Made by a program: the position numbers and the translations under genes. DNA of 64,000 bases. It comes from Bacteroides sp. GTDB lineage: Bacteria; Bacteroidota; Bacteroidia; Bacteroidales; Muribaculaceae. Below the pieces are notes generated by a model. That model saw nothing but the letters and a program-made list of their open reading frames with translations, was not told where the DNA came from and searched no databases. Below are positions 1-64,000 of this stretch, in pieces (the first letter of the stretch is position 1; each line of letters starts with the position of its first letter). The DNA lies in contig JAAVCG010000032.1 of the NCBI GenBank assembly GCA_014802435.1, forward strand, positions 65,839 through 129,838. Reading direction: 5' to 3'.

Positions 1-627
1 CCCAAGAAGAATATCAAGCCCTTTCGCGGGAAGCCGCTGATTGCATGGTCAATCCTGACGGCCCTGGAACTGACTGATGCTGACCGGATTATTGTAACTA
101 CGGATTCTGACGAGATTGCCCAAGTGGCGCGCGAGTATGGAATCCCGAATCCTCATATGCGCCCTGCCGAATTGGCCACTGACACTGCCTCCACCCGTGA
201 TGTCCTCCTCGACGCTATGGCTCAGGCCGAGCGCCGCGGAGTGGACTATGACTGTGTGATTCTCCTTCAGCCTACATCGCCCTTGCGCACTGCCTCTGAT
301 GTCCGCAATGCCCTTGCGGCCTGGTCCCCGGAGGTTGACATGGCCGTAACCGTCCGCCCCGCTCCCTGCAATCCTTACTATGACTGCTTTGAAACTTCGC
401 CCGACGGCTTTCTGCGCGTCAGCAAGGGCGATGGTCTCCTCACTCGCCGCCAGGACGCTCCACCTGCCTGGCAGCTTAATGGCGCCGTCTATGTGATTAC
501 CCCCGCCCGCTTGCGTGAGATGGAAATTGGCCGCATGATGCGCCGAGTCCCCGTCCCGATGCCCCCCGAGCGCTCCCTTGATATTGACACTCCCCTTGAC
601 TGGAAAATTGCCGAACTCTATGGATAA
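1..627 (+). CDS. Nonulosonate/acylneuraminate cytidylyltransferase (CMP-sugar synthetase, NeuA/LegF-like); 5' end cut by the window edge
   Basis: Frame 1 is open from base 1 (PKKNIKPFRGKPLIAWSI...). It has the LLQPTSPLR and DIDTPLDW motifs typical of the CMP-NeuAc/KDO synthetase fold. Stop TAA is at 625-627. Confidence 0.8.
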   Translation, partial: PKKNIKPFRGKPLIAWSILTALELTDADRIIVTTDSDEIAQVAREYGIPNPHMRPAELATDTASTRDVLLDAMAQAERRGVDYDCVILLQPTSPLRTASDVRNALAAWSPEVDMAVTVRPAPCNPYYDCFETSPDGFLRVSKGDGLLTRRQDAPPAWQLNGAVYVITPARLREMEIGRMMRRVPVPMPPERSLDIDTPLDWKIAELYG

Positions 628-1639
628 GCATTTGATTTCCCCCTCCGCAACCCTCCGTGAAGCCCTCCGCGCCCTCAATAATCTCAGCGGCATGGCAATG
701 ACTCTCCTTGTCGTCGACACGGACAGGCATCTGCTCGGCTCGCTGACTGATGGCGATGTGCGCCGCGCTCTCATTGCCGGACTTAACCTTGATTCGCCCG
801 TCGCCGAGGCCATGCATCGTGATTTCCGCGCTCTGGCCGATGATATGACCCCGATGGATATTCGCCGCGTCAGGGCTCAGGGAATCCGCCTGCTCCCGGT
901 CATTGATTCTGAGGGTAGGGTGGTGAGGATTCTTGACTTATTCCGCCAGTCAACCCGACTGCCGCTCCGCGCAATGCTGATGGCCGGAGGGCGAGGCGAG
1001 CGACTCCGCCCGTTGACCGATACCACTCCCAAACCGCTCCTCCCGGTTGGTGGTCAGCCGATTATTGACCGCAATATCGACGCGCTACGCCGTGTGGGAG
1101 TCGATGATATTACGGTTTCCGTCAATTACCTGGCCGAGCAGATTGAAGCCCATTTTGCTGGCTCTGACGTGAAATGTGTCCGCGAATCAGCCCCGTTGGG
1201 AACCATCGGCGCATGCTCACTCCTCCCCGCCGACGGCCCCGCTACGACCCTGCTGATGAACTCTGACCTGCTGACCAACATTTCTTTTGAGGACTTTTTT
1301 ATTCATCATTCTGAGAGCCAAAACGACATCACTATTGCTACTATACCTCATGTGGTCAGCATTCCCTTTGCCGTCCTGACCACTGACGGCGACCGCGTTA
1401 CCGGAATTGAGGAAAAACCAACTCTCACTCATTATGCCAATGCCGGAATCTACCTGATTCGCAGCTCCTTATTGCGCAATCTCAAGCCCGAACGACTCGA
1501 CGCCCCTGATTTCATTGCCGAGCAGATTCGCTCCGGTGCGCGCGTCGGCCATTTCCCCATCTCCGGATTCTGGCTCGACATCGGAACCCCCGCAGATTTC
1601 CGCCAAGCCGCCGACCTCATAAAACTAACCACCCCCTGA
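620..1639 (+). CDS. CBS-domain pair fused to a sugar-phosphate nucleotidyltransferase (PtmE-like)
   Basis: ATG at 620 overlaps the upstream stop (ATGGATAA). The N-terminus has CBS-like repeats. It is followed by LMAGGRGERLRPLT..PKPLLPV, a G-x-G-x-R NTP-transferase signature. Confidence 0.75.
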   Translation: MDKHLISPSATLREALRALNNLSGMAMTLLVVDTDRHLLGSLTDGDVRRALIAGLNLDSPVAEAMHRDFRALADDMTPMDIRRVRAQGIRLLPVIDSEGRVVRILDLFRQSTRLPLRAMLMAGGRGERLRPLTDTTPKPLLPVGGQPIIDRNIDALRRVGVDDITVSVNYLAEQIEAHFAGSDVKCVRESAPLGTIGACSLLPADGPATTLLMNSDLLTNISFEDFFIHHSESQNDITIATIPHVVSIPFAVLTTDGDRVTGIEEKPTLTHYANAGIYLIRSSLLRNLKPERLDAPDFIAEQIRSGARVGHFPISGFWLDIGTPADFRQAADLIKLTTP

Positions 1640-1649
1640 ATTTGTTAAC

Positions 1650-1800
1650 AATAAAAACAAAACAAAAAATACAAAATACAAAATAAAAACTTATAAACCT
1701 TATAAGAATTATAAAACTTATAAAACTCATAAAAAAAACTCATAACCCCCGCTCTCCTTAAACCTTAACCCTTAAACTTTAAACCTTAAACCCTAAAAAA
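1650..1800. repeat. Three abutting degenerate tandem-repeat blocks: (ACAAAAT)n, (CTTATAAA)n and (CTTAAAC)n, ending in an A-run just before the obg ATG
   Basis: Direct reading: ...aatacaaaatacaaaata / cttataaaccttataagaattataaaacttataaaactcataa / cttaaaccttaacccttaaactttaaaccttaaaccctaaaaaa. Confidence 0.85.
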
Positions 1801-1804
1801 GAAT

Positions 1805-2983
1805 ATGGCCGACTCAAACTTCATAGACTACGTTAAAATCCAATGCCGCTCAGGCAAAGGTGGCGCCGGCTCTCGCCATTTCCATAGAGCAAAATATGTT
1901 CCCAAAGGTGGACCCGACGGCGGTGACGGAGGCCGCGGTGGCCACGTAATTCTGCGCGGCAACCGAAATATGTGGACCCTCCTCCCCCTGCGCTATCAGC
2001 GACATGTCTTCGCCACTAATGGCGAAAGCGGTGGCGCCGGTCGCTCATTCGGTAAAGACGGCGAAGACAGAATTATCGATGTGCCCTGCGGAACTGTAGT
2101 CTTTGACGCCGAAACCGGTGAATATCTCACCGAGGTAACTGACGATGGCCAAGAAGTTTACCTCCTCCGTGGCGGTCGTGGCGGCCTCGGTAACTGGCAC
2201 TTCGCCACTTCCACTAATCGCACTCCCCGATATGCCCAGCCCGGCGAACCCGCCGTTGAACGCACCGTAATCCTCGAACTCAAACTCCTCGCGGATGTCG
2301 GCCTCGTCGGATTCCCTAACGCCGGTAAATCAACCCTCCTCTCCGCCGTCAGCGCCGCCAAGCCCAAGATTGCCGACTATCCGTTCACAACCATGGAACC
2401 CCAGCTCGGAATCGTTGCCTATCGCGACAATCGCTCATTCGTAATGGCCGATATCCCCGGTATTATTGAGGGTGCAAGCGAGGGCAAAGGACTTGGCCTC
2501 AGATTCTTGCGCCATATTGAACGCAACGCCGTGCTCCTCTTCATGGTCCCCGCCGACGCCGACGATATTGTCGCTCAATATGAAATCCTCCTGGGAGAAC
2601 TGACCCGATTCAACCCCGAACTCGCCGATAAACCCCGAGTACTCGCTATCAGCAAATCTGACATGCTCGACGACGAACTCAAAGACGAAATCGCCAAGAC
2701 CCTCCCGGAAGGAATCCCTCACGTCTTCATCTCCGCCGTGACCGGACAAGGCCTTACTCAGCTCAAAGACTTGCTCTGGGCTGAAATCACTGATGAGTCT
2801 AACCAGCTCCAACTCAGCAACATCACCCATCGTCCCCTCGACGGCCACCATCGCGTCAGCGAAGAAGACGCCTTCATCTTCGAACCCTCCGCCCCCGAAC
2901 CCGACGACGAAGACTTCGGCGCCGACGACTACGACCCCGAACTCGACGACTTCGAAGACTTCGACGACGACATCTACAAATAA
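1805..2983 (+). CDS. obg: GTPase Obg/CgtA
   Basis: Glycine-rich Obg fold ([14 protein letters not shown]), G1 motif [19 protein letters not shown], and an acidic C-terminal tail. Confidence 0.95.
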
Positions 2984-2999
2984 CACCCCCGCACATACA

Positions 3000-3033
3000 C
3001 CGGGCGTCGCGATCATCTCGTCGCGACGTCCGG
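3000..3033. terminator. GC-rich hairpin between convergent obg and the glycosyltransferase gene (no clear U-tract)
   Basis: ccgggcgtcgcga / tcgcgacgtccgg arms pair at 12 of 13 positions with an 8-nt loop. Confidence 0.45.
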
Positions 3034-3061
3034 TAATTCATCTATTCTCAGAGATTCGTAT

Positions 3062-3838
3062 TCAGACCCAGGGCCATGAAGCTATGTATTCCATTAGATC
3101 AGGTGCTGACATGGCACAAACTCTGCAATATTCACGTTTCGTTTTCAATACTAACGGAGAATAAGAGTTTGAGCTATTGATACCCCTGGGATGGTTCAGA
3201 TGAAATATTTTACCCATGATTCTCTTGGGCTTATGACCTAAAATATCAAGTCGGTGTTCTCTTTCAAAATCTTCCGGACCCCATCCCGGGAAATTCTCGT
3301 TCTCCCAACCGACTGTTTTATATCGGTTAACATTTACTAAGTATGCGCCTCCAACAGATATAAAACCAAACATTAGCTGCTGATTTCCGTCTATGGCTTC
3401 AAATATCTTAGGGTTGAGTCTCTGACGGAAAATATTTGACATATAAGCATCGCAGCCAATGAATCGGCCATCATAAGGGAATACCATGATTTCATCCGAA
3501 AACAAGAGTAGTTTATTTGCTCGGATGAGTTGATTTTTCGGGACTATTACGTCAGAGTCTATTACGGCCGCATTTTGAGTTTTTACTCTGCGAAATTCTT
3601 CATTTATGTAATGGGTCCGATGGAAAATCGGGTTTTCATCCTGAATAAAAATATAGTCAACTTCCGGGAACTCAGTTCGCATTATTTCGCGTAATTTTGG
3701 CTTTGAGTCCGCTTCAAGGAGGACAGTCGGCGCACCTTGTGTTAGCTCTCTGTAATAACTCAGAGTCGCCTTGACGTTTTCAAATCGAGTTTCCGAGTCA
3801 ATTCTGACAGTAAATATTATAGTTAAGTCTTTAATCAT
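3062..3838 (-). CDS. GT-A fold glycosyltransferase (galactosyltransferase-like)
   Basis: Likely start is MIKDLTIIFTVR at 3838, overlapping the upstream stop by 8 nt. It has a DxD-like IDSDVIV and FPGWGPEDFE, which resembles the WGxED motif of GT2/GT7-type enzymes. The gene is AT-rich. Confidence 0.7.
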   Translation of the reverse strand: MIKDLTIIFTVRIDSETRFENVKATLSYYRELTQGAPTVLLEADSKPKLREIMRTEFPEVDYIFIQDENPIFHRTHYINEEFRRVKTQNAAVIDSDVIVPKNQLIRANKLLLFSDEIMVFPYDGRFIGCDAYMSNIFRQRLNPKIFEAIDGNQQLMFGFISVGGAYLVNVNRYKTVGWENENFPGWGPEDFEREHRLDILGHKPKRIMGKIFHLNHPRGINSSNSYSPLVLKTKREYCRVCAMSAPDLMEYIASWPWV

Positions 3839-4733
3839 CGTAGAGTAATTTATCAAGGCCAAGGGCGAATCCAACTAATTGTGAAGACGAACAATTTGAA
3901 TTTGAGATCAGACCTATAAAGTCATGACACAATTTTTTGCAAAATGTAAATACTGACAAGAAGAATTCTTTTGAATCATAGCAAATCGAGAGTCTCCCGG
4001 CATCATTGAGTAAATTTAGTAGTGTCTCTGTGTTGACTTCGTTAGGATCAATACTTACTTCTCTGCTGCATTGCAAGTCAAGCATGATGATGTCTTGCAG
4101 ATAAGAATGAGTACGGTCAAATGGCGCCATTTTAACCATTTCTTTAATTTGTTTTGCCTTGTGAGGATAGACTCCATGTTTTTCTGCTAACGCAGCAAAC
4201 GCTCCAATGCTATGTAGAATGCCGGCTGTCAATTCCGTAGGAGAGTAGACGGAGGGAATGGAAGTTGTCAATATTTTCTCACAATCGCATAGCCGAAAAA
4301 TAATTTGTTCCTCCAAAACATAACGTTCTATTGTATCTTCATCTGTGTTCAGTAGAGACATCATAACAACCCCAAACGGATAAAATCGGTCTCTTAAATC
4401 AAGCTGGATTGGTGCATTGACAAAGTATGTGCTGTTTTTCTTTATGATATTATAAGCCATGTGCAACAGTCCTTCAGGCTTCTCCAGTATTTCTTCCTTA
4501 ATTAATCTGGCAAGAAGTAAGAGAAACGCCATATCACCTCCCAATAGTCCCATAGGAAGATCCCGATACTCTCTGGTTAATCTATGCAACTGTTTTACGG
4601 CATAGTCAGGAGGATTAACTGCTGAATCATTATTAGCATATTCTTTTAGTCTGAAATATATTAGTCCAAGATCAATCATAGGGGACTGATATTTTGTTAA
4701 AAGCTTTAGGATAATAGAGAGAAGATGTTTCAT
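3831..4733 (-). CDS. Helical-repeat protein of unknown function with LanC-like G-x-x-x-G-x-x-G repeat signatures
   Basis: 300-aa ORF whose ATG overlaps the OMP stop (TAATG). Repeat motifs are GLLGGDMAFLLLLA, TAGILHSIGAFAALA and LVGFALGL. No CHG or WCxG zinc-ligand motifs are present. Confidence 0.6.
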   Translation of the reverse strand: MKHLLSIILKLLTKYQSPMIDLGLIYFRLKEYANNDSAVNPPDYAVKQLHRLTREYRDLPMGLLGGDMAFLLLLARLIKEEILEKPEGLLHMAYNIIKKNSTYFVNAPIQLDLRDRFYPFGVVMMSLLNTDEDTIERYVLEEQIIFRLCDCEKILTTSIPSVYSPTELTAGILHSIGAFAALAEKHGVYPHKAKQIKEMVKMAPFDRTHSYLQDIIMLDLQCSREVSIDPNEVNTETLLNLLNDAGRLSICYDSKEFFLSVFTFCKKLCHDFIGLISNSNCSSSQLVGFALGLDKLLYDD

Positions 4734-7681
4734 TATTGAGGTAAATGTTTTGGTTGCTTATTGATTCGGTATTGAATATGGAAAAGAACATACGAGGGAA
4801 TAACGTTACTTATGGTTTCAGTGCGCGCTTCCGATGTAATCCTATACGAGATTCCTGTCAGCTGTTGAAGGATATCATATGCGTCAATTGTGAATGTCAA
4901 TACTCCATTCATAATAGACTTACTGAGGCGTGCATTCCAAATCCAGTCTTTTCTATTGATGAGAGTATTCAGGTATCCATCACGATATTCCAATGACAGA
5001 TCTGTTGACAAGCTCCAGTTATTCGGTAGATTTAAAAAAGAGGATATCGTGCTTTTATATTGACGAGTGTGGTAGTTTATTATTCCATTAATTTTATCTC
5101 CATTTTTGTCTGAGGCTATATCCGCTTTGGTTATCCATTCGAATCTCATGTTTTTATTGGCCCAAGAGAGACCAAATTCTCCATCCACTTTATGGCGAGT
5201 ATCTTCCCTCATGAAGGTTCTATTCTCGAGTAAGACACTGGCATACCCGAGATTACGAGACGCCCCTATCCCGGCAGATAATTGAAAAGGCCCGTTGCGT
5301 CTGAAGGTGGTGGAAAAACCGTAATGGATGTTTCCGGACCATGAGCCGGTTTTATTTACATATTGAATGACCTGTAAACCTGTCGTTTCGTTGAATTCAG
5401 AAGCCTGGATTATTGTACGGAAATCGTGGTCGTAGGATATATATATGTCATGCCTTGTTACCTGTTGATAGTTATATTCCGTTTGAAATTGAGCAAATGC
5501 TGCCATGGTGGGTTTAAGATTGGTGTTGCCTATTTCTATAAGCAAAGGATTGATTATCGGGCGTGAAATCATCTGAAGATAGTTTGGAGAAGATGTATCC
5601 AATCCTGTCCTAAATGTTATTTCTGTAGAAGACCGGCTTACACCCGGATTTGCCCTTGATAGCGTAATTTCGGCATCAGCAGATGGTAAGATAAACTTTT
5701 TATGAATATTCTCTTGTTGACCATATTCAAAAATTGAGAAGTTGTTCTCATTAAATTTTATCACTGCATTGACTTTGAATTGATACTTCAAGTTAGGGCT
5801 ATTGCGAATTGAAGTAGTATGTTTGATAACGGATGCTTGCAGGGTGTGATTATTATTCAGAATTAGATTTTGTCTGCTTCTATCCAAGTTTAATATGCCA
5901 ATATTAAAGACCTCATATGTGTCCTTATCTTTTAAGCTATGAAAGGTATATTTTAGTGGAATTGACAAGTTCTTATTCGGGTAATATTTAGTGAGAGTTG
6001 CAAATGTTGTCCAATTCGCTGAGTATGTTGGCTTTTGATTTATTTTATCGTTAGCTTGACTGGAAGTGTCTTCCATTGGATATCTTATAAATGAATCGTT
6101 TAGGCCATGAAAAAATCTCCACGTATTTGATGTATTTAATCTTAATGTTAGTGATAGCGGATTCGTCCCTCCATGTAATTTTATCATACTCTCGATAAAA
6201 ATCCATAGGAAAGCACGGTGTCCTTGATTAGAAATGTTTTGTTTTCGTAGATTAAGTGTGTTAGAATTTTCAGACTCGGATTCTAAAAGTGAGTCTTCAA
6301 TATATTTTGCTGAAATATCTTTGCGTTCGGAATTAAATATTCCGGACAGCAAGTTTGTTTTTGTATTGATATTGGAAAAATCAAATGAAATGAAACCCTC
6401 GAGATTGGCTTTAGAGTCAAATCTATAATTGAATTTATTCCAAGTCTTTATTGAAAGAGCCTTATGAGTTGAAGATTTGAATGAATATTCAAAATTATTT
6501 GAACTGCCTAATAAATTCTGCCGCATGGTTTTGTCATGATATAACTCTTTTGAATTTTCAGCTTCTAAACTTCCCTTTAATTCCCATACTGATTCGGATG
6601 TGGATAGATTATAGTTTAAGCCTCCTCCGTAGCGTCGGGTAACACCAAGGCCCATTTTCTCAATTGACCATGCACCGTCATTCTTTCCCGGAGGAGTCGC
6701 ATCGCTTAGGTTATTGGTATTCATGTAAGCTGAACAACCGAGATTCTTGGTAAATCCCATCCCAAATAACTTGCCGAGAAATCTATTATGGGTGCCATAT
6801 CCGGCATTTACGTTGGCAAACCATCCGTAAGAATACTCCCTTTTTAACTTTACATCCATTACCAGTTGAGAGTCGTTAATCACATCTTTCCCCAATAGAG
6901 AAGCCATTTTCCCCTCTTTTGAGTAACACTGAATCTCTTTTACTGTATAAGCGCCAAGATTCTCCAATGCAAGGGTATTTTTCCCGTTAAAAAGATCTCT
7001 ACCATTTATCAGTAGAGTTCCAACCGGCTTATTATTTACAGTAATCTGACCTCCGGGGTTTAATTTTACCCCCGGCATTTGCCGGAGCAAAGCGTCTAAC
7101 ATTGACCCGTCTGCCGTGATAAATGCATCCGCATTATATACTAATGTGTCACCCTTATGATAAAACTTTACAACTGATGCTGTTACTTCTATCTCCTTTA
7201 ATTGCTTTGATTTACGCTTATTCAATACTGCGTCGGGCAATCTGTAATCCTTACCTGCTGTCTTTAAATCTTTGTGTGAAACTTTTATCCATACCGGTTC
7301 ATAGTCTTCTGCTAAAACATAACTCCCGGCAGCTGGATTTCCATTGTTCTTGTGATAGCCTTCAACCTTAAACATATAATATGAAGGTTTTATTTTTATT
7401 TCACCTCCAAAGTATTTCATTCCCTTCTCGATTATTGGAGTGAACAACTCTCCATCAAATATCAGAGAATCTTCCTCTCCGGGGATCGCGATTGAATCAC
7501 ATAAGTAAACCGTAATCAATCCCTGAGAAAAAGATTCCTTTGTTACGCCGTTAAGCACACGCCCTTTGACAAAAATAATCTTCCCATCATTCCAGTCTTG
7601 ACAAATCGAAATGATTGAAATGAATAAAAAGCATATTGTAATGCAATAGCGTTTAATAATATGATTGAGTAGTAAATCCAT
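4733..7681 (-). CDS. Outer-membrane plug + beta-barrel protein (TonB-dependent-receptor-like, with an N-terminal carboxypeptidase-regulatory-like domain)
   Basis: It has a signal-like N-terminus (the ATG at 7681 is preferred over the TTG at 7687). Plug-like region: DGSMLDALLRQMPGVKLNPGGQITVNNKP..LLINGRDLF. A long alternating beta-strand region ends in an aromatic-rich C-terminus. Confidence 0.8.
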   Translation of the reverse strand: MDLLLNHIIKRYCITICFLFISIISICQDWNDGKIIFVKGRVLNGVTKESFSQGLITVYLCDSIAIPGEEDSLIFDGELFTPIIEKGMKYFGGEIKIKPSYYMFKVEGYHKNNGNPAAGSYVLAEDYEPVWIKVSHKDLKTAGKDYRLPDAVLNKRKSKQLKEIEVTASVVKFYHKGDTLVYNADAFITADGSMLDALLRQMPGVKLNPGGQITVNNKPVGTLLINGRDLFNGKNTLALENLGAYTVKEIQCYSKEGKMASLLGKDVINDSQLVMDVKLKREYSYGWFANVNAGYGTHNRFLGKLFGMGFTKNLGCSAYMNTNNLSDATPPGKNDGAWSIEKMGLGVTRRYGGGLNYNLSTSESVWELKGSLEAENSKELYHDKTMRQNLLGSSNNFEYSFKSSTHKALSIKTWNKFNYRFDSKANLEGFISFDFSNINTKTNLLSGIFNSERKDISAKYIEDSLLESESENSNTLNLRKQNISNQGHRAFLWIFIESMIKLHGGTNPLSLTLRLNTSNTWRFFHGLNDSFIRYPMEDTSSQANDKINQKPTYSANWTTFATLTKYYPNKNLSIPLKYTFHSLKDKDTYEVFNIGILNLDRSRQNLILNNNHTLQASVIKHTTSIRNSPNLKYQFKVNAVIKFNENNFSIFEYGQQENIHKKFILPSADAEITLSRANPGVSRSSTEITFRTGLDTSSPNYLQMISRPIINPLLIEIGNTNLKPTMAAFAQFQTEYNYQQVTRHDIYISYDHDFRTIIQASEFNETTGLQVIQYVNKTGSWSGNIHYGFSTTFRRNGPFQLSAGIGASRNLGYASVLLENRTFMREDTRHKVDGEFGLSWANKNMRFEWITKADIASDKNGDKINGIINYHTRQYKSTISSFLNLPNNWSLSTDLSLEYRDGYLNTLINRKDWIWNARLSKSIMNGVLTFTIDAYDILQQLTGISYRITSEARTETISNVIPSYVLFHIQYRINKQPKHLPQ

Positions 7682-7779
7682 ATGCAAAATTAATAAAAAA
7701 AATTGGGCAATTCGCGGTTTTAATAGTGAATTAACTTTTTTTTAACTGTAAATATTTGCATATTTTTAATTTTGATTCG

Positions 7780-7787
7780 TACATTTG
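7780..7787 (+). promoter_or_regulatory. Candidate Bacteroidetes -7 promoter box (TACATTTG) for the precursor operon
   Basis: Matches TAnnTTTG and lies 26 nt upstream of the ATG at 7814, inside the 126-bp divergent intergenic region. Confidence 0.4.
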
Positions 7788-7813
7788 CGCAGAATTTATA
7801 ATAAACTGTAATT

Positions 7814-8293
7814 ATGAAACATGCAAAAATTTCCCTTTCGACTCTAAGCGATGACGAGATGCGTTCAGATGTGGCTATGCCTCGAGGTAATACTTCCGAT
7901 TACCTAAAAAAGCATCTGAATATTACGGAGGCTGGTTCTTCTGACGAGCGGTGCTTTGCGTCTTTGGTGTGCCCTCCTGGAGATGGAACAAATGGTACTG
8001 TCCAATGCAGTGGCGCTGCAGGGTCGTGTGAGGGATATACTTCCAGTGGCATTTATGTGGGAGTAAAATGTGGTGATTATTCTGAAGAGTGCTCTAAAGC
8101 TGTTTTTCAAGGGTGGGATTGCTCTGAAGTATATGATGAACTGGAAGACAAGGAGAAAGCTTGTTGCAATAAGGAGGTGTCGGATTCATGTGAATACATG
8201 TATCATACGCTCTCCGGTCAGTCGGGATACGTACGAGGCTGGTGTAAATATAGATTCGCTGCACCAGGGCTATATTGCTCTGAAACTCGTTAA
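7814..8293 (+). CDS. Cysteine-rich (12 Cys) precursor-like protein with a hydrophilic leader and no Sec signal
   Basis: The N-terminus MKHAKISLSTLSDDEMRSDVAMPRG resembles Bacteroidetes LSxxEMxxIxGG-type leaders. All 12 Cys lie between residues 47 and 155. It is the first gene of an operon with an oxidoreductase fusion. Confidence 0.7.
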   Translation: MKHAKISLSTLSDDEMRSDVAMPRGNTSDYLKKHLNITEAGSSDERCFASLVCPPGDGTNGTVQCSGAAGSCEGYTSSGIYVGVKCGDYSEECSKAVFQGWDCSEVYDELEDKEKACCNKEVSDSCEYMYHTLSGQSGYVRGWCKYRFAAPGLYCSETR

Positions 8294-8360
8294 CTATACT
8301 AATTGATCTTTTGGCAGGACTTTATTAATTCAAATAGTATTGTTAAGCCTATTCGATTAA

Positions 8361-9932
8361 TTGAATTGCTATGAATGCGATATGTACTCATTTATTACCC
8401 TTATTCTTTCTAATATAGGTGTTAAGTTTTCACATCAGACTCTTAAACACTTATTTGAAACTCGTTTCTTTGATAATAGTTTGTATTCAATTGCTCAAAT
8501 TCTTTCAAAGTACAATGTCGCCTCAGTCGGAGTACGATTTAGTAAAGAATCAGTTGTTGAAGATGAGTATTGTCCATTCGTAGCTCAAATCGGAGGTTTG
8601 TGGACTTTGGTAACACGCGTGTCTAATGATTCGGTGTTCTACTATGATGCCATACATCCGGCAAAAGAGAATAAAATCTCCAAAGATATCTTTATCGGTC
8701 AGAGTAATGGAAAGGCATTATTAGTCTTGCCTGATAGGTATTCAGGTGAGCTGAATTATGTACATAATCATCTTTGTATTATTAAAGACAGAATAAAGAA
8801 AATTGTCATTTTCAGCATGGGAATTATTTTGGTTTCTTTGGGACTGTTAAAGAATCCGTTGACTGTTAAATGGTCGTATTATGCTCTTCTGGCTCTTAAT
8901 ATTCTTGGATTAGTAATTTGCTTTTTATTATTACAAAAGCAATTGAATATTTCTAATAGATTTACGGATAAATTATGTTCGTTTATTAACGATAATCATT
9001 GTGATTCGGTTACTGATTCTGCCGCTGCCTCGGTTTTGGGGATGGTTAAGTTGAGTGAGATTGGCTTCGGATTTTTTACTGTCAACTTGGTAGTCCTATT
9101 ATTTGTTCCTCAAGTTATTCCTTGGCTCGCAGTATTTTCTGTATGTGTGTTGCCTTTCTCGTTTTGGAGTATCTGGTATCAACGATATCGTGTAAAAAGT
9201 TGGTGTACTTTATGTCTGATTGTGTTAGCCGTAATGTGGATTCAATCCTGTTGTTATTTTGTCGCAGGATTTCTTTCTCAATTAGCAAGCGAATCATTAA
9301 TTGATGGTATCAATTGTTTTGTTGGGTATGTATTTGTTGTGCTGATGATTAATTATTGTATGCAAGTAATTGAGAAATCAAAAAATGCTGATTATTGGAA
9401 GCAGAGGTATGAAAGTATTAAGTCTGTTCCGACTGTCATAGACGCATTTATGGGGCTGGAGAATGGTTATGATATATCGCCGAATGTTTGTTCTGCAATG
9501 ATTTTCGGAGACCCGGATGCTGAACGTACGATTACTGTATTCAGTAACCCATATTGTGGGCCATGTGGGCAATTGCACAATATAATTAAGGATTTCCCTG
9601 GTGGATGTGTAAAGATTCAATATGTTATGACTTATTTTAGTGAAGATAAATCAGCCGTGAATAAGGCTATTATTGCAGCATATAGTCAACTCGGATGGGA
9701 AAAGACTTGGGAGATAATGACTGAATGGTATAAGTCAGACAAGAAGGATGGTGTAAAATTTTTTGAACGATTTGGTCTCAATATGGATAGGTCTGATATT
9801 GAAAAAGAGTTTAAGAAGCAGAAAGAATGGCCTATGGGGAAGAATTTTAGAGGAACCCCTACTATCCTTGTTAACGGAAGAGAACTTCAAGGTCCGTATA
9901 CGATTGAAGATTATTTTTATTTACCGAGATGA
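8361..9932 (+). CDS. Tri-domain fusion: C39-peptidase-like domain (probably non-catalytic) + VKOR membrane oxidoreductase + thioredoxin/DsbA-like domain
   Basis: It has VKOR loop cysteines CSFINDNHC (residues 206 and 214). The CXXC motif WCTLC (282-285) sits at the start of a transmembrane helix. A thioredoxin YCGPC motif (399-402) and a cis-Pro loop RGTPT are present. The N-terminal ~135 aa are C39-like (LYSIAQILSKYN.., YYDAIHP). The start is ambiguous between TTG 8361 and ATG 8382. Confidence 0.85.
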   Translation: MNCYECDMYSFITLILSNIGVKFSHQTLKHLFETRFFDNSLYSIAQILSKYNVASVGVRFSKESVVEDEYCPFVAQIGGLWTLVTRVSNDSVFYYDAIHPAKENKISKDIFIGQSNGKALLVLPDRYSGELNYVHNHLCIIKDRIKKIVIFSMGIILVSLGLLKNPLTVKWSYYALLALNILGLVICFLLLQKQLNISNRFTDKLCSFINDNHCDSVTDSAAASVLGMVKLSEIGFGFFTVNLVVLLFVPQVIPWLAVFSVCVLPFSFWSIWYQRYRVKSWCTLCLIVLAVMWIQSCCYFVAGFLSQLASESLIDGINCFVGYVFVVLMINYCMQVIEKSKNADYWKQRYESIKSVPTVIDAFMGLENGYDISPNVCSAMIFGDPDAERTITVFSNPYCGPCGQLHNIIKDFPGGCVKIQYVMTYFSEDKSAVNKAIIAAYSQLGWEKTWEIMTEWYKSDKKDGVKFFERFGLNMDRSDIEKEFKKQKEWPMGKNFRGTPTILVNGRELQGPYTIEDYFYLPR

Positions 9933-10600
9933 GTCTCCGAATACGACAAAGAAACTTAATAAACAAACTAGTCTTTCACGCCCTGGATTCACCTTATGCT
10001 TTGGGACTTTTTCATGGGCAAATGGGGATTTTAATTGTTGTTGCTCATTGTAGTAAGCAGTGGGGCTTATCTGAATTAGAGTGTGTTGCAGATTTTTTGT
10101 TTGAGCATATTCGGTTGAACACTAGAAGGGTTGATAAGATTGGATTATCTACGGGCTTGTCGGGTATATGTTGGGGTGTAGAGTACTTGGTTCAGCATGG
10201 TATAATGCCAGGACCGGCAGATGATATTTGTGAGGAAGTGGATGGTAAAATTATGCAGACAGACGTGAGACGCATTGACGATTTTAGTTTAGCAACGGGG
10301 TTAAATGGACTATGGCTTTATGTTAAGGCTCGTATTCAGGGAAATTTGGTTGCGGGATTGCCTTTGCCGTTTGATTTTGTGTATCTAAATGATTGGCAGA
10401 ATGTTTTGACGCAGAATAAGGAACATTTTCCGGTAGATGCTGCGCAGTGGCTCATGGATGCCCGAAAAGGGAGAATTACACCATATGAGCTTAGGTTGCC
10501 CCCGTTTATTCGTCCCATGAGGTGTTGCCCTCAGACCGATTTATCATTGTCGGAAGGTCTTGCCGGATATATTGCATTTCATTATCTGCACGAAATATGA
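9929..10600 (+). CDS. LanC-like helical-repeat protein (about half the length of LanC, no zinc ligands)
   Basis: ATGA overlap with the upstream gene. Four repeats spaced ~48-85 aa apart: GLFHGQMGI, GLSTGLSGICWG, SLATGLNGLW and SLSEGLAGYI. Confidence 0.65.
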   Translation: MSLRIRQRNLINKLVFHALDSPYALGLFHGQMGILIVVAHCSKQWGLSELECVADFLFEHIRLNTRRVDKIGLSTGLSGICWGVEYLVQHGIMPGPADDICEEVDGKIMQTDVRRIDDFSLATGLNGLWLYVKARIQGNLVAGLPLPFDFVYLNDWQNVLTQNKEHFPVDAAQWLMDARKGRITPYELRLPPFIRPMRCCPQTDLSLSEGLAGYIAFHYLHEI

Positions 10601-11823
10601 AACACGTTATTTTTGTTGATGAATATAATAGTTCAATTCAAAACGGTATAGGAACTTTTCGAGATCAGTTGCTTCCTCGTTTAGGTACTTCTTCCGGAAT
10701 TAAGACAACACTGATTTCTCTTAACTCAATGGAATCAGATGTGAAGCGAAGGAAGACTTTGTTTGGAAATGAGCTTAGAATACCTATGGTTAATTCCGGC
10801 AATTGGCGCGGTATTGGAGGGCTAATCTGTCCTGTTCGGAGGACTTATATTCCAGATAGAGATTGGAATGTCTTTATACTGAATCATTCACCTTGTTCAA
10901 ATTTCATTAAGTCGCTTCGGGAGTCATTTCCAAAATCAAAAATTATTTTTGTTATTCATGATCAAGGATGGTGTGCTCCACTGTTGGGAAGCGTCAGTCT
11001 TTTGAAAGATATTCTCTTGAAAAAAATTATTCCTAAAGGGTTTTCGCGTGAGGTTATTAGTCACGTTGTTGAATCCTATAAGGAGGAAGTAGAGATTTAT
11101 TCGAATGTTGATTACATAGTATGCATATCTCGCTCAACTTTTAAGATAGTAGCAGAGGTATATGGCATTAATGAGGCAAAATTACGCCTGATACCTAATG
11201 GATTGGACGCCGATGGATTGTCATTGGAAAATAAGTTGGCTATCCGAAAGAGTCTTGGAATAATGTCACATGAGAAATTAATCATATTCTCCGGGCGTCC
11301 GGCCCGTTATAAAGGGATTGAGCCCATGTTAATAGCTTTTGAGCGTTTACAGAATACAATTCCTGATATAAGGCTCGTTATTTGTGGGAGTTTGGACGGA
11401 TTTGGTAAGTTTAGCCGATTACTTGAGCCCATAGCGTCTCGTGTAACATTTACGGGATTGTTGTCTCAAGAAAAATTGGCTGAATGGTATAAAGCATCTG
11501 ATGTCGGGCTTTTGCCTTCTTATAGCGAACAATTTGGTTATTCTGCCTTTGAAATGATAAAGTATGGGCTACCCATAGTCGTATCAGATGGTAATGGTCT
11601 TCGCGATTTGTTTACTGATGGGGTTAATGCTTTGGTTGCTCAAATTGGTAATGTGATTGATTCAAGTGGTTTTGTCAAGTCTTTAACTCAATCTTTGGAG
11701 ACAGTCTTGACTATGTCTCCTCTACAATTGAGAGGAATCCAAGATGAAGCGAGGGAGCTCTTGACCTATTATTCCACAGAAAATATGGTGCAAAAATATC
11801 TACAAGTTATAAGAGAGAAATAG
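10597..11823 (+). CDS. Glycosyltransferase family 4 (GT-B, Glycos_transf_1-type)
   Basis: ATG at 10597 overlaps the upstream stop (ATGA). The C-terminal half reads FSGRPARYKGIEP...LLPSYSEQFGYSAFEMIKYGLPIVVSDGNG, with the E-x7-E region typical of GT4. Confidence 0.85.
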   Translation: MKHVIFVDEYNSSIQNGIGTFRDQLLPRLGTSSGIKTTLISLNSMESDVKRRKTLFGNELRIPMVNSGNWRGIGGLICPVRRTYIPDRDWNVFILNHSPCSNFIKSLRESFPKSKIIFVIHDQGWCAPLLGSVSLLKDILLKKIIPKGFSREVISHVVESYKEEVEIYSNVDYIVCISRSTFKIVAEVYGINEAKLRLIPNGLDADGLSLENKLAIRKSLGIMSHEKLIIFSGRPARYKGIEPMLIAFERLQNTIPDIRLVICGSLDGFGKFSRLLEPIASRVTFTGLLSQEKLAEWYKASDVGLLPSYSEQFGYSAFEMIKYGLPIVVSDGNGLRDLFTDGVNALVAQIGNVIDSSGFVKSLTQSLETVLTMSPLQLRGIQDEARELLTYYSTENMVQKYLQVIREK

Positions 11824-11826
11824 TAA

Positions 11827-11859
11827 AGAAAGAGTCCGACGCTGAGCCGGACTCTTTCT
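11827..11859. terminator. Hairpin between convergent GT4 and GH31 genes
   Basis: agaaagagtccg / cggactctttct form a perfect 12-bp stem with a 9-nt loop. Confidence 0.6.
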
Positions 11860-11877
11860 GATTATTTGGCCTTTTGG

Positions 11878-14800
11878 TTATTTGGTTTGGAGGAGCTTGT
11901 TGACCAGGATGGGGCCTTGCATCGTCGGGGCGGAGGTGCGGGCCTTGACGCGGAAGCGGATGGTCAGCAGCGCGCCGGAGCCGTTGACGTCAGGTTTGTC
12001 GCCAATGGTGACAAACGTCGGGTAGAGGACCTTGTCGCCTGAGGTGTGGAGGCGGTCATAGGTCAGGTTCTCCATGTTGGCGAGCAGTTCTGAGGGCTCG
12101 ATGCCAAGGTATTCAATCACTGCCGGGTCATAAGGAATGGCCAGCGAGAAAGCCGCGAGGGCTTGCAGGTCTTGGCCGCTGAGGGTCAGTACCATCTCTT
12201 CACCGGGAGCATAGCTCTTCTTGGAGGATTCAAGGCTCAAGGTGCCTTCAATCGGCTTGATGTTCCATGGGGATTCGATTCCGCCATCGAGCTTGACGGC
12301 TACGTTGGCAATATCAAAGGCGTCGATGAGGCCGTTGCGGTTCACATCGCCCATGCTGACGTAGTCAAAGTCGCCGTCGCCCATGCGCAGACCCGTATAG
12401 TTGGTGTAAGAGGTCAGGTCATTGGAGTCGATTTTGCCGTCTTTGTTGATGTCGCCGGGAATGAATGAGGGTGAGCCGGGAACCTTGAAGACGAAGAATT
12501 CGCGTCCGGAGCCGAAGTTGCCGACGGCTTTGTCAACGTGAAGGCGGATATAGCGCGCCATCGGTTGCCCCTCAAGGGTGATGACCTTGGTGGAGTTATC
12601 GCGAACCCACTGGAAGGGGATTGCGGGGCTCCAGTCTGAGGCATTTTCTGAGAGTTCGATGGTGCCTTCAAGGAGCGTTCCGTTGCCGGCGTTGGTGCGG
12701 GGAAGATATTCCAGACGGTCAAGGGTATTAAATGAGCCGAGGTCCATGACGATGTCCAGCGGCAGGGCGTCTTCGCCATACTTGGTGTGCCAGAGTTCGC
12801 GGTCGTCATGGTCAAAGAGGCGGCTGATGCGTGCGCCTCCCTGGTCAGGGGCTGAGGATGTGGCCGTGATGCCGCTGATGGCAAATTCAAGGGGATTATC
12901 GGCCGTGGTGACGTTGATGGTGGTCCAATCGGAGGCGCCGGCGGGGTTGAGGGCGCGGAGTTTGAACTCATAGGCCGTCTTGGGCTGGAGGTCCTCAATG
13001 AGGAGGGTATTGAAGCCTTCGGCGGTGCCTAAGTTGGTGTATAGCATGCCGTTGAAGAGCATTTCCAGTGATGAGGCATCATTCATCGGGGCCCAGCGCA
13101 GATTGACGGCATATGGCTGAATATCAGCCTCATCGAGTTCCACTTGAGGAGCTTCCGGAGCCGTCAGCGCGAGGCTCGCGGGCATGGCGGCTTGCGGATT
13201 CAGCTCAAAGCCCTTGACTACGCAGCCAACGGCAGTTTCCGTCACTGTCACGGTCGGGAGCTTCACCAGGAGCTGAGGAATGGACGAGGCGGCCTCGTCG
13301 ATGCCCCATTGACCCAGGCGGTTAGCTGAATCGTCAATCATCCATGCGGCATCGTTGGCCTCAAATTCGCTGCGAGTGGAAGCATGGGTGAGCTTCAGCT
13401 TCTTGCCGCCAAGGAGGCCGTAAACTTCCTTGGGTTCAGAGGTGATATTGATGCGCAGTTCGGTTGATTTCTTGTCGGTCATCCCCTGGAATGAACCGAT
13501 AGTGGGGTCAATGGTAACGGTCAGGACGCCCTTATCGGAGAGGTCTGAGGTGATTTTGGTCGTTGCATATTGGCCGAGGCGATAGGCTTCAGTGGTGCCG
13601 TCATCGTCATATTCGGTGATTTCAGACTTGCCCGCGGGCCAGAGCTCATAGATGCGCTCCCAGGATTTGATCTGACTCGGGTTATTGTTCGGATTAACCA
13701 TCGGAATGATGGCGCCGGCCTTGACAAACACCGGGAGCTTCCATAGCGGAGCGTCGAAATTATTCAGGATAATGTCGGCCTCCGGATTGCCATAAGCAAG
13801 GCCGCTGAAATAGTCAAACCATTGTCCGGCGGGAAGATAGATGTTATGGCGCACGTCGTTGCCGGCCTCATCGGAGCGAGTGGGCTGATAAATCGGCGCA
13901 ACGAGCATCGACGGGCCGTAGAGGAACTGATAGCGTGAAGCCGTCCCGTGAGTGTAATCATTAGGATAGTCCAGGAACATGGCGCGAATCATCGGCTGTC
14001 CGTCGATGGCCTCGCGCGCTGCCGTATAGGCATAAGGCATCAGCTCTGACTTGAGCTTGAGGTAGGCGCGGTTAATCCTTTCGGCGTCTTCGCCAAGCTG
14101 ATGGGGATACTTGGGGTTGGCGCCCCAGCCGTCCATATTGAGCTGCATCGGGGTGAACGTTTTCCATTGATAGTCACGGATATTGACGGGGATGTTGCGG
14201 CCGCCGAAAATGCCGTCCATGTCTGAGCTGATGTTCGGCTGACCGGAAAGGCCCGAGCCGATATACGTCGGGATATGGAAGCGGATGTACTCCCATTCGC
14301 CGCCCGTCTGGTCGCCGGTCCAGATTCCTGCATAGCGCTGAGTTCCGGCCCAGCCGTCGAGCGAGATGATGAACGGACGCGCGTCGTTGCCATAGTAAGG
14401 CATGATTTCGCCTACGTCGGCAACTCCGTTAAGGCCAAAGGAATAGCCTGCGCCAACCCAGGCCACGTCGGTCTTCAGAACCCTGACGCCCGCATCGCGT
14501 ACTTCCTTGACGATGTCGCGCTGAAGCAGCGGCTCAACGCCCTCCCTGGGATGGAGCGCGCTCTGAGTCCAGAGGCCGATTTCAACGCCATGTTGCCGCG
14601 CATAATCGCCATATTGACGCAGATTTTCTATATTGCCGTCAAGGCTCGACGTCTGACCATAGCCTGCGCCATAACCATCATTGGGCAATACCCAGCCCAG
14701 GGGCATATCCTTGGCGTTATAACGGTCAATGACGGCGCGTGCCGAGAATTGATAATTGCCCGGAAGCTCGCCGTTGAGGCTCTCCTTGATGCCGCCGTTA

Positions 14801-15678
14801 TCGGTCTGACTTTCTTTATATTTCTTGCCATCCTCAAAGAGAATGCCGTTTTCATCTTCCTTCCAGTAGTCGCGGTTATAGGCGTTCAGATGCCCCTCAT
14901 AGAAACCAAACTTGGGAAGCAGCACGGGATTGCCCGTAAGCTGATAAAAATCATTCAGCAGGCCGACGGGTGTCTCGTCAACCATGATAAATACGTCGAG
15001 ATAAGGCGCGTTATGGCTCAGTGATACCGTGCCCGGCTCTGAGGCACCGAAATCATAGGCTCCGGGCGCAAACGTGTGCCACATCAGGCCGTAACCGTCA
15101 GTCGACCAGTAGAAAGGAGTCGGTGAGGCCACTCCGCCGTCGGTCCATGAATTGGTGTTGACAATGTCAATCAGCTGCCCTTTATGAGAAAAACGGCCGT
15201 TTTGAACTCCGCCGCCATAGAAATATTCGCCCGGATTCTCGCGAAATTGGAGAGTGGTCTTCTTTCCTTCAATTTTGATGGGCGAAACGGTCTGAGCCAC
15301 TTGCTTTCCCGTCCGGAGGTCAGTAACGGTAAACGTCTCGCCCTCAGCCGGAAAATCGATGCTGATTCGTGAAGTCTCAACTCTTACCGAGCCGTCGGCA
15401 TTGTTCTTGACAATGACTGCTCCTGACTCCTTGCGGGGATTATCAACAAGGATTTGAGCCTCCGGACTCGCCTCCGGATTGCGCGGAAGTCCTCCCTGAG
15501 GGTCTGAAAACAGACGGAATACGTTAGGCCCGTAAAAGTCAATAAGCAAGGGAAGTTTTTCCGCCCCTAAATTAACCTCGACGGAATGAGGATTCAAGCG
15601 CAAGGCCGTCGCGGCCGATAGCCCCAACGGAGCCGCAGCGACGACTGCCGCCAGAATAGAAAATTTTAACTTAATCAT
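11878..15678 (-). CDS. Secreted multidomain glycoside hydrolase family 31 protein with FN3, F5/8 type C (discoidin), dockerin-like and cohesin-like C-terminal modules
   Basis: Signal peptide MIKLKFSILAAVVAAAPLGLSA. GH31-type WTGDQTG and KTDVAW catalytic-region motifs. An FN3-like segment. A discoidin-like segment (..RYIRLHV..). Dockerin repeats GDINKDGKIDSND and GDVNRNGLIDAFD. Confidence 0.8.
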   Translation of the reverse strand: MIKLKFSILAAVVAAAPLGLSAATALRLNPHSVEVNLGAEKLPLLIDFYGPNVFRLFSDPQGGLPRNPEASPEAQILVDNPRKESGAVIVKNNADGSVRVETSRISIDFPAEGETFTVTDLRTGKQVAQTVSPIKIEGKKTTLQFRENPGEYFYGGGVQNGRFSHKGQLIDIVNTNSWTDGGVASPTPFYWSTDGYGLMWHTFAPGAYDFGASEPGTVSLSHNAPYLDVFIMVDETPVGLLNDFYQLTGNPVLLPKFGFYEGHLNAYNRDYWKEDENGILFEDGKKYKESQTDNGGIKESLNGELPGNYQFSARAVIDRYNAKDMPLGWVLPNDGYGAGYGQTSSLDGNIENLRQYGDYARQHGVEIGLWTQSALHPREGVEPLLQRDIVKEVRDAGVRVLKTDVAWVGAGYSFGLNGVADVGEIMPYYGNDARPFIISLDGWAGTQRYAGIWTGDQTGGEWEYIRFHIPTYIGSGLSGQPNISSDMDGIFGGRNIPVNIRDYQWKTFTPMQLNMDGWGANPKYPHQLGEDAERINRAYLKLKSELMPYAYTAAREAIDGQPMIRAMFLDYPNDYTHGTASRYQFLYGPSMLVAPIYQPTRSDEAGNDVRHNIYLPAGQWFDYFSGLAYGNPEADIILNNFDAPLWKLPVFVKAGAIIPMVNPNNNPSQIKSWERIYELWPAGKSEITEYDDDGTTEAYRLGQYATTKITSDLSDKGVLTVTIDPTIGSFQGMTDKKSTELRINITSEPKEVYGLLGGKKLKLTHASTRSEFEANDAAWMIDDSANRLGQWGIDEAASSIPQLLVKLPTVTVTETAVGCVVKGFELNPQAAMPASLALTAPEAPQVELDEADIQPYAVNLRWAPMNDASSLEMLFNGMLYTNLGTAEGFNTLLIEDLQPKTAYEFKLRALNPAGASDWTTINVTTADNPLEFAISGITATSSAPDQGGARISRLFDHDDRELWHTKYGEDALPLDIVMDLGSFNTLDRLEYLPRTNAGNGTLLEGTIELSENASDWSPAIPFQWVRDNSTKVITLEGQPMARYIRLHVDKAVGNFGSGREFFVFKVPGSPSFIPGDINKDGKIDSNDLTSYTNYTGLRMGDGDFDYVSMGDVNRNGLIDAFDIANVAVKLDGGIESPWNIKPIEGTLSLESSKKSYAPGEEMVLTLSGQDLQALAAFSLAIPYDPAVIEYLGIEPSELLANMENLTYDRLHTSGDKVLYPTFVTIGDKPDVNGSGALLTIRFRVKARTSAPTMQGPILVNKLLQTK

Positions 15679-15721
15679 GGTTATCAGATCTCTTACGTTA
15701 ACATGATGAATTTTTCACCCA

Positions 15722-15729
15722 CAAAGTTA
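15722..15729 (-). promoter_or_regulatory. Candidate -7 box (TAACTTTG on the minus strand) for the GH31 gene
   Basis: CAAAGTTA on the plus strand, ~44 nt upstream of the ATG at 15678. Confidence 0.45.
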
Positions 15730-15758
15730 ACCAAAATCCCCGATATTTCCAAATCCGA

Positions 15759-16256
15759 TTATTCTGATTCGTTGGAGAAACCGGGATAGCGGGTGATATT
15801 GATGCCGGTTGAGAGTATGTCATCCTCCTTATTGGAGGCAATATCCAGATAGCTGTGATTATAATAGGGATAATAAACGTCGTCAGGATCGGGATCGGGT
15901 TCGTAATCGATTTTGTCAAGAACGAGTTTAACCCTGTTTGGACTAATCAGTTCAGCTGACCATTGGCCTCTCTCGCAGTAGTAATAAGATGGCGATTCAG
16001 CTTCCTTGTTTGCAATGTAGATATTATTGGCATTTTTGCATTGAAGAATTATTTCGCTCGCCTCGTAGTTTGCGTCAATATAATACATCTTCACGCAGTG
16101 TGGCGGGTCAGGAGAATAATATTCAATTTTGATGTTCTCCGGATTGACGGTGCTTTTGGTGGAGAACCGCAAGTCAGCCTCTTTTTCTATGCAGGAGGAG
16201 AAGGTAAACACCGAGAGAAGCATCACAAATATAATAAGATTTCTCATAACTGACAT
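15759..16256 (-). CDS. Small hypothetical lipoprotein (AT-rich)
   Basis: MSVMRNLIIFVMLLSVFTFSSC lipobox if the start is at 16256. The ORF is open up to 16376, and a CAAAGATA -7 box lies at 16388-16395, so an N-terminally extended membrane-anchored form is possible. Confidence 0.55.
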   Translation of the reverse strand: MSVMRNLIIFVMLLSVFTFSSCIEKEADLRFSTKSTVNPENIKIEYYSPDPPHCVKMYYIDANYEASEIILQCKNANNIYIANKEAESPSYYYCERGQWSAELISPNRVKLVLDKIDYEPDPDPDDVYYPYYNHSYLDIASNKEDDILSTGINITRYPGFSNESE

Positions 16257-16450
16257 TTTATAGTCAGGTTCGCCGGTCTTTTGGTAGTAGTCGTTGTTCA
16301 CCTGCATGTCATGTTCCGGGCAGCCATTGTAGGTATTCAAGTCATCGTAATTCATAGTCATGTAATGATTTGGCAATTAATTTCCGGCAAAGATACATAT
16401 TTATTCCGAGTTATCCAACTCCCCATTAACCATTTATTAGAAAAGATGGA

Positions 16451-16485
16451 AAAAGGCGCGCTCCGGGGTGGGAGCGCGCCTTTTT
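16451..16485. terminator. Bidirectional rho-independent terminator downstream of rpsA
   Basis: aaaaa-GGCGCGCTCC-ggggtg-GGAGCGCGCC-ttttt: a perfect 10-bp GC stem flanked by an A-run and a T-run. Confidence 0.8.
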
Positions 16486-16504
16486 GTGGGATTGGCTGCG
16501 GGGA

Positions 16505-18295
16505 TTATTCGCCCTGTTCGAGCTTCTGCTTGAGGGCGGCGAGGGCTTCGAGGTCGCCGAGAGTGGTCTTCTCGGGTGCGGGAAGCGCAGCGGTTTCTTC
16601 AGCCTGACGGGGAGCGCGAGAAGCGCGAGCGGCTTTGCGTTCGGCTTTGCGTTCGGCCTTGGTTTCGTCTTCGTGGATGCGGCTGTGGCTGAGGATGATG
16701 CGGCGGTTGTCCTTGTTGAATTCGATTACCTTGAATTCGAGGGTTTCGCCGGCCTTGGCCTGAGTGCCGTCTTCTTTGACGAGGTGGCGGGGAGTTGCGA
16801 ATCCTTCAACGCCTTCGGCGAGGGATACGACAGCGCCTTTTTCCATGAGTTCGGTGATGGTGCCCTGGTGAACGGTGCCTACGCCGTATTGTTCTTCAAG
16901 GGCGTTCCAGGGGTTGTCTTCGAGCTGCTTGTGACCGAGGCTGAGGCGACGGTTTTCCTTGTCGATTTCGAGGACTTGAACTTCGATGGGCGCACCGATC
17001 TGAGTGAATTCGCTGGGGTGTTTGATCTTCTTGGTCCAAGAGAGGTCAGAGATGTGGATCAGGCCGTCAACTCCTTCTTCGAGTTCTACGAATACGCCGA
17101 AGTTAGTGAAGTTGCGAACCTTGGCGGTGTGGCGGCTGCCGATGGGGAAGCGCACTTCGATGTCGGCCCAGGGATCGGGTTTGAGCTGCTTGAGGCCGAG
17201 GCTCATCTTGCGGTCTTCGCGGTCAAGGGTGAGGACTACGGCTTCGATTTCGTCGCCTACCTTGAGGAAGTCCTGAGCTGAGCGGAGGTGCTGGCTCCAT
17301 GACATTTCGCTGACGTGGATGAGGCCTTCAACGCCGTGGGCAACTTCGACGAATGCGCCGTAGTCAGCCATAACGACAACTTTGCCTTTTACCTTGTCGC
17401 CAACCTTGAGGTCTGCGTCGAGGGCATCCCAGGGATGGGGCTGGAGCTGCTTGAGGCCGAGGGCGATGCGCTTCTTTTCGTCGTCGAAGTCGAGGATAAC
17501 GACATTGAGAGTCTGGAAGGGTTCAACGACTTCGCTGGGGTGAGATACACGGCCCCAAGAGAGGTCAGTGATGTGGATGAGGCCGTCTACGCCGCCCAGG
17601 TCGATGAATACGCCGTAGGGGGTGATGTTCTTAACCTGGCCTTCAAGTACCTGGCCTTTTTCGAGCTTGGAGATGATTTCCTTCTTCTGCTGTTCGAGTT
17701 CGGCTTCGATGAGGACTTTGTGGCTGACAACGACGTTGCGGTATTCCTGGTTGATTTTAACGACTTTGAATTCCATTGTCTTGCCGACGAAGATATCGTA
17801 GTCGCGGATGGGCTTGACGTCGATCTGAGAGCCGGGGAGGAATGCTTCGAGGCCGAAGACGTCGACAATCATGCCGCCTTTGGTGCGACATTTAACGAAA
17901 CCTTTGATGATTTCGTCGTTTTCGAGGGCTTGGTTGACGCGGTCCCATGCGCGGGCTGCGCGTGCTTTTTTGTGGCTGAGGATGAGCTGACCCTTTTTGT
18001 CTTCCTGATTTTCAATGAAGACTTCTACAACGTCGCCGACCTTCACGTCAGGGTTGTAGCGGAATTCGCTCATCGGGATGATGCCGTCGCTCTTGTAGCC
18101 GATGTTAACCACAGCTTCGCGCTTGTTCAGGGCGATGATGGTACCTTCGATTACTTGTTGATCCTTAACCTGACCGAGCGATTGGTCATAGGTCTTGGTG
18201 AGTTCCTCAAGAGATTTTTCGGTGTTGGTCACGCCATTTTCAAATGCGTCCCAGTCGAAATCCTCAATCGGAGAATTGTTTAATTGGTTTGACAT
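16505..18295 (-). CDS. rpsA: 30S ribosomal protein S1
   Basis: 596 aa with six S1 (OB-fold) repeats and a typical N-terminus ..DFDWDAFE... Confidence 0.97.
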   Translation of the reverse strand: MSNQLNNSPIEDFDWDAFENGVTNTEKSLEELTKTYDQSLGQVKDQQVIEGTIIALNKREAVVNIGYKSDGIIPMSEFRYNPDVKVGDVVEVFIENQEDKKGQLILSHKKARAARAWDRVNQALENDEIIKGFVKCRTKGGMIVDVFGLEAFLPGSQIDVKPIRDYDIFVGKTMEFKVVKINQEYRNVVVSHKVLIEAELEQQKKEIISKLEKGQVLEGQVKNITPYGVFIDLGGVDGLIHITDLSWGRVSHPSEVVEPFQTLNVVILDFDDEKKRIALGLKQLQPHPWDALDADLKVGDKVKGKVVVMADYGAFVEVAHGVEGLIHVSEMSWSQHLRSAQDFLKVGDEIEAVVLTLDREDRKMSLGLKQLKPDPWADIEVRFPIGSRHTAKVRNFTNFGVFVELEEGVDGLIHISDLSWTKKIKHPSEFTQIGAPIEVQVLEIDKENRRLSLGHKQLEDNPWNALEEQYGVGTVHQGTITELMEKGAVVSLAEGVEGFATPRHLVKEDGTQAKAGETLEFKVIEFNKDNRRIILSHSRIHEDETKAERKAERKAARASRAPRQAEETAALPAPEKTTLGDLEALAALKQKLEQGE

Positions 18296-18342
18296 ATAGT
18301 TAATTAATTAAAAAAAAGTGATGTTCTCGCACGAAATGCGCC

Positions 18343-18374
18343 GCAAAGTTACAAATTTTCCCCGACATACGCAA
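18343..18374 (-). repeat. Direct-repeat copy A (32 nt) containing the rpsA -7 promoter box
   Basis: gcaaagttacaaattttccCcgacatacgcaa. CAAAGTTA at 18344-18351 is TAACTTTG on the minus strand. It matches 19114-19145 at 31 of 32 positions. Confidence 0.8.
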
Positions 18375-18399
18375 ATATCCCCCATGAATTTTTTTTGTT

Positions 18400-18954
18400 T
18401 CAGGCATTTATAGTAAATTCTCCCATGTAGGTTTCGTTAATTCGCTGCTCTATTTTATTTAAAGTGATTTTTCCGCTGTTCAGCTGTTTTCGGTTTACCA
18501 TTAAATAGAACTTGTTACTTATGTCCGCGCAATGAAGAAAAACGTTATCACCAAATAATCGGAGCATAAGCTTTTTGTAGAATCCGAATCGGCGATTACC
18601 ATTGGGCACCGGTTTGTCAACAATGTCTTTTGCCAAATCCGGAGCCGCAATGAACCCGAATGAAGAGAATTCGTTACGTCGAAAATAGTCCAGCATTATC
18701 TCAATGCATGAGCGGATTATTCTTCTTGGCTCATAGTCATTGGTCAGGAGCGAATATCTGTTTTTACTTTTTTCAACTCCTTTCCAGTAGAATTTAAGTC
18801 CGTAAAATTCATGTTCATAACCCTCAACTTCTACGATATATCTTTTTTTACTCCGAGAAGATTTAAATGCCCAGATATCAGTAATGCGGGGAGACCCGTG
18901 GGTCTTCTTCCGCATTACAAAATGAGGGATATAAAATTCAGTCGTGGAGCTCAC
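18400..18954 (-). CDS. Hypothetical protein (no family recognised)
   Basis: 184-aa AT-rich ORF. The GTG start at 18954 overlaps the upstream small ORF stop; an alternative ATG is at 18915. Confidence 0.55.
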   Translation of the reverse strand: MSSTTEFYIPHFVMRKKTHGSPRITDIWAFKSSRSKKRYIVEVEGYEHEFYGLKFYWKGVEKSKNRYSLLTNDYEPRRIIRSCIEIMLDYFRRNEFSSFGFIAAPDLAKDIVDKPVPNGNRRFGFYKKLMLRLFGDNVFLHCADISNKFYLMVNRKQLNSGKITLNKIEQRINETYMGEFTINA

Positions 18955-19082
18955 GGCAGAATGTATTCATAAGTGGAGGTTCGAGCGGAAGCTTTTTCTT
19001 CGGTCGATATAGCACGCAGACGAATCGTTGGGGTCTGTCCGTCCTCAATACTGAGATTCAAAGGTTTCTGTAACTGTGCCAT
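18951..19082 (-). CDS. Small hypothetical ORF (43 aa)
   Basis: ATG at 19082 lies 33 nt downstream of the -7 box in repeat copy B. Its stop overlaps the start of the next ORF (GTGA). No homology is recognised. Confidence 0.3.
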   Translation of the reverse strand: MAQLQKPLNLSIEDGQTPTIRLRAISTEEKASARTSTYEYILP

Positions 19083-19113
19083 AGGATAAACTGATTGAAT
19101 TAATAATCTATTT

Positions 19114-19145
19114 GCAAAGTTACAAATTTTCCGCGACATACGCAA
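19114..19145 (-). repeat. Direct-repeat copy B (32 nt) containing a -7 promoter box
   Basis: gcaaagttacaaattttccGcgacatacgcaa, with CAAAGTTA at 19115-19122. Similarity to copy A continues more weakly for ~20 nt further. Confidence 0.8.
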
Positions 19146-19178
19146 GCCCCGTCCGGAAATTTTTATACCGTTTGCCAT

Positions 19179-19721
19179 TCATTTCATTTGGACAAGATTT
19201 TGAATTATGTCATCGTATATTTTGATGACATGGCGAATATCAAATTCTTGTTCTGCTTTTTTTCGGCTATATTTGCCGAATTCGTTTCTTTGCTCTGGAC
19301 TAAGATTTATGAACTGAGTTATGGATTGGATTAATGACTCTGCATTGGCAGGCTGACATAGAAAACCATTCTTTCCAGGTTCAACCATTTCTCTGCATCC
19401 GGGGATATCTGAGGTTATTATTGGCTTACTCATTGCGAGTGCTTCCATTAGGGTTCTGGACATTCCTTCGTGGTAAGAGGGTAAAACAATGCAGTCAGCA
19501 TTTCTAATATATGGTCTAACATCCAAGGACTCCCCTAAATATTTGAAACTGCTGTTTACTTCATCATATTTTATTTGAGGCAGGGAAACATGGTTTGGGT
19601 AACTCTCGTCAATTGGGCCAAGCCAATGGAAGTCCGCGAGATTTTTTAGTTTTTCAGATGCTTTGATGTACTCAGAGTATCCCTTATCGTAAAGGACTCT
19701 ACCAATAACAAGGAAAACCAT
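19179..19721 (-). CDS. GT4 glycosyltransferase, C-terminal (Glycos_transf_1) half only
   Basis: MVFLVIGRVLYDKGY... VLPSYHEGMSRTLMEALAMSKPIITSDIPGCREMVEPGKNGF. It starts 1 nt after the stop of the N-terminal-half ORF, in a different frame. Confidence 0.8.
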   Translation of the reverse strand: MVFLVIGRVLYDKGYSEYIKASEKLKNLADFHWLGPIDESYPNHVSLPQIKYDEVNSSFKYLGESLDVRPYIRNADCIVLPSYHEGMSRTLMEALAMSKPIITSDIPGCREMVEPGKNGFLCQPANAESLIQSITQFINLSPEQRNEFGKYSRKKAEQEFDIRHVIKIYDDIIQNLVQMK

Positions 19722-19722
19722 A

Positions 19723-20256
19723 TTATAAATATTTGTTTAGATTTACACCTTCACCTCCGGGTAGCAAGATGAGTTTTTCTTTTGATACTATGTTAAGGTT
19801 TAATAGGGTGTTAAAGTTATGTTGATTCAGTGTGATTATTTTATCAGTGAACTTTAGCCCTATTTTATATAGAGAGCGTGCAACTTTGCTTTTTAAATTG
19901 TTATGATTGAATACATAACCTAATCCTGTAACTATTGCTACGCTTTTTATTTTGCAAATCCGAGCGGCAATTGAACCGTAGATATTGGGCTTGATGGTAT
20001 AGTGAAAAACTATGTCGGGCCGAATTTTATAATAGATATTTTGTAGAAACAATAAATATTTTAAATCTTGAATAGGATTAGTTCCTCCTCGATCTAAGGA
20101 CGATTCAATAAGTATGCATCCTTCAGGGATTGAGACATTTGTATTTTTTGGCGCTATGAGAAATACGGAATGTCCCAATGAAACAAAATGGCGTATAATC
20201 TCGCCTCGGAAGTTTAGCAATTCCTTTAGTGAGTTATCACAGAATACGATTTTCAT
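19723..20256 (-). CDS. GT4 glycosyltransferase, N-terminal half only
   Basis: MKIVFCDNS...GHSVFLIAP...LLPGGEGVNLNKYL*. Together with 19179-19721 the total is 357 aa, a normal full-length GT4. Confidence 0.7.
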   Translation of the reverse strand: MKIVFCDNSLKELLNFRGEIIRHFVSLGHSVFLIAPKNTNVSIPEGCILIESSLDRGGTNPIQDLKYLLFLQNIYYKIRPDIVFHYTIKPNIYGSIAARICKIKSVAIVTGLGYVFNHNNLKSKVARSLYKIGLKFTDKIITLNQHNFNTLLNLNIVSKEKLILLPGGEGVNLNKYL

Positions 20257-20285
20257 TTGATGACCGGTTATATTTATCGCGCTAT

Positions 20286-21269
20286 TTATTTGTAAATAAA
20301 TTTGTATAGACGATTGATTATATGTCGTGTCAAACTTTGTCCCAATGTTTTATAACTAATTATTATTAATCTTTTCCCTATAGGAGATGGTGCGGTGATT
20401 ACTCGCTTAAAACTCAATCTATTGTTGGATATTTGTTTGAAAGGAACGGTAGTATCATTGGTACGCAAATATGCAAATGCCAGGTCAATGGCGCTTACTG
20501 TTAGCTCTTTTTCGAATTTAGTAGGATCAAGTTTAAGCTGTTTCCATTGGTCAACGTATCGGAGTTGAGACCATTTTTGAAAATCAATGTTATTGGTATA
20601 GGTGTTTTCTCCTGAACGGCGACGGTAGTGATAAAGACATGAATCGGTCTTGACTACTTTTACCTGACCACTGGTTAAAATTTTGAGAAGCATCAGAGCA
20701 TCTTCTGCAAGATTGATGCCATCTTTCCAGTGAAGATTACGATCAATAAAAATTTGCCGTCTAATAAGCTTATTCCACGAGGCGCACGTTGCGTTATTAA
20801 TTAGTATTTTATGGAGTATTTGGGAAAAACTTGGTTGACCATAATCTATCTTTACTTTGCACTGACGACCATCAGCATAATTATAGAAAAAATCACATAT
20901 AGCAACGTCTGAGTTAGAGTTCGTAGCTAATCTATATAAGTCTTCATACATTGTCGGTTCGACCCAATCATCGCTATCACATACTATAATATATTCACCG
21001 ACAGCATTGTTAAATCCTAATTCACGAGCCGAGGCGGAACCTCCATTCTCTTTATGGAACGTGCGAAACATTTCAGGATATTTGTAACAGTAATCTTCAC
21101 ATATTTTCCCTGAAGCGTCTGTTGATCCATCGTTAACTAAAAGAATGTCCAGATCGTTGCCAAGGGTCTGCTTACTTAGAGATTCCAAGCACGTTTGGAG
21201 ATATGGTTCAGTATTGTAGACGGGGACAATTACACTGACTTTTTTCATCGTTAGCGTATAATTAGTCAA
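20286..21269 (-). CDS. Glycosyltransferase family 2
   Basis: VSVIVPVYNTEPYLQTCLESL..LLVNDGSTD..VCDSDDW (DxD). The start is at 21269 or at M8 (21248). Confidence 0.9.
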   Translation of the reverse strand: MTNYTLTMKKVSVIVPVYNTEPYLQTCLESLSKQTLGNDLDILLVNDGSTDASGKICEDYCYKYPEMFRTFHKENGGSASARELGFNNAVGEYIIVCDSDDWVEPTMYEDLYRLATNSNSDVAICDFFYNYADGRQCKVKIDYGQPSFSQILHKILINNATCASWNKLIRRQIFIDRNLHWKDGINLAEDALMLLKILTSGQVKVVKTDSCLYHYRRRSGENTYTNNIDFQKWSQLRYVDQWKQLKLDPTKFEKELTVSAIDLAFAYLRTNDTTVPFKQISNNRLSFKRVITAPSPIGKRLIIISYKTLGQSLTRHIINRLYKFIYK

Positions 21270-22341
21270 AAATAGTATAAAAGGGAGATATGCCTAATCC
21301 GCGATGAAGTGAGACTTGAGCCTCCGTTACGGCTTTATTGAATATGACAAAATACATGAACATGAATCCTAAGAAAATAATGAAGGGATGCCGTTTGCTG
21401 ATAGCTTTACATGTAGGATAAGCGATAAAAGCGGGAATAAAACGAAATACGTCAATCAACCTCGTGAAGATATAAGTCTGTGTTGACATGAGATAACTTG
21501 CCAGAAAACATAATGTTAACCAACAAATGAAATTAGCATTATTGACATATTTGGAGGAACGTTTATAGAAGATGAGAAATAGAATCGGTAAAATAAGGTT
21601 TGCTATTACTCCGAGGCCGGATCCAAGCTCAGTATCTCTAAAGTAGTAGTCATTTCCCAAGTATTTGCTGTACTTTGAAGCGAGAAACATTGGATTTGTC
21701 ACAATCCAGTCAATCACATTAGCTCCAAGTGTAAGAGTGAATACGATAATTAGTAAAACCATAATGGAGCGAGGTCCAATCTCCACCTTTTTTAACAGTA
21801 GTATTGGGTAATAGAATATGGAAGAAGAATGGAATAAGCATGCCATTGTGGAGTTGAGCAGGTATTTAATTGTTCCATACTTCTTTTCTAATGCAATGAT
21901 GCCGCATATAGCAAATGCGATTGCAACTTCTTGTCGGCTGACTGCAATTATTTTCAAGTATGATGTCAGAATATAGGTGGGGACAAAGTAATCGTAATGA
22001 CGTTTTGGAACATAGAATACGATTAAAGCTAATGGAATTATTGCTAAGATTGCAATAAAAGTATGAGGAGTAGCATCAAATAACCAACAAAGCTTCGCGA
22101 GGATTTTGAAACCGAGTTCATGGTCGTCATCAAAATGGCGATATCTTTGGTAGAGATGTACATAGCCTGGATAGTCTGTGCCTATTCCTTTTCTAATATA
22201 TGCAGGAATAGCCACACTAAAAAAGACCAAGATACGAGCAATATATTCAGAGCTTTTGTTTTTGGAATGAGTAACCCAAATGCTGAATATAATAGTAAAG
22301 AATAAGGTCAGATTATAGATTATGTAGGTTCTTACCATCAT
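21262..22341 (-). CDS. EpsG-family polysaccharide polymerase-like membrane protein
   Basis: Multi-pass membrane ORF with GTDYPGYVHLY near the N-terminus. ATGA overlap with the upstream gene. Confidence 0.75.
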   Translation of the reverse strand: MMVRTYIIYNLTLFFTIIFSIWVTHSKNKSSEYIARILVFFSVAIPAYIRKGIGTDYPGYVHLYQRYRHFDDDHELGFKILAKLCWLFDATPHTFIAILAIIPLALIVFYVPKRHYDYFVPTYILTSYLKIIAVSRQEVAIAFAICGIIALEKKYGTIKYLLNSTMACLFHSSSIFYYPILLLKKVEIGPRSIMVLLIIVFTLTLGANVIDWIVTNPMFLASKYSKYLGNDYYFRDTELGSGLGVIANLILPILFLIFYKRSSKYVNNANFICWLTLCFLASYLMSTQTYIFTRLIDVFRFIPAFIAYPTCKAISKRHPFIIFLGFMFMYFVIFNKAVTEAQVSLHRGLGISPFYTIFD

Positions 22342-23345
22342 AATTCAAACAGGGATTTATTCGGAAGAATGGACTCAAATGCATTAATTAGTTGCTTTCT
22401 GTAGTTATTGAAGTCATCCACATCACTATCATTAATGCAGACAATGGATTTGGATTGATGTTTAATAATGTCAGAGAGACGGTTTAAGTTATTATTAACC
22501 GGTAGTGCAACAGATGTTTTCTTAATGTTTATTGGATGAAAATCTCCATGCAATAATTGAACGTAACGGATGATGTATTGATTAACATCTTCAATGGATC
22601 TGAATTTGTGTAGGCAGGTTTTGTGTAGACTTTCCTCAAAAGTGTTCCAAACGTCTGCGAAAGATTTTTTTAGGAATGGATTTGGTAGGTGAGGATCAAG
22701 AAATCCGGTAAAGTAAGGGAAGCCTAATAGTCCAAATGTCCGAAGTAATTCAGTGCCATAAACCGGATTGAACCATCTTGTCCAGTTTTTACGGATAGTC
22801 TCCTTTTTATGGAATATTTTATTAATGAGGGCTATATTGTTTGCTTTTATATGCTCAAAAGCCGTTCCGATTGGTTGAATCGCATTTAACACTGCCATAT
22901 CACATGGGACTCCATCTTTAAAGAATCTTGATTGGGGAGTGTTGTTAATAATGAAAGTGTCGTCATTGAAATAGACGAACTTGTCAGATAAACCGTCAAT
23001 TCTGTGCAGGTTTAGTTCAATTGTATGAGAACTGAACGTAGGCAGGTATTCAGATGGAATAAAGTCGGAGTGTTTTACGAAACGAAGTTTTTGACAATCA
23101 AGATTAAGCCACTCAGGGTAATGTCCACAAGTTACAAAAAATACTTTATTGACCCATGGTGTAAAACATTCCACCCCACGAAACCAATATTTTAAGGTGC
23201 CCCAATCTCTGAAGCAAACGGAACGGGCGTCCCCAAATTCTAATTTAGAATAATGGCTATATACTGATTGCCACTCGGGGTCAGTATCATCTACCCAAAG
23301 AATAACAAAATCTATTTTTTCCATCTGATGATATTTCGTAACCAT
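22338..23345 (-). CDS. Stealth-family capsule sugar-1-phosphate transferase-like protein
   Basis: IDFVILWVDDTDPEWQ (CR1-like) and VYFNDDTFI (CR2-like). The probable start is MEKIDF at 23324. Confidence 0.7.
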   Translation of the reverse strand: MVTKYHQMEKIDFVILWVDDTDPEWQSVYSHYSKLEFGDARSVCFRDWGTLKYWFRGVECFTPWVNKVFFVTCGHYPEWLNLDCQKLRFVKHSDFIPSEYLPTFSSHTIELNLHRIDGLSDKFVYFNDDTFIINNTPQSRFFKDGVPCDMAVLNAIQPIGTAFEHIKANNIALINKIFHKKETIRKNWTRWFNPVYGTELLRTFGLLGFPYFTGFLDPHLPNPFLKKSFADVWNTFEESLHKTCLHKFRSIEDVNQYIIRYVQLLHGDFHPINIKKTSVALPVNNNLNRLSDIIKHQSKSIVCINDSDVDDFNNYRKQLINAFESILPNKSLFEL

Positions 23346-24367
23346 TGTTTAAAGCCGGATAATTCTGCTTCAATTTCATATCTGGAAGTGTAGCGGCTTA
23401 TGTTGATGCGTGACAAAGTGTAAGGTGTCTCCTCTGTAACGTATTCATTCATGACGGCAGCGGAAAAGCCTGATGCGGCACATTCGCTGACACATTCAGC
23501 TGAAACGTCGCGTTGATGACCGAAGGGATAGGCATATAAGCTGCAATTGAATAGTTTATTGATTTGAGTTTCACATTGCTGAAAGTCCTCTTTCAGCTTT
23601 TCCGGAGGGAAGAGGGAGAGAATATCGTGATTGACGGAGTGACCACCGATTTTATGCCCATTTTTCTTAAATTGCAACACCTCATCATGAGTCAACCCTC
23701 GGAAACGCAGATTTGCGTATTCTTCACTTATGTTCAGTTGCTCAAATGGGCAAATTACCTCTAATTGCTCGATAATGGATGAGTAATTGTAATTATTTTC
23801 GTAGATAGAATCAATAATGGTATCGTATGCATTATGTCGTGATGACTGAGAATGCAAATCATAAGTTTGTCCTGCAATGGAATACTCTCCTGGAGCTACG
23901 TAGGCTATCCATCCCATAATTTTGTCAACCCATAGAGGTCCTCCATCAACAATGGACAATGGCAGAAAAAAATAGGCATTATTGTCGTATTTTCTTAAAA
24001 CTTTATCGGCCGTAAGAGCCGCGCGGTAGCCATCATCAAAAGTAATTATAGCTGAGTTTGGCTTTCCTATTTGAGTTGTTACTTCAAATCGCTTATTCAC
24101 AATGTCAATAAGGCGCTCAAAGTGTGATTGCGATGAGCATACAATCCGTTGCTCAAAAGTATCGTTAATGAGATGATCAGGAATGATATGGTGGAAAACG
24201 AGAATACGCTGTCGGCGTCTATTCAGACGATAAAACAACGATATGATTCCTGAATAAAATGCGAGGATGTATAATAATAAAAAAAATCGATTAGAGTTTA
24301 GTTTTAACACGGTTGATGATATAATATAATGCCGGTTTGAAATCTTTTTTATTCCAGAGTAGATCAA
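23312..24367 (-). CDS. Polysaccharide deacetylase (NodB homology domain)
   Basis: ITFDDGY and GGHSVNHD motifs, with an N-terminal transmembrane segment. The start is uncertain because of the long overlap with the upstream ORF. Confidence 0.8.
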   Translation of the reverse strand: MIYSGIKKISNRHYIISSTVLKLNSNRFFLLLYILAFYSGIISLFYRLNRRRQRILVFHHIIPDHLINDTFEQRIVCSSQSHFERLIDIVNKRFEVTTQIGKPNSAIITFDDGYRAALTADKVLRKYDNNAYFFLPLSIVDGGPLWVDKIMGWIAYVAPGEYSIAGQTYDLHSQSSRHNAYDTIIDSIYENNYNYSSIIEQLEVICPFEQLNISEEYANLRFRGLTHDEVLQFKKNGHKIGGHSVNHDILSLFPPEKLKEDFQQCETQINKLFNCSLYAYPFGHQRDVSAECVSECAASGFSAAVMNEYVTEETPYTLSRINISRYTSRYEIEAELSGFKQWLRNIIRWKK

Positions 24368-25421
24368 CGTCAGATTGGATAATCTGTTTAAACCATTGAC
24401 AAACTTTTATTCTTTTTTCGGTAACATTATGAAAGTCCGCTATTATGGAGCTGGCAAGATACTCTTTGCTAACCTTGGTGTTAAAAATGTTCTCCAATCC
24501 AAGCGCGTCTTTTGTCCAAATAGATGCTAAGTTTACACCACCGTATGTTGAAACATAAGAAGTCCCGTCGTTTCTTAGATTGATTTCAAGGAAATAAGCG
24601 TTACCATCTTTTATAAGAAATTCAATGCTGAAAAGGCCATTGTACCCAATCTTCTCAAGAAAATTTTTAAGTAATGGTGTTGAGATGTATTGGTCTATGT
24701 TTGGTGTTACTATTCCGTAAGCTAACCCTCCGAATCCATGGGGAAAATGCCGAATTTTTTTTAGGGCACAAGGCATTATTATTTCGCCATTTGAAAGCAC
24801 ACATCCGTTGATTAGAATCTCATAATCTTTTTCAATAAATTCTTGAATTTGAATTATGTGGGATTCAACGATTAAGCTCTGCAATCCGGATATTAGTTCA
24901 GATTCAGTGTGGTAGATGTTTACATCTTTTCTTCCTGCAACACTATTTATAGCTTTAATTACGCATGGATATGATAGATCATGAGGCAGAACAATGCCAT
25001 TTGTACAGTCAATAACCCAAGATTTTGGTGTTCTTAGGCCAACTGACTCTGCACAAATTCGTATTCTCTCCTTGTCAAGCAAGTTTTCAAGTTCCCCCTC
25101 GGTATTGTTAACTGATGAAATAATAAAGTTTGGTCTCAATTTGTTATAGTTTCGGTCTATAACCATTGCGCAAGCATCAGTTCCGGTTAATATTATTGAT
25201 TTCCCTGGTTTGCTGCTGTAGAGCTGTTGTATCAATTCAATGCCATCTTCTGGAGAATTAACTTTATGATAGTTGGCAATATATTTGCTGACGTTTATGA
25301 AACTGTGTTTTGAATTGTTTACCTCAACTAAAATTGGTTTAAACCCATCTTCTCCGAGGCTTCGGATGAGTCCTAAAGTGTTAGTGTGGCAGATACCAAA
25401 GACAATGATATTGTGACTCAT
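24291..25421 (-). CDS. ATP-grasp domain protein
   Basis: 376 aa with an ATP-grasp-like layout (..YPCVIKAINS.., ..FSIEFLIKDGNAYFLEINLRNDG..). ATGA overlap with the upstream gene. Confidence 0.65.
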   Translation of the reverse strand: MSHNIIVFGICHTNTLGLIRSLGEDGFKPILVEVNNSKHSFINVSKYIANYHKVNSPEDGIELIQQLYSSKPGKSIILTGTDACAMVIDRNYNKLRPNFIISSVNNTEGELENLLDKERIRICAESVGLRTPKSWVIDCTNGIVLPHDLSYPCVIKAINSVAGRKDVNIYHTESELISGLQSLIVESHIIQIQEFIEKDYEILINGCVLSNGEIIMPCALKKIRHFPHGFGGLAYGIVTPNIDQYISTPLLKNFLEKIGYNGLFSIEFLIKDGNAYFLEINLRNDGTSYVSTYGGVNLASIWTKDALGLENIFNTKVSKEYLASSIIADFHNVTEKRIKVCQWFKQIIQSDVDLLWNKKDFKPALYYIINRVKTKL

Positions 25422-26506
25422 TGATTTATGGAATTATTTAGAAATTCAATTCCTTCCTTCCGATACGCATTAAGCATGGCTTGAAAATCCATGTATGAGA
25501 TATCGGTAGTGAGTATTGATAGATTGTTGGTAAGTCGTTCTTTCAAGTTGAATTTATTAAGCAGTGTTTCCATGCGTCCGTTCATTCTTGCGGCATGATA
25601 TGATAGCGGAATAGTGATGAATTGGCGATTGAAAATCAGAGAGAATACAGTCCCGTGAAATGAATTTGTGACTACATATTCCGCATTTGAGATCAGGGAA
25701 AGCCATTGCGAGATGTCAGGATATATTTTAGTGTAGTCGTCGTCCATTCCTTGAGAGGCAACGTAGACCACATCTAATCCCCTTTCTTTTGCAAATGAAT
25801 AAATCAAATCTACGTCAAAGCAGATTTTACTACCTAATAAATAAACGAATATATATTTATTATTATTCGGAGTGGTGTCACGGGTTAATTCTTTGTAAGT
25901 AGCTGAAGGTAATAATAATGTTGGATCCGGAACTAATGTTGCGGGCTTTGCTCCCAATCTTTGACATTGCTGAAGGCCATCTAATTCTCTTACAGATATG
26001 GCGCTAAATGATTTTAACCATTTAGTAATGTATACGGCATCAAGACCCGAATACTCAATACCGCCGAAACTGGCAGCATAAGAAATTTTTTTGACATTTT
26101 GAGCTTTAATAAAGTCCAAAAAATAACTTCCGTCCAGTTTATTCCAAACCTGATCACTTCCGGTTATAAAAATATCAGCTTCCGGAGGTGAATTCAATAT
26201 GCTCTTTCTTGTAAATACTTCGTCAGACAGAGTGATATGCTTTTGTAAGAAGGCTTGCGCACCTCTGGATACTTCTTTGGTAACGTTTTTGTGTTTAGCC
26301 TTTTTCCTTTGCAATATTTGCTGAAAGGATATGAGTGACTTTAGTTTGTTTTTTAATCGCCATCTGATGGAGCCATTGTTGCTGATATATCTAATTAGAA
26401 AAGGTTTATGCCCCATCTCTCGAAGAACGGCCTGCAGAGCATATGCTTGGAGCGTTTGTCCGTAGTTGTCGTCTGAACGCCAATGAGTAATTACGCCGAT
26501 TGTCAT
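25418..26506 (-). CDS. Polysaccharide pyruvyl transferase family protein
   Basis: MTIGVITHWRSDNYGQTLQAYAL-type N-terminus and ..VVTNSFHGTVFS.. near the C-terminus. Confidence 0.8.
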   Translation of the reverse strand: MTIGVITHWRSDDNYGQTLQAYALQAVLREMGHKPFLIRYISNNGSIRWRLKNKLKSLISFQQILQRKKAKHKNVTKEVSRGAQAFLQKHITLSDEVFTRKSILNSPPEADIFITGSDQVWNKLDGSYFLDFIKAQNVKKISYAASFGGIEYSGLDAVYITKWLKSFSAISVRELDGLQQCQRLGAKPATLVPDPTLLLPSATYKELTRDTTPNNNKYIFVYLLGSKICFDVDLIYSFAKERGLDVVYVASQGMDDDYTKIYPDISQWLSLISNAEYVVTNSFHGTVFSLIFNRQFITIPLSYHAARMNGRMETLLNKFNLKERLTNNLSILTTDISYMDFQAMLNAYRKEGIEFLNNSINQ

Positions 26507-26510
26507 GTGC

Positions 26511-27668
26511 TTACAAAAGTTTTTTTAAGAAGTTTTTGACTTTACGTATGAATCGGTAATAAAGAGAGGGTTTGGATTTGTTGGCATATTTTTGTAGTGT
26601 TGCTACATTCGGGCTTTCGCTATATTTGGACCAAAAGACATTGTAAAGTTTGGGGCGTCTTGTCGATCTTATGAGGGTCGGATTAGATAATTTCGCTTTG
26701 TCAATAGTGGTCGCAAGTCGAAGTATGTCAAGTTCTTCAAAAATTTTGGCGCCGGCTTCTGTGTTAATCAGGATTAGGGAGGTGCCGGATTCTGATGCGA
26801 TTTCGGGCTCGAGGCTTTTTACTCGCCAGAAGTCGCCAATGATTATGTCACTTCGTGAGCGTCCGTCTTTTGCCGGACATTCAAAGCAGGAGGGCCGCAG
26901 GGTTATGTCGTGGAGGAATGCTTGCATGTATGTGTTGTCATGAATGAACTCGAAGTGATACTTTGATTTATTATTTGTTTGTTTGGTGTATGAAAGACCA
27001 AAATAAACCCAGCTATGGTGCTTGTCTCTAAAGGAGATGCGGGAAATTTCGTTCGGGGAGCCGATTTTTTCTTGGCGATAGTTGGCCCATACGAGCGGGG
27101 AGGGGACTCCATGGCAGATAACTGCTACTTTGAGGAGCAGGTCGCCATAGTCTTTTCGGAGGAAGAGGGTAAGGCCGGCAATTTGACATGGTGTTCCGGA
27201 GAAGAGCACTTTCCGGCCTTGTTTGAGGAATTTTTCGGCTTGGAGGAAGGAACTGCCAATGTCTGATTGGACGTATTTTGAGCCCATGAATTTGGAGAGT
27301 TCATGGGGCGATTCGGTGTAGGAGTGGATAACGTTATAGTTTTCGTCAAAGCATGCGCCGAAGATTACGCCTCCATGGTTGAGAATGTTAAGGGCGAGGG
27401 CATGGAAAATTCCGCCCGATGAGGATTCGCTGACAATTTGATTGTCAGGATTAATGGCGCCGTAGACTGCTAATGGTTCAGAGGGCGTTTGCCGGTTTAT
27501 AACGGGGCAGACGCGCTCGCAGAGAGAGCAGTTGATGCATTTTGAGGTGTCAACTTGGGGGTAGCGGAAGCCTTGTTGGTCGCGCTCAAATGAGATGCAA
27601 TTTACGGGACATCGCTCTACGCAGGCGCTGCATCCGACGCAGTCTTCTTTACGTTGAATCTGAATCAT
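26511..27668 (-). CDS. Coenzyme F420 hydrogenase/dehydrogenase beta-subunit-like Fe-S protein
   Basis: Two 4Fe-4S ferredoxin motifs (CVGCSACVERCP, CINCSLCERVCP). This protein is a common partner of pyruvyl transferases in capsule loci. Confidence 0.8.
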   Translation of the reverse strand: MIQIQRKEDCVGCSACVERCPVNCISFERDQQGFRYPQVDTSKCINCSLCERVCPVINRQTPSEPLAVYGAINPDNQIVSESSSGGIFHALALNILNHGGVIFGACFDENYNVIHSYTESPHELSKFMGSKYVQSDIGSSFLQAEKFLKQGRKVLFSGTPCQIAGLTLFLRKDYGDLLLKVAVICHGVPSPLVWANYRQEKIGSPNEISRISFRDKHHSWVYFGLSYTKQTNNKSKYHFEFIHDNTYMQAFLHDITLRPSCFECPAKDGRSRSDIIIGDFWRVKSLEPEIASESGTSLILINTEAGAKIFEELDILRLATTIDKAKLSNPTLIRSTRRPKLYNVFWSKYSESPNVATLQKYANKSKPSLYYRFIRKVKNFLKKLL

Positions 27669-27674
27669 TTGTGT

Positions 27675-29198
27675 TTAATGGCGGCTACTTGGGCGGGAGA
27701 GGATTTTTTTGAGAGGCGAGGAGAAGAGATTGCGTTCGTAGGAGTTCATTGAGAAGAACCAGGCGGACGCGATGTATATGATTGTGAAGAGGGTTATGCC
27801 GAGAGCGAGCGTGGGGATTCGGGAGTAGTCAAAGAATCGGTTGGTTGTGTATCCGATGATTGTCAGGATTGCGGGGGCTATGAGTTGCTTGAGGTTTTCG
27901 CTCCAGAAGCGGGGAATGTTGATGTCTTGGCGGGTGTAGTAGTAGATGTTCATGATTATGCCGGTACCAAGAATCAGGGCTGCTCCAATTGCGATTGCGC
28001 ATCCGAGAGCTCCGTAACTTTTTGAGAGGATTATCTGGAAGATGAGGCTGATTATGGCGATGGTGACGTAGAGGAGTGAGCGAAATTTCATCTGGTTTCT
28101 TGCCTGGAGAATGGTAATGCCGATGTTTTGGATGAGGGGAATGTAGAGGGCAATGAAGAAGATGAGGGTGATTAGGAATGATTCGGAGTATTCATTTCCG
28201 GCCCATAGTTTGATGAAGCTTTGTCCGAAGACGATGAATCCGCCGAGGATTAAGGCCATGATGAGGTTCTGAATGCGTCCGATGCGGATAAACAGGTTTG
28301 AGATTTCAGTCTTGGAGTGGTTATGGGTAATCATTGCGGTCATCCGGGGGAGCATGACGCTTACAATGGAGGTTGAGAATTGCATGTACATTTGCTGGAG
28401 CATAATGGCGACGGAGAAGATGGCGACGGCGATTGTTCCGGAGATTGCCCCAAGGACGAATTGGCCGGTGCCCCAGTAGATTTTGTCCATAATGGCATTG
28501 AGGAATATCCAGAATGAGTAGATGGATATTTCCTTGATGAATGCAAGGTCGAAGTGGCCGAATAGGATTTTTATTTTGAGCTTTTTCTTACAGTAAATCA
28601 GATTGATGATTAGAGTAAGAATGTTGAAGACGGTGTTAACGACGACTAATGCTATTGCTTTGTAGCCGATGAGGAGGAGGCCGATCATTACGCCGGTGCA
28701 GAGCAGGATTCGGGCTATGTTAATCACCCGCTGGAACACGAAGTTTTCGTAGGCGGAGATGATTGAGCCGAAAATGCTCAGCGGGAAGGTGAAGACGAGG
28801 TTGAACGTCAACAGGAGCATCATCGTGCGCGCCTGTGAGATGTCGTCCGGGGTCATCGTTTGGTCAAAGAGGGCTTCAACGTTGAAGTATAGTCCCAGGC
28901 CGCCGCAAAAGGCTATTAATCCGATGATTGAGTAGACAATCAGGAACATGCCAAACATTTCCCATTGTTCGCGGGTTTTTCCTTCTGCGCGGAATTTGGA
29001 GGTGTAGCGTATAATGGCATTGCCAAACCCGAAGTCAAGTATGGTCAGGTATGCAATTACGGATGAAACGAGCGAGTATAGCCCGTATTCATTCTGTCCC
29101 AGGCATCGGAGCAGGAATGGAGTATAGGCTAATCCGACGATGGTGTTCAGCCCGATTATGACGTAGTTAAGGATTGCACCGGCTTTAATTTGGTTCAT
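27675..29198 (-). CDS. Oligosaccharide flippase (Wzx / polysaccharide biosynthesis protein family)
   Basis: Multi-pass membrane protein. The start MNQIKAGAILNYV at 29198 makes an ATGA overlap with the upstream ORF. The Pro-rich upstream extension of the ORF track is rejected. Confidence 0.85.
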   Translation of the reverse strand: MNQIKAGAILNYVIIGLNTIVGLAYTPFLLRCLGQNEYGLYSLVSSVIAYLTILDFGFGNAIIRYTSKFRAEGKTREQWEMFGMFLIVYSIIGLIAFCGGLGLYFNVEALFDQTMTPDDISQARTMMLLLTFNLVFTFPLSIFGSIISAYENFVFQRVINIARILLCTGVMIGLLLIGYKAIALVVVNTVFNILTLIINLIYCKKKLKIKILFGHFDLAFIKEISIYSFWIFLNAIMDKIYWGTGQFVLGAISGTIAVAIFSVAIMLQQMYMQFSTSIVSVMLPRMTAMITHNHSKTEISNLFIRIGRIQNLIMALILGGFIVFGQSFIKLWAGNEYSESFLITLIFFIALYIPLIQNIGITILQARNQMKFRSLLYVTIAIISLIFQIILSKSYGALGCAIAIGAALILGTGIIMNIYYYTRQDINIPRFWSENLKQLIAPAILTIIGYTTNRFFDYSRIPTLALGITLFTIIYIASAWFFSMNSYERNLFSSPLKKILSRPSSRH

Positions 29199-29770
29199 GA
29201 GCGGGAGTTTGCTTGGAGCAGGGGGAGGAGGGTTGAGGGGGATGGGAGGAAGGGGGAGAGGTCTGTTTGGAGGAGGAGGCGGGATTGGGTTTTGAGGTCT
29301 TGGCCCTGGATTTTTGGGCGGCGGGGGTTTTTGAAGTTTTGGAGCCAGGCGGCGACTTGGAGAGAGTGCCATCGGAGGGGGGCTCCGAGAAATGCTGGGT
29401 CGCGGCGTTGGATGGCTTGGTTTATGTGAGGGAAGAGGTCATAGGGGGTTATGGTTTGGTCGCCGTGGATGAGGGCGTTGAATGCTTGGAGGATGAGGGG
29501 GTTAGTGAGGGTTGAGGGGGCGGGGAGGGAGTGGGCAATTCGGTGGAGGAGGTCAATGGCCTGGACGGTCTGGAGGGCCTCGGAGGCAGAGAGGGCGGGG
29601 GCGGCTTGGATGGCTTGGTCAATCCATCGGGCGGCTTGGCCGCGGGTAGTTGCGGCCTGAGGGGAGGAGGGGGTTGCCGGGTCGTGGAGCCGGAGGGCGT
29701 TGGCCCGGGAGAATATGTCACGAGCCCGGGTGAGGAGGTCAGGGATTGAGGAGGGGGCGGGTGAGTTCAT
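29195..29770 (-). CDS. Hypothetical protein in the UpxZ position (between the UpxY-like gene and the flippase)
   Basis: 191-aa ORF overlapping both neighbours. The call rests on synteny only; no motif is recognised. Confidence 0.45.
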   Translation of the reverse strand: MNSPAPSSIPDLLTRARDIFSRANALRLHDPATPSSPQAATTRGQAARWIDQAIQAAPALSASEALQTVQAIDLLHRIAHSLPAPSTLTNPLILQAFNALIHGDQTITPYDLFPHINQAIQRRDPAFLGAPLRWHSLQVAAWLQNFKNPRRPKIQGQDLKTQSRLLLQTDLSPFLPSPSTLLPLLQANSRS

Positions 29771-30755
29771 ATTCTTGCGTGATGAGGAGTTGGAGCTTCG
29801 ATTGCGGGGTGAGGCCGGCGATTTGTTGGAGCCCGAGGTTGAGAGGGGCGGGGTCAGAGGTCGAGAGGGCTATGATGAGTAGGACGAGTGCTTTGGTCCA
29901 GGGGTTTGTGATGATTGGGGGGAGCGAGGGGGTTAGTTTTTTGAGTTTTTGGAGGGCTTGGGTTTGTTGCCCGAGGATATGGTGAGCTCCGAGCAGGAGG
30001 GCGTCGAGTTTGGGTTGGAGTTTTTGGTTCTGCAGGGTGAGTGATTGCATCCTGGAGGTGAACACGGCGATTTGCGAGGCGAGAGGGCGGGGGAGAGGTT
30101 GGTTTTGGACTGAGAGGCGGAGAGCTTTGAGGAGGCGGGGGATGAAGTGGTCAATCTGGTCGTATTCCCTTCCGGAGGCGGGGGCGAATTGGAGGATTCT
30201 GATTTGGTCGGCGCGGATGTTGAATGCGGCGGTTGCGAGTCCTTGGTCTACTTGGAGAATTATTGTCCCGGTTTTTGAGCGGGGATTGGGGATGTAGTGT
30301 CCGCGGAGTCCGGGGAAGTCGCCGGTGATTACTTCAACGAGGTCGCCGGCGGCGATGTCGATGTCGGCGGGAGAGAAGAAGGGGAGGGTATTAGAGTAGG
30401 CGCGCGCAATGGTCATGAATTGTTTCATCTGGGGGTCGGAGATGGTTGCGTAGCGGTTCTTTCCGGCTCGGTCAATGAGGAATGCGAATCCTTGGCGCAG
30501 TGCGCAGAGTTGTTTGATTTGAGGTAGTGTACCGCGGATGAATGTGTAGAAGAAAGTCAGCGGCGCGGATCGGAATTGGATTTTTCCTTGTTTTTGAGTA
30601 GGGAGGGAGTATTTTGGGTGAAAGAGGGTGAGAGGGGCTTCCTGAGGGGAGATTGAGCGGTTAAATTTGTTGATTATTTTGTCTGCAGCGGCGCCCGGGG
30701 CGTCGGGGATGAACGTGAGTATGTGCCATTGAGGGGCGGGCTGCGGGGTTGGCAT
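29739..30755 (-). CDS. UpxY-family (NusG/RfaH-like) transcription antiterminator with a long C-terminal extension
   Basis: NGN-like N-terminus (WHILTF.., FYTFIRG) and a KOW-like AGDLVEVITGDFPGLRGHY. It is the first gene after the invertible promoter. At 338 aa it looks roughly double my recollection of usual UpxY length (recalled, not checked). Confidence 0.7.
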   Translation of the reverse strand: MPTPQPAPQWHILTFIPDAPGAAADKIINKFNRSISPQEAPLTLFHPKYSLPTQKQGKIQFRSAPLTFFYTFIRGTLPQIKQLCALRQGFAFLIDRAGKNRYATISDPQMKQFMTIARAYSNTLPFFSPADIDIAAGDLVEVITGDFPGLRGHYIPNPRSKTGTIILQVDQGLATAAFNIRADQIRILQFAPASGREYDQIDHFIPRLLKALRLSVQNQPLPRPLASQIAVFTSRMQSLTLQNQKLQPKLDALLLGAHHILGQQTQALQKLKKLTPSLPPIITNPWTKALVLLIIALSTSDPAPLNLGLQQIAGLTPQSKLQLLITQEYELTRPLLNP

Positions 30756-30836
30756 CAGGGTATAGTTTTAGATGGCTTGATTCGGGTTAACGCGCTGATT
30801 TGCAAATGGTTGTGCGTGTGATGAATCAAACTGCGG

Positions 30837-30867
30837 AAAAATATCTCTTGCTAAGAGATACTTTTTT
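30837..30867. repeat. Inverted repeat, left copy (IR-L) of the capsule promoter inverton
   Basis: aaaaatatctcttGCTaagagatactttttt. Its reverse complement matches 31027-31058 over 29 contiguous nt. Confidence 0.9.
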
Positions 30868-31026
30868 CACGGCAAAGTTAATAAAAATTTCTGAGTTTTA
30901 TGCTATAATTCAGATTTTTGTAAAGTTTTTTCTTTGAGCGGCGGTTTGGCGCTCGGGGATAAAATTTTATAAGTTTTATAAGATTTATAAGTCTTATAAG
31001 TCATATTATCAGGGAAGTGTGTTCAT
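30868..31026 (-). promoter_or_regulatory. Invertible promoter segment, currently ON (reading toward the upxY-like gene)
   Basis: CAAAGTTA at 30873-30880 is TAACTTTG on the minus strand. It sits just inside IR-L and points to the ATG at 30755. The segment also holds 4 x 9-bp TTATAAG repeats (30965-31000). Confidence 0.7.
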
Positions 31027-31058
31027 AAAAGTATCTCTTAGCAAGAGATATTTTTTTT
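31027..31058. repeat. Inverted repeat, right copy (IR-R), overlapping the recombinase stop codon
   Basis: aaaagtatctcttAGCaagagatatttttttt. Confidence 0.9.
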
Positions 31059-31938
31059 AGAGGGCGGAGAGGATTAGGTCGTTGGCGCGGTCAATTGTTT
31101 CGTTTGATAGGGTTTGGAGGTAAATCTGGGTTGTTTTTATGGAGTCGTGGCCCATAGCTTGGCTGATGGTGTTGATTTGTATTCCTTTTGATTGAGCGGC
31201 CGAGGCCCATGAATGGCGGGCAACGTAGAGGGTTAGCGGCTGAGAGAGTCCCAGGCGGGGCATCAGTTGCTTGAGCGCGGCATTGATTTGCGCGCTTTTG
31301 TTGCGATAGGCCGAGCGGATGTTTTTTGATTGTCGTGTTAAGATTGGCAGCAGGCGCTCCGTTGGGTTTGTAGGGTATTTTTGGATTATGCGGTTTATTT
31401 GCGGTGTGATTCTGATTGTGAGGGGTTGCCCGGTTTTTTGGCGACGGTAAGTCAGGGTGTCTCCTTTTAATTGAGATTTTTTAAGGAGACACATGTCAAT
31501 GAAGCTCATTCCGCGGAGCATGAAGGAGAGTATGAACACGTCGCGGGCAAATTCGAGTTGTGGTTCCTTTTTCAGGTTGAGTTGGTGCATCCGTTTGATA
31601 GTTTTTAGCGGGATTGCGCGTTTGATGGTTTTTTTGACTCCGGTGTAAACGTCGCGAAAGGGTTTGCGGTCTGGCGTGAGTCCTTGTTTTACGGCCCGAT
31701 TGTAGGCTGCGCGGAGAATCCTCATGTAGAATGATGATGTGTTTTGGCATATTCCCTTGTTTGCGAGCCATGATTCGAATTGCCGGATAATGGCCGGGGT
31801 TATTTGGCTCAGGGGAATGTCGTCGCCCTGGCGGAATCGGAGAAAGGCGTTGAGAGCGGCGAGATATGTCTCGGCTGTTCGATGATGGCCGGTGGTTTTC
31901 AGGTCGGCGATAAGTGCATGGATGAATGGGGCGGTCAT
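31057..31938 (-). CDS. Tyrosine site-specific recombinase (phage-integrase family), candidate capsule-promoter invertase
   Basis: SAM-like N-terminal domain. The catalytic region has ARHSWAS and MGHDSIKTTQIYL (His and Tyr). The gene directly abuts IR-R. Confidence 0.85.
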   Translation of the reverse strand: MTAPFIHALIADLKTTGHHRTAETYLAALNAFLRFRQGDDIPLSQITPAIIRQFESWLANKGICQNTSSFYMRILRAAYNRAVKQGLTPDRKPFRDVYTGVKKTIKRAIPLKTIKRMHQLNLKKEPQLEFARDVFILSFMLRGMSFIDMCLLKKSQLKGDTLTYRRQKTGQPLTIRITPQINRIIQKYPTNPTERLLPILTRQSKNIRSAYRNKSAQINAALKQLMPRLGLSQPLTLYVARHSWASAAQSKGIQINTISQAMGHDSIKTTQIYLQTLSNETIDRANDLILSAL

Positions 31939-31944
31939 TTTTTT

Positions 31945-31998
31945 GTTTAGTGTTTAGTGTTTATGGTTTATGGTTTATGGTTTAGTGAGGGGTTTATG
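31945..31998. repeat. Heptamer tandem array (GTTTAGT/GTTTATG) x7 directly upstream of the recombinase ATG
   Basis: On the coding (minus) strand it reads (CATAAAC/ACTAAAC)n-AAAAAA-ATG. Confidence 0.85.
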
Positions 31999-32020
31999 TG
32001 GTTATTTCAAAAAAAATTGC

Positions 32021-32028
32021 TAAATTTG
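32021..32028 (+). promoter_or_regulatory. Candidate -7 box TAAATTTG
   Basis: 25 nt upstream of the ATG at 32054. Confidence 0.5.
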
Positions 32029-32053
32029 CCGAAATTTTAAATCACATTACATA

Positions 32054-34096
32054 ATGAAACTGACAAAATTCGCTATTGCTATGTCAATTGCTTTGACCGG
32101 ATGTGGAAATCACGCTCCGGAGCATCTGAAGAGCTTGAAGGCTGATCAGATTACCGATTCCATCGCCCCGGGCGAGGATTTTTTTCTTCATGTGAATCAG
32201 CGTTGGATGACTGAAAATCCGTTGACTGATGAGTATGCACGCTTTGGCGTCTTTGACCAGCTGCGTGACACTGCCGAGGAACGTGTACGCCAGCTCGTTA
32301 CGGGATTGGCTGATACGAATCCCGAGACCGGAACCGTTGCCCATAAGGTTGCTACTATTTATACTCAGGCAATGGATTCCGTGCGCCGCAATAAGTTGGG
32401 CGCTGAGCCTATCAAGGCTGACCTGCAGAAGATTGAGTCTGCTCCGGCTGATTCACTCTATCAGATTTTCCTCTGGATGCATAAGAATTATGCGTCGCCC
32501 TTCTTTGGCGCAGGCCCGATGGAGGATTTGAATGACTCAAATCAGTATGCCATGTACGTTAGCGGCGGAGGCATGAGCCTTGGTGACCGCGATTATTATC
32601 TTGAAAACGACGAGCGCAATACGGAAGTTCGCAATGCCTATAAGAAACTTATTGTAGACCAAATGGTTAACGCGGGCTATTCAGAAGCTGACGCCAAGCG
32701 CATCATGCAGAACGTCATCAAGCTTGAAACCTCTCTGGCCGAGAAGGCCTGGACCCGCGAACAGAGCCGCGACCTTCCCGCAATGAATAATCCGCGCTCG
32801 CTGGCTGAACTGAAGGAGATGTATCCTCAGGTCAACTGGGACGAGTTCTTCCCCGCAACTATGGGCATCACCGCTCCTGACCGCGTAATCGTAACTGAAA
32901 TCGAACCGGTTAAGCGCGCCATGGAGCTGCTGGCCAATTCCTCAGAACGTGAACTCAAGGATTATTACCTCTGGAAATACGTCAGCCAGGCCTCTCCCTT
33001 CCTGAGCGATGACTTCACCAATGCTTCATTTGAATTCAACAAGGTTATGAGCGGAGTGAAGGAACAGAAACCCCGCTGGAAGCGCGCCCTGGCCGCCACG
33101 GAAGGCACCCTTGGCGAGGCTATCGGCGAACTCTACGTTGAGAAATATTTCCCGGCTTCAAGCAAGGAATATATGATCAATCTCGTTGAAAACCTCCGCA
33201 CTGCTCTTGGCGAACACATTGACAATCTCACCTGGATGAGCGACTCAACCAAGGCCAATGCGCGCGAAAAACTCGCCGCCTTCACCGTCAAGATCGGTTA
33301 TCCCGATAAGTGGAAAGACTATTCAACGATGAATATTGACCCCGAATTGAGCTATTATGAGAATATGCACAATGCGTCAATGTGGCATCAGGCCGATATG
33401 CTCTCAAAGTGGGGCAAGCCGGTGGATAAGACCGAATGGGGCATGACTCCTCAAACTGTTAATGCCTACTATAACCCGATGGCAAATGAAATCGTCTTCC
33501 CGGCAGCTATTCTTCAGGCTCCGTTCTTTGACCCCGAGGCGAGCGATGCTGAAAACTATGGCGGCATCGGAGTGGTTATCGGCCATGAAATGACCCATGG
33601 ATTTGATGACCAGGGACGCAATTTTGATAAGGACGGCAACATGGTCAACTGGTGGACCGATGCTGATGCCGAGGCCTTTGCCAAGCTGACTCAGGGCCTC
33701 GTTGACCAGTTCAGCGCCGTTGAAGTTCTCCCCGGCCTCCACGCCAACGGAGCCTACACTCTCGGCGAAAACATTGCTGACCAGGGCGGCCTCCGCGTTT
33801 CAATGACCGCCTTCCTCAACTCTCAGAAAAAGAAGGGCGTCGACGTCAACTCCGAGACGGCAAAGATTGAAGGCTTCACCCCCGAACAGGTCTTCTACAT
33901 GAACTATGCCAACCTCTGGGCCCAGAATATCCGCGACGAGGAAATCCGCTCGCTGACCGTCGGCGACGTTCATTCTCTCGGAAATCTCCGCGTCAACGTC
34001 AGCCTGCGCAATCTTGAACCCTTCTTCCGCGCTTTCGGAATCAAGGAAGGCGACAAGATGTGGCGTCCGGAAGAAGAACGCATCATCATTTGGTAA
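32054..34096 (+). CDS. M13-family zinc metallopeptidase (PepO/endothelin-converting-enzyme-like) lipoprotein
   Basis: Lipobox ALTGC, HEXXH motif (VIGHEMTHGFD), and ENIADQGG. Confidence 0.92.
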   Translation: MKLTKFAIAMSIALTGCGNHAPEHLKSLKADQITDSIAPGEDFFLHVNQRWMTENPLTDEYARFGVFDQLRDTAEERVRQLVTGLADTNPETGTVAHKVATIYTQAMDSVRRNKLGAEPIKADLQKIESAPADSLYQIFLWMHKNYASPFFGAGPMEDLNDSNQYAMYVSGGGMSLGDRDYYLENDERNTEVRNAYKKLIVDQMVNAGYSEADAKRIMQNVIKLETSLAEKAWTREQSRDLPAMNNPRSLAELKEMYPQVNWDEFFPATMGITAPDRVIVTEIEPVKRAMELLANSSERELKDYYLWKYVSQASPFLSDDFTNASFEFNKVMSGVKEQKPRWKRALAATEGTLGEAIGELYVEKYFPASSKEYMINLVENLRTALGEHIDNLTWMSDSTKANAREKLAAFTVKIGYPDKWKDYSTMNIDPELSYYENMHNASMWHQADMLSKWGKPVDKTEWGMTPQTVNAYYNPMANEIVFPAAILQAPFFDPEASDAENYGGIGVVIGHEMTHGFDDQGRNFDKDGNMVNWWTDADAEAFAKLTQGLVDQFSAVEVLPGLHANGAYTLGENIADQGGLRVSMTAFLNSQKKKGVDVNSETAKIEGFTPEQVFYMNYANLWAQNIRDEEIRSLTVGDVHSLGNLRVNVSLRNLEPFFRAFGIKEGDKMWRPEEERIIIW

Positions 34097-34215
34097 ACTT
34101 TTTATTGAAATCAATCGTTTTAAGATTAAAAAGGAGGCTCGGATTGCCATTAATGGCCTGATGAGTCTCCCGGAATCTTAAAACATACAGTAACCATTAA
34201 TTTAAGTAAAAAACT

Positions 34216-34806
34216 ATGCCACAGAAAATTGAACCGGGTAAGTTCGTAGAAGTTGCCTATGATATTTATGATGTGAAAGCCGACGGCTCTGAAGAAAAAA
34301 TCCATGAAGTTCCCGCCTCTGACCCTGAAAAGTTCATCTTCGGCGTGACGCCTCATATGCTTCCCTCGCTGCTTGACGCCCTGGAAGGAAAGACTGACGG
34401 CGACTGCTTTGACGTCACGATGACTCCTCAGGAAGGATTTGGCGAATATAACGATGACTTCGTGCGCATTGAAGAACTTCCCAAGGAAATCTTTGAAGTT
34501 GACGGCAAGATTGACCCCGAGCAGATTCACCCCGAAGCTAAAATCATGCTCCAGACCAACATGGGTCAGCCCGTTCCCGCCACGGTAATCGAGATTCAGG
34601 ACAAGAGCGTCCGCGTTGCCGTTGACTTTAACCATCCCCTTGCAGGCAAGACCGTTAAGCTCGTGGGTAAAGTAATCAAGGTCCGCGAGGCTACAGCTGA
34701 AGAAATTGCCATTCAGCAGGCTCAGGCCGGCGGATGTGGTTGCAACGGCGGCAGCTGCGGCGAGGGCTGTGACTGCTCCGACAAAGGCTGCAACTGTGAT
34801 AAATAA
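34216..34806 (+). CDS. slyD: FKBP-type peptidyl-prolyl isomerase SlyD-like with a Cys-rich metal-binding tail
   Basis: DFNHPLAGKTVKL motif and C-terminal GGCGCNGGSCGEGCDCSDKGCNCDK. Confidence 0.85.
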   Translation: MPQKIEPGKFVEVAYDIYDVKADGSEEKIHEVPASDPEKFIFGVTPHMLPSLLDALEGKTDGDCFDVTMTPQEGFGEYNDDFVRIEELPKEIFEVDGKIDPEQIHPEAKIMLQTNMGQPVPATVIEIQDKSVRVAVDFNHPLAGKTVKLVGKVIKVREATAEEIAIQQAQAGGCGCNGGSCGEGCDCSDKGCNCDK

Positions 34807-36001
34807 ACTGCCTGAAGAGTTTGTCGCCTGCATTTTGGGCGACTCATCCATACCTGACCCGCAGGGATTACTCGACGAATTGGCGTCGGGCAATCCCTGC
34901 GTTGCCATTCGCCATAACCGCCTGAAAGGCTCCCGGCCCGCTGATGGTGCCGACCTTGTCCCATGGTGCAACCGGGGCGAATATCTGGCCGAGCGTCCGC
35001 AGTTTACTTTTGACCCGCATCTCCATCAGGGCCTTTACTATGTTCAGGATGCCTCATCAATGGCTCTGGCCGCCGTGATTGAATCCCTGGGCCTTGACCG
35101 CCCGGTTCAATATCTTGACTGCTGTGCCGCCCCCGGCGGAAAGACCACTGCGGCGATTGATGCTCTCCCGGCCGGCTCCTTCATCGTGGCCAATGAGGCG
35201 GAACCCGCTCGCGCCGCGGCCCTGGATGAGAATTTAATGCGCTGGGGCTACCCTGATGTGGCCATCACCGTTGGTCCCGCCCAGCGCCTCGGGCGTTTGC
35301 CTGAGGGTTGTTTTGACGTGATAGGGGCCGATGTTCCCTGCTCCGGCGAGGGGATGATGCGCAAGGACCCCAAGGCCATCGAGCAATGGAATCCGGGCCT
35401 CGTGGAGTCATGTGCGCGCCTTCAGCGCGACATTCTCAGCGCCGTCTGGCCTCTGCTTCGCCCGGGAGGATACATGATTTACTCCACCTGCACTTTTGCG
35501 GCGGCTGAAGATGAAAATCAGGTCCGATGGCTGGCCGACGAGTTTGGCGCCGAAGTGATGGAGCTTCCCCCGATGCCGGGAGTGGTCAATGGCCATTTCT
35601 TCCCTCATCTGGTCCGGGGCGAGGGCCTGTTTATGGCTCTCCTGCGCAAACCCGGCGAATCCGTCCGCCCGGCGCGCCGGCTGACTGAAAAGGACCTGGC
35701 CAAGGCGACCAAACTCTTGCGCTACGGCTCTATCGACACCGAGCCGAAGGGGCGTGACGTAATTCCTTCTCATGCTGCGGCTCAGCGTTATGACTTTGAT
35801 GCCTCAAAATGGCCGCAGGCCGAGGTTGACCGCCCCGCCGCCCTGCAGTTTCTGCATCGTGATGCAATTACTCTGCCGGAGGGAACTCCCCGCGGGCTGA
35901 CGCTGCTCACTTATGATGGCCGCCCGTTAGGATGGGTCAATAACCTGGGCTCGCGCGCCAACAATCTCTTGCCGCGCAATCTAAGAATCCTTTCGCGTTA
36001 A
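34796..36001 (+). CDS. RsmB/RsmF-type (NOL1/NOP2/Sun) rRNA cytosine-C5 methyltransferase
   Basis: YVQDASSM, DCCAAPGGKT, DVPCSGEGMMRKDP and YSTCTF motifs. The GTG at 34796 is proposed as the start. The ORF track's upstream extension overlaps slyD. Confidence 0.85.
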   Translation: MINKLPEEFVACILGDSSIPDPQGLLDELASGNPCVAIRHNRLKGSRPADGADLVPWCNRGEYLAERPQFTFDPHLHQGLYYVQDASSMALAAVIESLGLDRPVQYLDCCAAPGGKTTAAIDALPAGSFIVANEAEPARAAALDENLMRWGYPDVAITVGPAQRLGRLPEGCFDVIGADVPCSGEGMMRKDPKAIEQWNPGLVESCARLQRDILSAVWPLLRPGGYMIYSTCTFAAAEDENQVRWLADEFGAEVMELPPMPGVVNGHFFPHLVRGEGLFMALLRKPGESVRPARRLTEKDLAKATKLLRYGSIDTEPKGRDVIPSHAAAQRYDFDASKWPQAEVDRPAALQFLHRDAITLPEGTPRGLTLLTYDGRPLGWVNNLGSRANNLLPRNLRILSR

Positions 36002-38970
36002 TCAGCCGCCTTGGCAACTACTCCAAGCGATTTGCGTCCGTTCAGAGCAATTCTGAGCGGCGCTTTCATTCTGACCAGTCTGATGTTTTCCGTCTCGAAA
36101 TCGGCCGGCAGAGAGTTCAGATAGTCAACGTCATAGTAGCCGGAAGCGCCGTCAATGGTGAAGTAACCCACCCCGATGCTCGTCAGGTTCTGGAAGAAGT
36201 GAGTGCCCTGGCTCGGCTCAATCCGGTAGCCCGGAAGGGAACACTCGGCAATGAGCCGGGCGCCGCTGATGTGAGGCCACTTGACGGGAATCCCTAATGC
36301 GGGGTCTGATGAGCCCCAGCGCCCCGGACCGATGAGGACATAAGGCTCTTCCGCGGCGACGAGTTCACGGTTCAGCTTCTCGATTTCGCGCGCAATCAGC
36401 GGAGTGTTGGCTGAATTGAAGGTCTCCGGTTTGACGTAGACAATGGTGCTTACGTTCTCGATATTTCCGTTGCCCAAGGCCGTTTGCGAGCGCAAAATCA
36501 GCTCTGAGTCGGGGAGCGAGAGCACCGTTTCATCGCCAACTTCTTTCTTGTCGACAATCGGACGAATCTGGAGCCAGTAAATCGTGCCTTTGTTCTGCCC
36601 GTTGACCACTCCGGCAAACTCAATCTCCACGGGGCGGGCCATTTCGCGCTGCCCCGTGCGGAGCATGAAGTCAGCCGCCTGAGCCAAGGGGAAAGAGCCA
36701 TGATTCAGCATATTGGCAAAGGTGACCACCTTGCGTCCCGCTCCGGCGTCCGTGTCGCGGATAATCTGGTCGTTGACGTCGAAGGTGCTGACCATGTATT
36801 TCAGCGACCCGGTTTGGGCCACTTGCTGCACCCTGAGCGAGCGGATGTTGAATCCGTCGTCGGCCGTGAAGTCTGAGGGCGCCGAGGGGGTCATGTCCAG
36901 GGCCATCATTCGGGTCTGGGTATCGCGCAGAGCCAGGTCAAGAGTCGATGTCTGGAGCACTTTCGAGGGGTGGCGCGGGGAGAACCTGAGCGCTGTGCCC
37001 CCTTCGACGATGGTCTTGCCGAGGCCCACGGCAACCTGCACCACTCCATCCTCAGCCTTTTCCTGACCTAAGGGGTAATAATTCAGCGAGCGACCAACTC
37101 CGGAAAATGACGGAAAATAGAGCTCCGAGTGCATCACCCCGACCACTTCCTGAATGATGACGGCCATTTTTTCCTGGTCGATGACATTGGATGTGGCCGT
37201 CATGTAAGCCTTTGAATCAGCATAAAAGACGGAAGCGTAGACCGACTTGATAGCATCTGAGAGCATGCGGAAAGTCCGGTCAGCCTCGTCCGGCCGATTG
37301 GGTATCATATAAGTTGAATAGACTCCGGCAAATGGCTGATAATGACTATCCTCAAGGAGCGATGATGAGCGGATGGCCAGCGGCTTGTCCATCACTTCAA
37401 GCAGGGCGCGCAAGTCATCATTGAGCCGCTCCGGGAGCTTTGCGGCTATGAATGAAGCATGGATTTGCTCGTCAGGCACATCGCTCAGCGCCAGCGGATA
37501 GAGGTCATTTTCAGCCATGAACTCATCAAAGAGGTCAGTGCAGAGAACCACTGTCCTGGGAATAGTGATATTGACCTCCGTCTCACAGATAGCTTCACAT
37601 TGCGGATGCTTCTTGATTATGGAGTCAATGAAGGCGAGGCCGCGCCCTTTGCCCCCCATCGAGCCCTGCCCGATGCGCGCAAAGTTTGAGTAGCGGTCAA
37701 AGCGCTCCTTGCGAAACACGGCAACCACGCCGCGGTTCTTCATGCGCCGGTAGCGCACAATGGCCTCCAGAAAATGGAGCCTCGCCGCCGGAATCTCCTC
37801 TAACGAGCGGGTCCTATGGCTCTTAATTACTTCCGCAATGGGAAACATTGCGCGCGAATAGAGCCAGCGCGAAATGTCGTTACGCAGGCAGTGATAAAAC
37901 AGCGTCTTATCCGGAATCTCCATCATTTTATATTGGAGATCTTTGAGCGAGGTGATGCGCATGATTTCAGCGCCCGTGTCAGGGTTGCGCATAATGAAGT
38001 CGCCAAACCCGAAGTTATCAGTGATTGCCACTCCAAGGTCAAGGGGGAGCTTCTTGGAGTTCTTATCAAGGAAAATCCCGTTGAAGTCGCTTACTTTGGA
38101 GGCATTTTCAGTCTCGGAACTCTCAACGATTATCGGCAGATAGGGGTCCTTCTCCCTCAGCATGCGGGCCAATTCAAGTCCGGCCTGCGGGTCTTTTTCG
38201 CCATTGCGCTTGAAGGAGACATCCGTGATGACTCCGAGCATGTTTTCGCCATAGCGGTCATAGAGCTCACAGGCTTCTTCATAGTCGCGCGCGAGGATAA
38301 TCTTGGGGCGTCCGCGCATGCGGAGCATCTGCTCGTGTTCATTGAGCGCCTCGGTGCTGAATTCGCGGCTCTGTTTGAGCAGGAATTTATAGAGATGGGG
38401 CAGCACCGAGCTATAGAATCTGACGGAGTCCTCAACGAGCATGATGGTCTGAATCCCTACGGTGTTGACGTCATGGTCAGCGTTCATCTTGTCCTCCAGG
38501 AGCTTGATGATGGCCAGCAGGAGGTCAACGTTGCCGAGCCATGAGAAAACGTAGTCCACTGCTGAGAGGTCTTCATTCTCCAGGCGGCGGCTCACTTCCT
38601 TGCTGAATGGCGTCAGCACAACTATCGGAGTTTCAGGCGCGGCGGTCTTGATTTCTCTGAGCCCATTGAAGGTTTCGCTCAGGTCCGGTCCCGGCATTGC
38701 TATGACAAGGTCAAAATGCTTGCTCGCCATGGTTTCGAGCGCCTCCATCGGGTCAGACACTCGGGTTACTCGCGGCGGGGATGACAGATTCAGCGAGACA
38801 TACTCAAAGTAGAGTTGCTCCTCAACTCGGCCGTCTTCCTCCATCATGAAGGCATCATAAGGCGACGCAATCAGCAGGACGTTGAAAATTCGGCGCTGCA
38901 TGAGTTGATTGAACGCCGTGTCTCGCAGATAGAGCTGCGAGCCGCTGGTTGCCGGGACATTCGGGGTCAT
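35998..38970 (-). CDS. Large PEP/pyruvate-binding (PPDK N-terminal-like) domain protein with receiver-like N-terminal modules
   Basis: 990 aa with two CheY-like-looking segments (NVLLIASPYD.., TIMLVEDS..). It has a GQGSMGGKGRGLAF ATP-grasp/PPDK_N-type motif. ATGA overlap with the upstream gene. Confidence 0.7.
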   Translation of the reverse strand: MTPNVPATSGSQLYLRDTAFNQLMQRRIFNVLLIASPYDAFMMEEDGRVEEQLYFEYVSLNLSSPPRVTRVSDPMEALETMASKHFDLVIAMPGPDLSETFNGLREIKTAAPETPIVVLTPFSKEVSRRLENEDLSAVDYVFSWLGNVDLLLAIIKLLEDKMNADHDVNTVGIQTIMLVEDSVRFYSSVLPHLYKFLLKQSREFSTEALNEHEQMLRMRGRPKIILARDYEEACELYDRYGENMLGVITDVSFKRNGEKDPQAGLELARMLREKDPYLPIIVESSETENASKVSDFNGIFLDKNSKKLPLDLGVAITDNFGFGDFIMRNPDTGAEIMRITSLKDLQYKMMEIPDKTLFYHCLRNDISRWLYSRAMFPIAEVIKSHRTRSLEEIPAARLHFLEAIVRYRRMKNRGVVAVFRKERFDRYSNFARIGQGSMGGKGRGLAFIDSIIKKHPQCEAICETEVNITIPRTVVLCTDLFDEFMAENDLYPLALSDVPDEQIHASFIAAKLPERLNDDLRALLEVMDKPLAIRSSSLLEDSHYQPFAGVYSTYMIPNRPDEADRTFRMLSDAIKSVYASVFYADSKAYMTATSNVIDQEKMAVIIQEVVGVMHSELYFPSFSGVGRSLNYYPLGQEKAEDGVVQVAVGLGKTIVEGGTALRFSPRHPSKVLQTSTLDLALRDTQTRMMALDMTPSAPSDFTADDGFNIRSLRVQQVAQTGSLKYMVSTFDVNDQIIRDTDAGAGRKVVTFANMLNHGSFPLAQAADFMLRTGQREMARPVEIEFAGVVNGQNKGTIYWLQIRPIVDKKEVGDETVLSLPDSELILRSQTALGNGNIENVSTIVYVKPETFNSANTPLIAREIEKLNRELVAAEEPYVLIGPGRWGSSDPALGIPVKWPHISGARLIAECSLPGYRIEPSQGTHFFQNLTSIGVGYFTIDGASGYYDVDYLNSLPADFETENIRLVRMKAPLRIALNGRKSLGVVAKAAD

Positions 38971-40451
38971 TTCTGCTCGAGTTGAATGGTTTGCGGTTGC
39001 TGTGAAATTATTCCGTGGAGCAGGGCATCGGTATTGACTACGGGAGATTTTACCAGCTCGGGAATATTGAAGGTGCGGAGGAATTCCTGATAGAAGTCAG
39101 GAGCTTTCTGCGGCAGGCAGAAGGGCGTTGCGGCGCGTCCGGTTTCGGGATCAAATGCCGCAAAATAGGGGCGCGCCCAAAGTCCGTCCATGCGCTTGGA
39201 GGAGAACACGAACCATCGGCCCGAGGAGTCCCAGCTATGGTAACTTTCAATGCTCCCGGAGTTTACCTCGTCGAGCTTGCGCCATTGGCCGGTACGCAGG
39301 TCCATGATGCAAAGGTCGGCCTCCGGATGCCAGATGGAGAAGTTGCCATAATCCGAGCGGGTAAACATCAGCCAGCGGCCGTCGGGCGAGCAGCGCGGAA
39401 AGCTCACCGAGGCGCTGTCGGCCGCGGCCGCATAGAGCACTTTCAAGTCTGAGAAACGGCCTGTCGATGCGTCAAACCCGATTGAGCAGAGGTCATAACG
39501 GACTGAATCCAGCGGAGTGGTGTCGCTGACGCCGTTGGCCCGGCAGAAGAATATCGTCTTGCTGTCAGGCGACCAGTTGGGGAAGGTCTCGATATAGTCT
39601 GAGCCGCAGATTGTCGAGTCGGAGTAGGCCTGATGGGTTTCAACGTCATAGACCATGAGGTCAGCAGCGCGGTCAACCACTTCAATCGGCTTCGAGCCGG
39701 AGGAGTGGAAAACCTGGCCGACGTCGTTGGCCGAGAAGGCGATGAAGCGCCCGTTGGGGCTCCAGCCCGGATAGGTCGCGCCATGGTTTGAACCGTTGAA
39801 TTTGGAGTTGATTTTCTCTACTTTGCCGTTGCGCGAAATCAGGGTGCCTCCCTGAGGACCGCGCACATGAATCATCAGCCCTTGCTCCGGATTTCCGGCT
39901 GAAAAATTATGGCAGTTGATACACTGGCGGTCAAAGTCCTTATTCTCCAGTATCGGCTTCTGGTCATAATTGGTCAGGTTGCGCTCGTAGATTCCAATGG
40001 AGCTCCAGAGTTCATAGCCCGGATAGAGCAGACGATAGCAGAGATATTCGTCAATGGGGTAGGGGCTTACAGGAGAGGCCTGAACCGTCTGGTCAAGCAT
40101 CCAGTGGCCGCCGATGCTGGCCATCACCCGGAAGTAAATGTTCTGTCCCTTGGCGCTTTCCAGGAGCTTTTGCCATTTTTTCAGGGGAATGCTGATTTTG
40201 CCGTCGCGCCCGGCCTTGACTTGAATCACGGGCGACTCGCCTTCGCGACCCAGTTGGACCATATATCCGGCGATATTGTCGGCGGCGTTGCTCTCGAGGG
40301 TAAACGCCGGGGCGGCAATGTTGACCGGAAATGTTGCTCCCCGATATTCGGGAGTCATCTTGATAGGGTCATTCATGATGCCCTCCGGCTCCACAATCTT
40401 GGAGCAGCCACAGAGGGCCATGGCTATAACTATGTAGATCAGTTTTTTCAT
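38967..40451 (-). CDS. Lipoprotein with a single CXXCH haem-c motif and TolB-like (PD40) beta-propeller repeats
   Basis: Lipobox MALCGCS, CINCH motif, and repeated WSPNG/WSPDS/CSPDG PD40 signatures. Confidence 0.7.
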   Translation of the reverse strand: MKKLIYIVIAMALCGCSKIVEPEGIMNDPIKMTPEYRGATFPVNIAAPAFTLESNAADNIAGYMVQLGREGESPVIQVKAGRDGKISIPLKKWQKLLESAKGQNIYFRVMASIGGHWMLDQTVQASPVSPYPIDEYLCYRLLYPGYELWSSIGIYERNLTNYDQKPILENKDFDRQCINCHNFSAGNPEQGLMIHVRGPQGGTLISRNGKVEKINSKFNGSNHGATYPGWSPNGRFIAFSANDVGQVFHSSGSKPIEVVDRAADLMVYDVETHQAYSDSTICGSDYIETFPNWSPDSKTIFFCRANGVSDTTPLDSVRYDLCSIGFDASTGRFSDLKVLYAAAADSASVSFPRCSPDGRWLMFTRSDYGNFSIWHPEADLCIMDLRTGQWRKLDEVNSGSIESYHSWDSSGRWFVFSSKRMDGLWARPYFAAFDPETGRAATPFCLPQKAPDFYQEFLRTFNIPELVKSPVVNTDALLHGIISQQPQTIQLEQK

Positions 40452-40616
40452 AAGTAGGTTTCAATAATTAGTTTATATTAAGATTCGAGACTGATATTCG
40501 CAAGATTTGGACTTAGGAAGAATGAGTTATGGGGTTCCATAATGATTGATGAGTAAGTTCGAAGATTGCAATAGCAGTCCGAAGATTGATATAAACTAAT
40601 TATCGAAACCTACTTA
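40451..40616. repeat. 28-bp inverted repeats (27/28 identical) enclosing 110 bp, directly upstream of the lipoprotein gene
   Basis: 40451-40478 is taagtaggtttcaataattagtttatat. 40589-40616 is atataaactaattatcgaaacctactta. Confidence 0.85.
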
Positions 40617-40625
40617 AGTGGCGGT

Positions 40626-42182
40626 TTAGAATTTAAGTTCACGTCCATGAGGGCTTACGCGCTGAACGTAGTACCAGTAAGTTTGTCTCTGAGCCGGAGT
40701 GAACCGCGCATTTTGTCCCTTGTTGAGTTCAAGAACAAATTCGCGGAATCGCTGTTCGGTTTCGGGCGATATCCTGTAGCCGTCGGCCTGCAGTTGCGCC
40801 TCGCCTATCTGGCTTTGAACCAGGACTAAGCCTTGCTCTACCAGTGGAGGCATATAGCCCTCTTCCGGCATTGGCCAGAACTCTTTGAGGTTGCGGTAAA
40901 ATGCTCCTAAGTTGTTGGCCAGGAGGAAATAGGCCGCGGCATATTCCCGCGCCATTTTGTTCTGAGGGTCTGAGAGCAGAATGTATCGCAGGTCAGCGCC
41001 CAGATTGAGCACATTGTCCCAGCGGGCGGGGTCCTGAGGAGTGTCCGCAAGGGCATTCTTGAGTCCGTCAACTTCGCCGGATGCGAGCTGCCGGTCAAGC
41101 TCGCGCGCGAGCCCGCGATAATATAATGTGTGGCGCAGAGGCGCTATGAATTTCTTCGCCTGCTCCTCTTTGCCTTGAACAATGCAGTAACGGGCAAGGT
41201 TGCTCAGATGGGTTGCCGTTTCGCCCCAGCCAACCAGGGCTTCAAACTCCCAGTGTTGGGCGGCATTGACGGCTCCTAAGTCCTCATAGACGTAGCCGCC
41301 GAATTCCGCACAGTGCCGGTCTGATTCCCAGGGGAAAAACAGAGTCTTCACTCCAAAGGTCTGAGGATAGTCCATCAGGTTAGTCAGCAGCTTCCCCTGA
41401 TGATAGAGGGCCATGGCGCGGAAGTAGCTCATCAGATGGTTTCGTGTGCCCTCGGCCGCATAATCCTGAGTGATCTCGTAGAGTTTATCCCAATCTTTTT
41501 GTTTGAGGGCTCTTTCAGCCTCAATCATCACTCGCTCTGAATGACGCTGCTTGATGCGCTCTTCGCGGCTGAATGTGCGCGTGCGCCCATTTTTGAGCCC
41601 CACTTCTTTCGGGGCGGTGGAGTCCTGATATCCCTTATAGGAGTAAATGCCAAGGGCGGCAAGGCTTATGAGCAGCCATATCCAGGGGCGTTTCCCCTCG
41701 GGAGCAGCGTTCAGGGCCTGATAGCGCCGACGGATGACCGGCACAAAGCGCGATAATATCAATGAAACAATCCAAAGCCCCAGAACGCAGGCAAATATCT
41801 TGACGGCTCGCTCCGGAAAGATATCAACGCTGACCGTTGAGAAAAACATCATCACTGACGGGATGCCGCTGACGCAGATATAGTCACGCAAGCCGGTCAG
41901 CCGGCGCCAGGCGTTGAGGGTCAGGAAATAAACGCCTACTTCCAGTGTCGTCCAGATTATAGCCCCGAGCCAGGTCCAGTAACTGAACTGAACAATAAAC
42001 TCGGTCAGCAGATAAAAAAGGCCATGCTCATGGAGCGTCTCCCGCAGGTAAGGGCCGAAGAACCGGAAGAGATGATGCTGCTCATGGAAGTAAATTACGT
42101 ATTCGTAAGTGGTTAAGTAGGCTATCATCAAGCAGATAGCCATCACCGAGGCAATAATGTATTTTTGATACTTTCTCATCAT
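40626..42182 (-). CDS. Multi-pass membrane protein with a C-terminal soluble helical domain (unknown function)
   Basis: Start MMRKYQKYII at 42182. It has ~7 hydrophobic segments followed by a ~300-aa hydrophilic region. Confidence 0.65.
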   Translation of the reverse strand: MMRKYQKYIIASVMAICLMIAYLTTYEYVIYFHEQHHLFRFFGPYLRETLHEHGLFYLLTEFIVQFSYWTWLGAIIWTTLEVGVYFLTLNAWRRLTGLRDYICVSGIPSVMMFFSTVSVDIFPERAVKIFACVLGLWIVSLILSRFVPVIRRRYQALNAAPEGKRPWIWLLISLAALGIYSYKGYQDSTAPKEVGLKNGRTRTFSREERIKQRHSERVMIEAERALKQKDWDKLYEITQDYAAEGTRNHLMSYFRAMALYHQGKLLTNLMDYPQTFGVKTLFFPWESDRHCAEFGGYVYEDLGAVNAAQHWEFEALVGWGETATHLSNLARYCIVQGKEEQAKKFIAPLRHTLYYRGLARELDRQLASGEVDGLKNALADTPQDPARWDNVLNLGADLRYILLSDPQNKMAREYAAAYFLLANNLGAFYRNLKEFWPMPEEGYMPPLVEQGLVLVQSQIGEAQLQADGYRISPETEQRFREFVLELNKGQNARFTPAQRQTYWYYVQRVSPHGRELKF

Positions 42183-42187
42183 AGATG

Positions 42188-42195
42188 CAAAGTTA
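42188..42195 (-). promoter_or_regulatory. Candidate -7 box (TAACTTTG) 5 nt upstream of the ATG; predicted leaderless transcript
   Basis: The minus strand reads TAACTTTG-catct-ATG. Confidence 0.45.
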
Positions 42196-42282
42196 CGAAA
42201 AAAAATTAAAAAAACTTGCAGAAATATTTGCAAGATTCAAAAATTATTCCGAACTTTGCACCCGTAAAACAACAATCCACCC

Positions 42283-42353
42283 TGCCTTGTGGTGTAATGG
42301 TAGCACGTCGGATTCTGGTTCCGCCTGTGAGGGTTCGAATCCTTCCAAGGCAA
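42283..42353 (+). tRNA. tRNA-Gln (anticodon CTG)
   Basis: Hand-folded. A 7-bp acceptor stem TGCCTTG/CAAGGCA with U1-A72. A D-arm, and an anticodon loop TT-CTG-GT at 42313-42319. A T-arm GAGGG-TTCGAAT-CCTTC. There is one mismatch at the top of the anticodon stem. CCA is not encoded. A near-consensus GAACTTTG box lies at 42251-42258. Confidence 0.85.
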
Positions 42354-42357
42354 CAAA

Positions 42358-42383
42358 AGCTGAGCTTCCCGCTCAGCTTTTTT
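42358..42383 (+). terminator. Rho-independent terminator after tRNA-Gln
   Basis: AGCTGAGC-ttccc-GCTCAGC followed by a 6-nt T-run. Confidence 0.8.
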
Positions 42384-42501
42384 GTTTTATCTCCCCGTTT
42401 TTTTTGATGTTAACATTGTTTAACACGAAGGGGCCGTATTTTTGCCCGCTGATGGCTTAACTTTGCCCCCTGTAACGTTTAACTGTTTATTCATCAAGAT
42501 T

Positions 42502-43221
42502 ATGGCAACTTACATTCTTTTTTGGAATCCCGACATCTCCAGTTATACTAAGGAGCGCTTCCTGGGCGATTTCTCAGCTGGAGATAACGTTGGCAACTGG
42601 AGCTTCTATGAGCATGATGACGTTCGCACCGAGGATGTCTTCTATATGGTGCGATGTGGCGAGGGGAAAACCGGCATTGTCATGCGCGGCGAAATCACTT
42701 CCGCTTGCTATCATGATAGTGACTGGTCGCCTAAAAATCGCCGTAACATCTATTATGCCGACATCTTCCCATACTGTACTATCAATCCATGGTCTGACGC
42801 CCCGATGCTGACCCCCGAAATTCTCACAGAGGCCATTCCTGACTTCAACTGGTTTGGCGGGCACTCCGGGCGGCGCATTTCTGACGAGATGGCCTCCAAA
42901 CTTGACGAGCTCTTTTATGCTTATCTTGATGAGAACCCGTCAATGTTCTGCCGCGGCGATGCTACTTACACATATTCTCTGGAAGAAGAATTGCCGGAGG
43001 AAATTCAGGAGAAGATGCTCGCCCGCAGCGAGGGCTCTTGTGAGGTCTGCGGTTACTCTTACAGGAAGGTCTTCGGCGACGCTGTCAACGATGAATATTT
43101 CCCCCGGATTAAACCCTCAATCCTTCAGTCTCCTGGCCTTAATCGCCTGTTCTATAACATCTGTCTTAACTGCTATCGGGTTCCTGACCGCACTTTGGCA
43201 GCCAAACTCCTCAATAAATAA
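42502..43221 (+). CDS. Hypothetical protein with a C-terminal four-Cys zinc-ribbon/degenerate-HNH-like motif
   Basis: Start MATYILFWNPD at 42502. The C-terminus reads CEVCG...x40...CLNC. Confidence 0.6.
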   Translation: MATYILFWNPDISSYTKERFLGDFSAGDNVGNWSFYEHDDVRTEDVFYMVRCGEGKTGIVMRGEITSACYHDSDWSPKNRRNIYYADIFPYCTINPWSDAPMLTPEILTEAIPDFNWFGGHSGRRISDEMASKLDELFYAYLDENPSMFCRGDATYTYSLEEELPEEIQEKMLARSEGSCEVCGYSYRKVFGDAVNDEYFPRIKPSILQSPGLNRLFYNICLNCYRVPDRTLAAKLLNK

Positions 43222-43246
43222 AAAAACACACACTCTCCTCTCCTCC

Positions 43247-43280
43247 TGCCGGGCTAATCCTAAGCCCGGCACATTTTTTT
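43247..43280 (+). terminator. Rho-independent terminator
   Basis: TGCCGGGCT-aatccta-AGCCCGGCA followed by ca-TTTTTTT. Confidence 0.8.
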
Positions 43281-43316
43281 ATGGGCTGAAAGCGCGGAGA
43301 AGTTAAAAAAAATTCG

Positions 43317-43324
43317 TACCTTTG
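43317..43324 (+). promoter_or_regulatory. Candidate -7 box TACCTTTG for pyrG
   Basis: 20 nt upstream of the GTG start at 43345. Confidence 0.5.
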
Positions 43325-43344
43325 CACTTTCAAAATCATATCAC

Positions 43345-44967
43345 GTGGATACAAAGTATATTTTTGTTACCGGAGGAGTAGTCTCCTCGCTTGGTAAAGG
43401 TATCATTTCTTCCTCGCTCGCGTGTCTGCTCAAGGCGCGCGGTTTCCGTGTCACTATCCAGAAATTTGATCCTTATATAAATATTGACCCGGGCACTCTA
43501 AATCCCTATGAACATGGCGAATGTTATGTCACGGTCGATGGCCATGAAGCCGACCTTGACCTGGGACATTATGAGCGCTTCACCAATATTCAGACCACTC
43601 GCGCCAACAATATTACCAGCGGTCGCATCTTCCAAAACGTAATCAATAAGGAGCGCCATGGCGAATATCTCGGCAAAACCGTCCAGATTATTCCTCACAT
43701 CACTGACGAAATCAAGCGTAACGTCACTCTGCTTGGCGAAACCGGAAATTTTGACTTCGTTATTACGGAAATCGGGGGCACTGTCGGTGATATTGAGTCG
43801 CTGCCGTTTCTGGAGGCCGTGCGCCAACTCAAGTGGGAACTCGGCGATGATGCCTGCTGCGTCCATCTGACTTATGTTCCTTATCTCGGAGCGGCCAAGG
43901 AGCTGAAAACCAAGCCTACGCAACATTCCGTCAAGCAGTTGCAGCAATTGGGCATACAGCCTGACATCCTCGTGCTTCGTACGGAAAAGGATATTCCCCA
44001 AGAAATGCGCCGCAAGATTGCGCAGTTCTGTAATGTCGCTCCTGACGCCGTAGTCCAGAGTGCCGATGCGCCGAGCATCTATGAGGTCCCCGTCAGAATG
44101 CACAATCAGCATCTCGACGAAATCCTTCTTCGCGTTTGCAACGTCAGCAATGCTCCGGAGCCCGACATGGAGGCCTGGTATAAGTTCCTCAATCATATGG
44201 TTGAAGCCAAGGAGGAAGTAACCATTGGACTCGTTGGCAAATACGTTGAGCTTCAGGATGCATATAAGTCTATCAATGAGGCCCTTTTCCAGGCCGCTAC
44301 TTATAATGACCGCCGCCTGAACCTCATCTCGATCCATTCCGAGCATCTCCATGAAGGCAACGTCGATGAAAAACTCGCCCAGATGGACGGCGTAATCATC
44401 GCCCCCGGATTTGGTTCACGTGGCATTGAAGGAAAGTTCGTCGCCCTGAAATGGTGTCGCGAACATGATGTGCCCACGTTTGGAATCTGCCTCGGTATGC
44501 AGTGCATGGTCATTGAATTTGCCCGCAATGTACTCGGCCTTAAGGACGCTAACTCAACGGAGATGCAACCCTCCACTCCTCATAATGTCATTGACCTGAT
44601 GGAAGAGCAAAAGAGCGTGACCGATATGGGCGGAACAATGCGCCTCGGAGCCTATGATTGCGTCTTGCGCCCCGGCTCGCGTGCCGCCATGGCCTATGGC
44701 GCCGAAAACGTCCGCGAGCGCCATCGCCATCGCTTTGAATTCAATAATAATTACCGTGCCGCATTTGAGCAGGCCGGCATGAACTGCGTCGGCGAAAATC
44801 CTGAAACTCACCTCGTTGAAGTGGTTGAAATCCCTGAGAAACGTTGGTTTATCGGCACTCAGTATCATCCCGAATATTCTTCAACCGTTCTCTCCCCTAA
44901 TCCGATTTTCCTTGACTTCATTAAAGCCGCAATTTCATTTCACAAAGAAAAAAACAGCAATAAATAA
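43345..44967 (+). CDS. pyrG: CTP synthase
   Basis: YIFVTGGVVSSLGKGI N-terminus and a glutamine amidotransferase GICLGMQ region. GTG start. Confidence 0.97.
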   Translation: MDTKYIFVTGGVVSSLGKGIISSSLACLLKARGFRVTIQKFDPYINIDPGTLNPYEHGECYVTVDGHEADLDLGHYERFTNIQTTRANNITSGRIFQNVINKERHGEYLGKTVQIIPHITDEIKRNVTLLGETGNFDFVITEIGGTVGDIESLPFLEAVRQLKWELGDDACCVHLTYVPYLGAAKELKTKPTQHSVKQLQQLGIQPDILVLRTEKDIPQEMRRKIAQFCNVAPDAVVQSADAPSIYEVPVRMHNQHLDEILLRVCNVSNAPEPDMEAWYKFLNHMVEAKEEVTIGLVGKYVELQDAYKSINEALFQAATYNDRRLNLISIHSEHLHEGNVDEKLAQMDGVIIAPGFGSRGIEGKFVALKWCREHDVPTFGICLGMQCMVIEFARNVLGLKDANSTEMQPSTPHNVIDLMEEQKSVTDMGGTMRLGAYDCVLRPGSRAAMAYGAENVRERHRHRFEFNNNYRAAFEQAGMNCVGENPETHLVEVVEIPEKRWFIGTQYHPEYSSTVLSPNPIFLDFIKAAISFHKEKNSNK

Positions 44968-47093
44968 TGGATAAGAACACTCTCATTGGCATCCTCCTGA
45001 TGGGTGCTATCATCTTCGGCTTCATGTATCTTAACAAGCCCTCCGCCGAAGAAATCGAGCGCCAGCGCCAGGAACAGGCCGACAAAGCGGCCGATGAAGA
45101 GCGCCGACGCGCCGAGGCCGAACAGCAGGCCCTCACCATCCCTGAAATCACTGCCGCCGATGTGACTGCCCTCCGCTCCGGCCTCGCACTCTATGGCCGC
45201 GAACAGGCTGATGGGTCACGTCAGTTTAAAACCGAGGATTATGACCTCCGTCTGGTCAATGACTCTACTCTGGTGGGAGAAGTAATCACCCCCGCCGGCG
45301 CTGTCAAGGTCAACGACGTAATCGCCGGTAACTTCCCCGAGGAAATGGCCACTCGCCAGAAGGCCGATGCTGCCCGCGCCCTGCTCGACGCCAAGTCACA
45401 GCTCGCCCGATATAAAAACTTTGCCGGATACCTCAGCGGTCAGGAAGAAATCGTCGGCCTTGAAAACAATGTCATCGCCCTCAAGCTCTCTAATCGCGGA
45501 GCCCAGATCAGCAACGTAATCCTCAAAGACTATAAATGTTACATCAATCCGGACACAACCCTTATTCAGCTCTGGGACGGTGACCAGAACAATTATGCCT
45601 TCACCCTGCGCAGCGATAGCGAGAAGTTTGAGTCTGACTCATTCTTCTTCACTCCCGTCCTCGAATCTGACTCTACTGTCCTGATGAAACTCGACCTGGG
45701 CGGCGACGCCTGGTGGGGTATCCGCTATACTCTCCCGGAGGCCGACGGATATATCGTCAAGATGGACGTCGTGCAGCATAACATGGCCGCCGCCGGAGTC
45801 ATTCCCGCCGGAGTCAGCACAATGGAATTCAGCTGGCGCCAAACCATGCAGAGATTTGAGCGCGGTCGAATGTTTGAAGAACGCAACTCCGCTATCTATT
45901 ATAAGGAACAAGGCGAAAAACCTGATGACCTCACCTCTCAGGGCAATGCCGACAAGGAAATTGACGCTCCCATCAAATGGATTGGCTTCAAAAATCAGTT
46001 CTTCAGTTCAATCCTGATTGCCGACGGTCAGTTCAACGCCGGAACAAAACTCAAATCCGTCGACCTCAAGGACAGCCTGACCGCCCTCAAAAACATGTCC
46101 GCAACCTCGCAGGTAGACTATGCCGTCAGCCGTGACTCCGTCGCCTCATTCAACTGGTATCTCGGTCCCAACCTCTATCCCGTCCTGAGAGATATGGACC
46201 GCATCTCCCCCTCTGAGGACCTGCAGCTCACCCGTGTGATTCCCCTCGGATGGTCCCTCTTCCGCTGGATCAACACCGGCGTAATCATCCCCGTCTTTAC
46301 CTTCCTCTCCAAGTATATTGTCAACTATGGCATCATCATCCTCCTGCTGACAATCTTCATTAAACTCGTCCTCTTCCCCTTCACTTTCAAGACCTTCAAG
46401 AGCCAGGCCAAGATGCGCCTCCTCGCCCCGGAAATCAAGGAAATCAATGAGCGTTATCCCGGTCAGGAACAGGCTCTCACACGCCAGCAGAAGACTATGG
46501 AACTATACTCCCGAGCCGGTGCTAACCCCATGGGCGGGTGTCTCCCGATGCTCCTCCAGATGCCTATTCTGATTGCTATGTTCTCATTCTTCCCCAGCGC
46601 AATCGAGCTCCGCGGACAATCTTTCCTCTGGGCTCATGACCTTGCCGCTCCTGATGCCGTAATCACCTGGAAAGCCAATATCCCCATCATCTCCTGGATT
46701 TTCGGAAACCATCTGAGCCTCTTCTGCCTCCTGATGACCGCCACTAACATTGTCTACAGCAAGATTACTATGGCCTCGCAGCCCGGCGGACAGTCAATGC
46801 CCGGAATGAAACTCATGACCTACGGCATGCCCCTGATGTTCCTCTTCTGGTTCAATAACTATGCCGCAGGCCTCAGCTACTATTACTTCCTCTCGCTCCT
46901 GATTACCATCATCCAAACCTACGTTATCCGCCACTGGGTTATCGACGAAGACAAAGTTCGCGCCGAAATGGCTGAAAATGCTAAAAAGCCCAAAAAGAAA
47001 TCCGGATGGCTCGCCAAGATGCAGGAAGTACAGCGCCAGCAGGAACAACTGATGCGCGAACAAGCTAAACAACAATCTAAAAAACGCCGCTAA
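44967..47093 (+). CDS. yidC: Membrane protein insertase YidC (long Bacteroidetes form)
   Basis: TAATG overlap with pyrG. It has a large periplasmic domain, then conserved C-terminal transmembrane helices (..NPMGGCLPMLLQMPILIAMF..) and a basic tail. Confidence 0.95.
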   Translation: MDKNTLIGILLMGAIIFGFMYLNKPSAEEIERQRQEQADKAADEERRRAEAEQQALTIPEITAADVTALRSGLALYGREQADGSRQFKTEDYDLRLVNDSTLVGEVITPAGAVKVNDVIAGNFPEEMATRQKADAARALLDAKSQLARYKNFAGYLSGQEEIVGLENNVIALKLSNRGAQISNVILKDYKCYINPDTTLIQLWDGDQNNYAFTLRSDSEKFESDSFFFTPVLESDSTVLMKLDLGGDAWWGIRYTLPEADGYIVKMDVVQHNMAAAGVIPAGVSTMEFSWRQTMQRFERGRMFEERNSAIYYKEQGEKPDDLTSQGNADKEIDAPIKWIGFKNQFFSSILIADGQFNAGTKLKSVDLKDSLTALKNMSATSQVDYAVSRDSVASFNWYLGPNLYPVLRDMDRISPSEDLQLTRVIPLGWSLFRWINTGVIIPVFTFLSKYIVNYGIIILLLTIFIKLVLFPFTFKTFKSQAKMRLLAPEIKEINERYPGQEQALTRQQKTMELYSRAGANPMGGCLPMLLQMPILIAMFSFFPSAIELRGQSFLWAHDLAAPDAVITWKANIPIISWIFGNHLSLFCLLMTATNIVYSKITMASQPGGQSMPGMKLMTYGMPLMFLFWFNNYAAGLSYYYFLSLLITIIQTYVIRHWVIDEDKVRAEMAENAKKPKKKSGWLAKMQEVQRQQEQLMREQAKQQSKKRR

Positions 47094-47120
47094 TCACCCC
47101 CCCATCTTATTTTTCTGACG

Positions 47121-48299
47121 ATGAGCAACCAACGATATGACCTCCGAGGAGTCTCCGCTACTAAGGAAGACGTCCATTCAGCTATCAAAAACATTGATAA
47201 GGGTCTCTTCCCCAAGGCCTTCTGCAAGATTATCCCCGATATTCTTGGCGGCGACCCCGAATTCTGTAACATCATGCATGCCGATGGCGCAGGAACAAAA
47301 TCAAGCCTTGCCTACGTCTACTGGCGCGAAACCGGCGACCTTTCCGTCTGGAAAGGTATCGCCCAGGATGCCCTCGTGATGAACATTGATGACCTTCTCT
47401 GCGTCGGCGCTACCTCCGGAATCCTTGTCAGCTCCACAATTGGACGAAACAAGCACCTCATCCCCGGAGAAGTTATCGCCGCCATCATCAACGGCACCGA
47501 AGAACTCCTCGCTGACCTCCGCGCCCACGGAATCGACATCCACTCCACCGGAGGCGAAACCGCCGACGTCGGTGACCTCGTCCGCACCATCATCGTGGAC
47601 TCTACTGTAACCTGCCGTATGCCCCGCAATCAGGTCATTGACAACGCCAACATCGCCGCCGGAAACGTTATCGTCGGGCTCGCATCTTATGGCCAAGCAG
47701 AATATGAAGACGCCTACAACGGCGGAATGGGCTCAAACGGTCTCACTTCCGCCCGACATGACGTCTTCGCCAAATACCTCGCCGAAAAATACCCCGAAAG
47801 CTTCGACGCTGCCACTCCCGACGAACTCGTCTACTCAGGCTCTGTCCGCCTCACTGACCCCACTGAAGTCGAAGGAGTTGACGCCGGTAAACTCGTTCTT
47901 TCCCCAACCCGCACCTATGCTCCCCTCGTCAAGGCTCTCCTCGACAAGATGCGCCCCCGAATCCACGGTATGATTCACTGCTCCGGTGGCGCACAAACCA
48001 AGATTCTGCATTTCCTCGCACCCGGCCTACACGTCATCAAAGACAATCTCCTCCCCGTTCCCCCGCTTTTCAACCTCATTCAGCGCGAATCAGCAACTGA
48101 CTGGGCCGAAATGTATAAAGTCTTCAACATGGGAACCCGCATGGAAATCTACGTCGACCCCGCCGACGCCCAACTCGTCATCGACACCGCCGCCTCATTC
48201 GGCATCCCCGCCCAAATCATCGGCCGCGTCGAACCCGGCACAAACCCCAACGCCCCAACCCTAACCATCACCTCCCCCCAAGGCACCTTCACCTACTAA
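47121..48299 (+). CDS. purM: AIR synthase-related protein / phosphoribosylformylglycinamidine cyclo-ligase
   Basis: ..IMHADGAGTKS.. and an AIRS/AIRS_C-like layout, 392 aa. Confidence 0.8.
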   Translation: MSNQRYDLRGVSATKEDVHSAIKNIDKGLFPKAFCKIIPDILGGDPEFCNIMHADGAGTKSSLAYVYWRETGDLSVWKGIAQDALVMNIDDLLCVGATSGILVSSTIGRNKHLIPGEVIAAIINGTEELLADLRAHGIDIHSTGGETADVGDLVRTIIVDSTVTCRMPRNQVIDNANIAAGNVIVGLASYGQAEYEDAYNGGMGSNGLTSARHDVFAKYLAEKYPESFDAATPDELVYSGSVRLTDPTEVEGVDAGKLVLSPTRTYAPLVKALLDKMRPRIHGMIHCSGGAQTKILHFLAPGLHVIKDNLLPVPPLFNLIQRESATDWAEMYKVFNMGTRMEIYVDPADAQLVIDTAASFGIPAQIIGRVEPGTNPNAPTLTITSPQGTFTY

Positions 48300-48305
48300 A
48301 AAAAA

Positions 48306-48376
48306 TCCGCCAAGTCCGCCCAGTCAAACCAGTCCGACAAGTCCGACAAGTCCGACTCGTCCGACAAGTCCGACTA
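48306..48376. repeat. Eight tandem 9-nt repeats (consensus TCCGACAAG) between convergent genes
   Basis: tccgccaag tccgcccag tcaaaccag tccgacaag tccgacaag tccgactcg tccgacaag tccgacta. Confidence 0.9.
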
Positions 48377-48559
48377 AAAATCATCAAACATATCGTAATC
48401 ATCCTGCTCCTCATGGAAATCATCATATGATCGGAAATCATATGAAAATCCATGAGGAGCATCATTCTTGTGATCAGACTCATGCTTCTCCATGCGATCA
48501 TACTCGCCAACCAACCAGCGAAACAAGAAAAAATCACCGATCCATTTCCAAATCCTCAT
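48374..48559 (-). CDS. Small hypothetical protein (61 aa; hydrophobic N-terminus, acidic C-terminus)
   Basis: The ORF is preceded by a CAAAGATA -7 box at 48605-48612. No homology is recognised. Confidence 0.4.
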   Translation of the reverse strand: MRIWKWIGDFFLFRWLVGEYDRMEKHESDHKNDAPHGFSYDFRSYDDFHEEQDDYDMFDDF

Positions 48560-48604
48560 AATCGTTCGTTTAAATCGTTATATATAAATTTTAATTTTTC
48601 GCCG

Positions 48605-48612
48605 CAAAGATA
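48605..48612 (-). promoter_or_regulatory. Candidate -7 box (TATCTTTG on the minus strand)
   Basis: ~45 nt upstream of the ATG at 48559. Confidence 0.4.
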
Positions 48613-48716
48613 GCAACATCAGGGGCATAAACCAAACCCACCCAAGTTAAAAAACGTTAACCCCCCAATCTGCCCTCCTCACCCATGGAAAGGCGCTGTC
48701 GCAAAGCCGGGATTCT

Positions 48717-49766
48717 TCAGGCCTGATTATGGTGGTCAAGAAAGAATTGCTTTTGCCGTTCAATCTCTCGGCGAAGTTCATCCTCCGTTGGCATATAGGT
48801 CATGTACTTGGCCGCAAAAAGTTGATTGCTATCATTCAGTACTGAATATTTTGCAATGGTAGAGTCTGTATCCGTGCATAAAAGTACTCCGATTGTAGGA
48901 TTATCGTCGGGCCCTTTAATTAAGTCATCATACATTCTGACATACATATCCAGTTGACCTACATCTCCGTGGGTCATTTTGTGAGTTTTTAGCTCAAAAA
49001 TAACAAATCGCTTCATGCGGAAGTTATAGAAAACGAGATCAATATAGAAATCATCCATATCCGTCGAGATATGTTGCTGCCTTTCCACAAAGGCAAATCC
49101 TCTGCCGAGTTCAAGGATGAATTTTTCAAGATTATCAATTAGAGCCTGTTCAAGCTCTGACTCTGAAAAATGGCTATCGGGTTTGAAGCCCATAAATTCT
49201 GCAACCGTTGGATTTTTGATATATTCCAATGGGTCAGAATCATTATATGGAGCTTTAGTTATCGGAAGAATATCCTTCGGATGTTCCCTTTGGTCTGCAA
49301 GTCTGCGTTCATAATATTGGGAGCAGATATTTCGGTCAAGGGTTGTTGTGCTCCACATATCTTTTGATGCTTGGCTCATATACCAAAGGCGAGCTTCCGT
49401 ATTTGTTACTGATAACAAACGTCGGATGTGTGTCCACGTTAAATTGTGTACGAGCTCGTTCACAATTTGAATGTCGTTAAAAAGCAAGTAAAACTTACGA
49501 AAATGTTCTAAATTACGTTTATTGTAACTTGCTCCATACTCATGTCTCAGCTCCTCAGCCAATCCGGCAATAAGTCGGGAGCCGTATTCCGCGCGAACAT
49601 TCCCTTTTTGTTCTTCCTCAACAATGCGGCGACCGATATTCCAATATGTGGCCAGTGCAATAGCACTTGCGGTTGAGAACGCTTGTTGACGGCCATTATC
49701 AATAATTTGGCGAACATCAGAAACAAATTCCGTTGGTATATGTATTATTGCTTTCTTCTTTGCCAT
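48717..49766 (-). CDS. YhcG-like PDDEXK nuclease domain protein (DUF1016 family)
   Basis: N-terminal ..YWNIGRRIVEEEQ..AEYG.. and C-terminal ..GFAFVERQ..IDLVFYN..FVIFELK.. (PD-(D/E)xK). AT-rich relative to its neighbours. Confidence 0.8.
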   Translation of the reverse strand: MAKKKAIIHIPTEFVSDVRQIIDNGRQQAFSTASAIALATYWNIGRRIVEEEQKGNVRAEYGSRLIAGLAEELRHEYGASYNKRNLEHFRKFYLLFNDIQIVNELVHNLTWTHIRRLLSVTNTEARLWYMSQASKDMWSTTTLDRNICSQYYERRLADQREHPKDILPITKAPYNDSDPLEYIKNPTVAEFMGFKPDSHFSESELEQALIDNLEKFILELGRGFAFVERQQHISTDMDDFYIDLVFYNFRMKRFVIFELKTHKMTHGDVGQLDMYVRMYDDLIKGPDDNPTIGVLLCTDTDSTIAKYSVLNDSNQLFAAKYMTYMPTEDELRREIERQKQFFLDHHNQA

Positions 49767-49798
49767 TTGACTTTATTAGATTATTAGTTACGATGCAC

Positions 49799-49806
49799 CA
49801 AAGTTA
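49799..49806 (-). promoter_or_regulatory. Candidate -7 box (TAACTTTG on the minus strand)
   Basis: 33 nt upstream of the ATG at 49766. It shares the 15-nt CAAAGTTACAAATTT with the rpsA promoter. Confidence 0.5.
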
Positions 49807-49838
49807 CAAATTTATTTTGAAATTTCCATTGGCGGGGA

Positions 49839-50888
49839 TTAGCGGAGGAGGGGGAGGGTGAGGGCGTCGGCAAGGAGCCAGTCTGGTTCGGAGATGCGGA
49901 GGTTGCCTTGGGGGGTGGGGGAGAGGTGGCTGCGGGCGTAGAGGAGTTCTTTTTCAGTGAGGAGGGCGGGGTTGAGGCCTCGGGCGGTTCTGAGGGCGGT
50001 CATTATGACGTCGTTATGGCGCTCGGTCGCGGTTTCAGGGTCTGTTTGAAACGCTCCGGCGGGATTGTTCATATAGACGGGCAGATTTGGCGGATTGAAG
50101 CTGCGTAAGGCGCCGTCAAAGCTGTGGGCGCCGGGTCCCAGACCCAGGTAAGGTGTTGAGTCCCAATAGGCTGAGTTATGCCGGGAATGGAATCCGGGTC
50201 GGGCAAAGTTTGAAATCTCATAGTGCTCAAATCCGGCGCCGCGCGTCAGCGAGCAGAGGGCGTGATACATCCGGACTACTTCATCTTCGTCGGTTTCCTG
50301 AATCTTTCCCGTCATCAGTCGGGTATGGAGCAGGGTGCCGGGTTCATAGCTCAGGGAGTAGGCCGAAAGATGCTCGGGGGCGAGTTCGAGGAGGCCTTCA
50401 AGGGATTGGTGCCATGACCGGAGAGTCTGGCCGGGGAGCCCGTAGATGAGGTCAAGGGAGATGTTTGAAAATCCGGCGCGGCGGAGCGTATGAAACGCCT
50501 CAATGGCCTGAGCAGCAGAGTGTCGGCGCCCAACGGCCGAGAGCTCTGAGTCAATGAGTGACTGCACACCCATGCTCACTCTGTTAGCGCCGGCGCTGAG
50601 CCAGAGTTCGGCGGCACGGGGGGAGACGTCTTCCGGGTTCACTTCAATGGTGCGTTCGCCTGCCGAGAGGGCAAAGAAGGGGGCGAGCAACTGCGGCGGC
50701 ATCGTTGAGGGGGTGCCTCCGCCAATGTAAACCGTCTGATATTCCGGGGCTAACGTGCGGGCCTCGAGTTCGCGGCTGAGGGCCGCGGCATAGTCTTGCG
50801 GGGCGAATCCGCGGAGCGGCCCCGAATAGAAGTCGCAGTAGGCACACTTATGTCGGCAAAAGGGAATATGAACGTAGAGTCCGGCCAT
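49839..50888 (-). CDS. hemW: Radical SAM haem chaperone HemW (HemN-like, oxygen-independent coproporphyrinogen oxidase family)
   Basis: YVHIPFCRHKCAYCDF CxxxCxxC motif near the N-terminus. Confidence 0.9.
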   Translation of the reverse strand: MAGLYVHIPFCRHKCAYCDFYSGPLRGFAPQDYAAALSRELEARTLAPEYQTVYIGGGTPSTMPPQLLAPFFALSAGERTIEVNPEDVSPRAAELWLSAGANRVSMGVQSLIDSELSAVGRRHSAAQAIEAFHTLRRAGFSNISLDLIYGLPGQTLRSWHQSLEGLLELAPEHLSAYSLSYEPGTLLHTRLMTGKIQETDEDEVVRMYHALCSLTRGAGFEHYEISNFARPGFHSRHNSAYWDSTPYLGLGPGAHSFDGALRSFNPPNLPVYMNNPAGAFQTDPETATERHNDVIMTALRTARGLNPALLTEKELLYARSHLSPTPQGNLRISEPDWLLADALTLPLLR

Positions 50889-50902
50889 AAGCGGGTGGTG
50901 GG

Positions 50903-53900
50903 TTAGACGAGGCAGGTCGTTTTAAAAGGACAGTAATTACAGGGCGAGCCTGTTCCGGCGGTCAGGCCGGTTTTGCGGAAGGGCACTTCGGGATTAAAAA
51001 TCTCCTCAATCATGCTGCAAAACAGCGGCTCAAACCAGTCGGCCACCTGCGCATATGAAAGCAGCGGGACGGGCTTTTGGCGTGATTCCTTGAGGTTGAG
51101 CGGCGGGAAGGTGGAGCCGTCGGTCGGAGTCTGGCGAATCTTATAAATCAGCGGCTGCATCTCGTCATTTTCCGCGCCGATAAGTGATTTATAGGCAAAG
51201 CAATATGTCAGCAGCTGGAAGATACCTTCGCGATGAGTGTAGCGGCCCGGAGGCATCAGGTTCGAGGGGTTGAAGTCTAATTCGTCGCTCCCGGTTTTAT
51301 AGTCGACAAAGCGGAGTTTGCCTCCGGCGCGGTCCAGGCGGTCAATCTTGAGGGTGAAGTTGAGGTTAGTTCCGGAGGGGAGGTGCCAGTTTTCGGTTTT
51401 CGACATTTCGGCGTCAACGAACTCAAAAGGCACGGGTTCGGCCCGCAGCATATCCTTCATAATCTCAAGATATTCCGGGAAATAGACCTCAGCCTCGCCG
51501 GAAAGATTGCGCGAATAAGCCTGAGGGTCGTCAACTCGGAGGCCTACGTGGTTAACATTAAACGAGCGCAAAAGCTCCCGGCGGAGCATATCGTCATACC
51601 CCCCGTCAATGAGCTCCCGGATAACGGACTCGGTGATGTTTGAGGTCTTAAATTCGTCGCGCAGACGCTTATAAATCATCTCGGCGGTTTGATGGATGAT
51701 GTTACCAAAGGCGAGCGCGTCAAGATTAGGCCTCCGCGGCTCTTCAGGGCGAATGTTTTCCACTCGCTCAAGGTAAAACCTCATCGGACACCCAAGATAA
51801 GTCTTTAAGGCCGAGGCTGATAGCTTATAGGTCCGTTTCTGAGCCGGGTCAGTGTATCGGAGGAGTTTCTCCATGACCTCCGGAGTCTTCTCAACCGAGT
51901 CCGGGAAGAGCGAGCGCTCACTCGGCGACGCCAGATTTGAGGCAATCACCGCGTCATTAACCGTGATTTCCACTCCCGGGAAGTCCATGTTGATAAGCTG
52001 CTCAATGAAGCGACTCTTTTCGCCGGAGCGCAGTCCGCCGGAGCGCGAATCATAAATGAGAGTCAGATTATCGGCATTAGAGAGTATGCGGAAAAAATAA
52101 TATGCTGCGTCTGACTCGTAATGCTCAGCCGTCGGCAGCCCGTAGGCGCGGCGCAGCGATTCCGGAATGAAGGATTTATTGCTCACCCGCCCGGGAAAGA
52201 CGGAATCATTCATTGAGAGCATCATGACGTTACGGAATCCGAGGGCACGGGTCTCGAGCACTCCCATAATCTGCAATACGTCAAACGTGAGCCCCGAAAG
52301 CGCCAGAGCCGACTGGAAGATGACTCTCTCAAGCATATGGAAGAACGTGTTTTTAACCATTTTCACTCCATATTGCTCCGTCAATTCCTTGATTTCATCT
52401 ACTTGACCGTTAATCACTTCAATCACCTTGGCGTCAAGTCCGGTGAGGATTTCCGATTCAAGACAGCGCCCGAGAACGAGCCTTGTATAATCCGCCACGC
52501 AGTCAATATCATTGGGGTCACGGACCGGCGCAAGCAAATCAGCCATCACCGGAAAGTCTGCCGCCGCAAAGGCGATGGTCTCGCCGGGAAGATTAAAGAG
52601 GTTCTGCTCGTCCATCAGGTTGCGCAGGGCGGTCAATTCATCCGGACAGACGGCGCGCAGAAGCGGATTGGCCAGCAGCCGGAGTATGTCCTTACGGAAG
52701 TATTCTATGCGGCCGTCAGTATGGCGTTTGGCGCGAAGCTGTAGCCCGGCCAGCGACGCATAAAGTTGCGACACCTGAGAGTAGCGCAACGGATAACCCA
52801 TCGTGACATTTATCTGCTCAAACTCCTCAGGGATAGAGGCTACGAGCGGAAGCAACGCGTCAGGCGCCGGAAGCACCAGGGCGGTATTCGACCCCCTGAG
52901 CAGCGACGCCGCAAGCTTGGCCTGACCAACGTTGGAGGCTATCCCGATGACCTCCACACGGTGCTTGCCGCCCCCCGCGGGAAGGCTGACGGCATTGAGC
53001 GAGTCGGTAAAATGCTCCTGATAGCGGGCAATGAATCGCCCCGCCTTATTGCCCGAGGCCGGATTCATCAGCGCCGGGTCATATTCCCAGTAGAAATGAG
53101 CCATGGAGGCTTTCCGGAGCTCTTCAAAAATCATGTGTTCGGCCGTCGAGAGGCGGTGGAAGCCGATGAAAACATATTTCTTCGGGTTAAACGGGAGCTT
53201 CCGCGGCCCTTCTGATTTCAGCATTTCGGCCACCCGGCGCTCGGCCATGCCCGGATAACAGAGTTTCTCCTCAAGAAGCATCCGCGTCACCTCCTGATAA
53301 ATCTCAGTCATCATCTCCCAAATCTGCTTGAACTTGCGCACGGGGGCATGCTCGTCGGAGCCTATGTGGGCCCAAAACGGGAGCTCCTTGGCCTCCTCTT
53401 TGAGCTCCGGAGCGGCCAGTCGGCCCCAGTAGGGGTCATCGCCCCAGAAATTTCTGATTATCCGCGCTTGCTCATCCGTAAGATAAAAGGCCTGAATCTC
53501 CTTATAGTCAGCGACATTGCGGAAAATCTCCGTAGGATTGACCATATAGCGGTCAATTTCGTCAAAATCCTTGATGAGCATCTCCGCCCAAAAGCGAAAG
53601 CGGTCAAATTCCTCCGGGGTGAAGTCCGGGTTATGTTGGCGCGAAACCTTGCAATAGGCCGCATAAACCGTCATCAGGAGCTTGTTTTGCGAGGCCCGTT
53701 TCAGGCGGGCGCCTTTTTCGCAAAACTCCGCCATAGTCAGGGTGATGGTCTTCAGGTCGCGACCCTCAAAGGTCTTGTTCTGTGATAGATAGTGGGTAAA
53801 ATATTTGGCTGAACGGGAATTGGGAAAGACGAAGGTATAGCGGTTGAGATCCATTCCCTCGGCGCGGAAATATCCGTCGGCAATACTGCGGAGAAATGCG

Positions 53901-53905
53901 TGCAT
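50903..53905 (-). CDS. PD-(D/E)XK nuclease family protein, AddB/RexB-like
   Basis: 1000 aa. The C-terminal nuclease domain has a Cys cluster (CPMRFY... CNYCPFKTTC) typical of AddB-type Fe-S nucleases. Confidence 0.75.
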   Translation of the reverse strand: MHAFLRSIADGYFRAEGMDLNRYTFVFPNSRSAKYFTHYLSQNKTFEGRDLKTITLTMAEFCEKGARLKRASQNKLLMTVYAAYCKVSRQHNPDFTPEEFDRFRFWAEMLIKDFDEIDRYMVNPTEIFRNVADYKEIQAFYLTDEQARIIRNFWGDDPYWGRLAAPELKEEAKELPFWAHIGSDEHAPVRKFKQIWEMMTEIYQEVTRMLLEEKLCYPGMAERRVAEMLKSEGPRKLPFNPKKYVFIGFHRLSTAEHMIFEELRKASMAHFYWEYDPALMNPASGNKAGRFIARYQEHFTDSLNAVSLPAGGGKHRVEVIGIASNVGQAKLAASLLRGSNTALVLPAPDALLPLVASIPEEFEQINVTMGYPLRYSQVSQLYASLAGLQLRAKRHTDGRIEYFRKDILRLLANPLLRAVCPDELTALRNLMDEQNLFNLPGETIAFAAADFPVMADLLAPVRDPNDIDCVADYTRLVLGRCLESEILTGLDAKVIEVINGQVDEIKELTEQYGVKMVKNTFFHMLERVIFQSALALSGLTFDVLQIMGVLETRALGFRNVMMLSMNDSVFPGRVSNKSFIPESLRRAYGLPTAEHYESDAAYYFFRILSNADNLTLIYDSRSGGLRSGEKSRFIEQLINMDFPGVEITVNDAVIASNLASPSERSLFPDSVEKTPEVMEKLLRYTDPAQKRTYKLSASALKTYLGCPMRFYLERVENIRPEEPRRPNLDALAFGNIIHQTAEMIYKRLRDEFKTSNITESVIRELIDGGYDDMLRRELLRSFNVNHVGLRVDDPQAYSRNLSGEAEVYFPEYLEIMKDMLRAEPVPFEFVDAEMSKTENWHLPSGTNLNFTLKIDRLDRAGGKLRFVDYKTGSDELDFNPSNLMPPGRYTHREGIFQLLTYCFAYKSLIGAENDEMQPLIYKIRQTPTDGSTFPPLNLKESRQKPVPLLSYAQVADWFEPLFCSMIEEIFNPEVPFRKTGLTAGTGSPCNYCPFKTTCLV

Positions 53906-53909
53906 CGAA

Positions 53910-55037
53910 TTATTTTTTTAAGAGCATAATCATCTTGATAGCCAGGTCAAAAAAGATGATTTTTGCGTTACCGTTTCCCTGGATGTCGGTTTTGGCCTCG
54001 TTGAGTTCGGCGATTATCTGTTCAACGTTGCGCTCGTTGATGAAGGGGCAGAAGCGCTCGCTGAATTGCTGTTCCGGGCCGGTCATATAGTTGAGAGCCT
54101 GGATTTTAAGATTATAGATGAAGTTTTCGCGCACCATCCGCTGGCAATAATCCAGAAATCGCGCCTCTGTTTCGCGCCCGAGGTCGGCCACCTGCTCGCT
54201 CCATTTCTTGAGCTCGCCGATTTTGCGGGCATAGGCCTGTCGCATCAAGGCCATGAACAGGTCAAGAAACAGGGCCGAATCCTTCGAGTTTCCGGCCTCT
54301 TCACGCGCGGCAATGACGTTGCCCTCGGCCAGATGGGCCGCCGCCAGTTGGTTTGCGTCGGGCGTGAATCCGTCGGCAAGGGCTGAGGCCGCATCAGTGT
54401 CTGAGAGGCGCCTGAGCTCAATGCGCTGACAGCGCGAATAAATTGTAGGCAAAACCTCTGCCGGCGAGTTGCTTACGAGAATAAACATTGACCCCGCTTC
54501 CGGCTCCTCAATGAGTTTGAGGAGCTTATTGGCGGTCTCCGGCTGCATTTTTTCCGGAAGCCAAATCAGAGCGATGTTGACGTCGGAAGAGCGGGCACTG
54601 AGGCTCATTTTGCGGCGCAGAGCCTCCGCATCATGTACGTAGATCTTTGGCTGTCCGTTAGGGTTGCCCAGGGTCGACTGCCATTGGCGGAAATCCATCC
54701 ACGGGTCCTCGCGCAGAAAGTCGCGCCAGTCTGCCAGCCAGTCATCGCTGAGCGTATCGGTCTGATTTTTCTTTTTGAGCACCGGAAAAATGAAGTGCAG
54801 GTCAGAATGATTCAGACTCTGATGGAGCAGACACGACGGACACCGCCCGCAACTGTCAGTAGCCCCGGGGGCCCGTCCGCTGCAATGAATATACTGTGCG
54901 AGCGCGCGCGCAAGCATCATCTCGCCGCTACCGACGGGTGCGGAAATCAGCAGGGAATGGGGCAGACGCTCCTCCTGAATCATCCTTATCAGGCGCTCCT
55001 TGGCGCCCTGATGGCCTATAACATCATCAAATCTCAT
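53910..55037 (-). CDS. holB: DNA polymerase III delta' subunit-like AAA+ protein
   Basis: Start MRFDDVIGHQ at 55037. It has a PHSLLISAPVGSGE Walker-like motif and a zinc module CGRCPSC. Confidence 0.8.
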   Translation of the reverse strand: MRFDDVIGHQGAKERLIRMIQEERLPHSLLISAPVGSGEMMLARALAQYIHCSGRAPGATDSCGRCPSCLLHQSLNHSDLHFIFPVLKKKNQTDTLSDDWLADWRDFLREDPWMDFRQWQSTLGNPNGQPKIYVHDAEALRRKMSLSARSSDVNIALIWLPEKMQPETANKLLKLIEEPEAGSMFILVSNSPAEVLPTIYSRCQRIELRRLSDTDAASALADGFTPDANQLAAAHLAEGNVIAAREEAGNSKDSALFLDLFMALMRQAYARKIGELKKWSEQVADLGRETEARFLDYCQRMVRENFIYNLKIQALNYMTGPEQQFSERFCPFINERNVEQIIAELNEAKTDIQGNGNAKIIFFDLAIKMIMLLKK

Positions 55038-55042
55038 AACTG

Positions 55043-55050
55043 CAAAAATA
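55043..55050 (-). promoter_or_regulatory. Candidate -7 box (TATTTTTG) 5 nt upstream of the holB ATG; predicted leaderless
   Basis: The minus strand reads TATTTTTG-cagtt-ATG. Confidence 0.45.
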
Positions 55051-55080
55051 GCAAAAAAAAAGCAAATCACAAAATTAAAT

Positions 55081-55116
55081 GCAAAATACCAAGTACAAAA
55101 TACAAAATACAAAGTA
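55081..55116. repeat. (TACAAAA)n heptamer tract
   Basis: gtacaaaatacaaaatacaaag. The 16-nt tacaaaatacaaaata is identical to 1670-1685. Confidence 0.8.
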
Positions 55117-55197
55117 AACTCGTTGATTGAATTAATTATTTGCAAAAAAACATAACATAAACGGCACTTTATTAATATGGAGACTCTATCTTTAGTC

Positions 55198-55426
55198 AGA
55201 TAGCCCGGAGGGCTTGCACCTTTTGTTAACCGGGGGTTGAGCGTAGCACTACCCCCGGCTGAAGCCTAAAAAAATCTCAACGACCCGGGATGGGTCGCAC
55301 TATCCTTTGAGGCAAAGATAATGCGACCCACTCCGGGGTCGTTATGATAGGGGGGAGCTCATTCCCCCCGGGTATCGCTACGCTCAACCCCCGGTTAACT
55401 GAAGTATAAGCCCTGCCGGGCTATCT
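55198..55426. repeat. MITE-like nested palindromic element, copy 1 (~229 bp)
   Basis: The terminal ~50 nt agatagcccggagggctt...gttaaccgggggttgagcgtagc is mirrored by gctacgctcaacccccggttaac...aagccctgccgggctatct. The inner arms aacgacccggg.tgggtcgca / tgcgacccactccggggtcgtt also pair. The apex is ctttg-agg-caaag at ~55311. Confidence 0.85.
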
Positions 55427-55559
55427 ATGAGACAGCTATTAATTATAATTGAGTGTATATGCTGTAAAAAATTTAATTCAACCATAGCGAAAAATTAAAT
55501 GCAGAATCCAAAGGGCAAAGTAATCCGGCGGATTTTTTGGTTCTCAGGGGATTTTTGTG

Positions 55560-55567
55560 TAATTTTG
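55560..55567 (+). promoter_or_regulatory. Candidate -7 box TAATTTTG 5 nt upstream of the ATG; predicted leaderless
   Basis: TAATTTTG-cgggt-ATG(55573). Confidence 0.45.
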
Positions 55568-55572
55568 CGGGT

Positions 55573-56631
55573 ATGAAACGACTTGGAATGATTTTAGGGG
55601 CGGCTGTTATTGCCCTGACTATGAGTGCGGTAGAGCTGCATTTCTATCCTTATGAACTCAAACTGAACCATGCGTTTAATCTGGCCTCAATGTCACGTAC
55701 GGTGACTCCAGGGGTGCAGGTGGAGCTCCGCATGGACTCCATCATCGGCTATGGTGAGGCCTCGATGCCCCCTTATCTTGGCGAATCCGTGGAGTCGGTA
55801 ATGTCTTTCCTGGAAAAGGTTGACCCTCAGCGACTTGCCGACCCTTTTCAGTTTGAGCGCATCCATCAGTATTTAGACTCCTTGGCCCCGGGAAACCGCG
55901 CCGCCAAGGCTGCGATTGACATTGCCCTGCATGACCTCACAAGCCGAATCATGGGCAAACCTTGGTATCAAATCTATGGGCTCGACCCCGAGTTGGCTCC
56001 CTGCACTTCATATACAATTACAAATGACACTCCCGAAGTCCTGGCGCAAAAAATGGCCGAGGCCGAGCCTTATAAAATATGGAAAGTGAAGATGGGAGTC
56101 CCGGGCGACAGGGAGCTGATTGAAACAATCCGCCGCCATACTGACCGCCCCCTCTGTGTCGACGTCAATCAGGGATGGAAAACCCGCGAGGAAGCACTGG
56201 AAAATATCCTTTGGCTGGCCGAGAGGAATGTACTCTTCGTTGAGCAACCGATGGATAAGACTGATTTAGAGAGTCATAAGTGGCTCAAGGAGCGCTCCCC
56301 GCTGCCCATTATTGCCGATGAAGCCGTGCAGACGAGTGCCGATGTCCCCGCCCTGGCCGATGCCTATGATGGCATTAACATCAAGCTGATGAAGTCTGGA
56401 GGCCTCCACGACGCTTATAAGATGGCTATTCTGGCCCGCGCACTGGGAATGAAAGTGATGATAGGCTGCATGACCGAGACCTCCTGCGGCGTAACGGCCG
56501 CCGCCCAACTCGCCCCCTTGGCCGACTGGGTAGACCTCGACGGCAACCTCCTGATTGCCAATGACCCCTTCCGCGGCCTCACCATAGTCAACGGCCAAGT
56601 CCGCCTCCCCCGCCAACTCCTTAAAAATTAG
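55573..56631 (+). CDS. Dipeptide epimerase (L-Ala-D/L-Glu epimerase-like, enolase superfamily)
   Basis: ..GYGEASMPPYLGES.., KVKMG, DVNQGW, EQP and IIADE metal/base motifs of MLE-subgroup enzymes. The N-terminal 28 aa are hydrophobic and signal-like. Confidence 0.85.
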   Translation: MKRLGMILGAAVIALTMSAVELHFYPYELKLNHAFNLASMSRTVTPGVQVELRMDSIIGYGEASMPPYLGESVESVMSFLEKVDPQRLADPFQFERIHQYLDSLAPGNRAAKAAIDIALHDLTSRIMGKPWYQIYGLDPELAPCTSYTITNDTPEVLAQKMAEAEPYKIWKVKMGVPGDRELIETIRRHTDRPLCVDVNQGWKTREEALENILWLAERNVLFVEQPMDKTDLESHKWLKERSPLPIIADEAVQTSADVPALADAYDGINIKLMKSGGLHDAYKMAILARALGMKVMIGCMTETSCGVTAAAQLAPLADWVDLDGNLLIANDPFRGLTIVNGQVRLPRQLLKN

Positions 56632-56641
56632 CAATCAACAG

Positions 56642-57008
56642 TATAGCCCGGAGGGCTTATACTTCAGTTAACCGGGATGTTGAGCGTAGAGGATGTTTCA
56701 GAGCCTTGCGACCGTACATGACTGGGCTTCGTGGCGCCCTCGCCACGATGGCGCGTCAGCGCCACGGTTTTCATCTCATTGAATTGGTCCTCAGCTTTAT
56801 ATGAAAATTATGGCGCTGACGCGCCACCGTGGCGAGGGCGCCACGGAGCCCGGTGGCTTTCGCTAAATCATGAGTTCGGCAACACCCGCCTCGCCCCCGG
56901 TCAATAACGACACCATCCGTGGTCGTTATAATTTATTTTGACATTAACCCCGGGAATCGCTACGCTCAACCCGGGGTTAATTGAAGTGTAAGCCCTGCCG
57001 GGCTATCT
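56642..57008. repeat. MITE-like nested palindromic element, copy 2 (~367 bp)
   Basis: Same termini as copy 1: tatagcccggagggcttatacttcagttaaccggg... and ...cccggggttaattgaagtgtaagccctgccgggctatc. It has a different inner ~40-bp palindrome (cgtggcgccctcgccacgatggcgcgtcagcgcca, mirrored). Confidence 0.85.
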
Positions 57009-57039
57009 TTGAGGCAATTACTAATTGCTAATTGGTGAG

Positions 57040-58089
57040 TTAGTTTTTTGTGGAGAATTTGAAGATGATGTCTTCAGAGTAGGTTTCGCCGGGGCGGAGT
57101 TCTACGGAGGGGAATTGCGGATGATTGATGGAGTCGGGAAGTCCCTGACATTCAATCGCTACGCCGTCATAGTCCTCATATGAGCGTCCGGCCTTGTTTT
57201 TCGGCGAACCTGCGAGCCAGTTGCCGGTGTAGATCTGCACTCCGGGCTGGGTGGTCAATACGTCGAGCACACGGCCTGACTTCGGGTCCTCCAAGGTGGC
57301 GCAATGGCGGAGTTCGCCGGGATTCCATCCGTCAATGACGTAGCAGTTGTCATAACCCTTGCCAAAGGTCAGTGCGGGGAATTCAGCCTTGATGTCTGCG
57401 CCCAGGGCCTTGGCCTTGGTGAAGTCCATCGGGGTGCTTTTGACTGCCTCGAGATTGCCCGTAGGAATCAGTGAGTCGGTCGTCGGCAGGAAGAGATGGG
57501 CATCCAATTTGAGGGTATGGTCCAGAACGGAGCCGCTATTGTGTCCGGCCAGGTTGAAATAGGCGTGGTTAGTGAGGTTGACGATGGTGTGGGCGTCGGT
57601 CGTCGCGCCAAGGTGGAGCTTGAGCTCACAGTCGTCGGTCCATTCATATTCAGCCGTTGCGGTCAGATTGCCGGGATAGCCTTCTTCGCCGTCCTTTGAG
57701 AAGTAAGTGAACTTGACTTTTCCTTCGGGAGTGACTTCAACGTCCCAGATCTGATTCTGGAACCCTTCGGGGCCGCCATGGAGGGCGTTGGGGCCGTTAT
57801 TGATGGCGAGTTCATAGTCCTTGCCGTCAAGAACGAAGTGGCCGCGGTCAATGCGGTTGGCCACACGTCCGGGAACTTTGCCGGCACAGGGTCCGTCATA
57901 ATAATAGTCGGTAACGTCGGCATAGCCGAGGACTACGTCGTCCATCTTGCCTTCACGGTCAGGCACTTCAACCCCGACGATGCAGGCACCCAGGGAGCTC
58001 AGTGTAACCTTGGCTCCGGAGGCATTGGTGAGGGTCAGGATAGTGACGTCGCCTTTCGACGACGCCACGGTTTTCTTTTCGATATTCAT
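57040..58089 (-). CDS. galM: Aldose 1-epimerase (galactose mutarotase)
   Basis: ..NNGPNALHGGPEGF.., ..TNHAYFNL.., ..GVAIECQ.. motifs. Downstream of galK. Confidence 0.93.
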   Translation of the reverse strand: MNIEKKTVASSKGDVTILTLTNASGAKVTLSSLGACIVGVEVPDREGKMDDVVLGYADVTDYYYDGPCAGKVPGRVANRIDRGHFVLDGKDYELAINNGPNALHGGPEGFQNQIWDVEVTPEGKVKFTYFSKDGEEGYPGNLTATAEYEWTDDCELKLHLGATTDAHTIVNLTNHAYFNLAGHNSGSVLDHTLKLDAHLFLPTTDSLIPTGNLEAVKSTPMDFTKAKALGADIKAEFPALTFGKGYDNCYVIDGWNPGELRHCATLEDPKSGRVLDVLTTQPGVQIYTGNWLAGSPKNKAGRSYEDYDGVAIECQGLPDSINHPQFPSVELRPGETYSEDIIFKFSTKN

Positions 58090-58110
58090 AGGGTAGAGGA
58101 GAAGGGTAAA

Positions 58111-59274
58111 TTAGAGGCGACGGGCACCGTCAGAAATCACTACGGGATAAATCTTGGGCTCGTGGCCGTATTTTTCTTGGAACTTCTTGGTAACGACGGC
58201 GATGAAGGGGTCATAGAGGTCGTCCTTCACCAGGTTGATTGTGCAACCGCCGAAGCCGCCGCCCATGATGCGTGAGCCGGTAACTCCACATTCCTTGGCC
58301 AGGTCATTGAGATAGTCAAGCTCTTCGCAGCTTACTTCATAGAGCTTGCTCATGCCTTCGTGGGTCTGATACATGCGTTCGCCAACGGTTTGATAGTCAC
58401 CGCGTTCCAGGGCGTCGCAAACGTCGAGCACACGCTGCTTTTCGCCGATAACGTATTCAGCGCGCTTATAGTCTTCTTCGCTGATTTCGTCCTTGATGCG
58501 GTTGAGGTCGTCCATCGTGGCGTCACGCAGAGTCTCGATGCCGAGCTTTTCAGCTACGCGTTCGCAGCTCTGGCGGCGCTTGTTGTAGGGGGAGTCAACG
58601 AGTTCATGCTTAACCTGTGAGTCAACCAGAACGAGCTTGTAGCCATCGAGCTTGAAGGGGAAATATTCAAACTCCATTGAGCGGCAGTCAAGGCGCATCA
58701 GGTTGTCCTTCTTGCCGAATACGGAGGCAAACTGGTCCATGATGCCGCAGTTTACGCCGCAATAGTTATGTTCGGTGCTTTGGCCGATTTTGGCAAGCTC
58801 GAATTTGTCAATCTTGTTGTCATTGAACAGGTCGTTCATGGCAAAGGCAAAGCAGCTTTCCAGGGCGGCTGATGAGCTCAGACCTGCGCCTAAGGGCACA
58901 TTGCCGGCAAACACGGCGTCGAAGCCCTTAACGACGAATCCGCGCTTTTGAACTTCGCGGCATACGCCGAAAATATAGCGTGCCCACTGCTGTGAGGGGG
59001 CGTCTTCTTCTTTGAGGCCAAACTCAGCGGTCTCCTTGATGTCGACTGAGTAGACGCGGCAGCGGTCAGTGCCGTTGGGGCGGATTTCCGCTTCAATGAT
59101 TTTATCGATGGCGCCGGGGAAGACGAAGCCGCCGTTATAGTCGGTGTGTTCACCGATAAGGTTGATACGTCCGGCTGAGGCAAAAAGAATGCCTTCTCCG
59201 CCAAAACGGGTTGAAAATTCTTCGTGGATTTTCTGTTCCATGGCATTGGAACATTCATGCTGTTGAGTGCTCAT
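58111..59274 (-). CDS. galK: Galactokinase
   Basis: GRINLIGEHTDYNGGFVFP signature and GHMP kinase motif PLGAGLSSSAAL. Confidence 0.96.
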   Translation of the reverse strand: MSTQQHECSNAMEQKIHEEFSTRFGGEGILFASAGRINLIGEHTDYNGGFVFPGAIDKIIEAEIRPNGTDRCRVYSVDIKETAEFGLKEEDAPSQQWARYIFGVCREVQKRGFVVKGFDAVFAGNVPLGAGLSSSAALESCFAFAMNDLFNDNKIDKFELAKIGQSTEHNYCGVNCGIMDQFASVFGKKDNLMRLDCRSMEFEYFPFKLDGYKLVLVDSQVKHELVDSPYNKRRQSCERVAEKLGIETLRDATMDDLNRIKDEISEEDYKRAEYVIGEKQRVLDVCDALERGDYQTVGERMYQTHEGMSKLYEVSCEELDYLNDLAKECGVTGSRIMGGGFGGCTINLVKDDLYDPFIAVVTKKFQEKYGHEPKIYPVVISDGARRL

Positions 59275-59340
59275 GTTTGTTTTTCTTGATATTTGGTTAA
59301 TAAATTTGAGGCCAAAATTACGTCAAAAATTTTCGTAATG

Positions 59341-59348
59341 CAAATTTA
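59341..59348 (-). promoter_or_regulatory. Candidate -7 box (TAAATTTG on the minus strand) for galK-galM
   Basis: 67 nt upstream of the ATG at 59274. A second match, CAAAATTA, is at 59313-59320. Confidence 0.4.
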
Positions 59349-59361
59349 TTTAGTTAATTAA

Positions 59362-59904
59362 TTATAATAACATTCCGCGAGCCACTTCGTCGGCTTTCTC
59401 CTCGCCAAGGGCGGCATTGACAATGGCCAGCCCGAAGTCCGTTGCAAACGCGGGTCCTTTAGCCGTGATGAGTCCAGGAGCTGTTACTACCGGAGCTCCC
59501 GTCATCTCCGCACCCCGGCATAGGTCTTCAAAACCGGGATAACAAGTGGCCGGTTTGCCCTCAAGCAGCCCCTCGGCGCCTAAAACGACTGCCGGCGAAG
59601 CGCAGATGGCGGCAATTCCCCCGGCGGTCTTGCGGAGCAGCGCCAGCAATTTCTCGCACTCATGAAGGTTTGATGCGCCGGGCATTCCTCCCGGAAGAAC
59701 TAACCATTCGGCCTCAACGTCTTCCGCAAGCTCATCAATGTGAATATCCGCAACATACGGAACTCCGTGAGCCCCTTCAACGGCCTCTGAACCGTCGGTC
59801 GTAACAGCCACGCTGGTAACTTCCATTCCCGCGCGACGCATTATATCAATAGGCGCTACGGCCTCAATCTCCTCAAATCCCGGAGCTAAAAATACGTAAG
59901 TCAT
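59362..59904 (-). CDS. DJ-1/PfpI (ThiJ) family protein
   Basis: MTYVFLAPGFEEIE.. with nucleophile elbow AAICASP. The start at 59904 is chosen because the -7 box at 59938-59945 lies inside the longer ORF. Confidence 0.85.
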   Translation of the reverse strand: MTYVFLAPGFEEIEAVAPIDIMRRAGMEVTSVAVTTDGSEAVEGAHGVPYVADIHIDELAEDVEAEWLVLPGGMPGASNLHECEKLLALLRKTAGGIAAICASPAVVLGAEGLLEGKPATCYPGFEDLCRGAEMTGAPVVTAPGLITAKGPAFATDFGLAIVNAALGEEKADEVARGMLL

Positions 59905-59937
59905 GCTATTCAATGGATTAAATTTCATTTCATACTG

Positions 59938-59945
59938 CAAATTTA
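59938..59945 (-). promoter_or_regulatory. Candidate -7 box (TAAATTTG on the minus strand)
   Basis: CAAATTTA on the plus strand, 34 nt upstream of the ATG at 59904. Confidence 0.45.
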
Positions 59946-60082
59946 ACACATTTAATCCAAAAATCCAAATCCCCCTATGTCGCGCCCCGTCGCCCGTAAC
60001 AAATTCGTCCCTCGCAGACGTGGCTTGCCGCGTCTCCATAATTTTTTTTCATTTTTTGCGGTCCGGCCCTCAGAAGCGTGCG

Positions 60083-60090
60083 TATCTTTG
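60083..60090 (+). promoter_or_regulatory. Candidate -7 box TATCTTTG
   Basis: 45 nt upstream of the ATG at 60135. Confidence 0.45.
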
Positions 60091-60104
60091 CACCGCAAAA
60101 AAAA

Positions 60105-60134
60105 TTACTAACTACTAATTACCAATTACTAATT
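60105..60134. repeat. Four tandem heptamers (TTACTAA-like) ending 2 nt before the ATG
   Basis: ttactaa ctactaa ttaccaa ttactaa tt ATG. Confidence 0.85.
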
Positions 60135-60662
60135 ATGAAAGCTTTCCGACACGACGCCTGTGAGCGTACCAAGTCTAACGTACTGAAACTCCGCATGAAA
60201 TATGGCGCCGCCGGCTATGGCGTCTACATGATGCTCCTGGAGCGCCTGGCCATGGAGCCGAAGCTCCGCCATGACATGGATTATGACGCGCTTGCCTACG
60301 AATTTCAGGAGTCGGCAGATATGATTCGCCATATCGTTGAGGACTTCGACCTCTTCATTATCGACGTCGAAACCGAAACCTTTTCCCATGAGGAACTCAC
60401 CTCGCAAATGGCGACCAAAGCGCGTCGCGCCCGCGAAGAGAAGCTCCTTGACGAATTCATTGAGCGCCGCCTGGAGTCGCCGCGTTGGGCCGAAAACATG
60501 GCCTACGTACATAAGACCAGCCCTGAGCGGGTCAAAGCTCTGCTACAATGCTCCTTCCGCGACAAAATCCTATCGACCTACACCTTCCTGCCATCCTCCT
60601 CAGACCTCGGCCATATACTCAGCGACCTGATTAAATCCACCTTCCCTCCCAAAGACGATTGA
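60135..60662 (+). CDS. DUF4373-like (Lin1244/Lin1753-like N-terminal domain) protein
   Basis: MKAFRHDACERTKSNVLKLRMKYGAAGYGVYMMLLERL... is the typical N-terminus of this family. The call is from recollection of the family, not from a search. Confidence 0.6.
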   Translation: MKAFRHDACERTKSNVLKLRMKYGAAGYGVYMMLLERLAMEPKLRHDMDYDALAYEFQESADMIRHIVEDFDLFIIDVETETFSHEELTSQMATKARRAREEKLLDEFIERRLESPRWAENMAYVHKTSPERVKALLQCSFRDKILSTYTFLPSSSDLGHILSDLIKSTFPPKDD

Positions 60663-60693
60663 CACAAATTTTGGCGGTTATGAAAATTATTGC

Positions 60694-60701
60694 TAAATTT
60701 G
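60694..60701 (+). promoter_or_regulatory. Candidate -7 box TAAATTTG
   Basis: 30 nt upstream of the ATG at 60732. Confidence 0.5.
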
Positions 60702-60731
60702 CCGCGAAAAAGATACAACAACTTATTAATT

Positions 60732-61970
60732 ATGAAAAAAGGATTGATTTTGATGAGCTTGGCTCTGATTGGTCAGGCGGCGATGGCCGATGACCTGTGG
60801 GTTGCCAAGACTCAGAAGGGTTATGGCTGGGCCGGCAATGGCTGGGAGCTTGAGGAGGTCTATACTCAGAGCTATACCCGTGAAGGACTCGTCTCGCTGC
60901 AGACTGTAACGGATATTGAAGGCGGCGTTTCGCGTCAGTCGTTTCGTTATAACTCTAACGGAAAGATGATTTATCGCCTCACTTCGGCTGCGCAGTCGGT
61001 CTCCGGCCCTTTCAAGGATACTCAGAAGCTCACCCGCACTTATGACCATATCCTGACCGGATTTATTACTGATAATGACCAGCAAGTGCTCGTAGGCTCA
61101 ACCTGGCAGCCATCCAACTCTTATCGTCAGCAAATCACCCGCAATGAGTCGGGCGATGTCGTTCAGATGGTTCGCTCCGTGTTCTTCCAGGGCATCTATG
61201 ACCCCACTCATCATTTCAACGTTATATATAATGAGTCAGGCGACGCTACGGACCTGATTACCGAGGACTTGGACTATAATTACTCAAAGCAGGAATATTA
61301 CTGGAAACCGGGCCCAAGCTACAGAAACATTGTTTGGGATAAGTTTAACGGCCAGATTGTCAGTGTGGATAATCTTTTTGATGGAGAATGTCGCATCAAA
61401 TCAGCCGTGGCCACCATCGCGGGCGAGAAATATCGGATTTCAGCCGACTATGCCGATGATGGCAGCTGGACTTCACGTAGCGTTCAGTTTGACCCTGACG
61501 TAGACCTTGACCTCGAGGAGCGCACCGAGTATACTCCCCTGGACTCCAACGGCAGCTGCACGATTGTGACGACCATGGGCTATGTTGAAGATGGCGAAAT
61601 GATTGGCGCCGAACGCCATATTTATAATTTCAAATATGACGCTAACGGCCTGATTCTGCTTGAAGAAGAGCTCTATGACAACGGCGGCGAGGTTGAAATC
61701 ATTTCCCGCACGGTCGGCTCCGTTGAGTATGATGCCGAAAATGGCTATCCAACTCGCTGGACCGTTACCATCTACGATGATGAAACCGGCGAGATGGTCA
61801 ATGCGTTCCGCGCCGAATATGAGGACTATGTCAACCTCGGCGAAAGCGCCATCGATGTGGTCGCTGCCGGCGAACAGGGCGCCCGCTATTATGACTTCCG
61901 CGGCATCCCCGTCAACACTCCCCGCAAGGGTCAGATTCTGATTCATAACAATAAAAAAATCAGAATTTAA
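60732..61970 (+). CDS. Secreted hypothetical protein with a T9SS (Por) C-terminal sorting domain
   Basis: Signal peptide MKKGLILMSLALIGQAAMA. The C-terminus ..RYYDFRGIPVNTPRKGQILIHNNKKIRI is typical of T9SS CTDs. Confidence 0.7.
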   Translation: MKKGLILMSLALIGQAAMADDLWVAKTQKGYGWAGNGWELEEVYTQSYTREGLVSLQTVTDIEGGVSRQSFRYNSNGKMIYRLTSAAQSVSGPFKDTQKLTRTYDHILTGFITDNDQQVLVGSTWQPSNSYRQQITRNESGDVVQMVRSVFFQGIYDPTHHFNVIYNESGDATDLITEDLDYNYSKQEYYWKPGPSYRNIVWDKFNGQIVSVDNLFDGECRIKSAVATIAGEKYRISADYADDGSWTSRSVQFDPDVDLDLEERTEYTPLDSNGSCTIVTTMGYVEDGEMIGAERHIYNFKYDANGLILLEEELYDNGGEVEIISRTVGSVEYDAENGYPTRWTVTIYDDETGEMVNAFRAEYEDYVNLGESAIDVVAAGEQGARYYDFRGIPVNTPRKGQILIHNNKKIRI

Positions 61971-62002
61971 CCGAAAAACTTGCACGGTAAGGAAATAATT
62001 CG

Positions 62003-62010
62003 TAACTTTG
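62003..62010 (+). promoter_or_regulatory. Candidate -7 box TAACTTTG for rpsF-rpsR-rplI
   Basis: 62 nt upstream of the ATG at 62073. Confidence 0.5.
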
Positions 62011-62072
62011 CGGTCGCTTTACGAAGCGTTAAACCAATTTTTTTCAATCAAATTATTCACCTACAACAAAAG

Positions 62073-62453
62073 ATGAACAACTACGAAACCGTTTTCATTC
62101 TGACTCCCGTTTTGTCTGACCAGCAGGCAAAGGAAGCGGTAGAAAAGTTCACCAAAGTGCTGACTGACAATGGTGCAGCCATCGTGAACGAAGAAAACTG
62201 GGGTCTGCGTAAACTCGCTTATCCCATCGAGAAGAAGTCAACCGGCTACTATACTCTGGTTGAATTTGACTCAAACCCCGAAGTTATCAAGAAGCTCGAA
62301 ACCGCTTTCCGTCGTGACGAACGCGTGCTCCGCTTCCTGACTTTCCGCCTTGACAAGTATGCCAAGGAATATGCTGACAAGCGTCGCGCTCGCAAGACCG
62401 CCGCTCCCGCAGCCCCCGCAACCGAAGTTGAACCGGCTACTGCTGCCGAATAA
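62073..62453 (+). CDS. rpsF: 30S ribosomal protein S6
   Basis: [12 protein letters not shown]... with a typical S6 N-terminus and an Ala/Pro-rich tail. Confidence 0.95.
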
Positions 62454-62470
62454 AAACCGCTAAGATTACA

Positions 62471-62737
62471 ATGGCACAGAATTCAGAAATCCGCTATCTG
62501 ACCCCCCTGTCAGTAGACAAGAACAAGAAGAAATATTGCCGTTTCAAGCGCAGCGGCATCAAGTATATCGACTATAAGGATCCCGAGTTCCTGAAGAAGT
62601 TCCTCAACGAACAGGGCAAACTCCTTCCCCGTCGAATCACCGGCACCTCGCTGAAATTCCAGCGTCGTGTGGCTCAGGCCGTTAAGCGTGCCCGCCACCT
62701 GGCCCTCCTCCCCTATGTAACCGACCTGATGAAATAA
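62471..62737 (+). CDS. rpsR: 30S ribosomal protein S18
   Basis: ..[14 protein letters not shown]...LPRRITG...QR..A.A.KRAR.LALLPY. Confidence 0.96.
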
Positions 62738-62763
62738 CCCATATTAAGGAGACAATATAGACT

Positions 62764-63216
62764 ATGAAACTGATTCTTATTCAAGATGTCCCCAATCTGG
62801 GATACAAGGACGACGTTGTAGAGGTTAAGGCCGGATATGGTCGTAACTATCTGATTCCTCAGCAAAAGGCTGTTATCGCCACTGAAAGCGCCCTCAAGGT
62901 GCTCGCTGAAAACCAGCGTCAGCGCGCTCATAAGCTCGCGCAAATCAAGGCTGAAGCTGAAGCCGCTGCCGCCGCTCTGGCCGACGTTAAGCTCTCAATT
63001 GCCGCTAAGACCGCCGAAACCGGTACTATCTATGGCGCTGTAAATGCCGCTACCGTTGCTGAAGCTCTCGCTAAGCTCGGCCACGAAGTGGACCGCAAGC
63101 TCATTTCTCTCAACACCACCATCAAGGAAGTTGGTAACTACAACGCCACCGTTCGCTTCCACAAGGAAGTTGCCGTGGTTATCCCCGTGGAAGTTGTTGC
63201 TGAAGTAGCTGAATAA
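62764..63216 (+). CDS. rplI: 50S ribosomal protein L9
   Basis: MKLILIQDVPNLGYKDDVVEVKAGYGRNYLIP. Confidence 0.96.
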   Translation: MKLILIQDVPNLGYKDDVVEVKAGYGRNYLIPQQKAVIATESALKVLAENQRQRAHKLAQIKAEAEAAAAALADVKLSIAAKTAETGTIYGAVNAATVAEALAKLGHEVDRKLISLNTTIKEVGNYNATVRFHKEVAVVIPVEVVAEVAE

Positions 63217-63245
63217 ATTTGAAGTTTACTCATAATTCACCCAGA

Positions 63246-63291
63246 AACCTGCACATGAGGCTATCCAAGTGTGCAGGTTTTGTCGTTTTTT
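63246..63291 (+). terminator. Rho-independent terminator after rplI
   Basis: aacctgcaca / tgtgcaggtt form a 10-bp stem with a 14-nt loop, followed by a T-rich tract. Confidence 0.75.
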
Positions 63292-63335
63292 AGGTTTTTT
63301 AACCGCAAAAGGTTGGCTCGCACACAATTTTTTTG

Positions 63336-63343
63336 TAAATTTG
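63336..63343 (+). promoter_or_regulatory. Candidate -7 box TAAATTTG for ndk
   Basis: 41 nt upstream of the ATG at 63385. Confidence 0.5.
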
Positions 63344-63384
63344 CACGTAGATAATTAAGAACCTAAATAAATTTTGATATTATC

Positions 63385-63849
63385 ATGGAAACCACTCTCG
63401 TAATCCTCAAGCCCTCCGCTATCCTCCATGGATACGTCGGTCAGATCATAACCCGATTCCAGCAAAAAGGTCTGGTCATTCACGGCATGAAAATGATGAC
63501 TCTCTCTGATGAGATTCTCAGTGAACATTACGCTCACCTTGCTGACCGCCCCTTCTTCCCGGATCTGGTTAAGTCAATGAAAGCCTCGCCGGTTATCGTC
63601 ATGGCTCTCTGGGGCAAGGATGCAGTTGAAGTGGTTCGCCTCATGACCGGAGCTACCAACGGACGCAAAGCCCTCCCCGGAACAATCAGAGGCGATTTCA
63701 GCGTCAGCGGTCAGGAAAACATAATCCATGCCTCAGACTCCATTGAAAGCGCTGAAATCGAACTCAAACGCTTCTTCAAACCCGAAGAAATCATTCACTA
63801 CGAACCCTCCTCTCTCTCTTACACTTACGAGCCCGCCGAGCTCCTCTGA
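63385..63849 (+). CDS. ndk: Nucleoside diphosphate kinase
   Basis: TLVILKPSA.., ..GATNG...PGTIRGDF.., NIIHASDS (active-site His). Confidence 0.96.
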   Translation: METTLVILKPSAILHGYVGQIITRFQQKGLVIHGMKMMTLSDEILSEHYAHLADRPFFPDLVKSMKASPVIVMALWGKDAVEVVRLMTGATNGRKALPGTIRGDFSVSGQENIIHASDSIESAEIELKRFFKPEEIIHYEPSSLSYTYEPAELL

Positions 63850-63955
63850 AAAGTCAAAATCCGGCAAACCTCTCATCCTTGATTAAACCTCTCTTTCACA
63901 TTTCTTTTTAAACCGATCAAAATCATTCCCATTTCTTAGAAAGGACAAAACATAA

Positions 63956-64000
63956 TGCGATATAATTTAAAAACTATCTTTTTAACTGCCATGGCTACGG
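63956..64000 (+). CDS. Possible 5' end of a secreted protein gene, cut by the window edge
   Basis: ATG then MRYNLKTIFLTAMAT, which is signal-like. Only 15 codons are visible. Confidence 0.25.

Follow-up and report, generated by a model that had tools for sequence, protein, structure and literature searches.

What would a disulfide-generating membrane enzyme do with a peptidase-like domain at its N-terminus, and on which side of the membrane would it work? The question is raised by an open reading frame of Bacteroides sp. (GCA_014802435.1, JAAVCG010000032.1:65839-129838), from which a stretch of 64,000 nucleotides, called the window here, was analysed as a whole. A preliminary description had read the gene as one polypeptide combining a degenerate C39 domain, a VKOR core and a periplasmic-type thioredoxin. 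Full-text searches on VKOR with C39, bacteriocins, Bacteroides, RiPPs and leader peptides gave no description of this fusion architecture; the sole related remark, one line in PMC4555120, is that Bacteroidetes VKORs carry additional N-terminal domains.

Domain architecture of the fusion

The reading frame is as first described (Table 1). The ORF list and the translation place an in-frame TAA at 8358-8360, directly followed by the TTG and then by the ATG, and every cysteine named beforehand lies exactly at its position. The ATG at 8382 is likelier than the TTG to be the true start, because the nearest homologs begin at the position of M8, with which the N-terminus of homologs at 38-46% identity coincides in the alignment. 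The closest non-identical homolog (E=1e-148, 99% of the length covered) indicates that the frame does not occur by chance. Its product begins with a C39-like domain and an extra transmembrane helix, continues with a VKOR core of five helices and ends in a DsbA-like domain. The three-part fusion proposed earlier is supported by Pfam matches to VKOR and Thioredoxin_4 and by the profile and Foldseek homology of the C39 part. The AlphaFold2 model (pLDDT 92.5, pTM 0.78) has six transmembrane helices in all, and Foldseek with this model ranked PCAT1 first, followed by BdbD and DsbA proteins. NCBIfam holds no model for the fusion and returned weak DsbC and DsbG matches only, and the search of PDB sequences with the single fusion sequence returned weak DsbC matches only.

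Table 1. Features of the fusion gene and its surroundings in the window
Feature	Position (nt)	Strand	Basis or remark
C39-like/VKOR/DsbA-like fusion, whole ORF	8361-9932	+	523 aa from TTG 8361; 516 aa from probable start ATG 8382
C39-like peptidase-fold domain, predicted catalytically dead (presumed leader-binding module)	8382-8756	+	Pfam, profile, Foldseek
Linker and extra transmembrane helix TM0 (hydrophobic core 8802-8849)	8757-8852	+	homologous to linker and TM1 of PCAT exporters
VKOR core, five TM helices	8871-9371	+	Pfam VKOR, AlphaFold2 model
VKOR helices TM1 to TM5	8871-8942, 9051-9104, 9108-9194, 9207-9266, 9297-9371	+	AlphaFold2 model
Loop Cys pair C206 (nt 8976) and C214 (nt 9000), C-x7-C	8976-9002	+	translation
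Quinone-site C282-T-L-C285, start of TM4, after Lys/Arg-rich loop QRYRVKS	9204-9215	+	translation
DsbA-like thioredoxin-fold domain; C399-G-P-C402 (9555-9566), cis-Pro motif T-P-T (P500, 9858-9860)	9459-9929	+	Pfam, Foldseek
Candidate substrate, 159 aa, 12 Cys, no signal peptide, leader-like KISLSTLSDDEMR (LSxxEM), no GG	7814-8293	+	translation
LanC-like half-protein, 223 aa, start overlapping fusion stop codon (ATGA)	9929-10600	+	homologs' Pfam matches
GT4 glycosyltransferase, TIGR04157 (glyco_rSAM_CFB) type	10597-11823	+	Pfam, NCBIfam
Divergent three-gene block, kept in nearest relatives	3062-7687	-	co-occurrence
Outer-membrane beta-barrel-like protein, 984 aa	4733-7687	-	15/84 loci by BLAST co-occurrence
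Protein with LanC-like Gly motifs, 300 aa	3831-4733	-	7/84 loci by BLAST co-occurrence
GT-A-like protein, 270 aa	3062-3874	-	16/84 loci by BLAST co-occurrence

At the N-terminus, Peptidase_C39 (PF03412) scored 20.9 bits against the single sequence, for a cut-off of 22 (residues 12-124, profile positions 18-130 of 133). The match begins at profile position 18 and therefore starts past the catalytic Cys, in keeping with the earlier claim that the domain begins at or after that residue. A profile of 62 homologs settles the matter at the sequence level and marks the domain as a probable homolog of C39 peptidases: its positions 7-156 match residues 30-184 of PCAT1 (4ry2) with E=6e-11, and it also matches the peptidase domains of ComA and LahT (E from 1e-6 to 3e-5). 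Of 219 family members, 206 show a gap in the column of the catalytic Gln and 211 in that of the His, and a Cys lies within two columns of the catalytic position in 2 members only; from the TTG start, C6 of the fusion is itself one alignment column off this position. None of the 219 members combines the Cys with the His, and the degeneracy noticed in this one gene is thus found family-wide. By contrast, all 15 true PCATs from related loci have the full set of Gln, Cys, His and Asp. The family alignment also reveals a shortened N-terminal helix and a one-residue deletion in the His strand, in a domain that AlphaFold2 models at a pLDDT of around 78-94. We therefore call the domain C39-like, not a C39 peptidase, and it is predicted to be non-proteolytic throughout the family. 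Of a PCAT, the fusion has the peptidase-like domain, the linker and one TM1-like helix only, and neither the ABC transmembrane domain nor the nucleotide-binding domain.

The extra helix ahead of the VKOR helices, which had been noticed from the start, is borne out by a hydropathy peak of 2.14 (residues 138-156, numbered from M8) and by the AlphaFold2 model, where it lies within one unbroken helix, 126-157. The profile alignment to PCAT1 continues into this region, through residues 150-184, which are the linker and the first transmembrane helix of PCAT1. Lys and Arg residues average 4.0 in the 15 residues before TM0 and 0.5 after it, and TM1 of the 15 true PCATs from related loci has the same polarity (2.1 before, 0.4 after).

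Pfam (PF07884) recognised the VKOR core in residues 175-295 with 57.4 bits (cut-off 27.5, E=2.2e-15), and the match spans profile positions 2-129 of 134. The cysteines of the loop and of the membrane motif, as claimed, were confirmed, and all four are invariant in alignments of 31 and of 62 sequences and align with those of Synechococcus VKOR and human VKORC1; the motif at the start of TM4 is invariant as C-x-[LM]-C across the fusion family. In the loop adjacent to this CXXC, the family carries a mean of 2.6-2.7 Lys/Arg; Synechococcus VKOR has 1 there and human VKORC1 has none. The search of PDB sequences with a profile of the VKOR core retrieved no solved VKOR, its best hits being insignificant DsbB matches; the full fusion profile reached E=0.23 against 4nv2, and hhalign against Synechococcus VKOR gave E=0.002 with a probability of 14%. 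Because these matches are weak, the assignment to VKOR rests on the Pfam model and the four conserved, aligned cysteines, which together indicate membership at the sequence level.

The C-terminal domain matches Pfam Thioredoxin_4 (PF13462; 31.7 bits, cut-off 23.2, residues 380-517). The CGPC and the cis-Pro motif on which a thioredoxin had been proposed are both present, but the best structural matches are BdbD and DsbA proteins (target TM-scores 0.52-0.60 in Foldseek), and the fusion-family profile also matches S. aureus DsbA and BdbD. In the AlphaFold2 model, helices 421-482 are inserted between the strands of the thioredoxin fold. The domain is thus modelled as DsbA-like with a helical insertion, and not as a plain thioredoxin. 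Among the 156 members having it, nearly all carry C-x-P-C (CGPC, CNPC or CSPC) and 155 carry T-P-T, the cis-Pro being called from this sequence motif.

Family and gene neighbourhood

The fusion belongs to a large, uncharacterised family, with 849 clusters at 50% identity (E<=1e-10) and 408 loci in species-representative genomes, almost all of them Bacteroidales; a word-indexed search gave 107 homologs. The best 150 matches listed from the search of the representative library all belong to this same fusion family, with no canonical VKOR among them, and the Synechococcus and human sequences, checked against PDB entries (Synechococcus against 4nv2), served as canonical VKOR controls. Where short database entries appear to be without the C39-like domain, a truncated gene call looks likelier than a separate architecture.

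By a strict motif, Cys-rich leader peptides were found within 3 kb of the fusion in 51 of 83 loci, and most of the remaining loci have variant leaders, recognised by eye. These peptides lie on the strand of the fusion in 58 of 61 cases, at 5.6 times the density of the far flanks, and with a modal count of six cysteines. In every clade, with or without GG, the leader retains its LSxxEM part. Even at 20-23% identity, members of the family have a gene order of fusion, 6-Cys GG peptide, PCAT and membrane fusion protein, and GG-type precursors beside other members of the family pass TIGR04149 (27.5 and 25.9, cut-off 25). Many secreted peptides with 4 to 12 cysteines are encoded beside fusion genes. 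Glycosyltransferases are also frequent neighbours, and distant relatives have a PCAT with a membrane fusion protein nearby; the PCAT HMM found no PCAT within 10 kb in about three quarters of the loci. Because Cys-rich peptides with LSxxEM leaders, glycosyltransferases and, distantly, a PCAT adjoin fusion genes, the notion of a dedicated, leader-guided disulfide oxidase is well supported. In the same way, the leader-recognition role first suggested for the C39-like domain fits its near-constant adjacency to Cys-rich peptides with double-glycine-type leaders; we infer leader binding from this adjacency and from homology.

In the window, the candidate precursor lies on the strand of the fusion, 88 nt upstream of ATG 8382, and homologs of the fusion are likewise flanked by Cys-rich, leader-bearing ORFs. 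Neither Pfam nor NCBIfam matched this 159-aa precursor. The LanC-like half-protein accompanies the fusion in 35 of 84 loci; all 18 of its homologs match Pfam LANC_like (best E=1.3e-10), and their profile covers only residues 30-146 of NisC and the equivalent part of LanM/LanKC. The GT4 glycosyltransferase, present in 30 of 84 loci, matches Pfam Glycos_transf_1 with 91.9 bits and TIGR04157 over its full length (E=8e-86, 288 bits, below the cut-off of 400). Because the precursor has no NCBIfam match and the glycosyltransferase falls short of its cut-off, the window appears to hold a diverged relative of the TIGR04149/TIGR04157 'GG-Bacteroidales peptide system'. The three-gene block, in which Pfam found a weak Glyco_transf_7C match, also adjoins a 46%-identical homolog of the fusion, where the large protein matches OMP_b-brl_3; its co-occurrence suggests that it may be part of the system.

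The earlier remark that the island encodes no leader protease proved right and extends to the whole window, in which neither a leader protease nor a PCAT is encoded. The leaders in the clade of the window are without GG, and neither a PCAT nor another exporter occurs within 10 kb. The scheme proposed below has no explanation for these GG-less leaders without a nearby protease or exporter. Because GG and a nearby exporter are absent in this clade, the export step that would motivate oxidation before export is not visible here.

Orientation and role of the relay

To our knowledge, every characterised VKOR, DsbB and DsbA acts outside the cytoplasm. In the fusion family, the short loops on the side of the C39-like domain, the CXXC loop and the DsbA-like domain carry 9.1 Lys/Arg, against 1.0 on the opposite side, and the asymmetry points toward the redox side in 216 of 216 sequences. 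The control gave the reverse at every loop: the crystallised Synechococcus VKOR-Trx (checked against 4nv2) has 9 Lys/Arg on the cytoplasmic side and 1 on the periplasmic side, where the redox centres lie, and the redox side of human VKORC1 is likewise poor in Lys/Arg. The family is thus predicted to depart from the VKOR trait of extracytoplasmic active-site cysteines. No signal peptide was found in the fusion. Because its N-terminal module matches the cytoplasmic peptidase, linker and TM1 of PCAT1 and because the Lys/Arg asymmetry is reversed, the whole relay most likely faces the cytoplasm and would oxidise precursors before export; this is a prediction, the positive-inside rule being statistical and the AlphaFold model giving no sidedness. 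The label 'periplasmic-type' that the thioredoxin domain had been given is not upheld by these three lines of evidence, which favour the cytoplasm. The preliminary description had held a cytoplasmic thioredoxin domain to speak against its own reading, and the sequence evidence points to exactly that side. The idea of leader recognition coupled to a disulfide relay nevertheless stays intact, and a cytoplasmic relay strengthens it because leaders exist only before export.

We regard the fusion as probably a dedicated, leader-guided and cytoplasm-facing disulfide oxidase for the adjoining Cys-rich precursor. The C39-like domain, dead but with its fold kept, would bind the double-glycine-type leader helix (LSxxEM) of the precursor, and the tethered DsbA-like domain would oxidise the core cysteines through its C-G-P-C. 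Electrons might then pass from the DsbA-like domain to C206/C214, to C282-x-x-C285 and finally to menaquinone in the membrane. The C39-like domain, linker and TM0 may descend from a PCAT exporter, namely from its cytoplasmic peptidase, its linker and its TM1, and TM0, the one helix added before the VKOR core, would invert the core relative to all characterised VKORs. The precursor would be oxidised while it still bears its leader and has yet to be exported, in the compartment where the cluster's cytoplasmic glycosyltransferases also work. An oxidase in the cytoplasm could do harm, and the fused recognition domain might confine its action to the cognate substrate. The wider proposition, that the family is a natural and widespread inverted VKOR-DsbA machine, facing the cytoplasm, in which a dead C39 domain directs the relay to leader-tagged precursors that would receive disulfides and glycosylation before one-step export, seems to us somewhat likelier true than false. 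Several points weigh against the cytoplasmic oxidase, besides the extracytoplasmic site of the characterised VKORs and DsbAs. Cytoplasmic thioredoxin systems would oppose disulfides, the active site is C-x-P-C and not the oxidant-type C-P-H-C, and PCAT exporters would have to pass disulfide-bonded cargo.

The main competitor, unlikely but to be taken seriously and implicit in the preliminary description, is the conventional orientation of Synechococcus VKOR, in which TM0 would take the C39-like domain to the periplasm, where it would act with the DsbA-like domain on exported, leader-bearing precursors. All characterised VKOR-Trx and DsbA/DsbB systems do face the periplasm, the best fold matches of the DsbA-like domain are periplasmic or extracytoplasmic oxidases, and the thioredoxin-like protein of the bacteroidetocin locus is signal-anchored and presumably periplasmic. 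The six helices are compatible with it too: because they put both soluble domains on one side in either orientation, helix parity alone cannot decide the side. However, a folded N-terminal domain of 135 residues would have to cross the membrane without a signal peptide and past about 4 Lys/Arg, 9 Lys/Arg would lie outside and 1 inside in 216 of 216 sequences, opposite to the crystallised control, and the N-terminal module, TM1 included, is homologous to a cytoplasmic one. Moreover, PCATs strip GG leaders during export, so that none would be left outside to recognise. It is a good deal less probable that the C39-like domain is a docking or regulatory module, directed to a PCAT or another partner or binding the core in the manner of HlyB, with substrate choice made elsewhere. 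Such a role would suit the degraded state of the groove that holds GG in the active site (truncated N-terminal helix, His-strand deletion), the retained PCAT-like TM1, which could pack against a PCAT, and the clade of the window, which keeps the domain although its leaders lack GG. Nevertheless, LSxxEM is the very part of the leader that all clades conserve, even those without GG, and the scarcity of PCATs within 10 kb means that docking to them is not a general role.

The direction of the relay could also be questioned. Reducing thioredoxin-fold proteins such as Trx, ResA and TlpA typically have C-x-P-C, whereas oxidants carry C-P-H-C, and the co-encoded glycosyltransferases and LanC-like proteins could act on Cys; the relay might thus be a reductase or isomerase that keeps cysteines reduced for S-glycosylation or reshuffles wrong disulfides. 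We hold this to be very improbable, since VKOR chemistry runs from thiols to quinone, no VKOR is known to pass electrons on to a thioredoxin-fold domain, a reductase working in the cytoplasm could do without a quinone enzyme in the membrane, and the invariant set of four VKOR cysteines argues for de novo disulfide generation. Finally, the in-frame TAA directly before the TTG, the 'ECD' read from that TTG, which resembles the catalytic 'DCG' one column off, and the 'DC' retained at the catalytic place in the distant member P0097 could suggest that the gene once encoded an active C39 protease fusion and is now a 5'-truncated remnant, its N-terminus in functionless decay. This is hardly credible: nearly all members begin at the same point without Gln and lack the His, at identities down to 20%, so that the degenerate state is conserved in the family and is not a local lesion, and the domain is modelled with confidence. 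We thus retain the leader-guided cytoplasmic oxidase as the preferred reading.

Comparison with known systems

Among known enzymes, the VKOR-thioredoxin of Synechococcus sp. (3KP9, 4NV2/4NV5) is the nearest in layout, with its five-helix VKOR, loop Cys pair, membrane CXXC and C-terminal thioredoxin-fold CXXC domain; its path from substrate to Trx fold, loop Cys, CXXC and quinone is the one predicted here. The fusion differs by its additional N-terminal C39-like domain and helix, by a DsbA-like domain with C-x-P-C in place of a small Trx with C-P-H-C, by the reversed Lys/Arg distribution, which predicts the opposite orientation, and by low sequence similarity. With the peptidase and TM1 of PCATs (PCAT1 4RY2, ComA, LahT) it shares the same fold and a sequence homology that runs through the linker into the first helix. 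In contrast to PCAT and HlyB-type exporters, it has no ABC transporter, its partner is a redox enzyme, and none of Gln, Cys and His is present. The C39-like domain of HlyB lacks the catalytic Cys and is presumed to bind its substrate without cutting it, and the domain of the fusion may be of this kind. If the leader-guided reading is true, a dead C39 domain would be a new leader-recognition element in peptide natural-product biosynthesis, and disulfide formation would join the leader-dependent tailoring steps of the cytoplasm.

The gene content recalls the glycocin clusters (sublancin sunA-sunT-bdbA-sunS-bdbB, glycocin F gccA-F, thermoglycocin thg), which also encode a Cys-rich precursor with a double-glycine-type leader, a glycosyltransferase and thiol-disulfide oxidoreductases, and the C-terminal domain of the fusion has BdbD among its best matches in structure. 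In glycocins, however, the DsbB-type oxidase (BdbB/BdbC) and its thioredoxin-like partner are separate proteins, without a leader-binding domain, and act outside the Gram-positive membrane. The glycosyltransferases of the window are GT4/TIGR04157-like and GT-A-like, not of the SunS/GccA type, and from the genes glycosylation of the precursor is only conceivable. Glycocin clusters usually include a PCAT (PMC12457901). The window has a precursor, two glycosyltransferases and an oxidoreductase, with no PCAT in its 64 kb. Closer in taxonomy, the bacteroidetocin loci of Bacteroides/Phocaeicola combine a Cys-containing GG-leader peptide, a PCAT and a cluster-encoded thiol oxidoreductase, whose deletion attenuates toxin activity (Coyne et al. 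2019). Identity of the fusion with this oxidoreductase was considered and rejected. The latter, found in metagenome contigs via the published cloning primer, is a 173-aa TlpA-like thioredoxin, signal-anchored and with C-D-L-C; it has neither VKOR nor C39-like domain, so that it is a member of another family, and it is likely to face the periplasm.

Bacteroides are stated to be without a general disulfide machinery (PMC6671954). The fusion offers a testable answer to the question of how obligately anaerobic Bacteroidales, likewise stated to be without such machinery, make Cys-rich secreted peptides, and its gene is a good genome-mining hook for such peptides. The new element here is the proposed cytoplasmic orientation of the relay, which, if true, would be the first natural case in bacteria of cytoplasmic disulfide formation driven by membrane quinone. 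Inward-facing VKOR and DsbB have so far been known as engineered tools only (CyDisCo variants), and a natural family would number hundreds. According to Hatahet and Ruddock 2013, as cited in PMC5471842, engineered inverted VKOR and DsbB form disulfides in the E. coli cytoplasm. These quinone-linked disulfide generators have their active site toward the cytoplasm, as is predicted for the fusion, which might likewise be used, as a substrate-gated tool, to produce disulfide-bonded peptides in that compartment. They are laboratory constructs, whereas the fusion would be natural, widespread and endowed with built-in substrate recognition; if so, evolution would have used the same inversion as the engineers, one borrowed helix flipping the enzyme.

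A VKOR-DsbA fusion and its C39-like domain

The protein encoded downstream of the 12-cysteine ORF in the window joins a VKOR-DsbA oxidase to a C39-like domain presumed to serve in recognition, and it belongs to a large, previously unstudied family. Its translation confirmed the ORF and cysteine positions of the preliminary description (see table). In the HMM alignment proposed there, VKOR and Thioredoxin_4 exceeded their Pfam cut-offs (57.4 bits against 27.5, and 31.7 against 23.2), and Peptidase_C39 reached 20.9 bits, slightly under its cut-off of 22, its match beginning at profile position 18, past the catalytic cysteine; no NCBIfam model covers the protein. Gene callers pick the TTG start (523-aa P0001 cluster), which prepends MNCYECD, and the ECD of this extension resembles the DCG motif of C39. 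Alignment of homologs makes the ATG the likelier true start, since the nearest homologs begin at the position of M8.

A word-indexed search gave 107 homologs, most of 510-545 aa with the identical set of three Pfam domains, and a second set of about 335 aa lacking the C-terminal domain. This short form (P0066, P0069, P0081, P0092, P0105 and others, Muribaculaceae) comprises the C39-like domain, an extra transmembrane helix (TM0) and the five-helix VKOR core (TM1-TM5), without the DsbA-like domain. Searching exhaustively with just the VKOR core retrieved 2343 cluster representatives under the E<=0.001 threshold, of which 849 reached E<=1e-10; among the 150 matches listed, the core nearly always begins near residue 160-175, so the N-terminal extension is present in these, and the few listed matches without it appear to be truncated gene calls. 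Scanning one genome per species identified 408 fusion loci, almost all in Bacteroidales (Bacteroides, Muribaculaceae, Dysgonomonas, Parabacteroides, Tannerella, Prevotella, Alistipes, Odoribacter). The source names of family members are generic ("thioredoxin domain-containing protein" or "vitamin K epoxide reductase family protein"). Five typical Bacteroidales-type members (L021, L041, L062, L066, L067) lie on contigs labelled as Paenibacillus, Oscillospiraceae, Bacillota, Clostridium and Methanolobus MAGs, which probably reflects binning contamination and not real distribution.

In the confident AlphaFold2 model of the fusion (62-sequence alignment, pLDDT 92.5, pTM 0.78), an alpha/beta domain at the N-terminus is followed by six long helices and then by a thioredoxin fold that carries a helical insertion. 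Foldseek ranked PCAT1, a peptidase-containing ABC transporter (PCAT), at the top, followed by BdbD and many DsbA proteins, and the family profile matched PCAT1 residues 30-184 (E=6e-11), the peptidase domains of ComA and LahT, S. aureus DsbA and BdbD. All four VKOR cysteines are invariant in the family and line up with their counterparts in Synechococcus VKOR and human VKORC1; the C-terminal active site reads C-x-P-C, and 155/156 members have the cis-Pro motif T-P-T.

When 219 family N-termini were aligned with 15 genuine PCATs from related loci, all 15 PCATs kept Gln, Cys, His and Asp. Among the family members, the column for Gln is empty in 206 and that for His in 211; just 2 have a Cys close to the catalytic position, and none of the 219 combines Cys with His. 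Because these residues are lost family-wide, the N-terminal domain is, judging by this alignment, a conserved C39-like domain that is catalytically dead, a state the preliminary description had supposed in calling it non-proteolytic. The fusion could also be read as a truncated pseudogene, which is ruled out by conservation of the identical N-terminus throughout the family. The distant member P0097, on a 2.97-Mb JGI contig, retains DC at the catalytic-Cys position (residues about 14-30) and has a His two residues off the catalytic-His column (residues about 85-95); it may represent a transitional form linking active and dead C39 domains. The same locus has a LanC-like gene, three glycosyltransferases, a PCAT and a membrane fusion protein.

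Coordinates of features (L-numbers are loci with their own coordinates)
Sequence	Feature	Position	Strand
Window	300-aa LanC-like protein	3831-4733	-
Window	159-aa, 12-Cys ORF with four-Cys end module	7814-8293	+
Window	In-frame TAA	8358	+
Window	Fusion ORF	8361..9932	+
Window	TTG start	8361	+
Window	TTG-start extension	8361-8381	+
Window	ATG start	8382	+
Window	VKOR loop cysteines	C206, C214	+
Window	C282-T-L-C285	9204-9215	+
Window	C399-G-P-C402	9555-9566	+
Window	223-aa LanC-like protein	9929-10600	+
Window	1266-aa GH31 glycoside hydrolase with F5/8 type C, dockerin and cohesin domains	11878-15678	-
L003	Precursor with four-Cys end module	3824-4186	
L009	Precursor with four-Cys end module	3500-3868	
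L010	Precursor with four-Cys end module	5312-5587	
L011	Precursor with four-Cys end module	5621-5875	
L022	Precursor with four-Cys end module	5780-6058	
L045	Precursor with four-Cys end module	3627-3911	
L068	Precursor with four-Cys end module	9369-9668	
L019	LanC-like protein fused to glycosyltransferase	1314-3266	
L070	LanC-like protein fused to glycosyltransferase	12649-14565	
L095	P0097	8001-9638	
L094	Bacteroidetocin B four-gene region	3800-7418	

Predicted membrane orientation

Six helices place both soluble domains on one side of the membrane. The family-profile alignment to PCAT1 extends beyond the peptidase domain, through the linker and into the first membrane helix, so that the N-terminal module corresponds to the PCAT peptidase-linker-TM1 unit. 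In PCAT1 this unit lies in the cytoplasm, and its helix crosses the membrane in the outward direction. Moreover, the fusion lacks a signal peptide, and the 15 residues preceding TM0 include about four Lys/Arg, which makes export of the 135-residue N-terminal domain unfavourable.

Lys/Arg were counted in each short loop of 62 and then 216 sequences. In the larger set the means were 4.0 before TM0, 0.55 in the TM0-TM1 loop, 0.03 in TM2-TM3, 2.6 in TM3-TM4, which adjoins the CXXC, 0.44 in TM4-TM5 and 2.6 after TM5. The side with all redox sites and both soluble domains thus sums to 9.1, against 1.0 on the opposite side, and the direction holds in 216/216 sequences. The short form displays the same asymmetry. 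Control sequences (Synechococcus VKOR-Trx and human VKORC1) were verified against PDB 4nv2 and 6wv3; the crystallised Synechococcus protein shows the reverse of the pattern in the fusion family, its cytoplasmic face having 9 Lys/Arg and its redox face 1. TM1 of 15 Bacteroidales PCATs has the polarity of TM0 (2.1 before, 0.4 after).

Module homology, the lack of an export route, charge asymmetry and the controls agree in predicting the cytoplasm, and we consider this orientation of the relay likely. The membrane side of the C39-like domain had been left unclear in the preliminary description, and the periplasmic compartment suggested there for the thioredoxin is probably wrong in view of the module homology and the Lys/Arg asymmetry. 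The chemistry is feasible, since engineered inverted VKOR and DsbB are cited in PMC5471842 as working in the E. coli cytoplasm.

Precursors, exporters and other neighbours

The 159-aa ORF precedes the fusion on the same strand; its N-terminus is KISLSTLSDDEMR, and it has no signal peptide. The fusion stop overlaps the start of the 223-aa gene, and a GT4 glycosyltransferase resembling TIGR04157 (E=8e-86) comes next. A 46%-identical homolog has the same neighbourhood, including the divergent block (outer-membrane protein, 300-aa protein, GT-A-like protein). The 223-aa protein corresponds solely to the N-terminal half of LanC cyclase (NisC residues 30-146), and 18/18 of its homologs match LANC_like; it co-occurs with the fusion in 35/84 loci and GT4 in 30/84, at times as one fused protein. 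The 300-aa protein has similar Gly motifs and no Pfam match. Both LanC-like proteins are too short for cyclases, and each is paired with a glycosyltransferase, fused to it in L019 and L070 for example. The GH31 protein shows a cellulosome-type combination with dockerin and cohesin, unusual in a Bacteroidales-like genome.

In 51 of 83 loci, a strict search for small Cys-containing ORFs whose first 38 residues include a leader-like motif turned one up within 3 kb of the fusion; variant leaders are visible by eye in most of the others. Of 61 such ORFs, 58 share the strand of the fusion, their density is 5.6 times that of far flanks, and six is the commonest Cys count. A typical neighbour is MKKINLKGISEILSEKELKNVMGG followed by a 6-Cys core, and two of this type exceed the TIGR04149 cut-off. 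The order fusion, 6-Cys GG peptide, PCAT, membrane fusion protein is kept in members of only 20-23% identity. A PCAT lies within 10 kb in 19/84 loci, all more distant relatives; none was found in the 64-kb window, nor within 10 kb in its clade (above about 33% identity), where precursors are larger (100-200 aa) and leaders lack GG. The split runs between L001-L033 (long precursors, no GG, no PCAT within 10 kb) and L034-L084 (short GG peptides, frequent PCAT). An outer-membrane beta-barrel protein of roughly 1000 aa (984 aa in the window, conserved) is common in the nearest clade.

Many precursors end in a shared four-Cys module of about 40 residues, A-C-x-[GN]-K-x(3,4)-[DG]-x-C-x-W-x(6,10)-G-x-C-x(7,10)-L-[YH]-C. 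The 159-aa protein, which has no Pfam or NCBIfam match, ends in a version of it (ACCNKEVSDSCEY...GWCKYRFAAPGLYCSETR).

Proposed role and comparison with known systems

The C39-like domain would hold the LSxxEM leader helix of a precursor while the tethered DsbA-like domain would oxidise the core, electrons passing from C206/C214 through C282/C285 to menaquinone. If cytoplasmic, the relay would meet the leader, whose removal by a PCAT would come with export, and would act beside cytoplasmic glycosyltransferases; the fused recognition domain would spare other proteins from the oxidase. LSxxEM, and not GG, is the leader part conserved in every clade, which agrees with a domain that has lost the active-site groove accommodating GG. 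Several points do not fit. C-x-P-C is the motif usual in reducing thioredoxin-fold proteins, a thioredoxin-containing cytoplasm raises the question of disulfide stability, oxidised cargo would have to be exported, and GG leaders and PCAT are absent from the window's clade. The fusion is very probably a leader-guided dedicated oxidase, the preliminary proposal of such a relay being judged right given the Cys-rich leader-bearing ORFs adjoining the fusion across loci; that it is this and also cytoplasmic is somewhat favoured.

The sole mention found in the searchable literature is that Bacteroidetes VKORs carry additional N-terminal domains (PMC4555120), and a RiPP-mining study of 1,136 Bacteroidales genomes mentions neither VKOR, thioredoxin nor disulfides (PMC10352776). 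The bacteroidetocin-locus "thiol oxidoreductase" is needed for full toxin activity (PMC6671954). Bacteroidetocin B loci were retrieved from human gut metagenomes by the published primer, and L094 (contig ULUC01021622.1) holds the complete region: a 221-aa multi-TM protein, a 57-aa GG peptide with 4 Cys, a 173-aa TlpA-like thioredoxin (C-D-L-C, N-terminal anchor) and a 707-aa PCAT. The oxidoreductase is this signal-anchored thioredoxin, so its identity with the fusion family is rejected and the searchable literature yielded no genetic data on the family. At the system level, the fusion loci are similar to glycocin clusters, which combine a precursor, a glycosyltransferase, thiol-disulfide oxidoreductases and a PCAT (PMC12457901).

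Follow-up and report, generated by a model that had tools for sequence, protein, structure and literature searches.

The window, by which we mean the whole 64-kb stretch of DNA analysed here, contains a 161-bp segment that is bounded by perfect 29-nt inverted repeats and that occurs in both orientations in natural populations of the same species, and at the level of assembled sequence this segment is a real on/off inversion switch. One of the repeats adjoins a tyrosine recombinase gene, the segment carries a match to the Bacteroides -7 promoter consensus close to its other end, and a polysaccharide operon begins beyond that end (Table 1). We consider it very probable that the locus is a promoter inverton, in which the adjacent tyrosine recombinase flips the 161-bp segment and thereby switches the polysaccharide operon.

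Table 1. Features of the switch and its surroundings, in positions of the window
Feature	Position	Strand	Basis or remark
Polysaccharide biosynthesis genes	19179..29372	-	Pfam and annotation; gene content given in the text
191-aa protein, no family match	29195..29770	-	Locus L011 has a 54% identical homologue as the first gene behind its switch
UpxY-like first operon gene, 338 aa	29739..30755	-	Residues 42-181 UpxY/NusG-like, below threshold
Leader motif CCGCAGTTTGATTCAT	30821..30836	-	Directly downstream of the arm; also at the homologous switch in L011
Operon-proximal arm AAAAATATCTCTTGCTAAGAGATACTTTT	30837..30865		Repeat search; proposed recombinase core site
Invertible segment, 161 bp	30866..31026		23 complete identical copies on public contigs
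-7 promoter box TAACTTTG (plus strand CAAAGTTA)	30873..30880	-	Consensus TAnnTTTG
Four tandem 9-bp units (TTTTATAAG)	30965..31001		Promoter-distal end of the segment
Recombinase-proximal arm	31027..31055		Repeat search; exact reverse complement of the operon-proximal arm
Tyrosine recombinase, 293 aa	31057..31938	-	Phage_int_SAM_5 and Phage_integrase domains (Pfam)
Heptamer tandem repeat (TGTTTAG plus strand; CTAAACN recombinase strand)	31944..31987		Just upstream of the recombinase start codon

Repeat arms and putative promoter of the segment

A repeat search of the window returned two arms that are 100% complementary over 29 nt and that, on inspection of the sequence, cannot be extended on either side. 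This confirms the exact reverse-complement repeats claimed in a first-pass annotation of the same DNA, which also placed the starts of both arms correctly but let them end 2-3 nt too far (at 30867 and 31058) and gave the distance between them as 159 bp where 161 nt are measured. The same annotation had the recombinase-proximal arm overlap the stop codon of the recombinase gene (31057-31059); the exact arm abuts it, ending 1 nt short, and what runs on into the stop codon is the continuation of a T-run only. A search of the whole 64-kb window for perfect inverted repeats of 17 nt or more, with arms spaced within 1.5 kb, returned no second pair, and the 19-nt core of the arm, with up to 3 mismatches allowed, is present in the window at the two arms only (0.01 occurrences expected from shuffles). 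Each single arm is itself a near-palindrome, AAAAATATCTCT-TGCTA-AGAGATACTTTT. Inverted half-sites around a short asymmetric spacer are the usual anatomy of tyrosine-recombinase core sites, such as lox, FRT and dif, and by analogy we propose that the half-sites ATCTCT/AGAGAT around the asymmetric spacer TGCTA would constitute the core site at which inversion takes place.

The -7 box TAACTTTG is separated from the operon-proximal arm by 7 nt, points at the UpxY-like gene and is the sole exact match in the segment, both strands considered, to TAnnTTTG, the Bacteroides -7 consensus as cited in PMC4747536. A motif scan thus confirmed the position and the direction that had been claimed for this box; the ON state of the window that was claimed along with them is a prediction from the direction in which the box reads. 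Across the window TAnnTTTG is found 66 times against 36 occurrences expected, often shortly before a start codon (as at 15722, 16388, 18344, 19115 and 32021), and the organism therefore appears to use this type of promoter. Upstream of the -7 box there is no recognisable -33 TTTG, and a T-rich tract is present there, as it is in related loci. Transcription is predicted from the sequence to start where the segment meets the arm, and the leader would accordingly open with the arm hairpin (-10.7 kcal/mol). The tandem TTTTATAAG units, which possibly serve as an upstream binding array, lie ~85-125 nt upstream of the -7 box and have no counterpart in L011, L017 and the other related invertons.

In the mechanism that we propose, the recombinase encoded 1 nt away would most likely bind the ATCTCT/AGAGAT half-sites in both 29-bp arms, and strand exchange in the asymmetric central TGCTA would flip the 161-bp segment. 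In the ON state transcription from the promoter with the -7 box would cross the operon-proximal arm and enter the UpxY-like gene and the Wzx/Wzy operon; in the OFF state the flipped promoter would point into the 3' end of the recombinase gene.

Two further sets of repeats were seen in the window. An inverted repeat at 40451-40487 and 40580-40616 has arms of 37 nt that are 89% complementary and enclose 92 nt, and the beginning of one arm coincides with the start codon of a 494-aa PD40/Tricorn-like gene. No inversion was seen at 40451-40616, where the sole other full-length assembly (L062) has the same orientation and two short contigs start inside the arm. In addition, G+C-rich inverted repeats of 30-57 nt at 55198-55426, 56647-56676 and 56721-56854 share sequence with one another and look like copies of a small repeated element.

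The adjacent recombinase and its putative core site in other genomes

Open reading frame and Pfam domain analysis bore out the earlier assignment of the gene adjoining the repeat as a tyrosine recombinase. R142, K168, R241, H264 and Y273 are invariant in an alignment with six homologues, and on this alignment the protein appears to be catalytically competent. Most homologues at 51-57% identity are ~400 aa long and have an extra N-terminal domain of ~105 aa, which in the Dysgonomonas mossii protein is Pfam Arm-DNA-bind_5; the window's recombinase and the proteins P0004 and P0067 are without an N-terminal domain of this type. The truncation of the window's protein is real, since just 115 bp separate its start codon from the divergent M13 peptidase gene. 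The heptamer array upstream of the start codon varies between strains by whole 7-bp units (giving an intergenic spacer of 108, 115 or 129 bp) and could affect how strongly the recombinase or the divergent peptidase gene is expressed.

Public annotation lists the window's recombinase and its homologues as 'site-specific integrase'. NCBIfam yielded no invertase-specific model for the protein, its Xer and integron-integrase matches all being below threshold, and a PDB search with the recombinase returned distant matches to XerA and IntI4 only. The combination of Arm-DNA-bind_5, Phage_int_SAM_5 and Phage_integrase seen in the closest homologues (51-57%, ~400 aa) is the architecture of a mobile-element integrase. 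In contrast to such integrases, however, the homologues sit beside surface-structure genes in every context examined, and the window's protein has lost the arm-binding domain. The ~400-aa homologues that we examined are co-directional with, and upstream of, glycosyltransferases, Mfa-like fimbrial genes or a UpxY-like 333-aa gene; none was located at the end of a mobile element in the contexts examined, and several adjoin invertible repeat pairs. A separate observation concerns L013 (4001-8927), where a cluster with caspase-like (Peptidase_C14) and CHAT/TPR genes has a 54% identical recombinase of 308 aa upstream of it; no pair of core-site repeats turned up near this recombinase, and the locus may be a phase-variable system of another kind.

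The 19-mer TATCTCTTGCTAAGAGATA was scanned over 185,579 species genomes, and the window's own species was absent from the contigs returned. The scan gave 13 loci, which are mostly from Muribaculaceae MAGs, with one from Dysgonomonas mossii DSM 22836 and a few probable chance matches in unrelated taxa. At 6 of these 13 loci an inverted partner arm, which was not part of the search selection, is found 145-284 nt away with the 17-mer ATCTCTTGCTAAGAGAT kept exactly, and this 17-bp core is common to the inverted pairs of Muribaculaceae and Dysgonomonas. The same core also lies beside recombinases of 62% (L011), 55% (L029) and 51% (L017) identity, the first two of which were found via recombinase homology and not via the DNA pattern. 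The position of the promoter motif is conserved as well: in 7 of the 8 core-site pairs examined (the window included) one arm has an outward TAnnTTTG box at a distance of 1-13 nt, a placement for which we roughly estimate a chance of ~0.02 per locus, and at L029 the box is about 14 nt from an arm. At L027 the half-sites are kept and the spacer differs (TCTCT-ACGCG-AGAGA), a pattern that fits half-sites bound by protein and a spacer that would be the crossover region, as expected for a core site of a tyrosine recombinase.

In D. mossii the order of features is a 402-aa recombinase (with Arm-DNA-bind_5), arm, promoter, arm, a genuine UpxY (162 bits) and a WecA-like GT4. When Dysgonomonas contigs (L052-L061 and the type-strain locus L017) were searched for both orientations, 9 of the 10 further assemblies could be scored, and these and L017 were all OFF, with the promoter facing the recombinase and the switch upstream of a upxY-led capsule locus. 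Dysgonomonas thus adds no evidence of switching, and a core-site pair alone does not guarantee that both states are visible.

Three same-core pairs (L015, L020 and L021) have no recombinase nearby, which points to trans action within this family, and a recombinase acting in trans may therefore be at work at the window too. According to this explanation the inversion would be real but catalysed by a master invertase encoded elsewhere, and the 293-aa gene would be dispensable, redundant or inactive, which would agree with its product being without the arm-binding domain of the 400-aa relatives and with the finding in P. vulgatus that two Tsr proteins are redundant for each other's promoters (PMC12940148). 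We nevertheless regard it as unlikely, as the adjacent protein retains all its catalytic residues and is at least 90% identical across the switching strains, its gene lies within 1 nt of the site, and the adjacency of gene and site is kept in relatives down to 51% identity. Moreover, FimB/FimE, the Xer proteins and other simple invertases do without an arm-binding domain, which counts against a master invertase encoded elsewhere and leaves the adjacent recombinase as the most likely catalyst of the inversion.

Both orientations of the segment on public contigs

Contigs encoding the window's exact recombinase, or either of two variants from its 90%-identity cluster, were sought in public assemblies, and 29 loci were returned from NCBI MAGs, ENA assemblies and Logan contigs, all of the same species and with a recombinase at least 90% identical to that of the window. 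(NCBI labels some of the MAGs of this species 'Bacteroides sp.'.) The 161-bp interior was 100% identical in every one of the 23 loci that have both arms, whichever way round it lay: it had either the window's orientation or that of the exact reverse complement, with the arms unchanged. When two partial contigs are included, the orientation was that of the window in 17 and inverted in 8 of the 29 contigs, although some contigs (L001/L006, L002/L003 and L005/L007) are likely pairs of duplicate assemblies, each pair from one sample, so that the independent observations number fewer than 25. The inverted orientation, the absence of which from reads at any depth had been named in the first-pass annotation as one result that would speak against a switch, is thus found on 8 contigs, bounded exactly by the repeats. 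A scan of JGI metagenomes with the exact 29-mer gave 0 matches.

Both types of junction recur across independent studies. The names of the MEGAHIT contigs give k=119 or k=141 for their assembly, well above the 29-nt length of the repeat, and reads must therefore span each assembled junction. Four Logan contigs (L009, L038, L042 and L051; k=31) stop where the recombinase-proximal arm meets the segment, or 1 nt further on, which suggests the de Bruijn branch expected from reads of mixed orientation within a sample.

A comparison of flanks distinguished four haplotypes among the first ten loci, and three of the four were seen in one orientation apiece, as they would be if the inversion were an ancient polymorphism fixed between strains. 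The fourth, haplotype D, has both orientations on flanks that differ by 0-1 mismatches over 3 kb (L005 and L007 are OFF; L008 and L010 are ON). Opposite orientations on identical flanks mean that inversion is recent and recurrent rather than old and fixed; between orientations the inner segment shows not a single substitution, the four contigs that break at the arm edge suggest mixture within samples, and an intact recombinase is adjacent. We therefore consider a fixed polymorphism highly improbable. More improbable still, to the point of being negligible, is that the arms are RNA hairpins (terminators or stabilisers) and the inversion an assembly artefact: although RNA folding predicts for each arm, between runs of A and T, a hairpin with as many as 13 bp (-7.7 to -10.7 kcal/mol, z = -3.7 to -5.3), a terminator scan called neither arm, because the stem has just 2 G-C pairs, the two arms are exact reverse complements even in the asymmetric loop, and assembly at k=119-141 cannot invent an inverted junction over a 29-nt repeat without spanning reads, let alone both junction types repeatedly in independent studies. 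On the terminator scan and the folding evidence we rejected the hairpin or terminator reading of the arms.

The polysaccharide operon and comparison with known switches

The genes that the promoter would drive in the ON state include a Wzx flippase, a Wzy-like polymerase and glycosyltransferases in one co-directional cluster, which together with the UpxY-like gene at its head forms an operon of roughly 11 kb. The content of the cluster is a Wzx-type flippase (Polysacc_synt), an FrhB-like Fe-S protein, a pyruvyl transferase, an ATP-grasp protein, a deacetylase, a Stealth protein, EpsG (Wzy-like), GT2 and a split GT4/GT1. The last of these is a GT-B glycosyltransferase divided over two frames, with a GT4-like N-terminal part at 19723-20256 and a GT1 C-terminal part at 19179-19721; a frameshift pseudogene or an error of sequencing could account for the split. 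Beyond the cluster, a 184-aa gene (18400-18954) has a TAACTTTG box of its own, and the gene for ribosomal protein S1 comes next. The S1 protein matches entries named Bacteroidales or Muribaculaceae bacterium at 99-100% identity, and the host is a MAG of Muribaculaceae type with a background G+C content of ~53%. Outside the operon, the window also encodes (11878-15678) a 1266-aa GH31 glycoside hydrolase with F5/8 type C, dockerin and cohesin domains, which are not usually combined in a Bacteroidales genome.

The match behind the label 'UpxY-like' that was given to the first gene of the operon covers residues 42-181 of its product. The score of the 338-aa protein against the UpxY model NF033644 is 51.3 bits, below the cutoff of 100, and the protein has an uncharacterised C-terminal extension of ~150 aa, typical UpxY members being ~175 aa long. 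It belongs to a family of 333-338-aa proteins encoded in the window (29739-30755), at L020 (3173-4183) and at L029 (5689-6690), which NCBI labels as hypothetical proteins and in which the N-terminal half is UpxY/NusG-like below threshold (51-67 bits) and the C-terminal extension of ~150 aa is conserved.

Seven of the public loci of the species (L001-L007) are identical to the window in the switch and in the UpxY-like and 191-aa genes, and have different genes downstream of the flippase (compared with 24291-27668 of the window). The gene sets behind the flippase consist of 395-aa and 364-aa proteins with Epimerase_2, or of 385-aa and 362-aa proteins with ATP-grasp. A shared switch with differing downstream genes indicates that polysaccharide gene content is exchanged behind a conserved switch.

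The design of the locus is already well documented in Bacteroidales, and the concept is not new. The match to the known Bacteroides design that had been claimed for it was upheld, the layout being that reported in B. thetaiotaomicron (10.1101/521070), B. fragilis and P. vulgatus. In B. thetaiotaomicron the recombinase lies upstream, the repeats are 17-18 bp long, the promoter is near consensus, and inversion was seen by PCR and sequencing (10.1101/521070); the loci likened to the present one are cps, the BT1927-type S-layer, the BT4014 restriction system and BT0292-94 (10.1101/521070). Compared by published description, these loci and the window have in common a recombinase immediately upstream, short repeats that flank a promoter segment of up to a few hundred bp, and surface-structure genes. 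Unlike in B. thetaiotaomicron, the repeats here are perfect over 29 bp, the closest relatives of the recombinase are 400-aa proteins with Arm-DNA-bind_5, the host is a Muribaculaceae MAG, and the operon opens with an elongated, divergent UpxY-like gene.

Tyrosine recombinases are likewise encoded just upstream of an invertible promoter in B. fragilis (Tsr19, BF2766) and P. vulgatus (BVU2677 and BVU2684), at EPS and Mfa1 loci (PMC4747536, PMC12940148). The window resembles these Tsr19-type switches in its local tyrosine recombinase, its EPS-type operon and its TAnnTTTG -7 box. The reach of the Tsr19-type recombinases extends to distant promoters as well. The inverted-repeat motif of the Tsr19 type is TACTTNNNANGTAANNGAA (PMC12940148), and no match to it with up to 2 mismatches was found at the repeat arms of the window. 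Mpi of B. fragilis, a serine recombinase, is encoded at one locus and acts globally (PMC4747536). At the Mpi promoters, inversion ahead of upxY-led operons makes capsules phase-variable, and the window resembles them in a putative promoter that inverts upstream of a polysaccharide operon with a UpxY-like first gene; in contrast to Mpi, the recombinase of the window is of the tyrosine type and locally encoded. The Mpi site is ARACGTWCGT, a motif that is absent from the repeat of the window. By sequence the site is distinct from the Mpi and Tsr19 motifs, the two with which it was compared, and to this extent the earlier suggestion that it appears distinct was right, but its core is not unique, being common to Muribaculaceae and Dysgonomonas.

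A parallel from an unrelated phylum is fimS of E. coli, where FimB and FimE, which have no arm-binding domain and are encoded beside the switch, invert a ~300-bp promoter segment for a surface structure. There the repeats are 9 bp long, the promoter is of the sigma-70 type, the two recombinases are directionally biased, and IHF and Lrp are required. What fimS and the window share is a probable invertase gene beside the switch, whose product has no arm-binding domain, and an invertible segment with a known (fimS) or putative (window) promoter for a surface structure.

Large in-silico surveys of invertons exist (PMC11602134, PMC11892184). The 15-mer core was found neither in the searchable open-access literature nor in two small supplement files of the hCom2 inverton catalogue, and among the listed results of our literature search none combines Muribaculaceae with capsule phase variation. 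We tentatively suggest, as a reading that may well prove wrong, that Muribaculaceae and Dysgonomonadaceae have a distinct family of invertons, with the core ATCTCT-TGCTA-AGAGAT and a promoter a few nt from one arm, which would be run by invertases derived from integrases with an arm domain; the window's invertase would then be a member without that domain, and the heptamer repeat might tune its expression and hence the rate of switching.

Phase-variable capsules in Bacteroides govern phage susceptibility and immune interactions, and the Muribaculaceae are dominant and poorly studied in the rodent and human gut. The present locus supplies a Muribaculaceae switch with a defined 17-bp core and a candidate for a naturally truncated invertase. 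This core can be used for mining sister switches in the genomes of Muribaculaceae and Dysgonomonas, and many of the genes annotated as 'site-specific integrase' in such genomes are probably local invertases of surface structures and not integrases of mobile elements.
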